52,880 nucleotides of DNA from Candidatus Uhrbacteria bacterium (GTDB lineage Bacteria > Patescibacteriota > Patescibacteriia > JACQRZ01), in NCBI GenBank assembly GCA_016188385.1, contig JACPHV010000037.1, positions 1 to 52,880 of the forward strand, in the 5' to 3' direction. The notes beneath the pieces are model-generated. The model had not been told where the DNA came from, did no database searches, and was given only the letters and a program-made list of their open reading frames with translations. Made by a program: the position numbers and the translations under genes. Positions 1 through 52,880 of the stretch are shown piece after piece (the stretch's first letter is position 1; each line of letters begins with the position of its first letter).

Positions 1-109
1 CGCGTACAAAACCAAAAATTTCCTTACCAATCCATTTTCGGCGGGGGGTGTGGGGGGAGCCGCTAAAAAAATGAAAGGAAATTTTATGGTTTTGTTTCCG
101 CCGCTTCAC
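1..109. repeat. Left arm of a perfect inverted repeat, cut by the window edge; exact reverse complement of 6481..6589
   Basis: A block-by-block reverse complement of 6481..6589 equals 1..109. Identity stops at 110/6480. The arm contains the G-tract GGGGGGTGTGGGGGG. Confidence 0.95.
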
Positions 110-121
110 CATGTAGAAATT

Positions 122-140
122 ATATGGCAGTTTGGCATAT
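122..140 (+). promoter_or_regulatory. Candidate controller-protein operator (imperfect palindrome ATATGGCA-GTT-TGGCATAT)
   Basis: 8-bp arms with one mismatch, about 30 nt upstream of the XRE-family gene start at 169. Confidence 0.25.
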
Positions 141-168
141 TACGCAATGGAATACAAGATACTAATAT

Positions 169-390
169 ATGCCTAGAGCGATATACAAAGAAGAACATCA
201 AAAAATTGTAGAACGTTTGAAAAAGGCGCGGGTTGAAGCTGGTCTAGATCAGGTTGCTGTTGCTGAAAAACTTGGGGAAACTCAATCTTATGTTTCGAAA
301 ATAGAATCGGGACAAAGGCGTTTTGATGTATTGCAACTTAAGGAATTTGCAAAAATTTATAAAAAAGACATTTCTTATTTTATTCAATGA
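169..390 (+). CDS. XRE-family helix-turn-helix protein, probable R-M controller (C) protein
   Basis: 73 aa with a typical HTH_3 pattern (LDQVAVAEKLGETQSYVSKIESGQR). Its stop overlaps the next start (ATGA at 387-390). Confidence 0.8.
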   Translation: MPRAIYKEEHQKIVERLKKARVEAGLDQVAVAEKLGETQSYVSKIESGQRRFDVLQLKEFAKIYKKDISYFIQ

Positions 391-1580
391 CATCTCTCAT
401 AACAACACACTTCGGAAATAAAGACTTTGATATTAGGAAAAAATTTCCTGGTTATTCGCGCTTCATGGACCAAAAAGTTACACCTGATGTTTTGGCGTTT
501 ATTGCTGACTGCGTACTAAATTTACCAGATAGTGAATCGTTTACAGTAAGAGATATTTGGGAATCTGATTATTTTGAGAAAAATACGAAAGCAATATTTG
601 GGAAACCAGCACCTTCTAATGATTCGGCATTTTCTGAATACAACAAATTCATCGGACAACCACTGAAAACACTCGCCTACGCACAAGTGTTAAATGAAAG
701 AAAAGACGGAAACACAAATCGATATGCAATCAACAAAAAGGAGCTTTTGGAATATATTTCTCTCAACGAGAGGGGTGCGTTGGATTTTCTCTGTGAATAT
801 TTGATAAAGGTTCTAACTGACAGCGGTTTCTATTCACATTTTGAGACATATCGTGATCAAGTGAGCGCGAATCACGATTCCAGTAGTTTTGATACTTTCA
901 AACAAAGATTCCAACGCTTCATACGAGGCAACACAGAAATCAACGGAATTTTAGAGATAAATCGAATTTTCCCCAAAGTACTAAATCCACTCGCAGTTAA
1001 AGAAAATATTCCTGGAAGTGAAAAGGGGTACATGACTAAACATCCTTTCATGTTTAGCGAGTTGATGTACAACCGAACAAATTTCCGTGACCTGAAAAAA
1101 GCAAAAGGTGTTTCAAGACAAGAGGCTGTTGAACTTGTATCAGAGCAAAGGCAACAGGAGGATTTTACAGAATATCGAAATACGAAAGCAATGGAGCTTA
1201 TCAAGCGAAAATACACTGCGAGTGAGGTGCGAGATAAATGGGCGGATGGACCAGCTACTTATGTACATCACATTTTCCCACGCGCTAGGTATCGTGAGTA
1301 TGCTGCACATACAGAAAATCTTATTAAACTAACAGCCGAACAGCATTACGGGAATGCCCATCCGAGTGCTAGAACACAAGAAGTAGATCCTGATTACCAA
1401 ATACAATGTCTTCTCGCAAAATGCGACAGCATTGAACAGTCTTTGCGAAACGGAGAATTTATCTACTCAAAAGACAGTTTCATTTCCATGATAAATACTT
1501 GTCTCGGATTGGAGATAGATAGTCAATCATCTTTTGATGATTTACGAAAAGCACTCGCTCGCATACAGACCAAGGCTTAA
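387..1580 (+). CDS. Putative HNH-type restriction endonuclease
   Basis: 397 aa with a C-terminal HNH-like motif (YVHHIFPRARY...ENLIKLTAEQHYGNAHP). Translationally coupled to the C protein and convergent with the methyltransferase, overlapping it by 4 bp. Confidence 0.55.
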   Translation: MTSLITTHFGNKDFDIRKKFPGYSRFMDQKVTPDVLAFIADCVLNLPDSESFTVRDIWESDYFEKNTKAIFGKPAPSNDSAFSEYNKFIGQPLKTLAYAQVLNERKDGNTNRYAINKKELLEYISLNERGALDFLCEYLIKVLTDSGFYSHFETYRDQVSANHDSSSFDTFKQRFQRFIRGNTEINGILEINRIFPKVLNPLAVKENIPGSEKGYMTKHPFMFSELMYNRTNFRDLKKAKGVSRQEAVELVSEQRQQEDFTEYRNTKAMELIKRKYTASEVRDKWADGPATYVHHIFPRARYREYAAHTENLIKLTAEQHYGNAHPSARTQEVDPDYQIQCLLAKCDSIEQSLRNGEFIYSKDSFISMINTCLGLEIDSQSSFDDLRKALARIQTKA

Positions 1581-4117
1581 GCTGTCTTGGCTAAACCAAA
1601 GAAAAATACGGAATTGTTGTCAATATTTAATGACCTGGTTCCGTAATTTCTAGCAACCCTGTAAAACTCCACAAATTCATCTGAATTGTAGTATGCAAGA
1701 TTATCTTCGGTAACTTCAGTCTCTTCTTTCGGGATAAGTACAGCAACCGAGCCATCTACGATAGTGTCTTCTGGCAAAAAACACGCTCGCGGATTGTACG
1801 TTAAATTTGGAACTAGGACAGCTGTTTCGTGGTTAACATATTTTCCAATTGCCAAATTATCATACTCATCAACATACGAATCGTAGTTTGGTATATCTAC
1901 AATTACATTACTTCCGATATTTCTAGATTTAAGAACGCGTATTCGGCCTGATGATTTTGTAATTCTCTTTGTAATTTGTCGATCTCGGTATGCTTCAAAT
2001 ACTCCGAATTTAAGCTTGGATGCAACATCATCAAAGAAAGTATCGCGATAAACGAGCCAGTAAGGAAATTCGGGTGAACAAATATATTTTTGCTTCTTAA
2101 ACCCAATTTCATTTTTTACATAAGACTCCACCAAGGTTTGGTTATCTACCCCTTTCTTTTTTGTATTCAGAATTAGACTAATGGTTTCTATTTTTATTCC
2201 CTTAAATCCTCTTTCTCCATAGTCAGTGATTTTCTCAATCGCAAATTCAGCGACGTACTCTCGCGTGTCGTTAAATTCGGGAGTTGAAAGAAAGCTTTTA
2301 GGGATTATCAAGGCTACTGTATCGGCATGACTTATGGCCTTTTCCAAAAAGAAAGAAAAAAGATTATTAGTTCTTGAATTATGTTTGTTTTTCTTGTATT
2401 CAATCAATAAATTTTCGTTGTCGGTCAATTTACCGAAAGGAGGATTGCCTACAACACTATTGTAGTGAGTGTTTTCTGTAGAAAATAGTCCATTACGACC
2501 AAACAGCAAGAAATCTTCATTGATGAAATTGATTTTGAAATTGTCAGGAATATTAAGTTTTTGAACTAAAACTTTTAGAATTTCAATGGCGTTTGGATCA
2601 ATGTCAATCAAATCTATTTGCACATCTGGTACAGATTTGTATTTCTCAATTAGAAGCGGTAGAAAGTTTCCTGCACCCACTGATGGCTCAAGAATTCGTA
2701 AAGAGGAAAAATTTGAAGCATCTGGTAAATCTTTTACTACAGTGAAGCAAATATCTTGACGTGTGTAGTAAGCAGCGTGTTGGAGGCGGGCTGCATTTGC
2801 GAATTCTATAATTTTCGACAGCTCGGCATAAGAATAATGTTCGAGATTATTCTTTACAAAAGTTTTTATTTTTTCTACCGAATAAAGTTTATTTGTGTCA
2901 ATAATATTTTGCGCTTCTTTTTCATCCAAAATAACTTTCTGAATGGAAGTTTTGATATTTTCTGCAACTTGTCTAAAAATCACCGTTGGCACCGCTTCTC
3001 CAAGTGACTGTCGAATATTCATCTCCTCTTTCTTTAGAAACTTTCGTTTTTTCTCAGATGAAAGTTTGTTTAGATCTTCCTCCGAAATATCAGTCCACTT
3101 GAAAGAATCTGGAACGGACATAAGACGCATAACCTCGCGCACGCTAAATACACGATTATCAGACGGATGAACAGTTGCCTGACTTGCCATTATGTCATTT
3201 CTTGTATGTACACAAGCACCAGGCTTATCCCAATAACAACGCGAATATTTATCCCCATTTTTATTTTTATTAAAGACAATTTTTCCATCCACTATTTTGT
3301 GTGGCCGTCTTTTTGGGTCTTTGTTATCAAAAGCTGATTCTCCCTCTTTTGTTTTCTCAATCCAAGCAAGCATGTGCTCGGCATAGGGGCGGAAGTTGTG
3401 ATAGATATCCTCTGTATCTACTTCGCCCATTTGCTCAAGTGGCTTTAAATCACCAATCACTTCTCGTACAGTCCTTTCTTTCTGGAGTGTAGGCATAAAA
3501 TCTAGCGGTGTGATTTCCGGCATATCTTTCCGTACTCCGAGTACAAGAGTACGAGTACGACTGGATGGATTACCATAGTCCTTAAAATTAATTACTTGAT
3601 AGTGAATGTTATACCTGCCACCTAGATTTAATTCTATGGCCTCGCGAATTTTTTTATCCTTACCATCTATGTCAGTACATAAACTGTTAAGGAAAGCGCG
3701 CACATTCTCAAATAAGAAGAATTTAGGATTAAACTCACTAACTAACTTTACAGATTCAACAACAAGAGAATTACGGGCCAATTCGTCACCTTTTTTATGA
3801 TTTGCAACTGACATACCTTGGCAAGGAGGGGTTGCCATAAGAACATCCAATTCCTTTACACCATGATTCTTTTTCCAAAGATCAAACTCTTTGCGAATCT
3901 TTTCTTTTGTTTCTTCCTTGGTGATATCGTCAGAAATATATCCACTTTCGTAGCGGCACTTATGGTTATGTTTCTGTACATTTAGTCGTCGTTCAATAAT
4001 TTCATTAGTCGCAACACATTCAAAACCCTCTTGCTTAAAACCATAGCACCCAACACCAGCACTACTAAAGAGGCTGATATAAGTAAGCGGTTTATTTTTT
4101 TGATTTTGTTGCATCAT
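1577..4117 (-). CDS. Bifunctional DNA methyltransferase: N-terminal C5-cytosine MTase fused to a C-terminal N6-adenine (Eco57I/TaqI-like, gamma-class) MTase
   Basis: m5C motifs: FSSAGVG (I), TPPCQGMS (IV), FENV (VI), GEAVP (X). m6A motifs: EPSVGAGNF (I), GNPPFG (IV). Confidence 0.9.
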   Translation of the reverse strand: MMQQNQKNKPLTYISLFSSAGVGCYGFKQEGFECVATNEIIERRLNVQKHNHKCRYESGYISDDITKEETKEKIRKEFDLWKKNHGVKELDVLMATPPCQGMSVANHKKGDELARNSLVVESVKLVSEFNPKFFLFENVRAFLNSLCTDIDGKDKKIREAIELNLGGRYNIHYQVINFKDYGNPSSRTRTLVLGVRKDMPEITPLDFMPTLQKERTVREVIGDLKPLEQMGEVDTEDIYHNFRPYAEHMLAWIEKTKEGESAFDNKDPKRRPHKIVDGKIVFNKNKNGDKYSRCYWDKPGACVHTRNDIMASQATVHPSDNRVFSVREVMRLMSVPDSFKWTDISEEDLNKLSSEKKRKFLKKEEMNIRQSLGEAVPTVIFRQVAENIKTSIQKVILDEKEAQNIIDTNKLYSVEKIKTFVKNNLEHYSYAELSKIIEFANAARLQHAAYYTRQDICFTVVKDLPDASNFSSLRILEPSVGAGNFLPLLIEKYKSVPDVQIDLIDIDPNAIEILKVLVQKLNIPDNFKINFINEDFLLFGRNGLFSTENTHYNSVVGNPPFGKLTDNENLLIEYKKNKHNSRTNNLFSFFLEKAISHADTVALIIPKSFLSTPEFNDTREYVAEFAIEKITDYGERGFKGIKIETISLILNTKKKGVDNQTLVESYVKNEIGFKKQKYICSPEFPYWLVYRDTFFDDVASKLKFGVFEAYRDRQITKRITKSSGRIRVLKSRNIGSNVIVDIPNYDSYVDEYDNLAIGKYVNHETAVLVPNLTYNPRACFLPEDTIVDGSVAVLIPKEETEVTEDNLAYYNSDEFVEFYRVARNYGTRSLNIDNNSVFFFGLAKTA

Positions 4118-4158
4118 ATTTATTATAGAAGATATAAACTTTGCTGAGAAGGGCTAAA

Positions 4159-4827
4159 TCATTTTTTGATTACGGCAATAATTTTTCCGTTTATCATAAA
4201 ATCATCCTCACTCGAAACATAAATTGGCTTGTGTTTAGGATTTTTTGATTCAGAAATTAATTTTATATCTCCAGTTTTTGCATCTCGTTCAAATTTCTTA
4301 AGATTAGCCGCACCATCAATAATGGATAAAACATAATCTCCATTTTTCGGTGCTCTATATTCAGAATCAATTAAAACAAAATCTCCCTCTTCAAGATTTT
4401 TCTCATCAATCTTTGCGCGGTTCATAGAGTCACCTTCTACACGCAAAGCAAAAACTCCATCTTTTCGATTTAACTTGCTTCGTGAAATTTTTAAATAGCC
4501 CGCAATATTTTCTTCAGCAAACAATGTTGCAGGTCCGGCATTTGCCGCGCCCAAAACAGGAACACGAACAGAATCCATTCCTGTCTTTTCTAAAAAAGGA
4601 GTTTTCATCGTCCGATCTGCGTAAATACCAATTGAGCGTGGTTTGTTCGATTCTCTCTCTAAATATCCCTCTTCTTGCAATTTCTTCACATGATAGTGAG
4701 CAGACGATGGATAGTTTAGAAAATCAGAAAAATGCTCCGCTATATCTTCCAGAGAGGGAGCCACACCGTGCTCATGCGAGTACGACACTATAAAATCGTA
4801 TATTTGCTTTTGCTTTTTACTGATCAT
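4159..4827 (-). CDS. lexA: LexA-type repressor (winged-helix DNA-binding domain plus S24 self-cleaving peptidase)
   Basis: The N-terminus matches the LexA DNA-binding pattern (KQIYDFI...GVAPSLEDIAEHF...HVKKLQEEGYLE). An Ala-Gly cleavage site lies in GAANAGPA, with GDSM serine and a downstream lysine (NLKKF). The ATG at 4827 is preferred over the TTG at 4842. Confidence 0.85.
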   Translation of the reverse strand: MISKKQKQIYDFIVSYSHEHGVAPSLEDIAEHFSDFLNYPSSAHYHVKKLQEEGYLERESNKPRSIGIYADRTMKTPFLEKTGMDSVRVPVLGAANAGPATLFAEENIAGYLKISRSKLNRKDGVFALRVEGDSMNRAKIDEKNLEEGDFVLIDSEYRAPKNGDYVLSIIDGAANLKKFERDAKTGDIKLISESKNPKHKPIYVSSEDDFMINGKIIAVIKK

Positions 4828-4831
4828 TGTA

Positions 4832-4900
4832 TTGACATTCAAATTATTTTCAAATACAATATCAGTATACTTGAAACTTCAGACAGGAACAAGTATACTT
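4832..4900 (+). promoter_or_regulatory. Divergent control region: sigma70-like promoter TTGACA(4832-4837)-17 nt-TACAAT(4855-4860), followed by two AGTATACT palindromes (4864-4871, 4892-4899)
   Basis: Read directly from the sequence. The palindromes are part of 10-bp inverted arms AGTATACTTG/CAAGTATACT separated by 16 nt, at about +1 and +25 of the predicted transcript. Confidence 0.4.
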
Positions 4901-4927
4901 TATCCACACCCCCAAATACTTACACTT

Positions 4928-5845
4928 ATGATTATTAAGAAACGACGAATACGAGACATTGAGTCAAATCTGCCCGCCGTTAAAGACGGCCAGAAAATTA
5001 TTATTGGTGTTAAAAATCTGGATGACAAAAAAGTTCAGCTAAAAAGGGTGGGGTTTGAGAGTATAGATATCGGTACGTCTGTTCTCCCAAGTCCCGTGTT
5101 CGGTCCAGTCAGTAGATTCAACGCTAACGGAAAAAATTTAGTACACAAAGATAAACCAAAGGAAACAGCGTACAGAACCATTGAGTGGCATTGGAAACAA
5201 TGGCACGGGAAGGATACGATCGATATGTCAAAACTTGTCGATGTTCCGTACAAAAGATACCCCCGAAGCTTTGTTGCTCCGCCCAGCGTTGAATTAAAAC
5301 TAACCACATCCACAAAAAGAGAGGTGCTACTTGTGACGCCAATGTACACCATGGGTTCTGAAGTTGGTGCTCTGTTGCACGCAATCAATCTACTCCTTGA
5401 GATTTTTGGTGAATGTTATGTGTATACGGAAGATCTAGACGAAATTATTAAGACCGAGACCGTTCGTCTAAACTGGAAAATATTGCCCGAGGGAAAGCGA
5501 CCCTGGCAACAACTCAAGAACGAATTAAACCCCGTTATTTCAAAAGCCCGGAAAGGAAAGAGGAAATTTATTGAGAAGCGGCTTGAAACAATAAATGCGT
5601 TTGAACCAGAATTTACAGCAGTGGGCACTGCGGGGTTTGCGGGATATATAATTATGGGATTTCCTTCTTCAGATGTATTTGTATTGGAGAGTTTGTATTA
5701 CGGCAACGCAACCTATGTGCTCGGTACAAACTGGGAGTCGATCTCCAAATTCACAAAGGCGGAAATACTAAATGAGAACCTTCATAAAGACCGAATAATA
5801 CATCGTGTCAGCTGGTTCGATAAAATTAAGAGTGTATTTAAGTAA
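4928..5845 (+). CDS. Hypothetical protein (305 aa), divergent from lexA
   Basis: Long ORF with the island's AT-rich composition. The ATG at 4928 avoids overlap with lexA. I recognised no motif. Confidence 0.6.
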   Translation: MIIKKRRIRDIESNLPAVKDGQKIIIGVKNLDDKKVQLKRVGFESIDIGTSVLPSPVFGPVSRFNANGKNLVHKDKPKETAYRTIEWHWKQWHGKDTIDMSKLVDVPYKRYPRSFVAPPSVELKLTTSTKREVLLVTPMYTMGSEVGALLHAINLLLEIFGECYVYTEDLDEIIKTETVRLNWKILPEGKRPWQQLKNELNPVISKARKGKRKFIEKRLETINAFEPEFTAVGTAGFAGYIIMGFPSSDVFVLESLYYGNATYVLGTNWESISKFTKAEILNENLHKDRIIHRVSWFDKIKSVFK

Positions 5846-5849
5846 ATCT

Positions 5850-6146
5850 ATGTCTAATAAACGATCCAAGGTCGGGCAGAAAAAACACGATGAAAGCGTG
5901 CGGAAAACTGCCGACTGGTACAAAAATCAAGGATTCACAGTTAAAGCCGATCTACCAGGACAAATCAAACCTAAGAAAATAGGAGGATTTGTGCCAGACG
6001 TAATCGCAAAGAAAGGAAAGAAAGAAGTGATTGTTGAAGTAGAAACGAAGAAAACAGCAAGCGCAGACAAAGAGCAACAGCAAGCGTTTCGTGACTACGC
6101 AAACAGAAAGAACAGTCGTGTATTCCGAAAAAAGATAGCAAAATAG
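5850..6146 (+). CDS. Small PD-(D/E)xK (Hjc/restriction-endonuclease-like fold) nuclease candidate
   Basis: 98 aa with the pattern E-x(n)-GF.V-x(n)-PDVIA-x9-VEVETK (D...E.K core). Its ATG lies 4 nt after the upstream stop. Confidence 0.55.
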   Translation: MSNKRSKVGQKKHDESVRKTADWYKNQGFTVKADLPGQIKPKKIGGFVPDVIAKKGKKEVIVEVETKKTASADKEQQQAFRDYANRKNSRVFRKKIAK

Positions 6147-6211
6147 GATTGTTCTAGGGAGTTCCGCTTGCGCGCGCATGGGAGGGTTGGGACAAGCGCA
6201 ATATGATTTGC

Positions 6212-6247
6212 TTGTGCCATTCAGTAGTTTGGCACAATCTGCTTTTT
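6212..6247 (+). terminator. Possible intrinsic terminator after the 4928-6146 gene pair
   Basis: Stem TTGTGCCA/TGGCACAA (6212-6219 / 6230-6237), then TCTGCTTTTT. The T-run is offset by 5 nt, so the call is weak. Confidence 0.3.
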
Positions 6248-6480
6248 AGAGTTACCACGAACGCCACCGAAGCCACAGAGCGAACACGAAGCAAGCACCG
6301 AGCAGGCATCGCGAGCGAATGCGAGCGGCCAATGCGAGGTGATTGCGAAGTGTGAGCGGACTTCTGAACTACCACCAAACACGGAGAGGAAGCGCCTCGC
6401 ACCGACGCAAACGACGGAAGAAAGGGCGGACAGGATATCACCACTTTGCTATACTCAAATTACAAGCCCTTTCTGGAGGA

Positions 6481-6589
6481 GTGAAGCGGCGGAAACAAAA
6501 CCATAAAATTTCCTTTCATTTTTTTAGCGGCTCCCCCCACACCCCCCGCCGAAAATGGATTGGTAAGGAAATTTTTGGTTTTGTACGCG
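6481..6589. repeat. Right arm of the perfect 109-bp inverted repeat (partner 1..109)
   Basis: See the left arm. The match may continue beyond 6589, but the partner sequence lies outside the window. Confidence 0.95.
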
Positions 6590-6917
6590 CGACCAGAGGG
6601 AGCGTGCGAGGCGCGCAACATTCGCTTCACCACACGATCGGAGCGTACGATTGGGTTTCGAGCCACTACGCGCTCGGCGCGTGCGTCAGTCATCAAAATC
6701 CTGCGGATTTTGCTCATACAATGTTCGAACTTCGTCCAAAAAACACCGAATGAAATGGAGCGTAGCAAAATGTAATGAGGAGGGGAGCAACACAACTGCT
6801 TGTGGTGCGTGGGGATGAGAACGCCGGAGCGATATCCGGTTAGCAGACCGGATCGCGAGGCGGTGGCTAGACCGAGGTGAGCGACGGCGAGCCGAGAGTC
6901 GAAGCCGAATCCCCCCC
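6481..6917 (-). ncRNA. Candidate structured RNA with a tmRNA-like 5' end (ssrA?); the 3' boundary is a guess
   Basis: The minus strand from 6917 reads GGGGGGGAUUCGGCUUCGACUCUCGG, close to the remembered E. coli tmRNA 5' end GGGGCUGAUUCUGGAUUCGACGGGA. The region is GC-rich, has no credible ORF and holds many stems. I found no canonical T-arm/ACCA 3' end and no convincing tag ORF. Confidence 0.25.
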
Positions 6918-6994
6918 TCTCCGCCAATAGAAACTTCCGTCAAGAGGGGCTTTTGCGTAGGCCCTACATTATTGAATAATTTTTGCAGTGGAGT

Positions 6995-7360
6995 ATGGCA
7001 ACAATACAAGACACGTTTTTTCGCATTCAAGATACCAAGAAGAAACAGCGAGAGATTCGCTCGCTGTATCGTGAGGCGCTGAAAAAGTCACACAGTTATC
7101 AAGAGGTTCTTACTGATATGCAAACTCTGCGTGAAAAGAAAAAAAGAATTGAAGAAAACATTCGTACAGAATATGCACGCGATCTGGAGCAGCTTGACGC
7201 ATTGGTCGCAGAGCTAAAAGAAGATCATTCAAAACTTGCTGATATGGTGCTCTCATCCTTGATGCGCGGCGAGATTATTAAAGTGCGCGATACGCATAAT
7301 ACTGTCTATAATCCGATCGTCAAAGTGGCATTCAAAAAGTCCGACGAACAAGAACGCTAA
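6995..7360 (+). CDS. Hypothetical coiled-coil protein
   Basis: 121-aa ORF rich in charged heptad-like sequence. No recognised domain. Confidence 0.5.
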   Translation: MATIQDTFFRIQDTKKKQREIRSLYREALKKSHSYQEVLTDMQTLREKKKRIEENIRTEYARDLEQLDALVAELKEDHSKLADMVLSSLMRGEIIKVRDTHNTVYNPIVKVAFKKSDEQER

Positions 7361-7395
7361 ATTTACATAATCTTTTATTCATTAACAGATATCGT

Positions 7396-8274
7396 ATGGG
7401 AAGGAGAGATGTGCTGTGGATTTTTGGGACCGCTGTTTTCGTGCTCCTGGCATCGGGTGTTATTGTGACCGTCAGCATTTCGCGCTGCCTCGGCGATCTT
7501 GGATGTATCTCTCAATTTCAGTACTCGTATATCGTCTCGATGAACAATGCCATCTCTCGCTATACAGAGAATGTATTTTCTTGCTCCGCAAAGGGAATTG
7601 ATGGAATCAATTTTCTCGCGCTCAAAGATGAGTCGACAGACACACTCGAGTGTCGAAAAATTAATCCGACTGAAGATGGCATCATCACGAAGATCGTGAG
7701 CGCGGCTTCTCTTGTAAAAAAAGAAGCTGACAGTAGCACGCAACCTGCATCCACGGAACTATACCAAGATGAGGATTTTGGCATTGCGTTTGAATCATTC
7801 GCCACTTCCGCAATCATCAAAAATGAAAACGAAATGACCTCGAAAGACGCGACCGGCTCGATCAAGCGATTTTCAATCGAATCAGAAAAAAGTTTTATTG
7901 ATCAGATAAAAGGCATCATATCTTCTGAAGGCGGCAATAATGATGCCTGTCAGATACGCGTCATGCCCGAATCGTCAAATGAAATCTCCGCAACAATATG
8001 GCCGCGCAAGATTGAGGTATACGAGGAAAAAGCAGAACAGAAATTTCCTGATCTCGATGATTATTTCAATAACTCACAGGCGTTTATTCGAGCCGCCGCA
8101 ACGAAGGATTGTTCACAGTTTTCTGATATTCGTGAAACGGGAGGATACTTCCTCTATAGTCCGACTGAAGCGCCTGACAGATATTATTATGTTAAGCGCA
8201 CGTCAAAAGCCGATTCACCAACGTTCTATTCAGGCAAGATCCGTATTTTACCCGATTACGATTTAAGCCAATAA
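7396..8274 (+). CDS. Hypothetical membrane-anchored/secreted protein
   Basis: 292 aa with an N-terminal hydrophobic helix (VLWIFGTAVFVLLASGVIVTV). No recognised domain. Confidence 0.6.
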   Translation: MGRRDVLWIFGTAVFVLLASGVIVTVSISRCLGDLGCISQFQYSYIVSMNNAISRYTENVFSCSAKGIDGINFLALKDESTDTLECRKINPTEDGIITKIVSAASLVKKEADSSTQPASTELYQDEDFGIAFESFATSAIIKNENEMTSKDATGSIKRFSIESEKSFIDQIKGIISSEGGNNDACQIRVMPESSNEISATIWPRKIEVYEEKAEQKFPDLDDYFNNSQAFIRAAATKDCSQFSDIRETGGYFLYSPTEAPDRYYYVKRTSKADSPTFYSGKIRILPDYDLSQ

Positions 8275-8492
8275 TGCTGCGAGATCTATTATATTTTTGG
8301 GAATAGTCTTCGCTCTTGGGATTGGTTTTGTAATGGTGGCAAGCGTGGGCGAAAAACAATGACCGTAAACCGCCCCCGTTTCACTTCTGATCCATTGCCA
8401 GAGCGTATTGACCATAGTGGATTAATTTTCTACAAACTCAATTTAATGGAGTACTATCGTTATATGGGACATTAATTACTATCTATGCATAT

Positions 8493-8657
8493 ATGGTCAT
8501 CGCCACGTCAGTAGAAAATGAAGAGACATACCAATGCGAGGAATGCGGATTTCATTATTTGGAAAAAGAGCAAGCCGAAACGTGTGAAGTATGGTGTAAG
8601 GAACATAAGAGCTGCAATCTGGAAATCACTGCAACCGCGCTGGAGAATAAGCGATGA
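8493..8657 (+). CDS. Small Cys-rich protein (54 aa; CxxC...CxxxC...C), absent from the >=60-aa ORF track
   Basis: Hand translation gives MVIATSVENEETYQCEECGFHYLEKEQAETCEVWCKEHKSCNLEITATALENKR. It lies just upstream of the copper operon. Confidence 0.35.
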   Translation: MVIATSVENEETYQCEECGFHYLEKEQAETCEVWCKEHKSCNLEITATALENKR

Positions 8658-8861
8658 AGACGACAAGTTGTTGCGCTAGTCCATTTAATGACGTCTCGTA
8701 AATGTTTTGCGCGAGATCGGGCGATGAGTATCCCGTAACAAGAATTTTCAATGTATAAACCGCCTTATACATTGAATCCGGTGTCCCGCGATAGAGGAAA
8801 AATGGCCACTCTTCCAGCCGCATCCCCCGCGCCCTCTTTACAAATGCCAGAGAGTTTTGTA

Positions 8862-8882
8862 ATATCCCCCTATGGGGGATAT
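8862..8882. promoter_or_regulatory. CsoR-type operator palindrome ATATCCCCC-TAT-GGGGGATAT
   Basis: Perfect 9-bp arms, 23 nt upstream of the csoR ATG. The GC-core, AT-flank pseudo-palindrome resembles known CsoR operators. Confidence 0.6.
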
Positions 8883-8904
8883 CTTTTTCTCCACTCTCAA
8901 AATT

Positions 8905-9171
8905 ATGTATATACCAAAGACACCGAAAGAAAGAATTACGCATCGCTTAAAAATTTCCCGCGGACATATCGGGAAGACCATCCGCATGATTGAAGAGGGC
9001 GCGTATTGTATTGACGTCATTCATCAATTGCAAGCGGTGCAAAAAGCCCTCAAACAAGCCGGCAATATATTGATGGAAAATCACCTCAAGACATGCGCCG
9101 CAACCGCGATACGAAAAGGGCGTGGCGCAAAAGCGATCGCAGAAATTATGGCAATTTTGAATAAATCTTAA
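8905..9171 (+). CDS. csoR: CsoR/RcnR-family copper-sensing repressor
   Basis: Family pattern RLKRI.GQ-like (RLKISRGHIGKTIRMIEEGAYCIDVIHQLQAVQKAL) with a C...H...C ligand arrangement. Internal ATG at 8905 preferred. Confidence 0.85.
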   Translation: MYIPKTPKERITHRLKISRGHIGKTIRMIEEGAYCIDVIHQLQAVQKALKQAGNILMENHLKTCAATAIRKGRGAKAIAEIMAILNKS

Positions 9172-9180
9172 ATTCTTTTT

Positions 9181-9390
9181 ATGACAACAACCGTTACCAT
9201 CAAAGGGACGCATTGCGAATCCTGCAAGTTTGTTATTGAAGACATATGCGGTGAGATTACCGGTGTCAAGCAGTGTACTGTTGATTATAAGACAGGCAAA
9301 ACCGTCATTGATCACGATGAACATTTTACATTAGATGCATTCAAGAAAAAGGTGGAAGGCATCGGAGAATATACCGTAGAAACGCTATGA
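9181..9390 (+). CDS. copZ: CopZ-like heavy-metal-associated (HMA) domain protein
   Basis: 69 aa with an HMA fold pattern and a GTHCESC metal-binding loop. Overlaps the copA start by ATGA. Confidence 0.85.
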
Positions 9391-11576
9391 AATCCACATC
9401 ATTCACTATTGTCGGAATGCATTGCGCTTCGTGCCAAGTGCGTAATGAACGCAGCCTAAAAAAAATAACAGGCGTTCAAGAAGCGTCCGTGAATTTTGCC
9501 ACTCATACGGCGCGAGTCTCCTACGATGAGTCGCTTGTTACCGAACGCGATTTACATGCCGCGATCATAAAAAATGGGTATACCGTGCTTACGGAAGAAA
9601 GCTCCGCGCTGCATCGAGAGGCAACGCTCGCCGAAATGAAGCACGCGAAATCACTCGCTTTTTTTTCAATCCTTCTCGCTGCCCCGACAGTGCTTCTCGC
9701 GATGCTTGCCATCGATCTGCGGACACAAATCGCTTCACGCGACCTCTCCGTATGGCTGCAGGCTGGGTTGGCAAGCATTGTGATCCTTGGGTTCGGATGG
9801 CAGTTTCATCGCGGCATGATCACGCAAGCGCTTCGTTTGAGCGCAACCATGGATACATTGATTTCCCTTGGCACTCTTTCCGCGTTTTTTTACAGCGCGT
9901 GGGCGCTCTCTCTAGGAAGAGAAGATTTGTATTTTGAAATAGGGGCGGCTATTACCAGCCTGATTTTGCTGGGGCGATATTTTGAGGCAAAAAGCCGCGG
10001 ACGGGCAAGCGCCGCGATTGAAAAACTTATCCAACTTGGCGCAAAAACAGCGCGGCTTGTCGAAGGAGCTGCTGAACGGGAAATACCGATCGAGACGGTA
10101 AAAGTTGGCGATCTTCTTCTGGTAAAACCGGGAGAGAAGTTTCCGACTGACGCAGTGGTTGCCAACGGAACGTCAAGCGTTGACGAATCAATGCTTACCG
10201 GAGAGAGCATGCCGGTTGGGAAAACAACGGGAGATAGCGTATTTGGCGCAACCATCAATATCAATGGCGCGCTCACCATACGCGCGATCAAGGTTGGCCA
10301 GGATACCGTGTTGTCGCAGATCGTCCGCATGGTCGTCGAAGCGCAAAGCGCAAAAGCGCCGATCCAAAAGCTCGTAGATACGATTTCAGGCATTTTTGTT
10401 CCTGTCGTTATCGTGATTTCAGCGGCAACCGGCGCGTGGTGGTTTTTCCAAACAGGAGAACTAGGCACGGGTATCATACACGCGGTTGCCGTACTTGTAA
10501 TCGCATGCCCTTGCGCGCTCGGGCTCGCGACCCCTACGGCAATTATGGTCGGGACCGGCGCTGGCGCGGAACGCGGTATTCTTATCAAGAATGGAGAAGC
10601 TCTTGAAAAAGGAAAAAAAATCGATGTAGTGCTGTTTGACAAAACCGGAACTCTTACCGAAGGAAAGCCGAATGTAACGGATATTGTGCAATGCCAAAAA
10701 GACATCTCCGCGGAGGCAGTCATTGCTCTTGCCGGGAGCCTTGAGTCGCTTTCAGAGCATCCTTTGGCCCAAGCAGTGGTCGGGTATGCGAAAGAACATA
10801 AGATCGCTTTACAAGAAGTGACGGGGTTTGAAGCGATTTCCGGCAAAGGCGTGCGGGGCGCTATCGGACAGGATACGGTGCTTGTTGGCACTATGCGCCA
10901 TATCAAAGAATCAGGCATAGAGACAGCGGATTGCGAAGCAGATCGCGAGCGCATGGAGAAAGAAGCAAAGACTGTAATGGGTGTCGCAAAAAATAGCAGG
11001 GTGGCAGGGCTCATTGCGGTCGCGGACACCTTAAAAAAAGATGCGCCCGACGCGATACGGAAATTGCGCGCGAAAGGCATACAGACAGGTATGATTACAG
11101 GCGATAATGCGCGTACAGCCCAGGCAATCGCGCGGCTTACCGGAATCGAAACAGTTTTTGCCGAAGTATTGCCGCAGGAGAAAGCGGAGAAAGTCAAAAT
11201 TCTCCAGCGGGAAGGACGTAAGGTTGCCTTTGTGGGCGACGGCATTAATGACGCGCCGGCGCTTGTACAAGCTGATCTCGGCATTGCAATCGGTACCGGA
11301 ACAGATATCGCGATCGAAGCGGGAAACATCGTTCTTGTACACGGCAGTCCCTTGAAGGTATATGAGGCATTGGAGCTTTCAAGCCGCACATTCCGCACTA
11401 TTCAGCAGAACCTTTTTTGGGCCTTTTTCTACAATGTCGCGGCAATTCCCTTGGCCGCGTTTGGATTTCTTAATCCTATGATTGCGGGAGCGGCAATGGC
11501 ATTTTCAAGCGTGAGTGTTGTCGTGAACAGCCTGCGCTTAAAGAACAAGAATCTACCCGATCGCGTTGAGGCGTAA
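9387..11576 (+). CDS. copA: Copper-translocating P1B-type ATPase
   Basis: GMHCASC HMA motif, CPC ([10 protein letters not shown]), DKTGTLT phosphorylation site and GDGINDAP hinge. Confidence 0.95.
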
Positions 11577-11694
11577 TCAGCGTCTTCTTGATAAGTAGTC
11601 AAGGCGACTCTTTGTTTTTTCTTTCGCGCTTATTGCTATGTTGCCCAAAAGGCCTATGATACATGAGGCGGTAGAAAAATAGCACGACGCTTGT

Positions 11695-12651
11695 ATGACA
11701 AGACCAGGGCAAGAAGCATCACGCGAATTATCGAAAGCCATAGAAGAGAGGGAGGGAATACGAATACGCATAGGGCAAACACTCTATGAGGCTCTTTATA
11801 ATCGCATCTATGATCCGGAAAACGAATTGACAGACGCGGAAGAAAAAGAACTTGAGCCTATTGTGGAGCGCGTAGAGCAAAATGGATTGAGGCATGTGCC
11901 ATCGGAGACGGCGCGCTTGTATCGGAAATACAAGCGATTTGAAATCAATAAGTTTCGTTTGCGGTGGTGCGCGGGAGGAATTAATTGGGTGGACGTGATA
12001 CAAAAAGAGCGATATGTACCTCCGCGAGAAAGCGATAAAATTAAGGCATACCATAAAGGGTATCTAGCGGGTGTTATTGAGCAGGCGAAATTCAAGAGGC
12101 TTTTCGATCCCCTTGACATGATGGTCGCTGACAGCGTGATGGAGCGCGCGCTTGACAGTCTGTTCCCGTCATTGCGCACTCTTGACGGTGCGCAACGAAG
12201 ACAGGAATTGGAGCGGCTCACCGGTTCGTCAGCAGATCCCGCGATCGATACCTTTATCGATCAGCCGGAAACGCAGAAAAAATACAGCGGATTCGTGCGT
12301 CCCGAAGCCGTGTTTTTTGATAAAAGCAAGCTGCAAGCGCTTCTTGAGACAATCCGGATTATCAAGAACGGATTTTATCTTCCGCCCATTCTCACCGAAA
12401 AAGTGATGAAGCTCGCGCGGATAGTGCAAAGCGAGGCGCGAAAGAAGAGAGAGCTTGACATCATTGACGCGAGTATCGCGCGCGTGCTCGTGGGCCGCGT
12501 GCAAGATGAGCTTGAGAGGCTCATGATATATAATCGCGCGCAGGCAGATGAGAAAGGGGAGCCGATATCCGAAAAGCGGACAGCTTCGCTTCAGCTGCAT
12601 ATGCTCGAATCACTCCAGCAGCGCATTACATCAATTCTTGTTTCCATATAG
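11695..12651 (+). CDS. Hypothetical protein (318 aa)
   Basis: Long ORF with host-like composition and no recognised motif. Confidence 0.6.
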   Translation: MTRPGQEASRELSKAIEEREGIRIRIGQTLYEALYNRIYDPENELTDAEEKELEPIVERVEQNGLRHVPSETARLYRKYKRFEINKFRLRWCAGGINWVDVIQKERYVPPRESDKIKAYHKGYLAGVIEQAKFKRLFDPLDMMVADSVMERALDSLFPSLRTLDGAQRRQELERLTGSSADPAIDTFIDQPETQKKYSGFVRPEAVFFDKSKLQALLETIRIIKNGFYLPPILTEKVMKLARIVQSEARKKRELDIIDASIARVLVGRVQDELERLMIYNRAQADEKGEPISEKRTASLQLHMLESLQQRITSILVSI

Positions 12652-12663
12652 AAGATTTGTCTT

Positions 12664-13104
12664 ATGTTTCGATTCCGTACAATCATACATATACTCGTGT
12701 TTTTCTTTGTGTTTGCATCGGTTGTCTTTGGGCTGCGTTGGATGGACGGGTATCAGGCAATACAAAGGCAGGGTGAACGTATTTCATTCGGCGAATATGT
12801 GCGGAGAGATATTGCCGCCATTGCAAAGGGTACGCAGGAGCTCAAAGAGATCGTACAAGAAGCGCGCACGACACCGGACGCGGTCCGAACAGGCCAGTTG
12901 AACAAGCTCGCGCAGATGCTGGATCTCTATCGCGATGAACATGCGGAATACCCGGAAACCCTAGAGGATTTGATCGGTACGCTTCTTGACGAGCGAAGCA
13001 GGGAGTTTTTCCACTCGGACGGATTATATTACCGGAAGATTTTTAACGGATATGAATTAAGCATTCTGCTGGACGCAGGCGACCGGTATACGATTCGAAA
13101 ATGA
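12664..13104 (+). CDS. Hypothetical membrane-anchored protein (146 aa)
   Basis: N-terminal TM helix (IIHILVFFFVFASVVFGL). Tightly packed against the next gene. Confidence 0.6.
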   Translation: MFRFRTIIHILVFFFVFASVVFGLRWMDGYQAIQRQGERISFGEYVRRDIAAIAKGTQELKEIVQEARTTPDAVRTGQLNKLAQMLDLYRDEHAEYPETLEDLIGTLLDERSREFFHSDGLYYRKIFNGYELSILLDAGDRYTIRK

Positions 13105-13105
13105 T

Positions 13106-14620
13106 ATGACCGCACAGAACAGATTTTTGCATAGCCCTTATGTCATCGGCGGAATTGTGTTCGTCACCGGGGGCGTGGTAATGGCAGTCGAGATTCTGGG
13201 TTCGCGGATCCTCGCGCCCTTTTTAGGTACCTCGCTGCCGGTATGGACGAGCGTGATCGGCGTAATCCTTGCCGCTTTGAGTCTTGGATATTGGTTTGGC
13301 GGAAGGCTCGCGGATCGTTCGGCATCGCCGCATGGGTTGGCTCGCGTTTTGTTCGCGTCAAGCGTTTCCATCTCCCTCATCGCGTTTCTCGATGTGCCGC
13401 TCCTGGCAATAGTGAGCATTCCGCCGCTTGATCTGCGCATCAAAGCTGTCTTTGCGTCAGCCGTATTATTGGCGCCGCCAAGCGTACTGCTTGGCATCGT
13501 CACGCCGTACGCCGTGCGGCTCACGATTCAATCCGTATCGGCTGCCGGCGCGCACGTTGGATCCTTGTACGCGCTCTCGACTCTCGGCAGCATCATCGGA
13601 ACTTTTGCGACCGGTTTTTTCTTTCTTGCGTATTTTCACACAAACGCGATCCTCTTCACGCTATCGGCGCTTGTCTTGGTCTGTTCGTTGATCCTGCAAC
13701 CGTTCCGCATTCGTTCTGTTTCACGGATCACGGGGATAGCCATCATCGCCATCGGAAGTTTCTCGGTTTCCTTGTTCCATTCTTTGGCGTCGCAGGTCGG
13801 ATATGTTTCCGTACCATCTTCGTATCACAGCATCAGAATCATTGACACGACTGATTCAAAAACAAAGCGTCCGAAACGCTCTCTTTTTTTGAACGGAGCG
13901 CTTCATTCTGTAGGGTATCGCGATAATCCTGGTGAACTCGCGCATGAGTATTCGCGGTTTTACGGTCTTTTCGCGCTTACGCGGCCGCAGCCTGAACGCG
14001 TATTGATGCTGGGCGGCGGTGCGTATGCTTACCCGCAAAATTTTTTGCGTTCTTTTGCTTCCGCACGCATGGATGTCGTTGAGATTGATCCGGCGGTGAC
14101 ACGCGTGGCGCGTGAATTTTTTTCGCTTTCCGACGATGTGCGGCTCACTATCTATCATGAAGACGCGCGTACGTTTCTCAATCGTTCTGACGCGACGTAC
14201 GATGCCATTTTTGGCGATGTATTTTTTTCTTCTTACGCGATTCCGTTTCAAGTCGTAACAAAAGAGTCATTTGAGCAGATCAATCGCTTGCTGCGAGACG
14301 ACGGCATTTTTATCGCCAATGTCGCCTCGGCAGTAGAGGGAAAAAAGGGAAGGACGATCCGCGCGATCTATCATACGGCGAAGACAGTATTCGAGCATGT
14401 ATACATTTTTCCACTCACACCCGACAAGCCGGACGCAATGCAAAACGTGATGCTTGTCGCGACAAAGAAAGGCAATCCGTTTCCCTCACAGACCGGTACG
14501 GAGGAGTTTGATTCATTGCTTGCCAAGCGATGGACCAAACCGATTCCGCAAGACGTTCCTCTCCTTTCGGACGACTATGCGCCTGTTGACCAGTTTATGG
14601 CGAACGCGGCCGAACGTTGA
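13106..14620 (+). CDS. Polytopic membrane domain fused to a spermidine-synthase-like (class I SAM-dependent transferase fold) domain
   Basis: About 220 aa of hydrophobic helices, then VLMLGGGAYAYP...DVVEIDPAV...YDAIFGDVF, typical of spermine/spermidine synthase family proteins. Confidence 0.8.
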   Translation: MTAQNRFLHSPYVIGGIVFVTGGVVMAVEILGSRILAPFLGTSLPVWTSVIGVILAALSLGYWFGGRLADRSASPHGLARVLFASSVSISLIAFLDVPLLAIVSIPPLDLRIKAVFASAVLLAPPSVLLGIVTPYAVRLTIQSVSAAGAHVGSLYALSTLGSIIGTFATGFFFLAYFHTNAILFTLSALVLVCSLILQPFRIRSVSRITGIAIIAIGSFSVSLFHSLASQVGYVSVPSSYHSIRIIDTTDSKTKRPKRSLFLNGALHSVGYRDNPGELAHEYSRFYGLFALTRPQPERVLMLGGGAYAYPQNFLRSFASARMDVVEIDPAVTRVAREFFSLSDDVRLTIYHEDARTFLNRSDATYDAIFGDVFFSSYAIPFQVVTKESFEQINRLLRDDGIFIANVASAVEGKKGRTIRAIYHTAKTVFEHVYIFPLTPDKPDAMQNVMLVATKKGNPFPSQTGTEEFDSLLAKRWTKPIPQDVPLLSDDYAPVDQFMANAAER

Positions 14621-14641
14621 AATTGAATAAAGCAAACATTG

Positions 14642-14659
14642 GTGTCAATTTTTTGACAC
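14642..14659. promoter_or_regulatory. Perfect palindrome GTGTCAA-TTTT-TTGACAC upstream of the glutamine synthetase gene
   Basis: Read from the sequence, about 95 nt upstream of the ATG at 14755. TGTCA-N6-TGACA is close to, but not identical with, the remembered GlnR/TnrA consensus TGTNA-N7-TNACA. It also contains a TTGACA -35-like hexamer. Confidence 0.3.
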
Positions 14660-14754
14660 ATACTATCAGCTTTGCCCGTACTATGCTCTTGTGAAACAGA
14701 GCGATTTTTTTTAGAATGAGGGCAGAGAGACTATTAATCATTAGAGTACCACAT

Positions 14755-15828
14755 ATGACATATGTCAAAGCGGAGTACCTATGGCTCGATGGGTATCGGC
14801 CCACGCCATCTTTGCGTTCCAAGACGAAGATAGTAGACCGCGAAGTTCGTACGATCGCGGATCTCCCTGACTGGGGGTTTGATGGCTCGAGCACCGAGCA
14901 GGCGGAAGGCCGTTCGAGCGATTGTTTGCTCAAGCCGGTGCGCGTGGTCCCTGATCCGGTCAGAGGCGCTTCTCATGTGCTTGTTCTCTGCGAGGTTTTG
15001 AACGCGGACGGGAGCGTTCACCCTTCAAATACGAGAAGCGTTTTACGGAAATGCGCACAACGGTACTCGGAACAAGAACCGTTGTTTGGCATAGAGCAAG
15101 AGTATACATTATATAGAGGAGCAAAGCCGATTTCATGGCCCGCGGATGGCGCGCCAAGTCCGCAAGGCCCCTATTACTGCGGGGTCGGAGCAGACAAGAT
15201 TTATGGGCGTGATTTGGCAGAAGCGCACCTGGAGGCATGCCTGCGCGCCGGGCTTCGCGTATGCGGCATCAATTCCGAAGTCATGCCGGGGCAATGGGAG
15301 TTTCAGGTTGGCGCCGTAGGACCATTGGATGTCGCCGATGAATTATGGATTGCCCGTTGGCTCTTGCAGCGCCTCGGAGAAAATTATGGCGTATGGGTAA
15401 ATTTTGCGCCAAAGCCAGTCCTCGGTGATTGGAATGGCGCGGGAGCTCATACGAATTTCAGCACAAAAGCAATGCGCGCTGCCGGCGGGCTTGCGGTGAT
15501 CAAAGAAGCGTGCGAGAAATTAAGCGCGAAGCGGCAAGAACATATCGCGGTATATGGCGCCGGAAACGAGGAACGGCTGACCGGTAAGCATGAGACATGC
15601 GCTATTACTGATTTTCGGTACGGCGTCAGTGATCGAGGCGCGTCTATCCGTATCCCCATCTTTACCGCGAAAGACGGGTGCGGCTATCTTGAGGACCGGC
15701 GGCCGGCCGCGAACTGCGATCCATACCTGGTGTGCGCTTGCTTGATCGATACCGTATGCGCCGGATCCGCCGTATCTTCACACGCACTGTACGATCAGCC
15801 GACTATGGAAAAAGCAGAGGCTGTATAG
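14755..15828 (+). CDS. glnII: Glutamine synthetase, type II (eukaryote-like GSII)
   Basis: KAEYLWLDG...LRSKTK, FGIEQEY, GPYYCGVG, EVMPGQWEFQVG, DWNGAGAHTNFS. The length (about 357 aa) fits GSII rather than GSI. Confidence 0.9.
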   Translation: MTYVKAEYLWLDGYRPTPSLRSKTKIVDREVRTIADLPDWGFDGSSTEQAEGRSSDCLLKPVRVVPDPVRGASHVLVLCEVLNADGSVHPSNTRSVLRKCAQRYSEQEPLFGIEQEYTLYRGAKPISWPADGAPSPQGPYYCGVGADKIYGRDLAEAHLEACLRAGLRVCGINSEVMPGQWEFQVGAVGPLDVADELWIARWLLQRLGENYGVWVNFAPKPVLGDWNGAGAHTNFSTKAMRAAGGLAVIKEACEKLSAKRQEHIAVYGAGNEERLTGKHETCAITDFRYGVSDRGASIRIPIFTAKDGCGYLEDRRPAANCDPYLVCACLIDTVCAGSAVSSHALYDQPTMEKAEAV

Positions 15829-15928
15829 GGGTTTGTCAGCGCAACGAGCGGTTGTAAAAAAACGAAAAATAGGACACACTAATCCCGTTAGAGAGAAGAT
15901 GATTTCTAATGGGATTTGTGTTTTGCTT

Positions 15929-16507
15929 ATGACGAAATCGAAAAAGGAGTTTCCGTCGGGCGCGAAACGTGTGTATCAAGGAGTTATCTATGACGTGTGG
16001 CAATGGGAGCAGATATTGTTTGATGGGAGCAGCGCCACATTTGAAAGACTCGCGCGTCCCGATTCCGTACAGGTGATAGCCGTATCGGGCGATCGGGTAA
16101 TCCTGCAAGATCAGCTTCAGCCCGACTGGGAAAAGCCCGGCATCACTTTGCCGGGCGGCAGGCTTGAACAGGGCGAATCACCGCTCATCGGCGCAATGCG
16201 TGAATTGCGCGAGGAAACCGGATATGAATCAAACGACTGGGAGCTGCTTCAGGAATTCAGTCCATCCAGTCACTTTATCTGGACTATCCATACGTTTGTC
16301 GCTCGCGCATGCAAGAAGACCGGCGCTCCGAACCTGGAGGCGGGGGAGCGGATCCGGGAGTTGGCCGTGGCCTTTGAAGAGTTTTTGACCTATGGCGAAG
16401 AGCCCGTATTTCGCAACCATGATATCAAGCCGTTGTTGATCCGCGCCCGATATGAGGCAGGATACCGCCGTACATTTTATTCATTGCTTTTTTCCGGTAA
16501 CGTCTGA
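15929..16507 (+). CDS. NUDIX hydrolase
   Basis: Nudix box GGRLEQGESPLIGAMRELREETGY. The start is uncertain (15833, 15899 or 15929). Confidence 0.8.
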   Translation: MTKSKKEFPSGAKRVYQGVIYDVWQWEQILFDGSSATFERLARPDSVQVIAVSGDRVILQDQLQPDWEKPGITLPGGRLEQGESPLIGAMRELREETGYESNDWELLQEFSPSSHFIWTIHTFVARACKKTGAPNLEAGERIRELAVAFEEFLTYGEEPVFRNHDIKPLLIRARYEAGYRRTFYSLLFSGNV

Positions 16508-16535
16508 TATTTTTTCACAGTCTCAAGTAAGTCCA

Positions 16536-17726
16536 ATGCTTACCAAGCCATTCATTACAACTTTGTTTCAGGGCGCTTATATTCAACGCTGGAACGATAA
16601 GCTCCGCCCCATGGAGATTATTGAGATCGATAAACACGCGCATAAACTCATTATCGCTTTTCTCATCGGACGATATGAAGAGCGGCACGCGCCGATTTCA
16701 TGGAATGCCCTCATCGAAGGCAGCGTGTTTGAATATCTGGAAAAGATTGTCTTGACAGATATCAAAGCGCCCGTGCTATCCGCCATACGAAAAGACGGAC
16801 GGCAATATAAAAAATTAATGTCGTTTGTATGCGAGCAGCTTGAAGGCACGATGCTGGGCGTTGACCCCTCTTTGCCGTCCCGTATTTCTTCCTACCTTCG
16901 TCAAGAGGACGACACTCTCGAAAAGCGCATCTTAAGCGCGGCGAGCGCGATGGCTTCCGCGTGGGAATTCGACATCATTGAACGCACGGATCCGCATGGG
17001 TATGAAATGATGCACATCCGCCGCGCTCTCTCAGAACGGCTCGACTCCTACCGCGATCTTGTCGGCGTACAATCAGCGCTCGCCTCCGAGCATATGCAGA
17101 GATTTATCAATATCGTAGGACAGCTTCGCTTTCAGACTCGCTGGGCGCATGTGCACCGCATCCCGAAGACATCAGTGCTTATGCATAGTTATTTTGTAGC
17201 CGTGATTTCCTATTTTTTATCTCTTCAGATGAACGCTTCCGCGCGTCGGACTTATAATAATACGTTCGCGGGTTTATTTCACGATCTCGCGGAAGTATTG
17301 ACTCGCGACATTATCGCTCCGGTCAAGCGATCAACAGAAGGATTGCGCGACCTGATCGGTGAATACGAAAAAGAACAAATGGAAAAAATCGTATACCCGC
17401 TTTTGCCGGAATTCCTTCATTCTGACATTCGGCGGTTTACTTCCGTTGAACCGATGAATTCCTTTGTCGTGGACGGCGCCATAAAGTACGCGACCGTCGC
17501 GCACATCAATGAATCGTACAATGATGATCGGTATGACGTTCTCGACGGAGAGATCGTAAAAGCCGCTGATGAGCTGTCCGCGTATATTGAAAGCATGGAA
17601 GCGATAACAAACGGATGCGCGAGTGAAAAATTTACCGACGCGAAATCATTGATTGAAGAGAAGTATCGAGGTACGGTGATCGGCGGCGTTGATCTGGGAA
17701 CACTGTACGAGGATCTGGCACGCTAA
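16536..17726 (+). CDS. HD-domain phosphohydrolase
   Basis: H...HD pattern (HSYFVAVIS...GLFHDLAEVLTRDI). ATG at 16536 preferred because it avoids overlap with the Nudix gene. Confidence 0.75.
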   Translation: MLTKPFITTLFQGAYIQRWNDKLRPMEIIEIDKHAHKLIIAFLIGRYEERHAPISWNALIEGSVFEYLEKIVLTDIKAPVLSAIRKDGRQYKKLMSFVCEQLEGTMLGVDPSLPSRISSYLRQEDDTLEKRILSAASAMASAWEFDIIERTDPHGYEMMHIRRALSERLDSYRDLVGVQSALASEHMQRFINIVGQLRFQTRWAHVHRIPKTSVLMHSYFVAVISYFLSLQMNASARRTYNNTFAGLFHDLAEVLTRDIIAPVKRSTEGLRDLIGEYEKEQMEKIVYPLLPEFLHSDIRRFTSVEPMNSFVVDGAIKYATVAHINESYNDDRYDVLDGEIVKAADELSAYIESMEAITNGCASEKFTDAKSLIEEKYRGTVIGGVDLGTLYEDLAR

Positions 17727-17739
17727 CAAGCGCCGCGCT

Positions 17740-18675
17740 ATGAGAATTCTTATTACCGGTTCGCTCGCGTATGATACGATCATGGATTTTCCGGGCAGGT
17801 TTCGCGATCATATTTTACCGGATCAAATCCATGTGTTAAACACCTGTTTTCTTGTCAACGGGATTGCAAAAAATTATGGCGGATGCGCGGGCAATATCGC
17901 GTATACCATGCGTTTGCTCGGTGTTGACCCGATCATACTCTCTGTGCTTGGATCTGACGGCGACGCGTACAGTGATTATCTTGAGAAACAGCGGATCTGT
18001 ACGCGCCATATCCGCAGAGAGCCGCGCGCGCTGTCTTCGCAGGCGACGATCATCACCGATAAAGACAACAACCAGATCACGGCATATCATGATGGAGCGT
18101 CAGACGCGGCAAGCGAGCTGAGCATAGGCAGTATCGGCGCGAAGCCGGAACTTGTTGTCGTCGCGCCGACAAAAAAGGCGGCAATGATGAAACACGCGCG
18201 CGAGTGCGCCGCAGCCAAGATTCCGTTCGTATTTGATCCCGGCCAACAGCTGGGGGGATTTGCGAAAGATGAGCTGCGTGAGATGCTTTCGTTGTGCGAT
18301 TTTTTTATCGTGAATGATTATGAGATGAAAGTGACGGAACAGACCTCCGGGTATTCCACGCAAACGTTGTATGCTATGATAGATACCGTCATTATTACTC
18401 TCGGTTCCCACGGTTCGCGCATAGTAGGCAAGTACGGAGCAGAGTACATTGATCTAGCGTCTTGCACACCATTGGAAGTGCGCGATCCAACCGGAGCGGG
18501 AGACGCATATCGCGCCGGATTTTTTGCCGCCTATGCCGCGGGGAAAGAATTGGCGGTATGCGGACGGACGGGAAGCGTTGCGGCCGCATACGCGATCGAG
18601 CGCTATGGCACGCAGAACCATCATTTTACTCTCAAAGATTTTGAACAACGATATGGCGAGACATACCCTGCATGA
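17740..18675 (+). CDS. PfkB-family carbohydrate/nucleoside kinase (adenosine kinase-like)
   Basis: C-terminal PfkB signature [13 protein letters not shown] and N-terminal GG motif (NYGGCAGN). Adjacent to ahcY. Confidence 0.85.
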
Positions 18676-20071
18676 ATACAAAGTCGCCGATCTTTCCTTG
18701 GCTCAATGGGGGCGCAAAGAGATTACGGTCGCCGAGCACGAAATGCCGGGGCTTATGGCGATCCGTAAAAAATATCAGCGATCCAAACCGCTGAAAGGCG
18801 CCCGTATTACCGGATCGCTGCACATGACGATCCAGACCGCGGTATTGATTGAAACGCTCATCGCGCTTGGCGCGCAGGTGAGGTGGGCAAGCTGCAATAT
18901 TTTTTCCACGCAAGATCATGCCGCGGCCGCGCTTGCGCAAAAGGGTATCTCGATCTTTGCGTGGAAAGGAGAAACGCTCGATGAATATTGGTGGTGTCTT
19001 GAACGAGCATTTGATTTTGGAGGCGGCACGGGGCCCTCACTGATCGTTGATGACGGCGGTGACGCGACCCTGATGGCGCATATGGGCGTCGATGGCGAAA
19101 AAAATCCGGTTCTGTTAGAAAAAAAGCCAACGGGCCTTGGTGAGGATTACCGCGCGCTTTTGCGTTTGTTGAAAAAAGAATACGCTCGCAATTCCGGACG
19201 CTGGCATTCTGTGGCAAAAGGCATCCGTGGAATATCAGAGGAAACCACGACCGGCGCGCAGCGGCTCAAAAGTATGGTAAAAGAGGGGAGGCTTTTGTTT
19301 CCGGCGATGAACGTGAACGACTCCGTGACAAAATCGAAATTCGATAATATTTACGGATGCCGCGAATCACTTATTGACGGCATCAAACGAGCAACAGGCG
19401 TGATGATAGCGGGCAAGACCGCCGTAGTCTGCGGATACGGAGAAGTGGGAAAGGGATGCGCTGTCGCGCTGAAAGGATTTGGGGCGCACGTCATCGTCAC
19501 GGAGATCGATCCTATCTGCGCTTTGCAAGCGCTCATGGAAGGATATGTCGTGCAGACAGTGGAAGACACGCTCGCACACGCGGACATCTACGTCACAGCG
19601 ACCGGCAACAGAGATGTCATCCGTTTCGAGCACATGAAAAAGATGAAAGATCAGGCGATCGTGTGTAATATCGGGCACTTTGATAACGAGATTGAAATGG
19701 ACAAGCTCAATCGCGCGCGCGGAGTGGCGCGCGAGACCATCAAGCCGCAAGTGGATCGCTACCGATTTTCGGATGGGCATGAGATATACATACTTGCCGA
19801 AGGGCGTCTTGTGAATCTGGGATGCGCGCAAGGACACCCGAGCTTCGTGATGAGCAACAGTTTTTCCAACCAAGTCCTTGCGCAGCTTCATCTTTGGCAA
19901 CATGAGTACGCAGTCGGACTGTATCAATTGCCGAAGCATCTTGATGAAGAAGTGGCGCGGCTGCATCTTGCAAAATTAGGAGCGCACCTCACCGCATTAA
20001 CGAAGCGGCAAGCGGATTATATCGGCACGGATATTCGAGGACCGTATAAATCTGACGATTATCGATATTAG
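18653..20071 (+). CDS. ahcY: Adenosylhomocysteinase (S-adenosyl-L-homocysteine hydrolase)
   Basis: [37 protein letters not shown] and the NAD-binding GYGEVGKG. The ATG at 18653 overlaps the kinase stop by 23 nt. Confidence 0.95.
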
Positions 20072-20110
20072 CGAGTACAAGACGACCGTATAGCGCGACT
20101 TGCTATTCTT

Positions 20111-20119
20111 TGGTATACT
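20111..20119 (+). promoter_or_regulatory. Extended -10 element TGGTATACT upstream of the cupredoxin-like gene
   Basis: The same TGnTATACT element recurs at 24629-24637, 25140-25148 and 48908-48916. AGTATACT occurs at 41129-41136. Confidence 0.4.
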
Positions 20120-20176
20120 TAAATTGAGACTGTAGAAAAATATCAGAAGAACTTTATTCATTAATAGAATTATGTT

Positions 20177-20806
20177 ATGCAGACGAAAAATGTTCTCTTG
20201 GTGGTGGTTTTGCTCGGGCTCGCCGCTCTTGCCGTGATGCTCATCGTGAGCCAGACGCAGCAAACAGGACAAGAGGAGCTTACGCCAAGTGAAGAGACTC
20301 AAGGGTTTGTGCCCGGCGAAGCGCAACTAGGATTCCCCCCTGCCGATACGGAAACGGTGCCGCAGGATGTGACGATAGATACGTCTGCTCAAGCAGAAGA
20401 CGGGGGCGGGACGTTTATAGAAAATGAAGTGTTGCAGCCTCCGGCAGAGCTGAAACCGCAGGAGGATGCCGTTCCATCGGAAGCAATCAGCTCGGAAACC
20501 CAGGTAGTTCAGACAGAAACAATCGAAATGACCAATATCGGTTTTGTGCCTCAATCCATGATAATACCGGCAGGGACGACTGTCACATTTAAGAATGTAG
20601 GCACCAATCCGATATGGCCGGCATCCGCGATGCACCCGACGCATGCCGTATATCCTAGCAAAGGAGGCTGTATCGGCAGCACGTTTGACGCGTGTATCGG
20701 AGTGAATCCCGGAGATACATGGTCGTTTACGTTTTATGAAAACGGTTCTTGGAAATATCACGACCATCTTAACCCGGGCATGACTGGACAGATTATTGTT
20801 GAGTAA
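20177..20806 (+). CDS. Secreted/anchored cupredoxin-like domain protein
   Basis: N-terminal TM/signal sequence, a low-complexity linker, then a C-terminal beta-sandwich pattern (IPAGTTVTFKNVG...H..H...WSFTF...G.W.YHDHLNPGMTGQIIV). Confidence 0.65.
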   Translation: MQTKNVLLVVVLLGLAALAVMLIVSQTQQTGQEELTPSEETQGFVPGEAQLGFPPADTETVPQDVTIDTSAQAEDGGGTFIENEVLQPPAELKPQEDAVPSEAISSETQVVQTETIEMTNIGFVPQSMIIPAGTTVTFKNVGTNPIWPASAMHPTHAVYPSKGGCIGSTFDACIGVNPGDTWSFTFYENGSWKYHDHLNPGMTGQIIVE

Positions 20807-20817
20807 GGGCGAAAAAA

Positions 20818-21192
20818 ATGAAAAAAGAACGCGTTGTTTCATTGTTGTTGCGTGTCGGCCTCGCGGCGGTGTTTGGATACGCGGGCGTTGCCGCTTTTCT
20901 GCAACCAACGTCTTGGATCGGATATATTCCCGAATTTTTACGCGAGAGTTTTGATTCTCGTTTCCTTCTGACTGTATTTTCCGGAGCCGAGATCATCGTG
21001 GCACTATGGCTGTTAAGCGGGCGTTATCTATTTATGGCAGGGATCATATCAGCTCTCGCGATACTTGGAATATTGACATTCAATCTCGGATTGTTCGACG
21101 TCGTATTTCGCGACATCGCGATCTTTTTCGCGGCTCTTGCGCTTGCGTATCTTGAGACGAAAGATCCCGAAAGCTCTGCCACTGTCCAATGA
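20818..21192 (+). CDS. DoxX-like small integral membrane protein
   Basis: 124 aa with 4 predicted TM helices and an N-terminus resembling DoxX family members (LLLRVGLAAVFGYAGVAAF). Confidence 0.55.
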   Translation: MKKERVVSLLLRVGLAAVFGYAGVAAFLQPTSWIGYIPEFLRESFDSRFLLTVFSGAEIIVALWLLSGRYLFMAGIISALAILGILTFNLGLFDVVFRDIAIFFAALALAYLETKDPESSATVQ

Positions 21193-22022
21193 ATCGACTG
21201 CGCCTCCCATTGCTCTTTTGGACCCTGTTTCTTTTTGCCATTGCGCAAGGCACCGCGCTTTATATCGCACATCAGATCATGATGTTTGAGTTGCCTGCCG
21301 GTTTGCAGGCTCCGGTCCAAGGGCAGGATATTGAGATTGTATGGCAGTTTCTCGCGTTATTCTTCGCGGCAACGATCGTTCTGGTGATTTTGATTCGTCT
21401 TCATCGAGGGAAAGTTTTTTTTCGCGCGGTGTTCCTTGCGGCGGTTTTCTTCGGGCTGTTCCGATTATTTCTCGTGATTTTTCCGTTTTCACTGGCGCTG
21501 TCGGTGGCAGGGATATTTCTCGCGGCGTTTTTGGTATTGCCCGCGGTTTGGGTGCATGATTTTGTCGTGATCCTAGCCGCGGTGGGCATCGGGCCGGTAT
21601 TCGGGCTGCAGTTTCATTGGTTATCCGCCGCGTTATTGCTGCTCGTGCTTTCACTCTACGATATTATCGCCGTCACCGTTACAAAACATATGATCCCTCT
21701 CGCTCACGCGCTCATTGAGCGGCAGGCGAGCTTTGTCTTGTTCGTGCCGGATCGCTTGCGCGATTTTAGAGCGCATATTTCCCGCGTGCGGCCCGGGAGC
21801 GGCTTTCTCATTATCGGCGGCGGAGATCTCATACTGCCGATGATATTGGCAACAAGCCTGACGCGCGTGAGCCTGCAAGCAAGCATCGCGTCGATATGCG
21901 GCATGCTCGTCGGAATCGCCGCAAACCATGTGCTTATCGTCACGCGCAGGCAGCCGATCCCGGCGTTACCGCTTATGGTGATAGGGGCCGTGATTGGCGC
22001 ATTAGCCGCGATTGGGGTATAA
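21189..22022 (+). CDS. Presenilin/signal-peptide-peptidase family (A22) intramembrane aspartyl protease homologue
   Basis: All three signature motifs are in order in a polytopic protein: LYDIIAVTVTKHM (YD), IIGGGDLILP (GxGD) and IPALPL (PAL). Confidence 0.8.
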   Translation: MNRLRLPLLFWTLFLFAIAQGTALYIAHQIMMFELPAGLQAPVQGQDIEIVWQFLALFFAATIVLVILIRLHRGKVFFRAVFLAAVFFGLFRLFLVIFPFSLALSVAGIFLAAFLVLPAVWVHDFVVILAAVGIGPVFGLQFHWLSAALLLLVLSLYDIIAVTVTKHMIPLAHALIERQASFVLFVPDRLRDFRAHISRVRPGSGFLIIGGGDLILPMILATSLTRVSLQASIASICGMLVGIAANHVLIVTRRQPIPALPLMVIGAVIGALAAIGV

Positions 22023-22069
22023 TGAGGCCGTAGCAAAAGCCAATTACGTATCTCTTCCGATTCCTCTCT

Positions 22070-23500
22070 ATGTCAAAAAATATAGCGATGTTATTCATAG
22101 GTCTCGGAGTTCTCGCGATCATCGCGTTTGTGGCGATCGTGGTTGCTTCTTTGGGTCCCAAAGGACCCTCTCAAAAAGAAATCGCCGAGGCAAGCAAGCC
22201 GGTGACGCTGACATACTGGCGCGTCTTTGACGGGGATGCTTCCATCAGACAAATCATAACGGTATATCAGCGATTGCACCCAAACGTAAAGATCGACTAT
22301 CGGAAGCTTCGATTTGAAGAATACGAACGAGAGATCGTCAATGCACTTGCCGAAGATCGCGGTCCCGATATTTTTTCGATCCATAACACCTGGGTGGACC
22401 GGTACCTCACAAAGATAGAGCCGATGCCGCCGGAAGTGGCAGTAGCGTCTTTTGTGGAGAAGGGGACAATTCAAAAAAAGACAGAAGCGGTACTCGATGT
22501 AAAGAAGGGGACGAATCCTCGGGAAGTGCGGGAGAAATTTATTGACGTGGTTGCAAGCGATGTTTTGCGATCTATGGAGGGACAAGAGCGCGTGATGGGT
22601 TTGCCGTATTTCGTTGATGTGCTCGCGCTTTTTTATAACAAGGATTCGTTCAACAACGCGGGCATAGGAGCGCCGCCGCGCAACTGGGAGGAATTTCGAA
22701 CTATGGCGGGAAGCGAGTACCTGACGCAATTGAACGATCAAACCGGGGAAATCGTCAGCTCCGCGGCCGCAATCGGCGGGAGCGGCAATATCCAGCGCGC
22801 GCCCGACATTCTCGCGACATTGATGATGCAAAATGGCGCGCAGATGACGGACGGATCAATGATTACGTTTGATAAAGTACCGCGATCCCTCGCGGACAGC
22901 TCCGTACATCCGTCCGTAAACGCGCTTACGTTTTACACCGACTTTGCTTCCCCCGCCACCGACCTTTACACGTGGAGAGAGGATTTTTCCGATAGTTTTG
23001 AAGTTTTTCAGCAGGGACTTACGGCAATGATGTTCGGATATTCCTATCACGCGCAAACACTGCGGGATCTTCAGCCTCGACTGCGGTATGGGATCGTGCC
23101 GGTTCCGCAATTGAATCCAAGCCAACAAGCGGTAAGCGCGAATTATTGGATCGAGACTGTGTCAAAGAAAACAAAAAGCAAAGATTACGCGTGGGATTTT
23201 ATCATGTTTGCCACCGCGGCGGAGCAAGCAAAGCTATTCTTGGCAGAGACGAAAAAACCGACCGCGCTTCGCGAGTTGATCGAAGAACAAAAACAGCAAG
23301 ACATCATGTATCCGTTCGCGTCCCAATTGCTGGTGGCGAAGAATTGGTTTCATGGCAAAAACGCGGAAGTGATGGAGGCGCAATTTTACGCGCTGATTGC
23401 CGAGGCGCTGCAATTGCGCGGCGGCTCGCCCGAAGAGCAAAGGCAGAAATTCCGTGAGCTGCTTGCCAAAACAAGGCAGATCATCCAGGAGGGGTATTGA
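22070..23500 (+). CDS. ABC-transporter-type extracellular solute-binding protein (family 1), membrane-anchored
   Basis: N-terminal TM anchor, then LTYWRVFDG...IFSIHNTW...LPYFVDVLALFYNKD..., typical of sugar-type SBPs. No permease or ATPase gene nearby. Confidence 0.8.
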   Translation: MSKNIAMLFIGLGVLAIIAFVAIVVASLGPKGPSQKEIAEASKPVTLTYWRVFDGDASIRQIITVYQRLHPNVKIDYRKLRFEEYEREIVNALAEDRGPDIFSIHNTWVDRYLTKIEPMPPEVAVASFVEKGTIQKKTEAVLDVKKGTNPREVREKFIDVVASDVLRSMEGQERVMGLPYFVDVLALFYNKDSFNNAGIGAPPRNWEEFRTMAGSEYLTQLNDQTGEIVSSAAAIGGSGNIQRAPDILATLMMQNGAQMTDGSMITFDKVPRSLADSSVHPSVNALTFYTDFASPATDLYTWREDFSDSFEVFQQGLTAMMFGYSYHAQTLRDLQPRLRYGIVPVPQLNPSQQAVSANYWIETVSKKTKSKDYAWDFIMFATAAEQAKLFLAETKKPTALRELIEEQKQQDIMYPFASQLLVAKNWFHGKNAEVMEAQFYALIAEALQLRGGSPEEQRQKFRELLAKTRQIIQEGY

Positions 23501-23531
23501 CCATTTTTCCAAATTGAGGAAGGCATATACT

Positions 23532-24566
23532 ATGAGTCAAAAAGGAAACATCGGGAAGAAGCGAGCCGTTTTGTTTGGAATAGCCGTACTCACGGCAATC
23601 GCGATGGTCGGATTGTATGTGTTGCCCGCCATTCAATCGGCAGAGGCGGCGATTGATTGCACGACCCTTCCGAAAGGGCCTCGTGCGTGCACCTCCGATA
23701 CGCTCCAGGGTAGCTGGGTGCTTGAAGGGGTTGCCTCGCGTACAGGAAAAGATCCGACAACGCAAAAGAATGTCACCTATCAATTTTTAATTTCAGGGTG
23801 CGGGACGCTTGTCAGTTCCGGCGGGGAACGCATTCCCTGTTATCACAGTGTAAACGGAATCATACAGGCTGTCATTACCGTTGGGGATTTGATCCTTGGG
23901 ATTGTTGGCGCGTTGGCGCTTCTTATGTTTGTATGGGGCGGATTTTTGTGGTTGACATCGGGAGGGTCGGAAGAACGGGTGAAAGCGGGCACAACGACAT
24001 TCCGCAACTCGGTCATTGGTCTTTTGATCGTATTTGCAAGCTGGCTCGGCGTGAATTATATTGTTTCGACATTGGCTGGTGAAAAATTGTTTAGCAAGAA
24101 TCTCAGTGCCGCTGCCGTATGGTATCAGGCTAAGAAGGCCGCGGGCGAGGCAGGCGCTTTATGCTATCGCGCTCTTACCGTCGAAGAGCTGAACTGCGCT
24201 CTCACCAAACCCTATGTTGCCCCAACACCAGCCCCCGCCGCGGCACCTGCGGGGCCTACTTGCGATTCGCCTGCAGTAGTGCGAAGCGGTCCAGCCAGCG
24301 GCAGCGGCGAGACATGTGTTGATGTTTGTCGGCGAGCAGTAAGCGACACGACAATCACATATCCTGGCGGGAAAGGCGGGGATATCGGAACATTAGCTGA
24401 TAGGGTAGAGCAAATGCCCGATAAGACTTGTTGCTGCTCTTTGAAGAAAGGACCGTTATCAGGGGAAGATTGTGTATCTGGGCCTATCCTGTATTGTGGT
24501 TTTGGATTGATATGTAATATACCAACAGGAAAGTGTCAGCCGAGCGCATCAATCAGCGCGCCGTAG
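23532..24566 (+). CDS. Pilin-like paralogue 1: TrbC/VirB2-like two-helix core plus a Pro/Ala linker and a Cys-rich C-terminal extension
   Basis: Signal/TM sequence, core ...ALLMFVWGGFLWLTSGGSEERVKAG...VIGLLIVFASW..., linker PTPAPAAAPAGP, then 12 Cys in the last ~190 aa (~150 of them after the linker). Confidence 0.75.
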   Translation: MSQKGNIGKKRAVLFGIAVLTAIAMVGLYVLPAIQSAEAAIDCTTLPKGPRACTSDTLQGSWVLEGVASRTGKDPTTQKNVTYQFLISGCGTLVSSGGERIPCYHSVNGIIQAVITVGDLILGIVGALALLMFVWGGFLWLTSGGSEERVKAGTTTFRNSVIGLLIVFASWLGVNYIVSTLAGEKLFSKNLSAAAVWYQAKKAAGEAGALCYRALTVEELNCALTKPYVAPTPAPAAAPAGPTCDSPAVVRSGPASGSGETCVDVCRRAVSDTTITYPGGKGGDIGTLADRVEQMPDKTCCCSLKKGPLSGEDCVSGPILYCGFGLICNIPTGKCQPSASISAP

Positions 24567-24628
24567 TTTCAAATTGACATATTTCCCGTTGAAATCGTGC
24601 CGTAGACGGTGTTCAAAAACAAATAGTA

Positions 24629-24637
24629 TGGTATACT
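24629..24637 (+). promoter_or_regulatory. Extended -10 element TGGTATACT upstream of pilin-like paralogue 2
   Basis: Seen in the sequence, preceded by TTGACATAT at 24574-24582 (shared with the 25109 copy). Confidence 0.35.
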
Positions 24638-24645
24638 GCAGGTAT

Positions 24646-25095
24646 ATGAACTCACAAAATCGCGCGTGGATGCGGTTCGGGGTAGCGGGCATGAGCAGCC
24701 TCATACTCGCAGTCGTTTTGGTTGGCGTATTATCGGCGGCGACTACGTCGGCGGCGACTATCGATCTGATCAATCCTATCAAGGCCACATCCATACCGGA
24801 GCTCGTAAACTATATTCTGCGCGGACTTTTCGGCCTTATCGGTGTCGTTGCTCTGGTGATTTTTCTCTACGGCGGATTTACCTGGATGACATCCGAGGGT
24901 TCTGAAAAAAAGATCAAAAAAGGATGGGATACCATGATTTGGGGGGCGCTTGGACTTGGAATTATTTTTGCCAGCTTTATTCTGGTGCGATTTCTCTTGA
25001 ATTTTTTGCTTGAAGAGACAACAGCGACAGGAACATCAAGCAGTCCGAGCGCTACAGGAGGGACGGGCAGTGTGCCAGCGCGCCCTACTCCTTAA
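24646..25095 (+). CDS. Pilin-like paralogue 2 (TrbC/VirB2-like)
   Basis: Signal peptide (..SAATTSAA), core VIFLYGGFTWMTSEGSEKKIKKG...ALGLGIIFASF. Confidence 0.75.
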   Translation: MNSQNRAWMRFGVAGMSSLILAVVLVGVLSAATTSAATIDLINPIKATSIPELVNYILRGLFGLIGVVALVIFLYGGFTWMTSEGSEKKIKKGWDTMIWGALGLGIIFASFILVRFLLNFLLEETTATGTSSSPSATGGTGSVPARPTP

Positions 25096-25139
25096 AATGG
25101 TGTAGAACTTGACATATCCCCAGTTCGTGTAGGAAAATG

Positions 25140-25148
25140 TGGTATACT
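25140..25148 (+). promoter_or_regulatory. Extended -10 element TGGTATACT upstream of pilin-like paralogue 3
   Basis: Seen in the sequence, followed by the leader motif GAGATTGTAGAAAAATA (25163-25179). Confidence 0.35.
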
Positions 25149-25234
25149 GCACTTTGCATTATGAGATTGTAGAAAAATAGTTTCCAGGTCATTCCCGATT
25201 TAATTTCGATACTTAACTCATTACATAGTTTCTT

Positions 25235-25627
25235 ATGATCAAGCGATTATGCGCGAGCATCGTGCTTGCGAGTATGGTCTTTGTGGGAGGATTGGCGCTC
25301 GCGCCATCGTATGCTCAAGCAGTTGAGGCAGGGAAACCCGCGGGAGGTTATTTTAATGACATTACGCTTCCGGCAGGAGCGAGCAAGCCCATTCAGCAGA
25401 CTATTATTGATCTTCTTAATATCGTTCTCGGATTCTTAGGTCTTATCGCGGTCATTATTATCATCGCGGCAGGCTTTATGTGGATGACTGCCGGCGGCAA
25501 TGAAAAGCGTCTCGAGACCGCGCGCAAGCTCTTGATTCAAGGATTTATCGGTCTCGTGCTTGTCATGGCCGCGTGGGCGATCGCGCTTTTCGTTATTACT
25601 ACGTTTGAGACGCAGTTTTTTGGGTAA
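25235..25627 (+). CDS. Pilin-like paralogue 3 (TrbC/VirB2-like)
   Basis: Signal peptide ending AQA, core IIIAAGFMWMTAGGNEKRLETA...FIGLVLVMAAW. Confidence 0.8.
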   Translation: MIKRLCASIVLASMVFVGGLALAPSYAQAVEAGKPAGGYFNDITLPAGASKPIQQTIIDLLNIVLGFLGLIAVIIIIAAGFMWMTAGGNEKRLETARKLLIQGFIGLVLVMAAWAIALFVITTFETQFFG

Positions 25628-25649
25628 TCTTGATTCATGATTCGCCGAC

Positions 25650-25979
25650 ATGGCACAGTGGACACTGGAGAACATCGGCTTGAATGAGGCCGCGAAGGAT
25701 ATTTTTCGCATGGACGCAGACTACGGGGTTCCCGAACTTGTTGGCAGTATCTTGAATATACTGTTCACCATCCTCGGTCTCGTTTTTCTGGGTCTCATGG
25801 TCTACGGCGGCATGCTCTGGCTCTTGTCAGAGGGCGAAGAGAAGAAAGTAAATAAGGCGCGAGGATTTATCTTTCACTCCATTCTGGGATTGATCCTTGT
25901 GCTTTCCGCTTTCGCGATTACCAGTTTTGTCGTGCAGCAATTGACTCAGCAGACCATCGTTGCTCCCGCGGCGCCATGA
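25650..25979 (+). CDS. Pilin-like paralogue 4 (no obvious N-terminal signal peptide)
   Basis: Core LMVYGGMLWLLSEGEEKKVNKA...ILGLILVLSAF. Confidence 0.75.
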   Translation: MAQWTLENIGLNEAAKDIFRMDADYGVPELVGSILNILFTILGLVFLGLMVYGGMLWLLSEGEEKKVNKARGFIFHSILGLILVLSAFAITSFVVQQLTQQTIVAPAAP

Positions 25980-25992
25980 TCGCGCAACTTCC

Positions 25993-26400
25993 ATGAAAGA
26001 TCACGCAAAGATGTTGTTAGTTCGAATTGTGTTGTTTTTTGCCACCGGAGTATTGCTATTTCCTTTTTTCGCGTTCGCCCTGCCGCCAAAAGGCCCGCCG
26101 AATCCGATTGAGATATTGAATAATGCCGGCACGGCGGCCGGCATAGATACGGAACGGCAGATAGGTACGATCGTCGGCGGCGTTATTCAGGCATTCTTGA
26201 CCGCGCTTGGCATCATCTTCGTCGTGCTGATCGTGTTTGGCGGATTTCGTTGGATGCTTGCCGGCGGAGAAGAGAAAAAGGCGAAAGAAGCGCTCGGAAT
26301 GATGATGCAAGGCGTTGTCGGACTCGCTATCGTATTAGGAGCATACGCGATTACCGCTTTTGTGACAGGCGCTCTTCAGAAAGTCGTAAACTTGCGATAG
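25993..26400 (+). CDS. Pilin-like paralogue 5
   Basis: N-terminal TM sequence, core LIVFGGFRWMLAGGEEKKAKEA...VVGLAIVLGAY. Confidence 0.8.
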   Translation: MKDHAKMLLVRIVLFFATGVLLFPFFAFALPPKGPPNPIEILNNAGTAAGIDTERQIGTIVGGVIQAFLTALGIIFVVLIVFGGFRWMLAGGEEKKAKEALGMMMQGVVGLAIVLGAYAITAFVTGALQKVVNLR

Positions 26401-26430
26401 CGCATAGAGCCTTTACATGAACTTCGTCGT

Positions 26431-26841
26431 ATGATTCATCGCGTATCAACAGCATTGAACTATGCCCTTCCGACAGCTACCGTCGCGTTGGTGATCGCAA
26501 CGCTTTTTACCGTGGGATTTGCCGCTCAAGCAGGGCCGCTCGACACTCAATTAAATCACGCAAAGAACGCGATTTTCGGAGAAGGCAATGAACCCTATTC
26601 ACTACCCGTTGTAGTAGCGCTCATTATTCAATTCAATCTTGGGGCGCTGGGAATGATCGTCACGATAAGAATGGTTATGGCAGGTTTCGCATGGATGAGC
26701 GCCGCCGGAGATGAAAAAAAATTGAAAGACGCGCAACAAACAATAAAGAATTCCCTTATAGGACTTATCATCGTAATCGCCGCATATGCGATCACTAATT
26801 TCGCGCTCAACGCGTTTATCAAAGCTACTGTCGGCACATAG
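26431..26841 (+). CDS. Pilin-like paralogue 6
   Basis: N-terminal TM sequence, core RMVMAGFAWMSAAGDEKKLKDA...LIGLIIVIAAY. Confidence 0.8.
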   Translation: MIHRVSTALNYALPTATVALVIATLFTVGFAAQAGPLDTQLNHAKNAIFGEGNEPYSLPVVVALIIQFNLGALGMIVTIRMVMAGFAWMSAAGDEKKLKDAQQTIKNSLIGLIIVIAAYAITNFALNAFIKATVGT

Positions 26842-27232
26842 TCTGGCGATAGCTGTTTTTTTTGTCGCCGCCGCCCCTCGCGTATGGGCGCAGGGCGCGA
26901 GCTTGCCAGACGCGGTCGTAGGCAAAGACAGCGCCTGGCCCGCTTTTCTGAAAGCATTCAAGACATCTCCCGATGATATAAAAGGCATACCCGAGATTAT
27001 CGTCGGAGTGCTCAATATCTTTCTTGGATTTTTGGGATTGTTTTTTGTTGTCCTCCTTACGTACTCCGGCTTTTTGTGGATGACGGCAGCCGGAGACGAA
27101 AAGCAAATACGCAAAGCGCGAGACTACCTCACCTACGGCATCATCGGCATTTTTATCATCATCGCTTCATGGTCAATCGCTTGGTTTGTCACCAATGTGC
27201 TTTCTGATGTCGTATACGGCCCCCCGAGTTGA
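26786..27232 (+). CDS. Pilin-like paralogue 7
   Basis: Signal peptide ...APRVWAQG, core LLTYSGFLWMTAAGDEKQIRKA...IIGIFIIIASW. The only in-frame ATG gives a 56-nt overlap with paralogue 6, so the start is uncertain. Confidence 0.7.
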   Translation: MRSLISRSTRLSKLLSAHSLAIAVFFVAAAPRVWAQGASLPDAVVGKDSAWPAFLKAFKTSPDDIKGIPEIIVGVLNIFLGFLGLFFVVLLTYSGFLWMTAAGDEKQIRKARDYLTYGIIGIFIIIASWSIAWFVTNVLSDVVYGPPS

Positions 27233-27234
27233 TG

Positions 27235-28779
27235 TTATCTCAAGATTGAGACTGTAAATATCGATCCGGAGCCGTCTTCATACACCAGTGTCGCATCTGA
27301 ATCGCGGTCGAGTACAGCGCGTAAAGCGCTGTTTTCTTTTGATACGATGATCGCTTCAGCTCCAAAAAGTCTTTGAATGGCGCGTGCGGCGCCGCTTTGG
27401 ACCGTACCTTTGCGCAGAGCCTCGTAGTTCCAAAACAGGTTAGGATCGAGTGAATAAAAAAAGGTAGGATCGAGTCCGGCAATGAATCGGTTGTCGCCCC
27501 CCCAAAACCATACCGAGGGGAAATATCCCCACTGATCGTTGAATACCATTGATCCGCGGGGAATGTTTTGTCGCATCCATGCACTGATATACCTATGCTT
27601 CTCAACAGGTATGCCGTCTTCGCGAAATGCCATAAGGTTGCTCGCGATTAAGATTGGCGCGAATATCCCGTACAGGAGAGCGATGCCAGAGACGAGTATC
27701 GCCGTAGAACGTCTTTTGAGGAAGCATGTTTTCCAAAGTTCTTTCGCGTGTTTGAGTGATAGCGATTCAAGGAACGGCGTTGCCATGATCCCCCCAAACA
27801 GAGTGGCAAACGGCACGAAGTATTCACCGTGCCGGCTTGATTTAAGCGCGAGAAAGAAAAATACCAGAGTGGCGGCGAAGAAAAATCGCTCGATCGTTGT
27901 ACGCTTCGCGCTTAACGCGGTGCCGCTGGTGAACGCAGCCTTAAACATAAACACGGCAGTGGCGCTCGCCGCCGTAATCACGGCTCCCGTGCCCCAAGAG
28001 ATAATCTGCGCGTTTGCGGGATACCATTCCGCCCCGATCTCATAAAGGTCTCCGTATGTGACGATTGCGACATGGAATATCTGTACGAGGTAAAAAAAGA
28101 TGTTATCGGGAAAATAGGGATTGATGATCAAACCCGCGCACGCGCCAGCCACGGACCATGCGCAAAGGCCAAGAGCCTTGCGCGAGCATTGATCCGCGAT
28201 CAAATACAGGATCGAGAGCATCGGCATAAGAGGCCATGCTCCGTGAAGCCACACAAAGAAAAATGAAAAGAAAAACGTCAGTACGCGTTTGCCGGAGACA
28301 AGCGCGTAGGTACCCCCGAGGAGCCAGAGCAGCGAGAGGGCGGGGATTTTTTCAAGGTTCATCCGAGTGGTGAACACGCCGTTTAAGAAAAGTGAAGCGG
28401 TAAAAATCAGAACAAGAAAGCGGCGGCGTATGTCGCGGCGCGCATCGACGATGCGCGAAAGCAATAAGATGAACGCGGCGATTACGGCGACAAACGCACA
28501 TGCCGCCGCGGCTTTCATGCCCCAGAGCGGCCCCCAAAGCGCGATAAACGGCACGAGGAACGCGTGATAGAGCAGATGATGATCAATGAATGATTGGCTA
28601 AAAGCGGTAAACGGCAGCCACGGGAATTTCGTGATAATGCCACCTCTTTCTATCATCAGCTCCGTAATACGCGCGTGATAAAATGAATCAGGGTCATTGA
28701 ATGTCGCTGTCGTGTGCAGCGCGGCTGAATAGAGAATCACGAACATGAAAAATATCAGGAGCCAGCCACGGTAGTTCAT
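27235..28779 (-). CDS. Polytopic membrane protein, probable GT-C-fold glycosyltransferase (STT3/AglB/PglB- or ArnT/PMT-like)
   Basis: 514 aa with more than 10 hydrophobic helices. First-loop acidic motif NDPDSFYHARI and a C-proximal MVFNDQWGYFPSVWFWGGDNRFIAGLD, which resembles the WWDYG-x(n)-R-x(n)-D region of oligosaccharyltransferases (from memory). Confidence 0.5.
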   Translation of the reverse strand: MNYRGWLLIFFMFVILYSAALHTTATFNDPDSFYHARITELMIERGGIITKFPWLPFTAFSQSFIDHHLLYHAFLVPFIALWGPLWGMKAAAACAFVAVIAAFILLLSRIVDARRDIRRRFLVLIFTASLFLNGVFTTRMNLEKIPALSLLWLLGGTYALVSGKRVLTFFFSFFFVWLHGAWPLMPMLSILYLIADQCSRKALGLCAWSVAGACAGLIINPYFPDNIFFYLVQIFHVAIVTYGDLYEIGAEWYPANAQIISWGTGAVITAASATAVFMFKAAFTSGTALSAKRTTIERFFFAATLVFFFLALKSSRHGEYFVPFATLFGGIMATPFLESLSLKHAKELWKTCFLKRRSTAILVSGIALLYGIFAPILIASNLMAFREDGIPVEKHRYISAWMRQNIPRGSMVFNDQWGYFPSVWFWGGDNRFIAGLDPTFFYSLDPNLFWNYEALRKGTVQSGAARAIQRLFGAEAIIVSKENSALRAVLDRDSDATLVYEDGSGSIFTVSILR

Positions 28780-28832
28780 GCCGTAACGCTACCTAATTTT
28801 AGGAAGCTCGACAAGATGACGCAGTCGTCTAT

Positions 28833-28838
28833 ACTTAT
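28833..28838 (+). promoter_or_regulatory. TATACT -10-like hexamer 7 nt upstream of the ileS ATG (possible leaderless mRNA)
   Basis: Seen in the sequence. No Shine-Dalgarno sequence fits between it and the ATG at 28846. Confidence 0.3.
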
Positions 28839-28845
28839 CGCATAT

Positions 28846-31800
28846 ATGTCAATCTCTGAACGCGAACAAAAAATTCTTGAATTTTGGGAACAGAATAGCA
28901 TTTTTCAACGATCGGTACAGGAACGTCCCGAGGATGTCCCTTATGTATTTTATGATGGTCCGCCCTTTGCCACGGGACTCCCGCATTACGGACATCTCGT
29001 GGCTTCACTTATGAAAGATATTGTGCCGCGGTATTGGACTATGCGCGGCAAGAGAGTGGAGCGCGTGTGGGGGTGGGACTGCCACGGACTTCCTATCGAA
29101 AATATAGTCGAGGAGCAGCTTAACTTGCGTTCGCGAAAAGATATTGAAGCTTATGGCATTGCGCGTTTTAACGATGCCTGCCGATCGCAAGTGCTCGCGT
29201 ACGCGGAAGAGTGGAGAAAGACGATCCGCCGATTAGGGAGATGGGTGGACATGGATCATCCGTACATGACTATGGATCGGGATTATATGGAAAGCGTATG
29301 GTGGGTATATTCCGAACTATGGAAAAAGGGATTGATCTATGAGGGGAAAAAAGCCATGCACATCTGCCCGCGCTGCGCCACTACGTTGTCGAATTTTGAA
29401 GTGACGCAAGGATACAAGGAGATAGTTGATCGTTCCGCAACCGTCCGTTTTGCCGCGTCAAATGCCTCTGCCATGCTCGGTATCAGCGAACCTCTTGATA
29501 TCCTTGCTTGGACCACGACGCCGTGGACATTACCCGGCAATGTATTGCTGGCAGTCGGCGATGATATCGAATATGTGATTGGTAATTTCTCCGGGCATGA
29601 TGGCCTTACACTGCTCGCTGCCGAGCGCGTGAAGATGTATGAAGAAAAATTGAGCGCATCTTTTACGCCGCATTCATCGCATCGCGGCAGAGAGCTTGTC
29701 GGTCTTCTGTATACTCCGCTGTTCCCGTATTTTTCGGATACGCCGCGCGCGTTTCGGGTTGTAGCCGCGGATTTTGTCAACACTCAAGAAGGAACGGGTA
29801 TCGTGCATATCGCGCCGGCGTTCGGCGAAGATGACTACCGGCTCGGCCAGGAACAAGAGGTTGGTTTTCTGCAACACGTGACGCAAGAAGGGGCGTTTAC
29901 CGCCGCTGTTTCTGATTTTGCGGGTTTGATAGTCAAGCCAAAAAACGATCCGTCAGAAACAGATCGGGCGGTCATTGCCTGGCTTCAAAAAAACGGCCGT
30001 TTGTTTTTAGACGAGCCTTATCCTCACACGTACCCCCATTGTTGGCGATGCGATACGCCGCTGTTGAATTACGCGACCACAAGTTGGTTTGTGCGAGTCA
30101 CCGAGCTAAAAGACGACCTTCTCGAAAATAATAAAAAAATAGAATGGGTTCCGCATCACATGAAAGAAGGGAGATTTGGAAAATGGCTCGAAAACGCTCG
30201 CGATTGGGCCATATCGCGCAGCCGATATTGGGGCACGCCGCTTCCCATTTGGAAAAGCGCAGACGGAGACAGTATCTGTATCAGCAGCGTGCAAGAATTA
30301 GAACACTTCTGCGGATCGGCAGTCCCTGACATCCACAAGCATAGTGTTGATGAGATTGTGATCACAAAGGACGGGAAGGAGTATCGTCGCGTTCCTGAAG
30401 TACTGGATTGTTGGTTTGAATCCGGCTCAATGCCCTATGCGCAAACACATTATCCCTTTGAGCATAAAGAGGCGTTTGAGAAAGGTTTTCCGGCAGAATT
30501 CATCGCGGAAGGACAAGACCAGACTCGCGGATGGTTTTATACTTTGCATGTTCTTGCCTGCGCTCTTACGCGCCAACCGAAACCTTCGATCCCGGTCTCG
30601 AGCGGCGTTCCGGCTTTTTTGAACGTGATCGTAAACGGCATTGTCTTGGCCGAAGACGGTAAGAAGATGAGCAAGCGACTCAAAAACTACCCCGATCCGT
30701 CCGATATCTTTGAACGATACGGAGCGGACGCGTTGCGGCTTTATCTTGCCTCGTCACCCGTGATGCACGCGGAAAATCTGAATTTTTCCGAGACAGGAGT
30801 TCGAGAGGTATATAATAAATTCGTGAATACGATATGGAATGTTGCTCAATTCCTTACGCTATTCCCCGTAAAAAAAACGCAGAGCTTGCCTGAACAGGTG
30901 CCGGTATTGGATCAGTGGATCCTTTCCCGTCTTTCCCGTACGTTTACTTCCGTCACTGAAGCGCTCGAGTCATATCGCATTGCCGAAGCAATACCCCCGT
31001 TGTTGTCGTTTGCCGCTGATCTGTCCACATGGTATGTCAGGCGTTCTCGAGACAGATTCAAGTCCGAAGAAGAGTCGCGAAGCAGTATCGCCAACGCGAC
31101 GTTGCGCGAGACGCTACGCATTACGAGTATCATGATCGCGCCTATTACACCCTTTTTAGCCGAAGAGATCTACCAGGTTATCAGAAAAATCGAACATGAC
31201 GGCGGGAGGGAGGAGGCATATTCCGTGCACCTTGAATACTGGCCGGATACCTTGGAACGCTACCAAGACGATGATCTTGAATTGCGCATGGACCGTGTCC
31301 GCGCCGTAGCCGAAATCGGCCACGCGTTGCGCGCGCAAGCCGGGATAAAAGTGCGTCAGCCATTGTCTTCGATTGAGACAGACGCGCAATTTTCTTCGGA
31401 GTTTGACGCGATCCTTGCCGATGAATTGAATGTAAAAACAATACGGCATAGCGCCAAGACACCTGAAGGCTCGGATTGGCTCGCGCAAGAAAGCAACGGA
31501 TTTCGTGTCGCTTTGAATACAGGATTGACTCCGGAATTACGGCAAGAGGGGCTGCGCCGCGAACTGATCCGTCAGATTAACTCTCGGCGCAAAGAGAAAG
31601 GCCTTACGATAAAAGATCAAGCGGTTCTCCACCTCTATTCCGATGACGAAGCCGTCGTCGCCATGATTAAAGGCGGTAAAGAAGAAATCATGCGCGCCAC
31701 CATCTCGAGCGAGATGATTTTTCAGCGACACGAGCACGCCACCACAGTCCTTCTCAATGGTTCTCCTGTATTTTGCCATCTGTCCACCATAACCTACTGA
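28846..31800 (+). CDS. ileS: Isoleucyl-tRNA synthetase
   Basis: HIGH-type motif PHYGHL, KMSKRLKN, the WTTTPWTLPGN editing-domain signature and WFESGSMPYA. Confidence 0.95.
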   Translation: MSISEREQKILEFWEQNSIFQRSVQERPEDVPYVFYDGPPFATGLPHYGHLVASLMKDIVPRYWTMRGKRVERVWGWDCHGLPIENIVEEQLNLRSRKDIEAYGIARFNDACRSQVLAYAEEWRKTIRRLGRWVDMDHPYMTMDRDYMESVWWVYSELWKKGLIYEGKKAMHICPRCATTLSNFEVTQGYKEIVDRSATVRFAASNASAMLGISEPLDILAWTTTPWTLPGNVLLAVGDDIEYVIGNFSGHDGLTLLAAERVKMYEEKLSASFTPHSSHRGRELVGLLYTPLFPYFSDTPRAFRVVAADFVNTQEGTGIVHIAPAFGEDDYRLGQEQEVGFLQHVTQEGAFTAAVSDFAGLIVKPKNDPSETDRAVIAWLQKNGRLFLDEPYPHTYPHCWRCDTPLLNYATTSWFVRVTELKDDLLENNKKIEWVPHHMKEGRFGKWLENARDWAISRSRYWGTPLPIWKSADGDSICISSVQELEHFCGSAVPDIHKHSVDEIVITKDGKEYRRVPEVLDCWFESGSMPYAQTHYPFEHKEAFEKGFPAEFIAEGQDQTRGWFYTLHVLACALTRQPKPSIPVSSGVPAFLNVIVNGIVLAEDGKKMSKRLKNYPDPSDIFERYGADALRLYLASSPVMHAENLNFSETGVREVYNKFVNTIWNVAQFLTLFPVKKTQSLPEQVPVLDQWILSRLSRTFTSVTEALESYRIAEAIPPLLSFAADLSTWYVRRSRDRFKSEEESRSSIANATLRETLRITSIMIAPITPFLAEEIYQVIRKIEHDGGREEAYSVHLEYWPDTLERYQDDDLELRMDRVRAVAEIGHALRAQAGIKVRQPLSSIETDAQFSSEFDAILADELNVKTIRHSAKTPEGSDWLAQESNGFRVALNTGLTPELRQEGLRRELIRQINSRRKEKGLTIKDQAVLHLYSDDEAVVAMIKGGKEEIMRATISSEMIFQRHEHATTVLLNGSPVFCHLSTITY

Positions 31801-31810
31801 CTATTTCTCA

Positions 31811-32380
31811 ATGCTTGGTTATATCAAAGGAACAGTGCTGCAAAAAAGGGGTTCGCATCTTATTGTGGTGACGCATGATATCGGATATCGGATATCGATT
31901 CCGGCCAGAATGGCATCTGACGTTGCTATCGGTGGCGTTTGCGAGTTGCATCTCTATCACTACGTACGTGAAAACAGCAGTGAACTCTACGGTTTTTTTT
32001 CCGTCAGCGAGCTTTCCCTTTTTGAAAAACTCATATCAGTGTCAGGCGTAGGCCCCAAAACAGCTCTCGGAATTTTGAGCGTTTCAGACGTGGATAATCT
32101 TAAAGACGCCATTGCGCGCGGCGATGCCGCTTTGCTCCGGGGCGTGTCAGGGGTTGGAACAAAAACAGCGGAACGCATCATCGTGGAATTGAAAGGAGCA
32201 ATCACTCTGTCCGGAGAGGAGATTCTCGCTCCGAGCAGCGAAGATGCGGATATTATTGATGCCCTTGTGCATCTTGGGTATTCAGCCTCGATGGCGCGGC
32301 AGGCGGTGACGCGCATACCGCGCGATACTGTTTCCGTACAAGATCGCATGAAGGCGGCTTTGCAATCATTGGCATCATGA
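31811..32380 (+). CDS. ruvA: Holliday junction branch-migration complex subunit RuvA
   Basis: MLGYIKG...LYGF..., two HhH motifs (VSGVGPKTALGIL; VSGVGTKTAERIIVELK) and a C-terminal domain III. Confidence 0.9.
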   Translation: MLGYIKGTVLQKRGSHLIVVTHDIGYRISIPARMASDVAIGGVCELHLYHYVRENSSELYGFFSVSELSLFEKLISVSGVGPKTALGILSVSDVDNLKDAIARGDAALLRGVSGVGTKTAERIIVELKGAITLSGEEILAPSSEDADIIDALVHLGYSASMARQAVTRIPRDTVSVQDRMKAALQSLAS

Positions 32381-33438
32381 TGTCTTTTCGTGATACGCCA
32401 TCTTTTAGCCATTCCATTCTCGGGCATCAAGCATGGAATTCAGCTGTTGTTTCCCACCCGCAGTATTCGTTTCTTCAGAGTTACGAATGGGGAGAATTTC
32501 AAAAAAAATGCGGAAGGAATGTGATACGGTATTGCAGCAGGGGAAGCGGGGGATTCATCAATGCCGCACAAGTGTTATCGCATCCATTGCCCCTTTCTTC
32601 CTGGTATGGTTATTGTCCGCGCGGTCCTTTAGTATACAAAAAAGATGCCACTCGCTTCATTGAGTTTTTGTCGGCGGAAATGCGCGAACAAGGCGCGTTA
32701 TTTGTCCGGTTAGAGCCGTATGCCGCACCTCCATCTGTGCCAGGAATAGTACAGACATCCCCGATCCAGCCGGCAGATATATGGGTCGTGGATATTTCTC
32801 AATCTGAAGAATCCCTCTTATCCTCGATGCGCCCTAAAACCCGTTATAACTTTGGAGTTTCGCAGAAGAAAGGAGTTTCACTGCAAGTGATTGCGTCTGT
32901 TAACGACAGGCGCTATGCGCATACGTTATCTTCTTTTATTGCTATGCTGTCCCATACCGCGGGACGCCACCGTTTTCGACTCCACCCCGCGGAATACTAC
33001 CGAGAGATGATTGATTTTTTTATGCAAAGCACTGATGAAACGGCGCATCGAATATCTTTACGTCTATATACCGCATACCATGGCACAACCGCGATAGCGG
33101 CGATCGCAGTGCTTTATTTTGGTAAGATTGCGACGTATTTGCATGGCGGGAGCAACTATGAATATAGGGATCTCATGGCACCCTATGCTCTTCATGTGCA
33201 AGCGATGAAAGATGCCGCAGCCCTAGGATTCACTCTTTATGATATGGGAGGTATCGCGCACTCCGATGATCCGCGCGATCCATGGCAGGGAATCACTCGA
33301 TTCAAAAAAGGATTCAGCGGATATCCATTGCGTTATCCGGGAACGTTTGATATTGTTTTTAACAGTTTTTTCTATTCTGCATATTCGAAATTTCGCCGAA
33401 TTCATTCACGCCTTCGTAGTTCAATGGATAGAACGTAG
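32377..33438 (+). CDS. FemAB-family peptidoglycan interpeptide-bridge aminoacyltransferase
   Basis: FLQSYEWGEFQKKCGRNV..., ...RYNFGVSQKKGV... and ...GGSNYEYRDLMAPYALH... are typical of FemA/FemB/FemX-like proteins. Confidence 0.75.
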   Translation: MMSFRDTPSFSHSILGHQAWNSAVVSHPQYSFLQSYEWGEFQKKCGRNVIRYCSRGSGGFINAAQVLSHPLPLSSWYGYCPRGPLVYKKDATRFIEFLSAEMREQGALFVRLEPYAAPPSVPGIVQTSPIQPADIWVVDISQSEESLLSSMRPKTRYNFGVSQKKGVSLQVIASVNDRRYAHTLSSFIAMLSHTAGRHRFRLHPAEYYREMIDFFMQSTDETAHRISLRLYTAYHGTTAIAAIAVLYFGKIATYLHGGSNYEYRDLMAPYALHVQAMKDAAALGFTLYDMGGIAHSDDPRDPWQGITRFKKGFSGYPLRYPGTFDIVFNSFFYSAYSKFRRIHSRLRSSMDRT

Positions 33439-33481
33439 GTTTCCGGAACCTAAGATGGGGGTTCGATTCCCTCCGGAGGCA
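33410..33481 (+). tRNA. tRNA-Arg (anticodon CCG), CCA not encoded
   Basis: Hand-folded cloverleaf: acceptor GCCTTCG/CGGAGGC, D arm GTTC-AATGGATA-GAAC, anticodon arm TAGGT-TTCCGGA-ACCTA, T arm GGGGG-TTCGATT-CCCTC. Confidence 0.85.
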
Positions 33482-33704
33482 ATGAAGTGAAACGAAATTG
33501 CCAAAGGAAGCAATCCGACCAAGGGAGGAGGGGCGTATACATTGTGGATAACCTGTTGATGAAACACATTTTCTGTTGATACCTAATTGTGTTCAGAAGA
33601 GGTTATTGAGCAGTTTTGCGCCAGGTAAAATCAGAATTTTCCTTATATTCTAGGTTCAAACGACGTTATTTTGATACCATGTTCCAGAAATACCCACCAA
33701 ACCC

Positions 33705-33733
33705 TTGACAAAGTTGACAAACCGTTGTATTCT
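33705..33733 (+). promoter_or_regulatory. Sigma70-like promoter candidate for rpoBC: TTGACA-17 nt-TATTCT
   Basis: Tandem TTGACA hexamers at 33705 and 33714. The first is 17 nt from TATTCT (33728-33733). Confidence 0.4.
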
Positions 33734-33840
33734 CTATCTACTTTGTGCAAAATGCATAATCCCATGGGAGCCCATCTCCATATTTTATAAACACTTTTTA
33801 AAGGAATGAGGGCTAACAATTAATCACGATAGCAAGAAAA

Positions 33841-33881
33841 TTCACCGACCGTAAATGAAATCGGTGAAATTTTTATTTTTT
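33841..33881 (+). terminator. Terminator/attenuator-like hairpin immediately upstream of the rpoB start
   Basis: Stem TTCACCGA/TCGGTGAA (33841-33848 / 33861-33868), extendable with one bulge, followed by ATTTTTATTTTTT. It ends 6 nt before the ATG at 33887. Confidence 0.45.
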
Positions 33882-33886
33882 GCATT

Positions 33887-36800
33887 ATGACTACATCGAA
33901 GCATGATCATGCGGCGCAAGGCAGGCGGGTTTACTTCACAAAAGAGCATAATGTTATTCCACTGCCCCACTTGATTGAAGTTCAAATTGATTCCTACCGT
34001 TGGTTTTGCGAGGCGGGACTGCGTGAGCTATTTGACGAGATTTCTCCGATTCGCGATATCGCATCCAGAGATTTGGAGCTCAACTTCCATGATTTTTATT
34101 TTGATGAGCCGAAGTTCGACGAGAAGACAAGCATGTCGAAAAATTTAAGCTTTGAGACTGCTTTGTGGGTAAAGACGAAGCTGGTGAATAAACGAACCGG
34201 CGAAGAGCGCGATCAGGATATCTATCTCGGCGATTTTCCCGTAATGACGGATCGCGGCACATTCATTATTAACGGCGTGGAGCGTGTTGTGGTATCCCAG
34301 TTGATTCGGTCGGCTGGGGTATTTTTTTCATCGGAAGTATTTCGCGGGTCGGACCGCCGATATTACGGAGCGAAGATTATTCCTAATCGAGGCGCATGGC
34401 TTGAATTCGAGACCGATGAAAATAATTGCATCTGGGTAAAAATCGACCGTAAGAGAAAAGTCGCCGTCACTTCCTTACTGCGCGCTTTCGGCTATGGATC
34501 AGACGAGGAAATTGTACGGCTGTTTACATCGATAGATACCGACGAAGACCGCAGGCACATCGAAGCAACGATCGAACGTGATCTGGCAAAGACAGAAGAA
34601 GAAGGGCTTGTGGAAATCTATAAGAGAATCCGTCCCGGTGATCTCGCGACTCCTGATAACGCGCGTACGTTGATCTATGACATGTTTTTTTGGTTTGATC
34701 GGTATGATCTTGGCCGAGTCGGGCGGCATAAAATGAATCTTCGTTTTGGGCTCGACCATTCAACGAAGACAAAAGAGGGCCGCGTACTTCACAAAGAAGA
34801 TCTCGTGGCGATCATTTCTGAAATCATTTCGTACAATAATTCGCAAAAAGAACCTGATGACATTGATCACTTGGGCAATCGGCGCATCCGCGCGGTAGGT
34901 GAATTGGTTCAGAATAAATTTCGCGTCGGATTGGGGCGCATGGTGCGTATCGTGCGCGATCGCATGAGCACGCTTGATATCGATGCCATGACTCCGGCAA
35001 AATTGATCAACGCGCGGCCGGTGATCATTGCCGTAAAAGAATTTTTTATGTCATCGCAGTTATCCCAATTCATGGATCAGACAAACCCGTTGTCCGAACT
35101 TGAACATAAGCGGCGTATCTCGGCGCTCGGTCCGGGCGGTTTGAGCAGAGAGCGCGCAGGCTTTGAGGTGCGCGACGTACACCCGACCCATTATGGCCGT
35201 ATTTGCCCCATAGCTACGCCGGAAGGCCCTAATATCGGTCTCGTGGGCCACCTTGCCTCGTACGCGAGATTGAATGAATATGGGTTTATTGAAACCCCGT
35301 TCCGTACCATTGAAAAAGACACGAACTCAAAACCGATTGTCACGAAACATGTGCACTATCTTGATGCTTTCACTGAAGAACGAAACGTCACCACAGCCGC
35401 GACTACGCCTTTGGACGCGGACGGCTACTTTATCAATGATAAAGCCGAGGTTCGCAAATACGGACAGCCGGCGCTCGATCAGGTGGATAATGTCCACTAC
35501 ATGGATGTTGCTCCAAACCAAATCGTAAGCATTTCCACATCTCTTATCCCGTTTCTTGAGCATGATGACGCGGCGCGCGCTCTCATGGGCTCCAATATGC
35601 AACGCCAAGCTGTCCCGTTGGTGCGTCCGGAAGCTCCTCGCATCGGAACCGGCGTGGAAGCGCGAGTGGCGCATGATTCAGGCCGTTTGCTTATCAGCGA
35701 TACGGATGGCGTCGTTGTCGGCGTAGAGGGTGATGAGGTGACGATTCAAAAAGATGATGGCGACATCATAAACTACGCTCTTGCGAAATTTGCGCGCTCC
35801 AATGCTTCAACCTGTATCAATCAAAAAGTTCTTTGCCATAAAGGCGACCGCGTGGCGGATGGAGCTACCCTTGCTGACGGCTCATCAACGGAAAACGGAG
35901 AGCTTGCGCTCGGTCAGAATGTGCTCGTCGCCTTCATGTCCTGGGAGCTCGGAAATTACGAAGATGCTATTTTGATATCCGAGCGATTGGTGCACGATGA
36001 TCGCTTCACATCCATTCATATCGAAAATTATACTTTGGCGGTCCGTGATACAAAGCTGGGACCGGAAGTAATTACGCGCGACATACCCAATGTCGGTGAA
36101 GAAAAATTGAAAGACTTGGATGAAGATGGCGTCGTTCGCATCGGCGCTGAAGTATCTTCCGGTGATATCCTTGTCGGTAAGATCACGCCGAAGGGCGAGA
36201 CCGAGCTTTCTCCGGAGGAGAAATTGCTCCGCGCTATTTTTGGAGAAAAAGCAAAGGATACGCGTGATTCTTCCTTATATCTCGAGCACGGCGAACACGG
36301 CAAGGTAATCGATGTAAAAGTATTTTCGCGCGAAAATGGAGACAAAATGCCAGCCGGCGTAATCAAAACAGTCCAAGTGACCGTTGCGCATCTTCGCAAG
36401 ATACAGGTTGGAGATAAAATGGCCGGACGCCACGGCAACAAGGGTGTTATTTCCCGTGTTGTCTCCATGGAGGATATGCCGCATCTGGAAGACGGAACAC
36501 CGGTTGACATCGTGTTGAGTCCGCTTGGTGTTATATCGCGTATGAATCTCGGGCAGCTCCTTGAGACGCATCTCGGCCTGGCGGCTCGCGCGATGAATTT
36601 GCATATCGCAACGCCCGCTCTCGATGGAATTCCCGAAGAGGTGATTCGGGAACAATTAAGCAAAGCGGGTTTTCCAAGCGACGGGAAACTCCAATTGATC
36701 GATGGGAGGACAGGCGAACCCTTTAAGGAAAAAAGCGTAGTCGGCGTGATGTATATGATGAAGCTGATCCACATGGTGGAAGATAAAATCCATCAGCGGT

Positions 36801-37105
36801 CCATCGGTCCCTATTCTTTGATCACTCAACAACCGCTCGGGGGCAAGGCGCAATCCGGCGGACAGCGTTTCGGAGAAATGGAAGTGTGGGCGTTGGAAGC
36901 ATACGGCGCGGCCCATACCCTGCAAGAGATTCTTACGATCAAATCCGACGACATTTCTGGCCGATCAAAAGCATACGAAGCAATCATCAAGGGCGAGAAA
37001 ATAGTAAAGTCGAATGTCCCCGAAGCCTTTAACGTGCTCGTCAGAGAGCTCAAAGGGTTGGGGCTTGATGTCGAGCTGTTAAGGAGTAATCCAGAGGAGC
37101 AATAA
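33887..37105 (+). CDS. rpoB: DNA-directed RNA polymerase subunit beta
   Basis: 1072 aa with hallmark segments (LIEVQ.DSY..F, GTFIINGVERVVVSQL, NMQRQAVPL, GDKMAGRHGNKGV, GGQRFGEMEVWALEAYGA). Confidence 0.98.
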   Translation: MTTSKHDHAAQGRRVYFTKEHNVIPLPHLIEVQIDSYRWFCEAGLRELFDEISPIRDIASRDLELNFHDFYFDEPKFDEKTSMSKNLSFETALWVKTKLVNKRTGEERDQDIYLGDFPVMTDRGTFIINGVERVVVSQLIRSAGVFFSSEVFRGSDRRYYGAKIIPNRGAWLEFETDENNCIWVKIDRKRKVAVTSLLRAFGYGSDEEIVRLFTSIDTDEDRRHIEATIERDLAKTEEEGLVEIYKRIRPGDLATPDNARTLIYDMFFWFDRYDLGRVGRHKMNLRFGLDHSTKTKEGRVLHKEDLVAIISEIISYNNSQKEPDDIDHLGNRRIRAVGELVQNKFRVGLGRMVRIVRDRMSTLDIDAMTPAKLINARPVIIAVKEFFMSSQLSQFMDQTNPLSELEHKRRISALGPGGLSRERAGFEVRDVHPTHYGRICPIATPEGPNIGLVGHLASYARLNEYGFIETPFRTIEKDTNSKPIVTKHVHYLDAFTEERNVTTAATTPLDADGYFINDKAEVRKYGQPALDQVDNVHYMDVAPNQIVSISTSLIPFLEHDDAARALMGSNMQRQAVPLVRPEAPRIGTGVEARVAHDSGRLLISDTDGVVVGVEGDEVTIQKDDGDIINYALAKFARSNASTCINQKVLCHKGDRVADGATLADGSSTENGELALGQNVLVAFMSWELGNYEDAILISERLVHDDRFTSIHIENYTLAVRDTKLGPEVITRDIPNVGEEKLKDLDEDGVVRIGAEVSSGDILVGKITPKGETELSPEEKLLRAIFGEKAKDTRDSSLYLEHGEHGKVIDVKVFSRENGDKMPAGVIKTVQVTVAHLRKIQVGDKMAGRHGNKGVISRVVSMEDMPHLEDGTPVDIVLSPLGVISRMNLGQLLETHLGLAARAMNLHIATPALDGIPEEVIREQLSKAGFPSDGKLQLIDGRTGEPFKEKSVVGVMYMMKLIHMVEDKIHQRSIGPYSLITQQPLGGKAQSGGQRFGEMEVWALEAYGAAHTLQEILTIKSDDISGRSKAYEAIIKGEKIVKSNVPEAFNVLVRELKGLGLDVELLRSNPEEQ

Positions 37106-37111
37106 AAATCT

Positions 37112-40100
37112 ATGGCGCAACGCGATGAACGAAAAGATACGGTGACCGTGCAAGACTTTGACGCGATTCGACTTAAAGTGGCATCGCCCGACGATATCCA
37201 TCGCTGGTCGTATGGAGAGGTGACGCGTCCGGAAACAATCAATTACCGCACGCAGCGCCCGGAAAAAGACGGATTGTTCTCCGAACGTATCTTTGGGCCT
37301 ACGAAGGATTGGGAATGCTATTGCGGAAAATACAAAAAGATTCGATACAAAGGCATCGTATGCGATAAGTGCGGCGTTGAGGTGACGCGTTCGATCGTGC
37401 GACGCGAGCGCATGGGGCATATTGACTTGGCCGCCCCCGTTTCCCATATTTGGTTTTTGCGCGGCGTCCCTTCCAAAATCGGTCTCGCCCTTGATCTTTC
37501 AGTGCAGAATCTTGAAAAGGTAATTTATTTTGCAAGCTTCATTATTACCGATGTGAATGAAGACTTAAAAAAAGAGACGCTCGTAAGTTTACGCGAAGAA
37601 TACAAAACAAAGCGAAAGAGCATTGAACAGGAATACTCGAAAAAATTCGCCGCTCTCGGAGAAACGGAAAAAGGGAAAAAAGAGCTGGAACGCGGTCAAC
37701 AAGAAGCGTTTGCCCAACTTGACGAGCGCATGAAACTTGTTGAAGACGATCTTAAAACGCTTAAACCCTACAAGATCGTAAGCGAGCAAGCGTATCGAGA
37801 TATGTCTCTGAAATACGGCCATGTATTTGAGGCGAGCATCGGAGCCGAATCGATCCGCAAATTGCTTGAGCGCATTGATCTGAAGGCATTGGAAAAGCAT
37901 CTTGACAAGGAAGTTTCTGAAGCTCAAGGGATGAAGAAGGAGAGGTTGATACGCAGAGCAAAACTGATTAAGAGTTTTATTGCGAATAATATCCGTCCGG
38001 AATGGATGATTGCCACAAGCATTCCTATCATTCCCCCGGACTTACGGCCGATGGTCGCCCTTGATGGCGGTCGTTTTGCCACATCCGATCTCAATGATTT
38101 ATACCGGCGCGTGATCAATAGAAACAACCGTTTGAAACAGCTTGTTGAACTGAAGGCTCCGGAAGTAATCTGCCGCAATGAAAAGCGCATGCTGCAAGAA
38201 GCAGTCGATGCCCTCATCGATAATTCCGCGCGTCACGGCAAGACTGTCATTGCGTCCACGGGGAAAAAGCGCACGCTCAAATCCCTTGCCGATATGTTGA
38301 AAGGGAAACGTGGTCGTTTTCGCCAAAATTTGCTCGGCAAGCGCATTGATTATTCCGGACGCAGCGTTATCGTTGTCGGTCCGCATCTCAAGCTGCATGA
38401 ATGCGGCTTGCCCAAAACCATGGCGCTTGATTTGTTCAAACCATTCGTCATAAGCCGGCTTATTCAAAAGGAATACGTCCATAACGTGCGAAGCGCCACA
38501 CGGTTTATCGAATCAGGATGGAACGAAGTATGGGATATCCTGGAAGAGATCGTGCGCGATTCATACGTCATGCTCAATCGCGCGCCTACGCTTCATCGCC
38601 TTGGTATTCAGGCGTTTAAGCCGGTATTGATTGAGGGCAAGGCGATTCAGATTCATCCGCTTGTTTGTTCTGCGTTCAACGCGGATTTTGACGGAGATCA
38701 GATGGCGGTGCATGTGCCGCTTTCCGATGAAGCGCGCGAAGAAGCCCAAGAGTTGATGCTCGCATCGAAAAATCTTCTCAAACCCGCTACCGGCCATCCT
38801 ATTGCGATGCCAAGCCAAGACATTGTATGGGGCGCGTATTACATGACTTGGATGTCGGAAGAGCAAGAAAAACGTTCACAAGAGAACATAAAGAAATTTA
38901 CCACGGAAGAAGAACTGCTTTTAGCGCATTCCCATCAAGCGGTGAATTTAAATGAAAAAGTTATCGTGCGCCTCTCGAGTGATCTCGCGCGTCGCGCGGG
39001 AGTTGACCGACTTGAGACGACACTTGGAAGAATTTTGTTTAACAACATTTTCCCCGTGGGCCTTCCTTATTGGAATGTCAAGATCGACAAAAAGACGATG
39101 GGAGAGATCGTCAGTCTTTGTCTCGATGTATGCGGAGTGGAAGAGACGGCTCGCATCCTCGATGACATCAAGGAGGTATGCGCGCACCATCTGACGCAAT
39201 CAGGCCTTTCATTCGGCATGGATGATATTCCGTTGCTGGACGAGAAACCGGCGTTGATTAAAGAGGTTGAGAAAAAGATTGATGAAGTGCAAAGCCAATA
39301 TGAGATGGGCCTGCTGACATTTCAGGAGCGGAAGAATAAAATCATCACATTGTGGACGGAAGTGCGCGATAAAATTTCAAAGTTAAGCAAAAAAGTCTTA
39401 AAACACGGTTCATCGGTCGAGACGATTATTGATTCCGGCGCCCGAGGTACATGGGCGCAGCTCAATCAGATTATCGGCATGAAGGGCTTGTTGGCGAATC
39501 CATCCGGAGAAATTATAGAACTTGCCGTAAAAAGCAGCTTCAAAGAAGGATTGGGGGTATTGGAATATTTCATTTCTACGCATGGCGCCCGGAAAGGGTT
39601 GGTAGATACCGCCTTGAGAACATCCAATGCCGGATACCTTACGCGTCGGCTTGTTGATGTTTCGCAAGACGTTGTAATCACGGAGCAGGATTGTCAGGAT
39701 AAGGAAGGATTGGCCATAACCGCGGCGGAAGGGAAAGAAATCGATCTTGATTTTTATGATCGTCTTTTCGGCCGAGTAGCATCCGCCACCATCAAAGCGG
39801 CTGACGGCACCATACTCGTAAAGCGGAACGAGTGCATTACAAAAGAACTCGTTGTTGTGCTTCGTGAGAGCGGTATCGAGAACGCGACGATCCGCACACT
39901 ACTCACCTGTAAATCCATTCATGGCGTATGTCAAAAATGTTATGGGTATGATCCTGCTTATAACAAGCCGGTGGCGCTTGGGACGGCAGTCGGGATCATT
40001 GCAGCGCAGAGTCTGGGAGAACCGGGTACGCAGCTTACCATGCGGACGTTCCATACGGGCGGTGTTGCGGGCAGTGATATCACACAGGGTCTTCCTCGCG

Positions 40101-41068
40101 TTGAAGAATTATTTGAATCCCGCATACCGAAGGTTCGCGCGGTGATCAGCGAAGTGGCGGGGACTGTTTCCATCTCGACAAAACAGCGTTCTGTCGTGGA
40201 TGAATCCGGTAAAGAAGTGCTGAAAAGCGCTGGCGGCCAAAAAGTCGTCGCTGTTCATTATGATGCCGTCGAAGAGGATACCTATCGATTCCGGATAACG
40301 GAGCCGCCAGAAGAAGAATCCGAAGGCGTTGAAAAGACTAAAAAAAGAACGGCAAAAAAGATTCTGGTGGCGAAAGACGGTATGAGCGTTGCTGCGGGCG
40401 ATCTTCTCGCGACTGTCGGAAGCAGGGAAATCCGCGCGGAACGAGGCGGTATGGTAAAAATGAAAAAGGAATTCATTACAGTTGCCGTTGAGGCAAAAAA
40501 GATCAAAGAATATCTTGTGCCGGCAAATCGGTTCCTTTTGGCAAAAGAGGGAGAGCTGGTAGCCGCCGGAACTCCTTTGACGGAAGGAAGCCTCGATCTT
40601 CAATTGTTGTACCGGTATCGCGGTGTTGCGGAAACCCAGCGGTATATCATTCGCGAGATTCAGCGTATTTATTTCTCACAAGGACAGAAGTTGAACGATA
40701 AGCATATCGAAGTAATTGTCCGGCAAATGTTTTCCCGCGTATATGTCACCGATGCCGGCGATACGAGTCTCTTGCCCGGAGAAATCGTAGAACGATCAGA
40801 GTTCCTTGATGAAAACATACATGCCGCACAGCAGAGTAAAGAGCCGGCGAAAGGCGAGAATCTGCTCATGGGCATCACAAAGTCATCTTTGTCAACCCAG
40901 AGCTGGCTTTCGGCGGCATCATTCCAAGAAACAGCGCGCGTGCTGATCAACGCGGCAGTAACCGGTAAAGTTGATTATCTGCAAGGATTGAAAGAGAATG
41001 TAATAATCGGACGCTTGATTCCTGTCGGTACGGGATATCGCCACCATACGAACGGTAAGGAAGCGTAA
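37112..41068 (+). CDS. rpoC: DNA-directed RNA polymerase subunit beta'
   Basis: 1318 aa with a Zn-binding [23 protein letters not shown], the catalytic [12 protein letters not shown] and a trigger loop/bridge helix region. Confidence 0.98.
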
Positions 41069-41087
41069 GATTTGGTGAACGGTGTGA

Positions 41088-41127
41088 CTGGGGTTTAGGA
41101 GCCTTTTTGTTCTAACCCCAGTTTTTA
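41088..41127 (+). terminator. Rho-independent terminator after rpoC
   Basis: Stem CTGGGGTT(T)AG/CTAACCCCAG followed by TTTTTA. Confidence 0.7.
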
Positions 41128-41128
41128 T

Positions 41129-41136
41129 AGTATACT
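41129..41136 (+). promoter_or_regulatory. AGTATACT (-10-like) element 8 nt upstream of the ftsK ATG (possible leaderless mRNA)
   Basis: Seen in the sequence. There is no SD between it and the ATG at 41145. Confidence 0.3.
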
Positions 41137-41144
41137 GTACGAGT

Positions 41145-43337
41145 ATGTCTCAAAATGGAAAAAGGAAAAAAATACAAAAAACAGGGAAAGATTGGAACGT
41201 GATGAAGAAATTTTGGAATGAACTCACACCGGAAGTGCGCCAGGGGATACAGGCGATTGTTTTTGTGACAGGAGGAATTCTTTTCTTTTTGAGTCTTGCG
41301 GGCGCTGCCGGTCCGGCTGGCGAAGCGATTACGAACGGGCTTGCGTTTTTATTCGGGTCATCACGTGTGGTATTCCCACTTCTTTTGATAGTGTGGGGGG
41401 CTGGTTTGTTTCGGTATCGTCAACAATACCGCCTGTCCTGGATCGCTTTATTCGGCGCTATCCTGTTTTTATTTTCATTTACCGCATTCTGGCATCTTGG
41501 ATTTGCATTGGATGATTCATGGCGATTGGCGCAAGAGGGAACGGGCGGGGGCGTGATAGGATTTTTTCTCGCCTATTCGCTGAAAAGCAGTGTGGGTTTC
41601 TGGGGAGCGATTCTGTTTCTCATCGCTTTCTCGCTTATGGGTTTGCTGATCGCTTTGAACATTTCTCTGGAGGCATTTTTGCGTGCTGTTGCCCATATTC
41701 CGATCATTGTTGTGCGTTTCGTTTCAAAAAAACCGTTTTATCCGGCATCCGGCCGTGTTCAATTTGATGAAAAGAAGGAGCCGGAAAAAGTTGAATTTGA
41801 AAAAAAGCATATCCATGAGCCTCGATCCGATGAACGTGAAAGCGCGGAAGAAGAAAAGACCGCCGGACAGATGCCTGCGCTCCAGATTCTTTCGCCAAAA
41901 GTAAAAACAATGACGCAATTGTCACTCGATTTATTGGAGCGGACGAATTCACAGCCAACGAGCGGTGATATCCGCGCCAATAAAATTATTATCGCGAAAA
42001 CGCTGGAAAATTTTGGTATTCCGGTAGAGATGGGGGAGGTAAACGTAGGACCGAGCGTCACACAGTACACTCTCAAGCCAGCCGAGGGCGTGAAGCTCTC
42101 TTCTCTCATCGCGCTCCATAATGATTTGGCTCTCGCGCTTGCCGCTCATCCCGTACGCATTGAAGCGCCGATTCCGGGAAAATCATTGGTAGGTATCGAG
42201 GTCCGCAATCAAAAAATCGCTCGTGTTTCTATGCGCGAAGTGCTGGAATCGGAAGAATTCAAAAAACGACCAAGCAATCTTTCCGTCGTACTCGGTAAAG
42301 ATGTAAGCGGTCGCACGCGTATCGCTAGCCTGGTTTCAATGCCTCATCTCTTGATTGCCGGGTCGACCGGTTCGGGAAAAACAGTATGCATCAACAGTAT
42401 CATCGTGAGTTTTCTCTATCAAAACGGGCCCGATTATTTGCGCTTTATCATGGTTGATCCCAAGCGAGTTGAGTTGCCATGCTACAACGGCATCCCTCAT
42501 CTGTTAACCCCCGTTATTACAGATGTGAAAAAAGCCCTTCACGCGCTCCGGTGGGCGATCGCTGAAATGGAACGGCGTTTCGATATGCTGTCGCGCGCCG
42601 GGAAACGTGATTTGGCTTCGTATAATGCGCATGCCGCCGAGAAGATGCCCTACATCGTAGTCATCATCGATGAGCTCGCGGATATTATGGTGACGGCAGG
42701 GGTTGAAGCGGAAAGCCTGATCATCCGCCTCGCGCAGATGGCGCGTGCTGTCGGGATTCATTTGATCCTTGCCACGCAACGGCCATCCGTTGATGTGATT
42801 ACGGGATTGATTAAGGCGAATATCACCGCGCGCATCGCGTTTTCCGTAGCGTCGCAAATGGATTCGCGCACTATTCTTGATACATCCGGAGCGGAGAAAT
42901 TACTTGGGCGCGGCGATATGCTTTTTGTCTCCTCGGATCTTTCCAAGCCCGTGCGTTTACAGGGCGTATATTTGAGCGATTCCGAGATCGAGCGTGTTGT
43001 GAACTCGATGAAAGCAGCCGCCGGAGATGTAGAATACGACGAACAGATCACAACATACCGCAGTGATCCGCTCGACGGAGGCAGTACGGGCGATGAAGAT
43101 GGCAGTGATGAATTATTATCTGACGCGAAAGAAGTTATTGTGCAGGCTGGCAAGGCGTCAGCATCGCTCCTGCAGCGCAGATTGCGGATCGGATACGCGC
43201 GCGCGGCCCGCATTCTGGACCTCCTGGAAGGCCAGGGGTTCATCGGTCCCGCTGACGGCGCGCGTCCCCGTGAGATTTTGGAACGTGATTCACATACAGG
43301 GGAAGACGATGACTCTTCTTCACCACTCCCCCTGTAA
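41145..43337 (+). CDS. ftsK: DNA translocase FtsK/SpoIIIE
   Basis: N-terminal TM helices, a linker, a motor domain with Walker A GSTGSGKT and Walker B VVIIDELAD, and a gamma-domain winged helix (LLQRRLRIGYARAARILDLLE). Confidence 0.95.
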   Translation: MSQNGKRKKIQKTGKDWNVMKKFWNELTPEVRQGIQAIVFVTGGILFFLSLAGAAGPAGEAITNGLAFLFGSSRVVFPLLLIVWGAGLFRYRQQYRLSWIALFGAILFLFSFTAFWHLGFALDDSWRLAQEGTGGGVIGFFLAYSLKSSVGFWGAILFLIAFSLMGLLIALNISLEAFLRAVAHIPIIVVRFVSKKPFYPASGRVQFDEKKEPEKVEFEKKHIHEPRSDERESAEEEKTAGQMPALQILSPKVKTMTQLSLDLLERTNSQPTSGDIRANKIIIAKTLENFGIPVEMGEVNVGPSVTQYTLKPAEGVKLSSLIALHNDLALALAAHPVRIEAPIPGKSLVGIEVRNQKIARVSMREVLESEEFKKRPSNLSVVLGKDVSGRTRIASLVSMPHLLIAGSTGSGKTVCINSIIVSFLYQNGPDYLRFIMVDPKRVELPCYNGIPHLLTPVITDVKKALHALRWAIAEMERRFDMLSRAGKRDLASYNAHAAEKMPYIVVIIDELADIMVTAGVEAESLIIRLAQMARAVGIHLILATQRPSVDVITGLIKANITARIAFSVASQMDSRTILDTSGAEKLLGRGDMLFVSSDLSKPVRLQGVYLSDSEIERVVNSMKAAAGDVEYDEQITTYRSDPLDGGSTGDEDGSDELLSDAKEVIVQAGKASASLLQRRLRIGYARAARILDLLEGQGFIGPADGARPREILERDSHTGEDDDSSSPLPL

Positions 43338-43466
43338 TAATGAGACGGAATCTATGTTTACCAGCCTCAATAATACTTTTGCTCTCTTAACGTATCCACT
43401 TGTACTTCTTACGCCATTTTTGTAAGATGTGCTTATTACTTGAAGAGAGGTTTCATAATAAGCCGT

Positions 43467-44192
43467 ATGGTGCAATTTAGCAGGAAATCGGTTTTGATCC
43501 CTAGCTCTGTCGGCGCCAAACTTTCTTCTGCTCGTGAAGCATGGGGCATGACGAGAGAAGATGTGTCGGCCGCATTACTCATTCCGACTGTACAGTTAGA
43601 GCGCATTGAACAGAGTGATTTTTCCTGTGCGCCGGAAACGGTATATCATGAACACAGTATCAAGGCCTACGCAATGTATCTCGGACTTGATTGGGATTCC
43701 TTGCGTTCAGAGTATCAAAAGGAACGGCAGGTGTTCCATCCTTCAGCCGACCGCCATGGCGGCATGACCGGTTCTCCGCTTCGCCGGTCGTCATTCTGGG
43801 TCGTTCCGCGCATAGCCCGCAACGGCATGTTGGGTGCCCTTGCCGTCGCTACATTTTCTTATCTCGCGTTTCTTGGATATCAGATGGTGCGCCCTCCGCA
43901 TCTCCAGATCGTCAGCCCCAGCAATAATGCCTTGAGCGCCGTTGATACGATTGAAGTAGCGGGATATACCGAACGTGACGCGCGGATTTTGATCAACGGA
44001 GAGCGGATCACGAAAGGAATCGACGGTGAATTTCGGCAAGTAATCGGATTACGGGAAGGGGTTAACGTCATTCAAGTGACCGCGGAAAAAAAATTCGGAA
44101 CCATATCGAAAGAATCTCGAACAGTAATATTTAGTGAAGAGCCGTTTGGCGCCGGCAATGGAATTCGAAAGACGACGGGGTATAAATTTTAA
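43467..44192 (+). CDS. HTH (XRE-like) domain, single TM helix and extracytoplasmic beta-rich domain; RodZ-like architecture
   Basis: N-terminal HTH ([22 protein letters not shown]), a TM helix ([18 protein letters not shown]) and a C-terminal Ig-like segment. Start uncertain (43440 TTG or 43467 ATG). Confidence 0.6.
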
Positions 44193-44203
44193 CAGCACTC
44201 ACT

Positions 44204-45301
44204 ATGCCAAAACTTGATACAGATACGTTTGACCGCACGACGGATAAGGAGCGGACGCGCGCCATTGCCGAAGCAATTGATCAGATCAGAGATCGATTCG
44301 GTTCAGGATCGATCATGAAGCTCGGGGAGGCAAAACGCATGAACGTGCAGACTGTTTCAACAGGAGTATTGAGCGTTGATTTGGCGGTAGGGGTCGGAGG
44401 GTTTCCTCGCGGCCGTATTATCGAGATATACGGACCTGAATCGTCAGGGAAAACAACGCTTGCCCAGCATGCGATCGCGGAGGTTCAAAAGATCGGAGGA
44501 CTTGCGGCATTCGTTGATGCGGAACACGCGCTTGATCCGGAGTATGCGCGCCGACTTGGTATCAATGTCAACGAGTTATTGATTTCACAACCGGATAACG
44601 GCGAGCAAGCGCTTGAAATAGTCGAGACGCTCGTGAGATCGAACGCGGTAGACATTATTGTTATTGATTCGGTGGCGGCGCTCGCTCCTAAAGCAGAGAT
44701 TGAAGGCGAGATGGGAGACAGCCACATGGGTCTTCAAGCGCGGCTCATGAGCCAAGCGCTCCGTAAATTGACAGCGATCGTAAGCAAGACAAAAACGATC
44801 GTTATCTTTATTAATCAGACTCGGCAAAAAATCGGCGTCTTTTTTGGCAATCCGGAAACAACGACCGGTGGAAACGCCTTGAAATTTTATTCATCCATCA
44901 GGATCGAGGTGCGCAAGGCCGCCCAAATAAAGCTCGGAGACAAAGTGATCGGCGGCCGCGTAAAGGTTAAGGTGGTGAAGAATAAAGTAGCGCCTCCGTT
45001 TCAGACAACCGAATTTGACATCATGTACAACGAAGGCATTTCAATAGCAGGCGATCTATTGGATACCGGCGTGACGCATAAAGTTCTTGTCAAAAGCGGC
45101 AATACGTACTCGTTTGGCGACACGAAGCTTGGCGTCGGGCGAGAAAACGCAAAGCAATTCCTAAAAGGCAATCAAGCGTGCCTTCATCAAATACGCGATG
45201 AGGTCATGCGTGTGACGGGCGCGGTTGCAAACGATGGGGCGGACAGTGCTTTGATCCCGGAAGAAAAAGCAGAACCGGTTGAAACAGCGGCGGCTGTATA
45301 A
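44204..45301 (+). CDS. recA: Recombinase RecA
   Basis: [10 protein letters not shown], Walker [21 protein letters not shown] and VIDSVAAL. Confidence 0.98.
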
Positions 45302-45359
45302 GGAATGCGCAACGAGGGCGTGTCTCCGAGGATTAAAGCAGTCTCTGTGGCGTGGATCT

Positions 45360-45926
45360 TCACACCCGTTCTACATATTCCAGCGAATCCGTGTTGATGC
45401 GAATAGTGTCTCCTTCTTTAATAAAGAGAGGGACATTCAACATGAGCCCTGTTTCCAGAGTCACGGCTTTGGTGACATTTGAAGCCGAATCCCCTTTGAT
45501 CGGGGGAGGGGCGCTTGTCACTTTGAGGTCAATTTTTGGAGGCAGATGTACTGTGAGAGGAGCATCGTGAAAAAATACGATATCAGCAGTCATTCCTTCT
45601 TGTAAAAGCCCTTTTCTATCACTGAGGGCTCCATTGGGGACAGCAATCTGGTCATAGCTTGAGCTGTCCATGAAATGCACTTCGTTCTCGTCTGAATATA
45701 AATACGTCGCTTTTCTTTTCTCGAGCTCGGCTTCTTCTATCGAGTCGCCGGGCTTAAAATTAATCTCAAGCACCTTCCCTGTTTTGAGGTGGCGCATTTT
45801 TGTCTGCATAACCGGCTTCCTCTGCTGCATGCGTACAAAATTCGCGGTTTGTACCTGATAGGGTTCGCCGTTATAGATTATGGTGAGCCCGACTTTGATT
45901 GAGTTAAGAGAAGGCAATACCGCCAT
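45360..45926 (-). CDS. efp: Translation elongation factor P
   Basis: 188 aa with three-domain EF-P patterns (GLTIIYNGEPYQV, ..FMD..SYDQI.., ..V.LETG..L.VPLFI..GD.I.I.T..GEY..R). Confidence 0.9.
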   Translation of the reverse strand: MAVLPSLNSIKVGLTIIYNGEPYQVQTANFVRMQQRKPVMQTKMRHLKTGKVLEINFKPGDSIEEAELEKRKATYLYSDENEVHFMDSSSYDQIAVPNGALSDRKGLLQEGMTADIVFFHDAPLTVHLPPKIDLKVTSAPPPIKGDSASNVTKAVTLETGLMLNVPLFIKEGDTIRINTDSLEYVERV

Positions 45927-45932
45927 AGGAAG

Positions 45933-46172
45933 CTATTGGATCGAGAAAGGCAATAATGCCATGATGCGGGCTCGTTTTATGGCATGCGCCAATTTGCGTT
46001 GATGTTTTGCGCAACAGCCGCTGCGTTTGCGCGGGGCGATTTTGCCGTAGGATGAAATAAATCGTTTCAAAAGATTAATGTCTTTATAATCGGCGTCATT
46101 GACTGCGTTTTTGCAAAAATAGCAATCACGAGGCTGTTGGCGGATGCGCCGCTGGGATGTCCGTAGTGCCAT
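45933..46172 (-). CDS. rpsR: 30S ribosomal protein S18
   Basis: 79 aa: CYFCKN....[39 protein letters not shown]. Internal ATG at 46172. Confidence 0.9.
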
Positions 46173-46191
46173 ATTATTTAGTTCCAAGTCC

Positions 46192-46659
46192 TTAGAAAGG
46201 AATTTCTTCAATCGTTTGCTCAACCGGTTCGTCATGTGATGCGGCCGCAGGCATCGAAGAAGGCGTATCGCCATAGCCGACCTCGTTCTGCTGTTCAGGG
46301 ATGCCGCGACCTTCTCGAGATCCTGCCGGCGCGTCAAGCATGATCATGTTATCGGCAATGATTTCAGTGGCATACCGCCGCAGGCCGTCTTGGCCGACCC
46401 AATCACGCGTCTGTAGTCGTCCCTCTATAAATACGCGGCGCCCTTTAGACAAGTATTGGCAGCAGATTTCCGCGAGCTTTCCCCAAGCCACAATTGAATG
46501 AAATTCCGCCTTCTCTTGTTTCTGCCCCGATGAGTCTGTGTATTGCCGATTGGTTGCGACATTGAATGATGTTACGTTCTGTCCGGAAGGAGTGGTACGT
46601 AGCTCCGGAGTTTTTGTGACGCGCCCAATGATCATCACTTTGTTCAAATCCATTGCCAT
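46192..46659 (-). CDS. ssb: Single-stranded DNA-binding protein
   Basis: OB-fold N-terminus ([30 protein letters not shown]) and an acidic tail ending EEIPF. Confidence 0.93.
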
Positions 46660-46687
46660 AGAGGTATAACCGGTAAGTTTTTAGACG

Positions 46688-47320
46688 CTATACGCCTTCG
46701 CGTAAGATTTCTTCAAGTTTCTTATCAAGTTCTTTTTCAAGATCTTCATCGATCTTTGCGATTTTCTCTGTCTGTTTTTTCTCGTTGTTTGATTCATCAG
46801 ACAAGGGTGCAACGATTTTGTCTTGAACCGAACCCGTATCTCGCGGAGTTTTTTTTGATTTGTCTGCCGCTCCGGCAACATCTGTCTGCGACACTACTGC
46901 GCTGGATCTCGCGGCGGCTGTTTCTTTCTCTACCGTCTCAAGCGCCTGTTCCAATGTTTTTTCTTTCTGCTGCCTTCGGGGCGCGCGGCGTTCTTCTATG
47001 ATGACATCCTTAAACAAAGGGCGGGGCACGCCGACCGTGTCTCGCTTCACGATCATATGGCGAAGCAATTCCGGTGTTAAGCGCAGTTCTCGATCCAGCG
47101 CTGACATTTTGGAAACAGAGCAATCAAATTCAGCAAAAACATAGGTACCGTATGCTTGGTGCTTGATTGGATACGCGAGTTTTCTCCGCTCAAGATTTTG
47201 CGTATAGTGAAGGGCGCACTCGTACTTTTTGAGCAGTTCTTCGATTTTACCTATTACGCCGTTTATTTCCGTATCAGCGAATCGGCCGCTTGCAATAGCA
47301 AGAATTTCGTAGTGGTTCAT
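46688..47320 (-). CDS. rpsF: 30S ribosomal protein S6 with a long charged C-terminal extension
   Basis: N-terminal ~95 aa match S6 (MNHYEIL.I......E......I....E.L......G..I......W.RKLAYPI......G.Y), followed by ~115 aa rich in K/E/A/T. Conserved rpsF-ssb-rpsR order. Confidence 0.85.
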   Translation of the reverse strand: MNHYEILAIASGRFADTEINGVIGKIEELLKKYECALHYTQNLERRKLAYPIKHQAYGTYVFAEFDCSVSKMSALDRELRLTPELLRHMIVKRDTVGVPRPLFKDVIIEERRAPRRQQKEKTLEQALETVEKETAAARSSAVVSQTDVAGAADKSKKTPRDTGSVQDKIVAPLSDESNNEKKQTEKIAKIDEDLEKELDKKLEEILREGV

Positions 47321-47392
47321 AGAGATATCGGCTATCCTAGCAAAACGGTAAAAATAATGCAATACCCCGCACTTGTTCTGGCAGAGATCTCA

Positions 47393-48844
47393 TCAAGCCG
47401 CCTTTTGCGAAGGGTCGGTAGCGCGTCTCGTAACGCGGAACAGATCTGTCACAAGGTCTTTTGGGATTACACCAAACAGATAGAGCGCCGATCCATAGAG
47501 AATTGTCGCGCCGGATACCGCCGCCAATAAGGGTATGCGAGAGAGAAATACAAGTGAAAATGCCATTATGGCCGTTGCCACTCCGATGCGTTTTGCCGCG
47601 TCAAAGTTTGGCCGCACCCCCGTTGCTTTTGTAAAAACAAAAAATGCGATACAAAGGACAACACATTCAGTCACTACAGTAGCCCACGCCGCGCCCCAAT
47701 AGGTGAAAGGGGGGATAAGGATAACATACCCGACTATTCCTATGCCGGCGCCAATAAGATAGCCGAAAAGCATTCGTCTTTGCTGATGGATGACATTGAT
47801 CAAGTGGCCGATAAACGATCCAAAGAAAACGCAGCCCGTACCGAGAATGAGTATAAGCAAGACATCACCGGAACGCTCAAAGGGTTCGCCCAGAACTGCC
47901 ACCATCAGGGGCCGCGCCATGAAAAATGTTCCCGCGATTAACGGCAGTGTCGCCATGATCATAAAGTCAAAACTTTTTTGAAAATAGCGTTTGAATGATG
48001 CGCTGTCGCCGTTTGACCATGATCGCGCAAAACTTGCCAGCACGATACCCATAAACATGGAAGGCAGACTGATGAGCACTTCAAACACTCGGTACGCGCC
48101 GCCATAGATGCCGACATCGCTTTGGGAATGATAGAGGGAAAGAATAATGGTATCCAGTTTTAGGTAGATGAGATTAAAGACAATTGAAAGCCCGATCGGC
48201 CAGCTGCGCGCTATGATGCTCCGGAAGAGGGGAGGGTCCCAGATGAGCGCGATACGCTCATAGCGAATACTGCCGATTACAACGATGGCGAATTGGATAC
48301 TGTTATTCAGTACGAAAAGCCAGAGGATTGCGACAAAGCTCGCTTGAACGCTGATCGCGATTCCGATGCCGGCAATCAGGAAAACTTTACTGACAATATC
48401 AGCGATCATCGGCATGAGCATGGCGAGGTTCACCTGGAATTGAATGGTAAAAATCTGTATCAACGAAGACAGCAAGACAGAGATAGAAATAATCGCGATA
48501 CCTATCTTTACTTCCAACGGATACGGAAACAAGAGTGACGCGATTGGAGCGATAATGAGAAATATGACAGCCGTGATGAGGCGCAGTGTAATAATCGCGT
48601 GATAATTACGCGCGTGATTTTCCCTTGCTTCAGAGATAAGTTGGATGCCAATAAGGGAAAATCCCAGATCCGCAACAATGCCGAATATTTGCGGGAATGT
48701 CGTTGCGATCGTAAATGCCCCGAATCCTTCTTGATGCAAATAACGCGTAAGTATGCCAAGTGTGACAGCGGCAAGAACAGTGCTCAAAACTTTTGCGGTA
48801 ATTTGGAGAATAGTGTTTGCCGCTATCCGTTGAGAAAGGGACAT
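47393..48844 (-). CDS. MOP-superfamily polysaccharide/lipid-linked oligosaccharide flippase (Wzx/MurJ-like)
   Basis: 483 aa with about 12-14 TM helices and an N-terminus (RIAANTILQITAKVLSTVLAAVTLGILTRYL) typical of polysaccharide biosynthesis flippases. Confidence 0.75.
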   Translation of the reverse strand: MSLSQRIAANTILQITAKVLSTVLAAVTLGILTRYLHQEGFGAFTIATTFPQIFGIVADLGFSLIGIQLISEARENHARNYHAIITLRLITAVIFLIIAPIASLLFPYPLEVKIGIAIISISVLLSSLIQIFTIQFQVNLAMLMPMIADIVSKVFLIAGIGIAISVQASFVAILWLFVLNNSIQFAIVVIGSIRYERIALIWDPPLFRSIIARSWPIGLSIVFNLIYLKLDTIILSLYHSQSDVGIYGGAYRVFEVLISLPSMFMGIVLASFARSWSNGDSASFKRYFQKSFDFMIMATLPLIAGTFFMARPLMVAVLGEPFERSGDVLLILILGTGCVFFGSFIGHLINVIHQQRRMLFGYLIGAGIGIVGYVILIPPFTYWGAAWATVVTECVVLCIAFFVFTKATGVRPNFDAAKRIGVATAIMAFSLVFLSRIPLLAAVSGATILYGSALYLFGVIPKDLVTDLFRVTRRATDPSQKAA

Positions 48845-48946
48845 GATGGGCGCAGGTATAACTGAACACTTTTAGTGTTCAGTAGCTTTGACCAAAAAAT
48901 GGTTTTGTGCTATACTTAATTATGAAAGAAAAACAAAAAAATTCCC

Positions 48947-51139
48947 ATGAAAGCAAAAAGAGAACAAAGCTTGATTGCAGTATTTGTATTTACCGCCGCT
49001 GTCGTAATCACCGCGTCAACTGCGATGAGGTATGTCGCTGAACGGATGAACCATGAGAATACGCCAACCCATCGGTCATATTCCGTTCTTGGTCTCCTGC
49101 ATGAAGCGAGTGAAAGATTGACGCTTACTACTATAGCAGAAGCAAGCACTCAAGGTAAAGCCGTAGCTACCCCGGCATTTTCAGCTGCTAAGCTTATTCA
49201 AAACAAAAAATCTTTCACCGTTCCACCGTTAGAGAAATTTACTTTTGAAGTGGGATATAAAAATACCGGAACGCAACGATGGGAACCGAGTACAGACGCG
49301 CGCAGAACAATCACGCTACGAGCGCGCGCGCGGACGGAAAGTTATTTTTATGATCCTTCCTGGGACAGCGGGACAAGCGTGATGAACATATCTCGTTCCG
49401 TGCTGCCCGGCGAGCTGGTATATTTTCGGTTTACCCTCGAATCACCGAAAAAGGAAGGTAAGTACACCGAGCATCTTTCGCTGTATTACGGAGGCAAGCA
49501 AATAGCAGGGTCTGAATTCGATTTGCCCATCACTGTTCAAAAGATTGTATCCGCAGACTCTGATTACTCTGTGTCAGCGACTTCCCGTATTGTTAACGCA
49601 GTGCAGAATCCCGCAAAAGCCGTTTCCCTTACGAGCGCGCGCCAAAACCGGAGTATCGAAAGGTTTTTGGAGGCATTCAAGCTCATCGCGAGCGATACCG
49701 AGCTTACGCTTTCTACTGGAGAGCTCAAGCTCTTTGAAGTCGGGTATAAGAACACGGGGAAGAGGGATTGGAATACGGGTGATTTGCCGCATCTTACATT
49801 GCGTGCATTTACCGATAAGGAGTACAGCGCGTATCACGACCAGGCTACCTGGCACGAACCTCGCGTTGCGGCGTATTTGCAATCTGACGCTAAACCGGGG
49901 CAGGTTTCTTACTTTCGGTTTTTTGTGAAAGCGCCGCTTGTGCCGGGAATATACAAAGAAACATTTTACCTTTCTTTTGGGGAGGATCCTGTTGTTGGAT
50001 CTGATTTTACTCTTCCGATGGAAGTGATCAGATCAGAACCCTTAAAGTCTCACGACCCTTCTCCGCTGCCGAATCCCAAGCTTTCATCCCCGAACCCTGC
50101 AGAATCGACAAACGAGCCGCCGGTTCCCGCGCATAGTGAACAGACAATAGTACCCGCGTCCGATAGTACGCAAGACCAAACAGTCCTCGCGTTTGCTCAA
50201 CATCAAACAATTCCGTCCAAGCAAGGCATTGTACAAGACATTCAAGAGAAGGAGCCATTGATCCGCATCGGGTATTTCAAAACAACTGATCCGGTGCAAG
50301 TGACGGCATCTTCACCTTATCAAATTAGAACAGGGAACGCGCTTTTAAGCACCCCCGCGGCAGGAGCAGTCGCTTCCGTCACTTATGAGCCGACGGTGGG
50401 GTTGTACACCATAATTATCGATGGCTTGAGCCATACCAGCGCGGAACCGCCTCGTTTTACCGGAATTCTACCGCCGGAAGTGAGGGTGGACCCGGAAACC
50501 ATTTTTGAAATAATCTCCTATCAGAATCGTCCTGCGTGGAGCTCTGCAATCAACGACAATACAGTCAGGGGAGCAATCGAAGTGCGATATTCAACCGATG
50601 CGAAAGCGCTTTGGGTCGTCAATGAATTGCCGCTTGAATATTATTTGCGCGGCCTTGCGGAAACATCAAACAATTCTCCCTATGAGTTTCAAAAAGCGCT
50701 TTTGATCGCCGCTCGTACATATGCGAAGTACCACATCGATTACGGATCAAAATATCCGCGTGAAGGATTTACGATCCGATCCACTGACCACGATCAAGTA
50801 TACCGAGGGTATGGAGCAGAAAAAAGAATGCCGAATCTAAGAAAAGCGGTTGAGGAAACACGCGGCGTGATTGTCACATACCAAGGACAACTCGCGATCA
50901 CTCCGTATTATTCGCAAAGTGACGGAAGGACTCGTTCGTGGGAAGAAGTATGGGCTGGATCTCCCAAGCCTTGGTTGGTAGGCAAAGATGATCCGCCGGG
51001 ACGCGGCTTGCCTCTCCTTGGTCACGGGGTGGGAATGGCAGCACGAGGCGCGATCGCGCTCGCTCTTAACGGTAAAAGTTTTGATGAAATCTTAACATAC
51101 TACTATACTGATATTGAGTTGACGAAGCGGTATCAATAA
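48947..51139 (+). CDS. Secreted SpoIID/LytB-domain protein with two N-terminal Ig-like (NBR1-like) repeats
   Basis: The C-terminal ~330 aa carry SpoIID patterns (YL.G..E......E..KA..IAARTYA, D.DQVY.G, ITPYYSQSDGRT.S.EEVW). The N-terminal repeats share FEVGYKNTG..W and YFRF.....G.Y.E...L.......GS.F.LP..V. Confidence 0.8.
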   Translation: MKAKREQSLIAVFVFTAAVVITASTAMRYVAERMNHENTPTHRSYSVLGLLHEASERLTLTTIAEASTQGKAVATPAFSAAKLIQNKKSFTVPPLEKFTFEVGYKNTGTQRWEPSTDARRTITLRARARTESYFYDPSWDSGTSVMNISRSVLPGELVYFRFTLESPKKEGKYTEHLSLYYGGKQIAGSEFDLPITVQKIVSADSDYSVSATSRIVNAVQNPAKAVSLTSARQNRSIERFLEAFKLIASDTELTLSTGELKLFEVGYKNTGKRDWNTGDLPHLTLRAFTDKEYSAYHDQATWHEPRVAAYLQSDAKPGQVSYFRFFVKAPLVPGIYKETFYLSFGEDPVVGSDFTLPMEVIRSEPLKSHDPSPLPNPKLSSPNPAESTNEPPVPAHSEQTIVPASDSTQDQTVLAFAQHQTIPSKQGIVQDIQEKEPLIRIGYFKTTDPVQVTASSPYQIRTGNALLSTPAAGAVASVTYEPTVGLYTIIIDGLSHTSAEPPRFTGILPPEVRVDPETIFEIISYQNRPAWSSAINDNTVRGAIEVRYSTDAKALWVVNELPLEYYLRGLAETSNNSPYEFQKALLIAARTYAKYHIDYGSKYPREGFTIRSTDHDQVYRGYGAEKRMPNLRKAVEETRGVIVTYQGQLAITPYYSQSDGRTRSWEEVWAGSPKPWLVGKDDPPGRGLPLLGHGVGMAARGAIALALNGKSFDEILTYYYTDIELTKRYQ

Positions 51140-51153
51140 ATCTTTATATCTTT

Positions 51154-52227
51154 ATGACGGCGGGTAAGCACATAGTTCTCGATGACATATTGCGCGAAGC
51201 GGTCGATCGCTCGGCATCCGATACTCACATTATGGCCTTTCGGAAGCCTATTTTTCGTATTGACGGAGTATTGGTCGAAAGCGAACGTTTTGAGGAGATT
51301 GATCCGCAAAAATTCCAAGATACGATGTTTGCGAACTTGTCGGATGTGCAAGAACAATTTTTGCGGACTGAACGCGAATTAGGCTACGTGCATCATCTTG
51401 AGACTGGCCACCGCTTTCGCGTGAACCTGTTTTGGGAACGCGGGCACCTTGCTTTTGCCGCTCGGCTTGTACCGGTAATAATCCCCACTATGGATGAGAT
51501 CGACCTTCCCCCGATCGTTCGATCATTTACAAAACTTGATCAAGGGCTTATCTTGATCACGGGGCAGACAGGGCATGGCAAATCAACAACCCTGGCCGCC
51601 ATGGTCAACGCTATCAACAAAGAACGCTCATTGAATATCATTACGTTTGAGGATCCGATTGAATTTGTCATGCAGCCGGTAAAATCTATTATCCGACAGC
51701 GTGAGCTGGGATCTGATATCACAAGCATGAAGGATAGCTTGAAATACGTCGTGCGCCATGATCCGGACGTAATTGTTGTCGGAGAAATGCGCGACCCGGA
51801 AACTATCGGTACCACGATTACGCTTGCTGAAACGGGGCATTTGGTTTTTTCCACGCTTCATACCTTTGACGCTCCGCAGACTATTCATCGTATCCTTGAC
51901 AGTTTTCCGTCTGAACAACAGACGCAGATACGCCTGCAGCTTGCCATGACGTTGCGAGGAATTATTTCTCAACGGCTGGTGAAGCGCGCTGCCGGCGGGC
52001 GGATCGCGGCGCGTGAACTGCTTATTAATACACCGGCAGTTTCTAATCTCATCCGAGAGAATAAAATCGAGCAGATCGCAACGCAGCTGCAAACCGGAAA
52101 TACGCACGGAATGACGACCATGGATCAATGCTTGCGGTCTCTCTATGAAAAAGCGGAAATTACCAAGGAGGAAGCTCTTGCCCACATGTTGAGTCCGAAA
52201 GACCTCGAACGAGGCAAATCCCAATAG
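51154..52227 (+). CDS. pilT: Type IV pilus retraction ATPase PilT
   Basis: SD.HI....P...R..G.L, Walker A GQTGHGKSTTLAAM, Asp box and Walker B (DPDVIVVGEMRD), His box (GHLVFSTLHT) and the PilT-type C-terminus. Confidence 0.9.
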   Translation: MTAGKHIVLDDILREAVDRSASDTHIMAFRKPIFRIDGVLVESERFEEIDPQKFQDTMFANLSDVQEQFLRTERELGYVHHLETGHRFRVNLFWERGHLAFAARLVPVIIPTMDEIDLPPIVRSFTKLDQGLILITGQTGHGKSTTLAAMVNAINKERSLNIITFEDPIEFVMQPVKSIIRQRELGSDITSMKDSLKYVVRHDPDVIVVGEMRDPETIGTTITLAETGHLVFSTLHTFDAPQTIHRILDSFPSEQQTQIRLQLAMTLRGIISQRLVKRAAGGRIAARELLINTPAVSNLIRENKIEQIATQLQTGNTHGMTTMDQCLRSLYEKAEITKEEALAHMLSPKDLERGKSQ

Positions 52228-52238
52228 GTTTTTAATAC

Positions 52239-52310
52239 GCGCCCGTAGTTTAATGGATAAAATACCAGGCTTCGAACCTGGGGATAGGGGTTCGATTCCC
52301 TTCGGGCGCA
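52239..52310 (+). tRNA. tRNA-Arg (anticodon TCG), CCA not encoded
   Basis: Hand-folded: acceptor GCGCCCG/CGGGCGC, anticodon arm CCAGG-CTTCGAA-CCTGG, T arm AGGGG-TTCGATT-CCCTT. Confidence 0.85.
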
Positions 52311-52413
52311 AATGAGTGAAACGAATGAGGACGAAAGCGATCCGACCAAGGGAGGATCGCGCGGGAAATCTTGCTTTTCCCGATCATTTATAGCAGAGTA
52401 ACTGTATCTCTAT

Positions 52414-52485
52414 GCGCTCATAGCTCAATGGTAGAGCAGCTGGCTCTTAACCAGTTGGTTGGGGGTTCGAGTCCCTCTGGGCGCA
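52414..52485 (+). tRNA. tRNA-Lys (anticodon CTT), CCA not encoded
   Basis: Hand-folded: acceptor GCGCTCA/TGGGCGC, D arm GCTC-AATGGTA-GAGC, anticodon arm GCTGG-CTCTTAA-CCAGT, T arm GGGGG-TTCGAGT-CCCTC. Confidence 0.85.
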
Positions 52486-52549
52486 AAATTAACTTGTTCG
52501 AAATTGGATACTATTCCAGACAGCGAGCATTTTGGTATCTCGGTGAAAT

Positions 52550-52880
52550 ATGAAAAAACTTATTTTCACAATTCTTGCAACAATCGTCGCTGGCTCGTTT
52601 GCCGCCAACGCGAATGCTCAAATGATGGACGGATTTTCCAATTCTTCGGCGGATTGGGAAGCGGTTGTCGAACATACGCTCCGCGAAGAACAGGAGGGTA
52701 AGACGGTTTGGGACAAGATCCAGGCGAAAGAGCTTGCCTGTGAAAATTTGATCGATGAGCAGTATGGGGTTCTCGGCGAATACTTTATGGGACAGATGGC
52801 CGGAGATTCGCACGCCGCTATGAATGTGATGATGATTCAGGCGCACGGCGAGGACGGAGAGGAACAAATCCATATTGTTA
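52550..52880 (+). CDS. Hypothetical secreted protein (5' partial view; runs off the window)
   Basis: The ATG at 52550 is followed by a signal peptide (MKKLIFTILATIVAGSFAANANAQ) and an open frame to the window end. It is not in the ORF track because no stop is reached. Confidence 0.5.
   Translation, partial: MKKLIFTILATIVAGSFAANANAQMMDGFSNSSADWEAVVEHTLREEQEGKTVWDKIQAKELACENLIDEQYGVLGEYFMGQMAGDSHAAMNVMMIQAHGEDGEEQIHIV

What the first reader, a model, noticed from the sequence alone, without database searches (positions are those of the whole stretch)
1..6589. Perfect >=109-bp inverted repeat brackets an AT-rich, recombinase-less defence island
Seen: 1..109 is the exact reverse complement of 6481..6589. 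The match stops at 110/6480 and is cut by the window edge on the other side, so the arms may be longer. Between the arms, 110..~6150 is strikingly AT-rich by eye (about mid-30s %GC against about 50-60% in copA, glnII and similar genes). It carries an R-M system, a LexA-like repressor and two uncharacterised genes, but no integrase, transposase or invertase. Inference: inverted rather than direct arms do not fit simple site-specific integration into an RNA gene. They fit three scenarios: (a) very long terminal inverted repeats of a non-autonomous element; (b) a segment invertible by homologous recombination; (c) an island wedged between two convergent copies of a structured-RNA gene, since the right arm lies inside the tmRNA-like tract.
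Basis: partly seen in the sequence, partly recalled or inferred. Interest (0 to 1): 0.7.

Follow-up and report, generated by a model that had tools for sequence, protein, structure and literature searches.

The report
Inverted-repeat defence cassette holder in Patescibacteria
The inverted repeat is real (268 bp in full) and marks one copy of a widespread, apparently undescribed, probably mobile framework in Patescibacteria, in which two inverted copies of a conserved non-coding module enclose interchangeable anti-phage gene cassettes.

Summary
1-109 is the exact reverse complement of 6481-6589. The window is a whole contig that starts inside the left arm, and a sister assembly shows the full arm is 268 bp (6481-6748). 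The interior (110-6146) has 37.5% GC against 49.8% for the rest. There is no tmRNA.

The arm ("R") is the 3' part of a conserved ~593-nt non-coding unit, S+R (6156-6748). S+R occurs at 86-95% identity in 52 stretches of public metagenome contigs. In 21 loci the layout is the same: an inverted R copy, variable cargo, then S+R. Cargo is mostly defence genes: many Type II/III R-M systems, CBASS, Mokosh-like and PD-Lambda-5 proteins.

Sister copies carry a large serine recombinase beside an arm, and arm ends abut tRNA-Ser genes. A 99.5%-identical unit sits in different flanks. R is 88-95% identical across hosts with 32-55% GC whose adjacent RecG is 37% identical.

Best reading: a mobile cassette holder, with the window copy recombinase-less at the usual slot. 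S+R shows no codon signal and has some compensatory pairs, so it may be a new structured RNA. Inversion and the true mobilising mechanism remain untested.

The parts
1..109 (-). Left (short) arm R', cut by the contig start. The full arm is 268 bp in the sister contig L001.
   Evidence: L001 272-539 is the exact reverse complement of window 6481-6748.
110..168 (.). Conserved AT-rich module next to the short arm ('class C'). On the minus strand it has a perfect TATAAT 9 nt before the R' start. It also lies upstream of the C-protein gene.
   Evidence: the same ~70 nt occurs in window, L142, L099, L127, L093, L132 and L139. The promoter is read by eye only; the scan tool's criteria were not met.
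169..390 (+). HTH_3 controller (C-protein-like) gene of the R-M system.
   Evidence: Pfam HTH_3 3.8e-14; PADLOC control protein / HTH models.
387..1580 (+). Type II restriction endonuclease, 397 aa.
   Evidence: PADLOC REase_II 5.9e-92. No Pfam family.
1577..4117 (-). Fused C5-cytosine + N6-adenine (Eco57I-type) DNA methyltransferase, 846 aa.
   Evidence: PF00145 1.2e-42, PF07669 8.1e-11; PADLOC MTase_II 7e-238.
4159..4842 (-). LexA repressor. It is a recurrent cargo-frame gene, present in 13 sister loci.
   Evidence: (TIGR00498 123 bits, cut-off 111).
4928..5845 (+). 305-aa protein of a widespread family with no Pfam model (555 homologues). The AlphaFold model is confident but has no PDB fold match. 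It is not a recognisable recombinase.
5805..6146 (+). AHJR-like (PD-(D/E)xK) nuclease. With the 305-aa gene it is an extra insert relative to sister locus L142.
6156..6480 (+). S: the unique 5' part of the conserved non-coding unit. It contains a promoter-like site at 6427-6455 (CGGACA-17-TGcTATACT) inside a covarying helix.
6481..6748 (+). R: the right (long-arm) copy of the 268-bp repeat, the 3' part of the S+R unit. In most loci it ends ...ACACCG followed by CCA.
6746..6776 (+). 31-nt direct repeat 'a' (1 mismatch) of the trailer of tRNA-Ser(CGA). That tRNA lies just outside the left arm in L001.
6779..6927 (+). tRNA-Ser-like remnant. Its 5' GGAGGGG pairs with the 3' end, and its last 17 nt (GAATCCCCCCCTCTCCG) are identical to the 3' end of tRNA-Ser(CGA). 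It is not called as a tRNA or tmRNA. Homology to close relatives resumes only at 6993.

Best explanation
The arms are two outward-facing copies of 'R'. R is the 3' 268 nt of a conserved ~593-nt non-coding unit, S+R.

Together, [R' - short promoter-like module - cargo - S - R] forms a cassette holder. It circulates horizontally among Patescibacteria and carries interchangeable defence cargo. In the window the cargo is a C-protein-controlled Type II R-M system with a fused double methylase, LexA, and a two-gene nuclease module.

SHOWN:
- The repeat is real and 268 bp long.
- The same frame recurs in 21 two-arm loci with about a dozen unrelated cargo sets.
- Its outer ends are sharp (...ACACCG|CCA) and are followed by unrelated flanks.
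- A 99.5%-identical unit sits in different flanks.
- R is 88-95% identical across hosts that differ by more than 20 GC points and whose adjacent RecG is 37% identical.
- Sister copies have a large serine recombinase (LSR, A118-integrase type) immediately outside an arm.
- Arm ends abut tRNA-Ser genes of three isoacceptors.
- There are no target-site duplications in sister loci.

INFERRED:
- The LSR moves the holder by site-specific recombination at a site resembling a tRNA-Ser 3' end plus trailer (CCG|CCA-AT-rich). R's own end mimics that sequence.
- The window copy has tRNA-Ser(CGA) 31 nt from the arm, where sister copies have the LSR. It is therefore a non-autonomous or stranded copy.
- The two hybrid junctions in the window are footprints of such recombination. 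One is R-end + tRNA-Ser trailer at 6748/6749. The other is tRNA-Ser 3' end + R-type trailer at 6924/6925.
- The conserved arms also serve as homology handles through which cargo is swapped between holders.
- Because the arms are inverted, arm-to-arm recombination would flip the cargo rather than delete it.
- S+R is transcribed outward and folds as a structured RNA leader.
For: Repeat and its extent.

Family: a 32-nt piece of the arm matches 52 stretches on contigs carrying about 26 different dataset prefixes. The conserved block is window 6156-6748 for long arms and 6482-6748 for short arms.

Cargo diversity:
- AlwI, Alw26I, DpnII and TdeIII Type II R-M systems;
- Type III R-M with an AriA/PtuA-like ATPase;
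- CBASS cyclase with a 2TM effector;
- a Mokosh-like helicase;
- PD-Lambda-5.

Recombinase: the LSR has Resolvase + Recombinase + Zn_ribbon_recom domains and lies next to an arm in L101, L103, L105, L108, L121 and L124. A second LSR type occurs in L123/L130.

tRNA-Ser at an arm end: L001 (CGA), L141 (GGA), L105/L108 (GCT) and L107.

Mobility:
- L105 vs L114 are 99.45% identical over 5479 nt, with different flanks on both sides.
- L121 vs L105 are 99% identical over cargo + S+R, but on a different (84%) LSR backbone and next to the other arm.
- Host flank GC ranges from 0.32 to 0.555.
- RecG is 36.8% identical between L111 and L127, while S is 91% and R is 88% identical. R of L130 (55% GC host) vs L117 (32% GC host) is 94.7% identical.
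- The cargo block alone also occurs without arms in a 448-kb contig, L150.
- There are no flanking direct repeats in sister loci.

Non-coding, structured S+R:
- Variable sites are equal across the three codon phases.
- Indels are 1, 2 and 13 nt long.
- 13 pairs and 80 cells have changes on both sides, against 8.1 and 27.6 in shuffles (0/500 reach the observed values) and 2-7 pairs in slid controls.
Against: - No empty site, excision junction or circular form was found.
- The LSR lies outside the inverted repeat, and LSR elements do not normally have long terminal inverted repeats.
- In two loci the 'cargo' is housekeeping: ProRS with Mur ligases in L097, and TyrRS in L117.
- RecG lies downstream of the long arm in two deeply diverged hosts, L111 and L127. 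This could be a trace of vertical synteny.
- In some loci the two arms are only 87-94% identical, so they are not always homogenised.
- The link between the LSR and the movement of the holder rests on adjacency only.
- The covariation signal is modest. The structure was derived from the same alignment, and the reverse strand folds nearly as well.
- The family was found with an exact 32-nt probe, so its invariant core is partly an ascertainment effect.
Confidence: 0.55

Rival explanations
1. Invertible segment. The 268-bp arms, alone through RecA or with the neighbouring serine recombinase, flip the 6.4-kb interior. This would switch which outside genes are read from the S-side and promoter-module-side outward transcripts, as a form of phase variation.
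For: The arms are perfect inverted repeats 268 bp long. In sister loci a serine recombinase sits just outside an arm. L121 and L105 share 99%-identical cargo + S+R, yet the LSR flank is next to the long arm in one and the short arm in the other. That is the pattern an inversion would give.
Against: Both assemblies of this genome show the same orientation. L121's LSR backbone is only 84% identical to L105's, so they are not isomers of one genome. Known invertase sites are tens of bp long, not 268 bp. In several loci the arms have diverged to 87-94%. No read-level data were available.
Confidence: 0.15
2. Host gene hot spot. S+R is a vertically inherited structured RNA gene of these bacteria, convergent with a tRNA-Ser gene. 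An old inverted partial duplicate (R') created a bay. Defence genes accumulate in that bay through ordinary island turnover. The frame itself does not move.
For: S+R has its own promoter-like site, shows some compensatory pairs, and has a tRNA-like ...CCG-CCA end. In L141 it shares a hairpin with a convergent tRNA-Ser. Housekeeping genes lie between the arms in L097 and L117. RecG lies downstream in both L111 and L127.
Against: R and S are 88-95% identical across hosts whose RecG is 37% identical and whose GC differs by 23 points. That is far above what vertical descent of a 600-nt RNA would give. A 99.5%-identical unit has different flanks on both sides. Relatives with 63-89% identical p121 lack the tract altogether. 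A 140-nt piece of R occurs in a predicted viral contig.
Confidence: 0.2
3. Assembly artefact. The left arm would be a chimeric or collapsed contig end rather than a true second copy.
For: The contig starts inside the repeat. Many sister contigs also end inside arms.
Against: The SPAdes-type contig L001 reads through the whole left arm into a unique flank. Logan unitigs attach both ends of the interior to R only. Several contigs from other datasets span both arms with unique sequence outside them, including L114, L140, L127, L105, L108 and L142.
Confidence: 0.02

Closest known systems
Transposon-like R-M units flanked by inverted repeats, and R-M 'insertion with long target duplication' (Furuta, Abe & Kobayashi 2010, PMC2853133)
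   Same: R-M genes are bracketed by inverted repeats with no mobility gene inside the unit. In this genome the unit is also flanked by a long (31-nt) direct repeat of the target, here the tRNA-Ser trailer. Movement in trans as a non-autonomous unit was proposed there too.
   Different: The published examples have 26-65-bp repeats, 8-bp duplications, and repeats unique to one unit. Here the arms are 268 bp and belong to a ~593-nt conserved non-coding unit shared by dozens of units with unrelated cargo. Sister loci show no duplication. A large serine recombinase and tRNA-Ser genes are recurrently adjacent.
Cassette-chromosome elements moved by large serine recombinases (SCCmec / SCC-like and ccr-less pseudo-SCC). 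This comparison rests on my own knowledge; the Enterococcus cassette chromosome paper was only listed.
   Same: Small integrative units with variable cargo that often includes R-M. They are moved by large serine recombinases, inserted at the 3' end of a conserved gene, and frequently lack a recombinase.
   Different: The target here appears to be the tRNA-Ser 3' end or trailer rather than rlmH. The ends are long perfect inverted repeats of a structured non-coding unit instead of short integration-site repeats. The recombinase sits outside the repeat and is itself flanked by a 134-bp inverted repeat. Mobility by the LSR is inferred, not shown.
Variable defence hot spots framed by conserved core sequence in mobile elements, such as the P2/P4 hot spots. 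This comparison rests on my own knowledge.
   Same: Conserved flanks enclose a bay in which unrelated anti-phage systems replace one another.
   Different: The frame here is non-coding and inverted, not a pair of conserved phage genes. The host clade is Patescibacteria.
Large ornate non-coding RNAs found next to tRNA genes in phages and mobile elements (GOLLD, ROOL). This comparison rests on my own knowledge.
   Same: S+R is ~600 nt, non-coding, conserved, adjacent to tRNA genes, located on mobile DNA, and shows some covariation.
   Different: There is no Rfam match at E <= 5, so S+R is not a member of either family. Transcription and strand are unproven.

Membership tests
   ARAGORN found no tmRNA even at relaxed settings. 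Rfam gave nothing at the gathering threshold or at E <= 5. As a positive control, a true tmRNA was detected in L143.
DDE-type transposon / composite transposon / MITE | A transposase gene inside the element, or a demonstrable trans-acting one. | tested here: not met
   No transposase domain was found in any window gene or in the sister cargo that was annotated.
DDE-type transposon / composite transposon / MITE | Short target-site duplication flanking the terminal inverted repeats. | tested here: not met
   Six sister loci with both flanks available show no flanking direct repeat next to the arm ends; the one 10-nt match, in L142, lies 52 and 72 nt away from them. Only the window genome has a flanking direct repeat, the 31-nt 'a', of which 21 nt match exactly.
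Transposon-like R-M unit flanked by inverted repeats (Furuta 2010) | R-M genes bracketed by inverted repeats with no linked mobility gene. | tested here: met
Transposon-like R-M unit flanked by inverted repeats (Furuta 2010) | An empty site in a related genome that lacks the repeats. | tested here: inconclusive
   Relatives lack the whole tract upstream of p121. The left flank is unknown, so no clean empty site could be defined.
Large-serine-recombinase integrative element (SCC-like / serine-integrase island) | Encodes a large serine recombinase. | tested here: not met
   There is no LSR in the window or in L001. The slot where sister loci carry it, between R' and tRNA-Ser, is only 31 nt here. 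The feature is met in sister loci L101, L103, L105, L108, L121 and L124.
Large-serine-recombinase integrative element (SCC-like / serine-integrase island) | Site-specific insertion at a fixed target with no duplication. | tested here: inconclusive
   The outer ends are sharp (...ACACCG|CCA). tRNA-Ser lies next to an arm in five loci. There is no duplication in sister loci. Neither attB nor attP has been defined.
Large-serine-recombinase integrative element (SCC-like / serine-integrase island) | Excision to a circle, and recombinase activity on the ends. | not testable with these tools
   This needs reads or an experiment.
Site-specific DNA inversion switch (Hin/Gin-type or inverton) | Both orientations present in a population. 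| not testable with these tools
   Both assemblies of this genome show one orientation. L121 vs L105 show a flank swap between different backbones only.
Site-specific DNA inversion switch (Hin/Gin-type or inverton) | Short (about 20-40 bp) inverted recombination sites with an adjacent invertase. | tested here: not met
   The arms are 268 bp, and the window has no recombinase.
Structured non-coding RNA (new class) | No coding signature. | tested here: met
   Variable sites number 57/61/57 over the three codon phases. Indels are 1, 2 and 13 nt long.
Structured non-coding RNA (new class) | Covariation supporting conserved helices. | tested here: inconclusive
   13 pairs and 80 cells have a change on both sides, against 8.1 and 27.6 in shuffles (0/500 reach them) and 2-7 pairs when slid. 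However, the structure was derived from the same alignment, many changes split two sub-lineages, and the reverse strand performs similarly.
Structured non-coding RNA (new class) | Evidence of transcription. | not testable with these tools
   Only promoter-like sequences are available.

The most novel reading that the evidence does not exclude
S+R is a new class of ~600-nt structured RNA that forms a working part of a serine-recombinase mobile element. It could act as a leader or sensor controlling the recombinase. It could also act as an RNA or DNA scaffold that defines where cargo cassettes are captured and exchanged. In either case, the inverted R copies would make a dedicated, portable docking frame for defence systems in the reduced genomes of Patescibacteria.
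Probability: 0.15. Interest if true: 0.85.

Novelty: new variant of a known kind. Interest (0 to 1): 0.68.

Why it matters
Patescibacteria have tiny genomes and few recognised mobile elements, yet they carry many R-M systems. A portable frame found in about 26 metagenome datasets would explain how these organisms acquire and exchange anti-phage systems. That frame holds R-M, CBASS, Mokosh-like and PD-Lambda-5 cargo between two copies of one non-coding module.

It also provides three testable things:
- A conserved ~600-nt non-coding unit absent from Rfam.
- A candidate large serine recombinase family with a tRNA-Ser-type target.
- A natural set of cassette boundaries that can be used to mine new defence genes, for example the 305-aa family here, which has no Pfam model and no PDB fold match.

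Tried and rejected
- tmRNA, tRNA or another known RNA for 6147-6930. ARAGORN (including intron and relaxed modes) and Rfam (gathering and E <= 5) found nothing.
- An exact 31-nt search for 'a' in GTDB representative genomes gave no hit; the species is not represented.
- copA neighbours in 80 genomes showed no synteny. copA's best hits were scattered (archaeal, Uhrbacteria), so they gave no help with taxonomy.
- Looking for an empty site through the right neighbour p121. Relatives have an ABC-F or DEAD helicase upstream and no tract, but the left flank is unknown, so no clean empty site could be defined.
- Phage and plasmid collections gave no match to the tract.
- Coding potential of R. The start position varies among ATG/GTG/TTG/CTG, which is suggestive of a start codon. 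There is no codon periodicity, indels break the frame, and the stop lies in the variable flank. R was therefore rejected as a gene beyond a possible short leader peptide.
- Target-site duplication as a family feature was rejected.
- The 148-nt tRNA-like piece as a recurrent element. nhmmer found no other copy, and only L127 shows similar ends.
- The 305-aa protein as a hidden recombinase. It has no family in Pfam, PHROGs, NCBIfam or PADLOC. A confident model (pLDDT 90) has no PDB fold match.
- RNAalifold on the gap-rich 46-sequence alignment was uninformative. It was redone on full-length subsets.
- A sigma-70 promoter beside the left arm. The scan tool's criteria were not met, and only a perfect -10 hexamer is seen by eye.
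Full report
**1. Observation**

The repeat is exactly as described. 1-109 and 6481-6589 are 109 nt long, 100% complementary, and 6371 nt apart.

The window is an entire 52,880-bp contig, so the left arm is cut by the contig end. A 6344-bp contig of a sister assembly is L001 (GCA_964519625.1). It matches window 1-5914 with one mismatch and continues 430 bp to the left. There the arm runs to 268 bp: L001 272-539 is the exact reverse complement of window 6481-6748, and the match stops there.

Independent Logan unitigs of run SRR12113422 end 30 nt inside each arm, at window 80 and window 6510. That is what a k=31 graph does at a true repeat boundary. It also shows that both ends of the interior are joined to R and to nothing else.

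Composition is as claimed. 110-6146 has 37.5% GC against 49.8% for 9381-52880. The tetranucleotide distance to the rest of the contig is 0.44-0.48, against 0.16-0.19 elsewhere.

**2. Genes between the arms**

- An HTH_3 controller protein (169-390).
- A Type II endonuclease (387-1580; PADLOC 5.9e-92).
- A fused m5C + N6A methyltransferase (1577-4117, minus strand).
- A bona fide LexA (4159-4842, minus strand; TIGR00498 above its cut-off).
- A 305-aa protein (4928-5845).
- An AHJR-like nuclease (5805-6146).

The 305-aa protein has 555 homologues across phyla and no Pfam, PHROG, NCBIfam or PADLOC family. Its model is confident (pLDDT 90.2) but has no PDB fold match. It is not a recognisable recombinase.

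**3. What the arm is**

Neither ARAGORN nor Rfam finds a tmRNA or any other known RNA in 6147-6930.

A 32-nt piece of the arm has exact matches in 52 stretches of JGI metagenome contigs carrying about 26 dataset prefixes. Many contigs have two copies in inverted orientation, 3.8-7.5 kb apart.

BLAST shows that the conserved object is a ~593-nt unit, window 6156-6748. I call it S+R: S is 6156-6480 and R is 6481-6748. It is 86-95% identical across these contigs.

In 21 loci the layout matches the window. There is a short inverted copy consisting of R only, whose inner boundary falls within a few nt of window 6481. Then comes variable DNA, then the full S+R. In nearly all copies the outer end is ...ACACCG followed by CCA.

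The short arm is always preceded by one of four conserved AT-rich modules. The window shares 'class C', which contains a TATAAT, with L142, L099, L127, L093, L132 and L139.

S carries an extended -10-like site about 25 nt before R. It reads TGCTATACT in one sub-lineage and TGCTAAAAT in the other.

**4. Coding or not**

Variable sites fall equally on the three codon phases (57/61/57). Indels are 1, 2 and 13 nt long. The only long frame ends in the variable flank. So S+R is non-coding, apart from a possible short leader.

On a consensus fold, 97.3% of cells pair. Thirteen pairs and 80 cells carry changes on both sides. Shuffles give 8.1 and 27.6, and 0 of 500 reach the observed values. Slid controls give 2-7 pairs.

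The clearest helices are alignment columns 149-212 and 277-350. The second encloses the promoter-like site.

This evidence is suggestive, not decisive. The structure came from the same alignment, several changes split just two sub-lineages, and the reverse strand folds almost as well.

**5. Cargo**

The DNA between the arms differs from locus to locus and is mostly defence:
- Type II R-M systems of AlwI, Alw26I, DpnII and TdeIII types;
- a RadC-D12 methylase fusion;
- a LexA-methylase fusion;
- a Type III R-M with an AriA/PtuA-like ATPase;
- a CBASS cyclase with a 2TM effector;
- a Mokosh-like helicase;
- PD-Lambda-5.

LexA recurs in 13 loci. There are two exceptions carrying housekeeping genes: L097 (ProRS with Mur ligases) and L117 (TyrRS).

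The window's closest relatives are L142, L099 and L123. Their REase is 89% identical, the methylase 97.5% and LexA 96%. They lack the 305-aa and AHJR genes.

Conversely, the block REase-methylase-LexA-305aa-AHJR occurs at 76-92% amino-acid identity in a 448-kb contig (L150). There it has no arms within 6 kb and sits in flanks of similar, low GC. The cargo therefore moves independently of the frame. It probably came from a lower-GC lineage.

**6. Recombinase and tRNA-Ser**

In L101, L103, L105, L108, L121 and L124 the arm's outer end is followed by a conserved 244-nt stretch. Next comes a 475-526-aa large serine recombinase with Resolvase, Recombinase and Zn_ribbon_recom domains. Its nearest solved relative is the A118 integrase.

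The recombinase gene is itself bracketed by a perfect 134-bp inverted repeat. In L105 and L108 that repeat abuts tRNA-Ser(GCT). A second, distant LSR lies beyond the long arm in L123 and L130.

In L141 the same position holds only a hairpin between R and a convergent tRNA-Ser(GGA). In L107 a tRNA-Ser follows the long arm by 14 nt.

In the window's genome, tRNA-Ser(CGA) lies 31 nt from the left arm, convergent with it. The slot that holds the recombinase elsewhere is therefore empty. No LSR homologue exists in the window or in L001.

**7. The junctions in this genome**

The 31 nt after tRNA-Ser(CGA) form the repeat 'a'. It recurs, with one mismatch, directly after the right arm at 6746-6776.

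It is followed by a 148-nt piece (6779-6927). The last 17 nt of that piece equal the 3' end of tRNA-Ser(CGA). The sequence after it (CCAATAGAAACTTCCG) resembles the sequence that follows R in the nearest sister, L142 (CAGAAAGAAACTTCCG).

So the window holds two junctions: 'R end + tRNA-Ser trailer' and 'tRNA-Ser 3' end + R-type trailer'. This is the pattern expected from reciprocal recombination at ...CCG| between an R end and a tRNA-Ser end. That is an inference.

An intact tRNA-Ser-'a' also persists on the left, so the history involved more than one event. Other tRNAs in the window have similar trailers and no encoded CCA. No sister locus has flanking direct repeats, which argues against transposase-type insertion.

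**8. Mobile or resident?**

Evidence for movement:
- L105 and L114 share a unit 99.45% identical over 5479 nt, with unrelated flanks on both sides.
- L121 and L105 share 99%-identical cargo + S+R. It is joined to LSR backbones that are only 84% identical, and through opposite arms.
- Flanking host DNA ranges from 32% to 55.5% GC, while R stays 88-95% identical. For example, L130 vs L117 is 94.7%.
- The RecG genes next to the unit in L111 and L127 are 36.8% identical, while S is 91% and R is 88% identical.
- Organisms whose p121 (the window's right neighbour) is 63-89% identical have no tract. Homology to the window begins at 6993.
- The first 140 nt of R, behind the class D module, also occur in a predicted viral contig in front of an RNase H-like gene.

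Evidence against:
- No empty site or excision product was found.
- The recombinase sits outside the repeat.
- Two loci enclose housekeeping genes.
- RecG is downstream of the long arm in two distant hosts.

**9. Verdict**

The finding is real and more interesting than a single odd island. It is one member of a recurrent frame with inverted arms that holds interchangeable defence cassettes in Patescibacteria. The taxon call rests on the names sources give to p121 homologues.

The best-supported mechanism has three parts, all inferred:
- horizontal movement of the frame by a large serine recombinase acting at tRNA-Ser-like ends;
- cargo exchange through the conserved arms;
- the window copy being recombinase-less at the canonical slot.

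Inversion of the interior is possible but untested. An assembly artefact is excluded for practical purposes.

The closest described cases are the R-M units flanked by inverted repeats, and the insertions with long target duplication, reported by Furuta et al. 2010. Serine-recombinase cassette elements are another close case, from my own knowledge.

This family differs in three ways:
- its arms are 268 bp long;
- those arms are part of a conserved, probably structured, ~600-nt non-coding unit unknown to Rfam;
- it shows no target duplication.

Noticed in passing
window 4928-6146; L150 6001-7213, L151, L152: The 305-aa protein belongs to a family of at least 555 proteins found across phyla (cyanobacteria, Kosmotoga, Chloroflexi, Patescibacteria). 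It has no Pfam model, a confident AlphaFold model (pLDDT 90), and no PDB fold match. In four loci it sits divergent from LexA and is followed by an AHJR-like nuclease. This looks like an SOS-controlled two-gene module of unknown, possibly defence, function.
   Followed up: partly
L105 5698-5831 / 7320-7453; L108 124-257 / 1746-1879; L124 6848-6981 / 8470-8603: The large serine recombinase gene of sister loci is bracketed by a perfect 134-bp inverted repeat with a 1488-nt spacer. The outer arm directly abuts the 3' end of tRNA-Ser(GCT). In L141 the first 25-43 nt of the two arms are joined into a hairpin with no recombinase between them.
   Followed up: partly
L116 3492-5021: A single 510-aa reading frame fuses a complete LexA (DNA-binding domain plus S24 peptidase) to an N4/N6 DNA methyltransferase.
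   Followed up: no
L001 1-55 and 116-170: An exact 55-nt direct repeat covers 37 nt of upstream sequence plus the first 18 nt of tRNA-Ser(CGA), starting at the contig end. It is either a partial tandem duplication of the tRNA gene's 5' region or a k=55 assembly-graph overlap.
   Followed up: no
window 33482-33493, 52311-52322; L001 241-252: tRNA genes of this genome lack an encoded CCA and share a trailer motif: ATGAAGTGAAAC, AATGAGTGAAAC and ATGAAATGGAGC. tRNA-Ser genes next to sister elements do encode CCA.
   Followed up: no
L149 2221-2356 (IMG/VR contig, 42.6 kb); L143 5051-5186: Only the first ~140 nt of R occur here: the invariant long hairpin with a C-rich loop. They sit behind the class D AT-rich module and directly in front of other genes, an RNase H-like ORF in L149. 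This suggests that this sub-module acts as a portable 5' leader. In L143 a canonical tmRNA lies 1.1 kb downstream.
   Followed up: partly
window 6981-9380: The 2.4 kb to the right of the tract has 42.8% GC, which is intermediate. It holds p121, a 292-aa protein with no family, and CsoR. Only p121 has homologues in relatives, where it lies in different neighbourhoods. The breakpoint with relatives may therefore extend beyond the element.
   Followed up: partly
L097 585-7539; L117 419-1633: In two loci the arms enclose housekeeping-type genes instead of defence genes. L097 has prolyl-tRNA synthetase, two Mur-ligase-like proteins, an ATP-grasp protein and a methyltransferase. L117 has tyrosyl-tRNA synthetase.
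   Followed up: no

Follow-up and report, generated by a model that had tools for sequence, protein, structure and literature searches.

A lexA gene coupled to a Type II methyltransferase and a swappable cargo operon: features of a putative damage-responsive defence cassette in CPR bacteria

Results

Gene content and boundaries of the locus

The window, by which we mean the whole stretch of DNA that was analyzed (52,880 nt, 52.9 kb), opens with an AT-rich segment; GC content is 34–42% at positions 1–6000 as against approximately 50% across the remainder (all positions given here are window coordinates). This segment contains a Type II restriction-modification (R-M) gene set, in which PADLOC and Pfam identified a methyltransferase (MTase), a restriction endonuclease (REase) and an HTH controller together. 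The controller gene C (169–390, forward strand) encodes a protein of the HTH_3 type (Pfam HTH_3, 3.8e-14; PADLOC Control_protein and HTH matches), and its end overlaps by 4 nt the start of R, the Type II restriction endonuclease gene (387–1580, forward strand; PADLOC REase_II, 5.9e-92; weak HNH matches in PHROGs). The methyltransferase gene M occupies the opposite strand (1577–4117, reverse) and encodes a fused C5-cytosine and N6-adenine enzyme of the Eco57I type (Pfam DNA_methylase, 1.2e-42, and Eco57I, 8.1e-11; PADLOC MTase_II, 7e-238). Upstream of it, at a distance of 41 nt, is lexA (4159–4827, reverse strand), such that lexA and M follow one another on one strand and R and C converge on that unit. 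A possible promoter of its own for M (TTCTCA, 17-nt spacer, TATAAT) is found at 4150 to 4122.

Divergent from lexA are two forward-strand genes separated by a gap of 4 nt. The first (4928–5845) encodes a 305-residue protein, here termed P305, from an ATG start common to all homologues; the second (5850–6146) encodes a 98-residue protein, P98. Beyond them lies an ORF-poor and GC-rich stretch (6150–6950), for which Rfam and ARAGORN scans returned no match.

An inverted repeat, present in two copies only within the window, brackets these genes. Its left arm (1–109) is truncated by the contig start and is 100% complementary to 6481–6589, a perfect match that, being at a contig end, may partly reflect assembly. 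The right arm extends over 6481–6748, its probable reach to 6748 being taken from the relative L113, in which a perfect inverted repeat of 268 nt, and of at least that length, flanks the cargo, lexA, M, R and C genes.

The encoded LexA protein

The 222-residue product of lexA joins a winged-helix DNA-binding domain to an S24 self-cleaving domain, as judged by Pfam, NCBIfam and structure alignment. Pfam matches were obtained to Peptidase_S24 (7.6e-22) and LexA_DNA_bind (5.3e-11), and the NCBIfam equivalog model TIGR00498 lexA, whose cut-off is 110.95, scored the protein at 123.1 bits. The protein aligns over its full length with LexA proteins of solved structure (3k2z, T. maritima LexA, 1.8e-14), and its Ala-Gly loop LGAANAGP, the serine of GDSM and the lysine of LKKF all match counterpart residues in 3k2z. 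Among relatives, GDSM is retained in 119 of 120 and LK[KR] in 120 of 120. An earlier note on this DNA had called the protein a bona fide-looking LexA, and the model score and aligned residues uphold that description: judged by its sequence, it is a genuine and complete LexA that looks cleavage-competent. Its most likely start is the ATG at 4827 rather than the TTG at 4842, because homologues are 221–222 residues in length and the alignment opens at MISKKQKQ.

The products of the divergent genes

P98 is predicted to be an AHJR/Hjc-like PD-(D/E)xK mini-nuclease, in agreement with the Hjc/restriction fold proposed for it previously. It scores 36.2 bits (4.9e-9) against the Pfam AHJR-like family PF18743, for which the gathering cut-off is 26.1, and its AF2 model (pLDDT 88) has its nearest structural counterparts among the Hjc resolvases of archaea (4tkd_C, probability 1.00, TM 0.64). 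The top PDB matches are the Hjc entries 4tkd, 2eo0, 2wcw and 1gef, with probabilities of 0.99–1.00 and TM values of 0.5–0.64 at E-values of only ~2e-3. Residues H13, D34, D50, E63 and E65 are invariant and K55 is nearly so; the ExK lysine, K67, is variable (K/R/P/T/E). Thus P98 resembles archaeal Hjc and the AHJR-like nucleases in family match and closest fold, but differs from Hjc in being shorter, bacterial and accessory, and in its unconserved ExK lysine.

P305 gave no match in Pfam, NCBIfam, PADLOC (none at E ≤ 0.1, RmrT models included) or PHROGs, and its model (pLDDT 91) gave no significant match in Foldseek searches of PDB and BFVD or in a PDB profile search. The earlier note had recognized nothing in this protein, and with sequence and Foldseek searches both empty we can only concur. 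Such weak PDB matches as there were (E-values of 0.08 or worse, TM values of at most 0.15) inclined toward beta-pore-forming toxins, but this leaning arises from a 30-residue beta-hairpin only and has no evidential value. BapE, an SOS-induced endonuclease of Caulobacter, was considered as a possible relative. The family is nevertheless large, comprising approximately 2,000 clusters from bacteria, archaea and plasmids, small plasmids included.

The methyltransferase is the most constant partner of LexA

Using LexA peptides as the only query, we collected 80 metagenome loci (JGI), 73 of which have a downstream gene on the contig. The same-strand downstream gene matched an MTase query in 41 of these 73 loci, and an MTase was confirmed by Pfam in 4 additional loci. 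A single long LexA ORF was found in 16 further loci; the three such ORFs tested (L170, L181 and L185) each contain the Pfam domains LexA_DNA_bind, S24 and N6_N4_Mtase. When the set was dereplicated at 90% LexA identity, the lexA–MTase link was present in 30 of 40 informative clusters: in 21 a DNA methyltransferase of a Type II R-M system follows lexA on its own strand, and in 9 the two are fused. The MTases coupled to lexA belong to four or more unrelated types, with gaps mostly of 1–47 nt. A methyltransferase downstream on the strand of lexA, in operon or fusion, is the most constant LexA partner, a relationship that the earlier note overlooked. That note had offered, as one possibility, a second nuclease partner for the MTase. 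This proposal finds no support here: a dedicated REase and C protein already accompany the MTase, and P305 and P98 are each found without that MTase.

A swappable slot within a mobile block

The P305–P98 pair forms a cargo module (4912–6151, forward strand) that is replaced by other sequence in L111 and L113. Both contigs align to window positions 1–4911 and 6152–6748 at approximately 90–91% identity, giving clean replacement breakpoints at 4911/4912 and 6151/6152. In sister cassettes the divergent slot is filled by SMODS/CBASS cyclases (6), ThsB-type TIR proteins (5) and caspases (4), and by genes encoding patatin, SLATT and STAND/AAA proteins. It is a slot for defence genes, and in the window P305–P98 sits in exactly this position.

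The block comprising the R-M genes, lexA, P305 and P98 is repeated in at least five other contigs. Against L081, the closest long contig, the window block has 83% nucleotide identity (88% amino acid identity for R), whereas the flanks are non-alignable and the flanking CsoR and ATPase genes share merely 33–37% amino acid identity. Similarly, L104, L105 and L106 have a common 5.5-kb block of 99% identity within unrelated flanks. Together with the AT-rich composition, the contrast between block and flanks in L081 bears out the suggestion that this is a horizontally moved island. Dozens of groundwater bacteria have lexA-centred wiring like that of the window.

A conserved control region between lexA and P305

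The 100-nt region between lexA and the cargo operon contains back-to-back promoters. That of P305, P1 (4832–4860, forward strand), consists of TTGACA and TACAAT with a 17-nt spacer; it agrees with the consensus at 11 of 12 positions, and both hexamers are kept in relatives. A second promoter-like site for P305, P2 (4871–4899, forward strand), combines TTGAAA, a 17-nt spacer and TATACT (10 of 12). The putative lexA promoter (4864–4892, reverse strand) would use TATACT (4869 to 4864) as its -10 and TTGTTC (4892 to 4887) as its -35 hexamer, again with a 17-nt spacer, and its layout is kept in relatives with TTGCTA or TTGCTT as the -35. Among RNA runs, none was found that covers this region.

Inside the P1 spacer, and at the same time in the 5' leader of lexA, lies the direct repeat ATTTGAA-N4-ATTTGAA (4838–4855) with an 11-bp period. 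It is unique in the window, with no further match upstream of recA, upstream of ftsK-HTH_25-recA or in the rest of the 52.9 kb. A 7/7 direct repeat with the 11-bp period occurs in 37 of 74 LexA loci, and both copies vary in concert among relatives (ATTAGAA, AATCGAA, TAGAAGA). On this pattern the repeat is a candidate LexA operator. As an ATTNGAA direct repeat it is unlike the LexA-box motifs listed in PMC8565304. The LexA recognition helix is altered in the ATTAGAA clade; co-variation of operator and protein is only partial, because the helix AHYHVKKLQ is unchanged in most surveyed relatives although the repeat varies.

Another possibility is that the 9-mer TTATCCACA (4900–4908), which is as conserved as the direct repeat, could be the real LexA site instead. 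Identical to the DnaA-box consensus, it is conserved approximately at -80 relative to the lexA start codon and marks the edge of the conserved control region; homology with L111 and L113 stops at 4911. Among 74 LexA loci it is found unchanged in 50, and in 62 when a relaxed pattern is allowed, mostly at -75 to -95; in L081 the direct repeat is retained and the 9-mer is absent. The control region as a whole (promoter hexamers, direct repeat and 9-mer) is kept across LexA identities from 97% down to 32%. A third motif, AGTATACT, was rejected as a LexA box. The window contains three copies of it where 0.16 would be expected; two are intergenic between lexA and P305 and one is upstream of ftsK-recA. 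TATACT, however, is the ordinary -10 hexamer of this genome, occurring as TGNTATACT at several host promoters. The motif is also missing from L081.

These observations bear on whether the protein is simply the global SOS repressor, with the lexA locus a hot spot for R-M and defence genes and P305–P98 ordinary patescibacterial SOS genes. The equivalog cut-off is exceeded, close homologues annotated as LexA are common in MAGs of Paceibacterota, Parcubacteria and Peregrinibacteria, and recA itself is located within the window. Furthermore, near-identical lexA genes (93–97%) are flanked by differing R-M types and cargos, as an anchor gene would be, and small CPR genomes are unlikely to have two lexA genes. 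Yet lexA travels with the block, which recurs in three unrelated contexts and is all that the window and L081 have in common. LexA–MTase fusions likewise speak for a dedicated function, the candidate operator is absent upstream of ftsK-recA and elsewhere in the 52.9 kb, and the host -10 consensus accounts for the AGTATACT copy upstream of ftsK. We consider a global role of this kind unlikely; it would be compatible with a role as cassette regulator.

P305 and P98 in other genomes

The suspected linkage of P305 to S24 repressors recurs elsewhere: LexA adjoins P305 in 9 of 80 genomes, with the winged-helix domain in 8 of the 9, and also in L081–L091. A gene for an M78 (ImmA/IrrE) peptidase lies within three genes of P305 in 21 of the 80, and LexA or M78 regulators are near P305 in 30 of the 80, across many phyla. 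Peptidase_M78, S24, HTH_3 and LexA_DNA_bind are the commonest Pfam families among immediate neighbours. P305 has DUF2188 as a neighbour in 9 loci and again in L091, and operons of the form lexA-(DUF2188)-P305 are found in L012, L065 and L091. CapP-like neighbours occur in L016, L018 and L051 (1.5e-38 to 5e-21), and the wider surroundings are defence-island-like, with Shedu, SLATT, RloB/AAA_15, BrnTA and DUF4917. P305 was also sought in the 80 JGI LexA loci and was found in none.

The survey of 80 P305 loci returned no P98 homologue, and P98 as a fixed partner of P305 was rejected. P98 is not a conserved P305 partner beyond the closest relatives, which the earlier note had likewise overlooked. 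In L092 it lies opposite a LexA–MTase unit without P305; its other neighbours include HEPN_AbiV, MazG and R-M genes, and relatives also occur in defence islands and a phage.

Since P98 and P305 are each found separately, and without LexA, in many loci, one might ask whether their adjacency to lexA is mere chance in a gene-dense island. The survey already contradicts this: five or more further contigs carry the block, LexA or M78 regulators accompany P305 in the 30 genomes counted above, and the control region is conserved. We regard chance as exceedingly improbable.

An alternative of more substance is that P305–P98 is a DNA-repair or recombination module, in which an Hjc-like resolvase and its partner are induced to repair breaks, among them the cuts of the cassette's own REase, and no toxic or defence effector is involved. 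Holliday-junction resolvases are indeed the nearest structures to P98, LexA control is a classic signature of repair genes, and P305 matches no toxin or defence model. Such a module would, however, share its slot with CBASS, TIR, caspase and patatin systems. The defence-island-like neighbourhoods of P305 and its presence on small plasmids, its pairing with regulators of the RmrA/CapP type, which are familiar from toxin-antitoxin and immune operons, and the inconstant partnership and variable ExK lysine of P98 all weigh in the other direction, and we hold a repair role to be distinctly unlikely.

RmrA homologues near P305 raise a further prospect, namely that P305 acts as toxin in an addiction module of the RosmerTA kind in which LexA takes the place of the HTH-M78 antitoxin RmrA and which mainly stabilizes the cassette. 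RosmerTA (RmrT/RmrA) pairs a hypervariable toxin of unknown function with an HTH-protease partner (bioRxiv 10.1101/2022.05.11.491447; PMC10440598). In L052 a full-length RmrA homologue (1.4e-108) is encoded immediately upstream of P305 on the same strand, and weaker RmrA-like proteins (about 1e-29 to 1e-33) adjoin P305 in L004 and L037. LexA, like RmrA, is an HTH joined to a protease. Pfam and PADLOC detected no RmrA or M78 gene in the window cassette, which has LexA instead, and, unlike the RosmerTA toxins, P305 matches none of the PADLOC RmrT models. The RmrA-like gene of cyanobacteria is divergently oriented to P305, an arrangement resembling transcriptional control, and the strongest link of LexA is to the MTase. 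Nor is LexA known to neutralize proteins directly. An addiction module is, on this evidence, very unlikely.

Discussion

Taken together, our findings probably describe a mobile, repeat-bracketed defence cassette with LexA as its regulatory hub, in which RecA*-triggered cleavage would induce the methylase and a second-line effector. The damage-licensed defence module envisaged in the earlier note survives in part: the occupied slot, filled by CBASS, TIR and caspase genes in sister cassettes, agrees with it, and its variant as a nuclease partner of the MTase finds no support.

S24 self-cleavage of LexA is normally stimulated by RecA*. In the mechanism that we propose, lexA and M of the Type II R-M system would form a single transcription unit, and the cargo operon P305–P98 would be driven from the opposite strand by the back-to-back promoters. 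A LexA dimer occupying ATTTGAA-N4-ATTTGAA would keep both the lexA–M and P305 units low, because the repeat lies within the P305 promoter, between its -35 and -10 hexamers, and also within the leader of lexA. DNA breaks caused by phage attack, by other damage or by the cassette's own REase acting on phage DNA or on under-methylated host DNA would give rise to RecA-ssDNA filaments, prompting LexA self-cleavage at Ala-Gly. This in turn could have two consequences. More methylase and fresh LexA would be made, a feedback by which the chromosome is protected and the switch then reset; and P305 and the Hjc-like P98 would be produced as a second line of response, one that is probably toxic or abortive. 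The role suggested for P305 draws on its position and neighbours, as it matches no defence model and is absent from the 80 LexA loci.

That immune operons are controlled in response to damage is a theme of recent work. The transcriptional regulators CapH/CapP, CapW (BrxR) and CapK/CapS respond to DNA damage and are encoded upstream of immune operons; the Cap-type repressor is inactivated after DNA damage, raising expression of CBASS or other immune operons, and second-line cooperation with R-M systems was proposed by the same authors (bioRxiv 10.1101/2022.04.27.489752; PMC11662680; PMC13373217). As in those systems, the repressor gene here is divergent from, or just upstream of, an immune-type operon; CapP-like and RmrA-like M78 genes lie near P305 elsewhere, as does DUF2188, known from CapH/CapP operons. 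The CapH/CapP pair is absent from the window, however, where the sensor is a one-protein LexA (winged helix and S24) rather than an HTH and M78 pair, a WYL protein or a kinase, and where LexA is physically part of the R-M system through the lexA–MTase operon or fusion. The word LexA does not occur in the CapH/CapP preprint or the CapK/CapS paper. A LexA version, if true, would give the classical RecA signal a direct connection to bacterial immunity.

Small DNA-binding modules that are encoded with, or fused to, R-M genes and set the M/R balance have precedents in the C-protein and SsoII-type systems, and methyltransferases of the SsoII/EcoRII type act, by means of an N-terminal HTH, as repressors of their own gene. 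A classical C protein is also present in front of R in the window. The M-linked module differs from both in being a LexA with self-cleaving S24, which would tie M expression to DNA damage. A review of R-M regulation names LexA for SOS-controlled toxin-antitoxin systems only (PMC3874152), and our literature search on LexA with R-M, CBASS or CPR found no description of a lexA–R-M–immune arrangement.

Accessory or toxic genes under LexA are familiar in other settings. The lexA2-imuA-imuB-dnaE2 mutagenesis cassette is a mobile LexA-controlled unit that travels with its own lexA copy, and SOS-controlled colicins are toxic genes under LexA. Likewise, symE and tisB are SOS-induced toxins (PMC3874152). 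The window cassette would resemble these units in its control, and the imuAB unit also in having its own lexA; its cargo differs from that of the imuAB and colicin units in comprising an R-M methylase and immune-type operons, not polymerases or bacteriocins.

It is tempting to go further and to view LexA as an integral and previously undescribed Type II R-M controller, in operon with the MTase or fused to it, that would turn DNA damage arising from restriction or phage into extra methylase for self-protection and into the launch of a swappable second-line immune operon (CBASS, TIR, caspase or P305), with P305 as a new effector family of approximately 2,000 clusters whose fold is unlike solved structures. 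We offer this broader view tentatively, as possible but somewhat short of probable. The fixed LexA–methylase coupling suggests a built-in guard against self-restriction, in addition to a hand-over from first- to second-line defence. The cassette further offers a 'guilt by slot' rule for effector discovery in poorly studied CPR bacteria, and P305, a widespread family with a confident model and without a known fold, now has a testable context. Moreover, if this lexA is the sole copy of its genome, a core stress regulator is carried on mobile DNA.

A complete restriction-modification system accompanies LexA

The window is an entire contig from a groundwater metagenome, and its first 6 kb, with a GC content of 34-42% versus about 50% elsewhere, carries six genes. 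An HTH_3 controller protein (C; 169-390, + strand; Pfam/PADLOC) and a Type II restriction enzyme (R; 387-1580, +; PADLOC REase_II, 5.9e-92) face a fused C5 and N6A methyltransferase (M; 1577-4117, -; PADLOC MTase_II, 7e-238) and LexA (4159-4827, -; Pfam/PADLOC, NCBIfam). Divergent from lexA are the genes for the 305-residue protein P305 (4928-5845, +; no family match) and the 98-residue mini-nuclease P98 (5850-6146, +; Pfam AHJR-like). The earlier note's observation of LexA, P305 and P98 is confirmed. At 123.1 bits LexA lies above the NCBIfam lexA equivalog cut-off of 110.95; solved LexA structures align with it over its full length, and it retains the Ala-Gly loop as well as the GDSM serine and the LKKF lysine. 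The best-supported start codon, ATG 4827, yields a protein of 222 residues. P98 exceeds the gathering score of its Pfam family, and the structures nearest to its AF2 model (pLDDT 88) are archaeal Hjc resolvases, the R2-element endonuclease domain and XisH. The names of close homologues of LexA and P98 suggest that the contig probably belongs to a Patescibacteria genome.

The methyltransferase is the partner of LexA

The earlier note had proposed a damage-licensed accessory module, a reading that stands, and alternatively a second nuclease partner for the methyltransferase, which falls away since the restriction-modification (R-M) system is already complete and needs no extra nuclease. What it overlooked was the partner of LexA itself, which a survey of LexA loci shows to be the methylase. 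Close relatives are far more numerous for LexA than for P305 or P98, the 120 best-scoring LexA relatives listed being 64-95% identical. In three relatives inspected, lexA is followed by a same-strand methyltransferase of differing type and then by a convergent restriction enzyme and C gene, while the divergent side holds variable genes. A further locus (L092) repeats the lexA-methyltransferase arrangement, with P98, unaccompanied by P305, opposite lexA.

Scanning metagenome contigs with LexA peptides alone yielded 80 loci, 41 of which have a same-strand downstream gene matching a methyltransferase query; Pfam confirmed a methyltransferase in four more. A single long LexA ORF occurs in 16 of the 80. 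The three that were checked (L170, 4663-6525; L181, 5935-7863; L185, 5980-7452) each contain LexA_DNA_bind, Peptidase_S24 and N6_N4_Mtase domains by Pfam and are true LexA-methyltransferase fusions. Across L170-L188 such single ORFs span 491-643 residues and are followed by a convergent ORF of restriction-enzyme size (~235 residues) and a C gene. After dereplication at 90% LexA identity, a methyltransferase is present in 30 of 40 informative clusters (21 downstream, 9 fused). The window conforms to this pattern, 41 nt separating the lexA stop (4159) from the start of M (4117). Two LexA loci have something other than a methylase gene after lexA: in L152 (1011-1796) the product carries a DCD (Development and Cell Death) domain (1.4e-26), and in L132 (6781-7539) a NOV_C domain.

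A divergent slot for swappable immune cargo

Among 62 proteins encoded divergently from lexA in these loci we found SMODS/CBASS cyclases (6), ThsB-type TIR proteins (5) and caspases (4), together with patatin, SLATT, HNH and STAND/AAA proteins, and PADLOC returned strong matches to CBASS cyclases and effectors. The divergent position is an immune-cargo slot. Two loci whose LexA is 96% identical to that of the window (L111 and L113) match the window at ~90-91% identity across 1-4911 and 6152-6748; the intervening 4912-6151, exactly P305-P98, is occupied by other sequence. Neither P305 nor P98 occurs in any of the 80 LexA loci; among the many cargos, this pair is a rare one. The main alternative to a defence role is that P305 and the Hjc-like P98 share a repair role. 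Outside the closest relatives, the survey of 80 genomes with P305 relatives turned up no P98 next to P305.

P98 homologues elsewhere (L093-L101) lie in MazG-P98-HEPN_AbiV triads alongside Tsp45I-type R-M, within a phage structural module by ScaI-type R-M, and next to a MazE/PIN pair.

P305 represents a large unannotated family

Searches with P305 against Pfam, NCBIfam, PADLOC and PHROGs gave no match. A word-indexed search gave 555 relatives at ~50% identity, all unnamed, from cyanobacteria, Thermotogota, Chloroflexota, Patescibacteria and others, and an exhaustive profile search gave 2,021 cluster representatives at E <= 0.001, the majority stand-alone proteins of ~300 residues matched end to end. 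Eighty species genomes, archaea included, contain relatives, as do small Lactococcus, Latilactobacillus, Acinetobacter and Leptospira plasmids. A confident model from a 70-sequence alignment (pLDDT 91.1, pTM 0.83) matched nothing by Foldseek in the PDB (best E 0.077, TM <= 0.15) or BFVD (best E 0.029), and a profile search of the PDB was likewise empty. P305 belongs to a large unannotated family without a recognisable fold. Residues 79-110 (window ~5162-5257) are modelled as a Trp/Tyr-rich 30-residue beta-hairpin (EWHWKQW...) that draws weak Foldseek matches to beta-pore-forming toxins in their pore form (such as lysenin and alpha-hemolysin); these are not significant (E >= 0.08) and offer a lead only.

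Cleavable-repressor genes are the only recurrent neighbours of P305 across the 80 genomes. A LexA-type repressor adjoins it in nine, eight having both LexA_DNA_bind and S24 domains, and lexA and P305, sometimes with DUF2188 between them, form a co-directional operon in L012, L065 and L091. An M78 (ImmA/IrrE) peptidase lies within three genes in 21 of the 80; several of these peptidases match RmrA, the RosmerTA antitoxin (L052, 1.4e-108), or CapP (L016, 1.5e-38) over their full length. The commonest Pfam families among 93 immediate neighbours are Peptidase_M78 (7), Peptidase_S24 (6), HTH_3 (5) and LexA_DNA_bind (5), the remainder being single-occurrence defence-island genes such as Shedu, SLATT, RloB and AAA_15/21.

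Stand-alone plasmid homologues, 35-44% identical, occur on Lactococcus cremoris SK11 plasmid 5 (L084), an 8.6-kb Acinetobacter johnsonii plasmid (L085) and Leptospira pLIMHP1 (L086), adjoined by a 1,560-residue DEAD/DEAH helicase, a BrnTA pair or DUF2971/DUF4917.

A conserved control region with a candidate operator

The 100-nt region between lexA and cargo is conserved across LexA identities from 97% down to 32%. Its sequence places a P305 promoter, P1, at TTGACA (4832)-17-TACAAT (+) and a second site at TTGAAA (4871)-17-TATACT (+). The opposing lexA promoter, inferred also from relatives, would have its -10 (TATACT) at 4869 to 4864 on the - strand and TTGTTC, TTGCTA in relatives, as -35. A direct repeat, ATTTGAA-N4-ATTTGAA (4838-4855), lies in both the P1 spacer and the lexA leader. 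Of 74 loci, 37 have a perfect 7-mer repeat with an 11-bp period near position -28, and variants (ATTAGAA, AATCGAA, TAGAAGA) change together in both halves. The ATTAGAA clade has the recognition helix AHYYV(D/S)KL in place of AHYHVKKLQ, which the other variants retain. The window holds a single exact copy of the repeat; allowing two mismatches revealed no other site in it, including upstream of ftsK (41145), an HTH_25 gene (43440) and recA (44204).

Directly at the border between conserved control region and swappable cargo lies the 9-mer TTATCCACA (4900-4908), an exact DnaA-box consensus. Among 74 loci within L109-L188, 50 have it ~80 nt away from the start codon of lexA (62 by a relaxed pattern). 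Possible roles are a DnaA site, a portion of the LexA operator or a recombination core.

Mobility and cassette ends

The R-M-LexA-P305-P98 block is mobile. Window positions 341-6137 share 83% nucleotide identity with L081, a 448-kb contig, and the five proteins are 78-92% identical; for the adjoining CsoR and P-type ATPase genes identity falls to 33-37%, and the flanks cannot be aligned. Loci L087-L090 carry the block, complete or cut by contig ends, and a 5.5-kb SMODS-lexA-M-R-C block is 99% identical in L104, L105 and L106 within unrelated flanks. Positions 1-109 are a perfect inverted copy of 6481-6589 (the repeat reaches 6748 by comparison), the contig beginning inside the left arm. In L113 this repeat, likewise perfect, is 268 nt long (4713-4980/10720-10987) and encloses cargo-lexA-M-R-C, and diverged copies of it (236-440/2841-3045) bracket an adjoining two-gene unit. 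Such perfect inverted repeats around the entire cassette suggest repeat-bounded cassettes, possibly invertible or transposable, without an internal transposase.

The GC-rich, ORF-poor stretch 6152-6950 gave no match in Rfam or by ARAGORN. It contains an extended -10 promoter, TGCTATACT (6447-6455, +), and terminates in a tRNA/tmRNA-like 3' end, GAATCCCCCCCTCTCCGCCA (~6905-6925). Logan contigs over it show depth spikes of 22-48 versus 7 and many loose ends, of which one has a canonical T-arm. The stretch could represent an att remnant or an RNA of unknown type. In L081 a tRNA-like 3' end (1815-1840) lies ~1.5 kb to the left of the block, a hint that integration there took place close to a tRNA gene.

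LexA as a proposed gate for immune cargo

The main result of this analysis is a wider, seemingly undescribed architecture: LexA is a component of R-M cassettes and would act as the gate for swappable immune cargo. We propose that LexA, bound to the direct repeat, would repress both promoters. Phage attack, cutting of incoming or under-methylated DNA by the restriction enzyme, or damage of another kind would leave single-stranded DNA on which RecA filaments form, and these filaments would induce LexA self-cleavage. Methylase and fresh LexA would then increase, protecting the chromosome and resetting the switch, and the cargo operon would be switched on as a second line of defence. The same logic has been proposed for CapH/CapP and related regulators of immune operons (bioRxiv 10.1101/2022.04.27.489752; PMC11662680; PMC13373217) and for RosmerTA toxin-antitoxin defence systems (bioRxiv 10.1101/2022.05.11.491447; PMC10440598); in the window cassette, however, the sensor would be LexA. 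The word LexA is absent from the CapH/CapP preprint and the CapK/CapS paper, and our literature searches found no description of a LexA-R-M-cargo arrangement.

Host promoters and the recA region

Host promoters use the extended -10 TGNTATACT (window 20113, 24631, 25142, 48911 and 41131). Some -10 hexamers lie just 4-8 nt before the ATG, as at ftsK (41145) and the methyltransferase gene (ATG at 4117, hexamer at 4122-4127), which hints at leaderless mRNAs in the host organism. The gene order across 33887-45301 is rpoB, rpoC, a terminator, ftsK, the HTH_25 (RodZ-like) gene and recA; as the last two are separated by 11 nt, they are probably co-transcribed.
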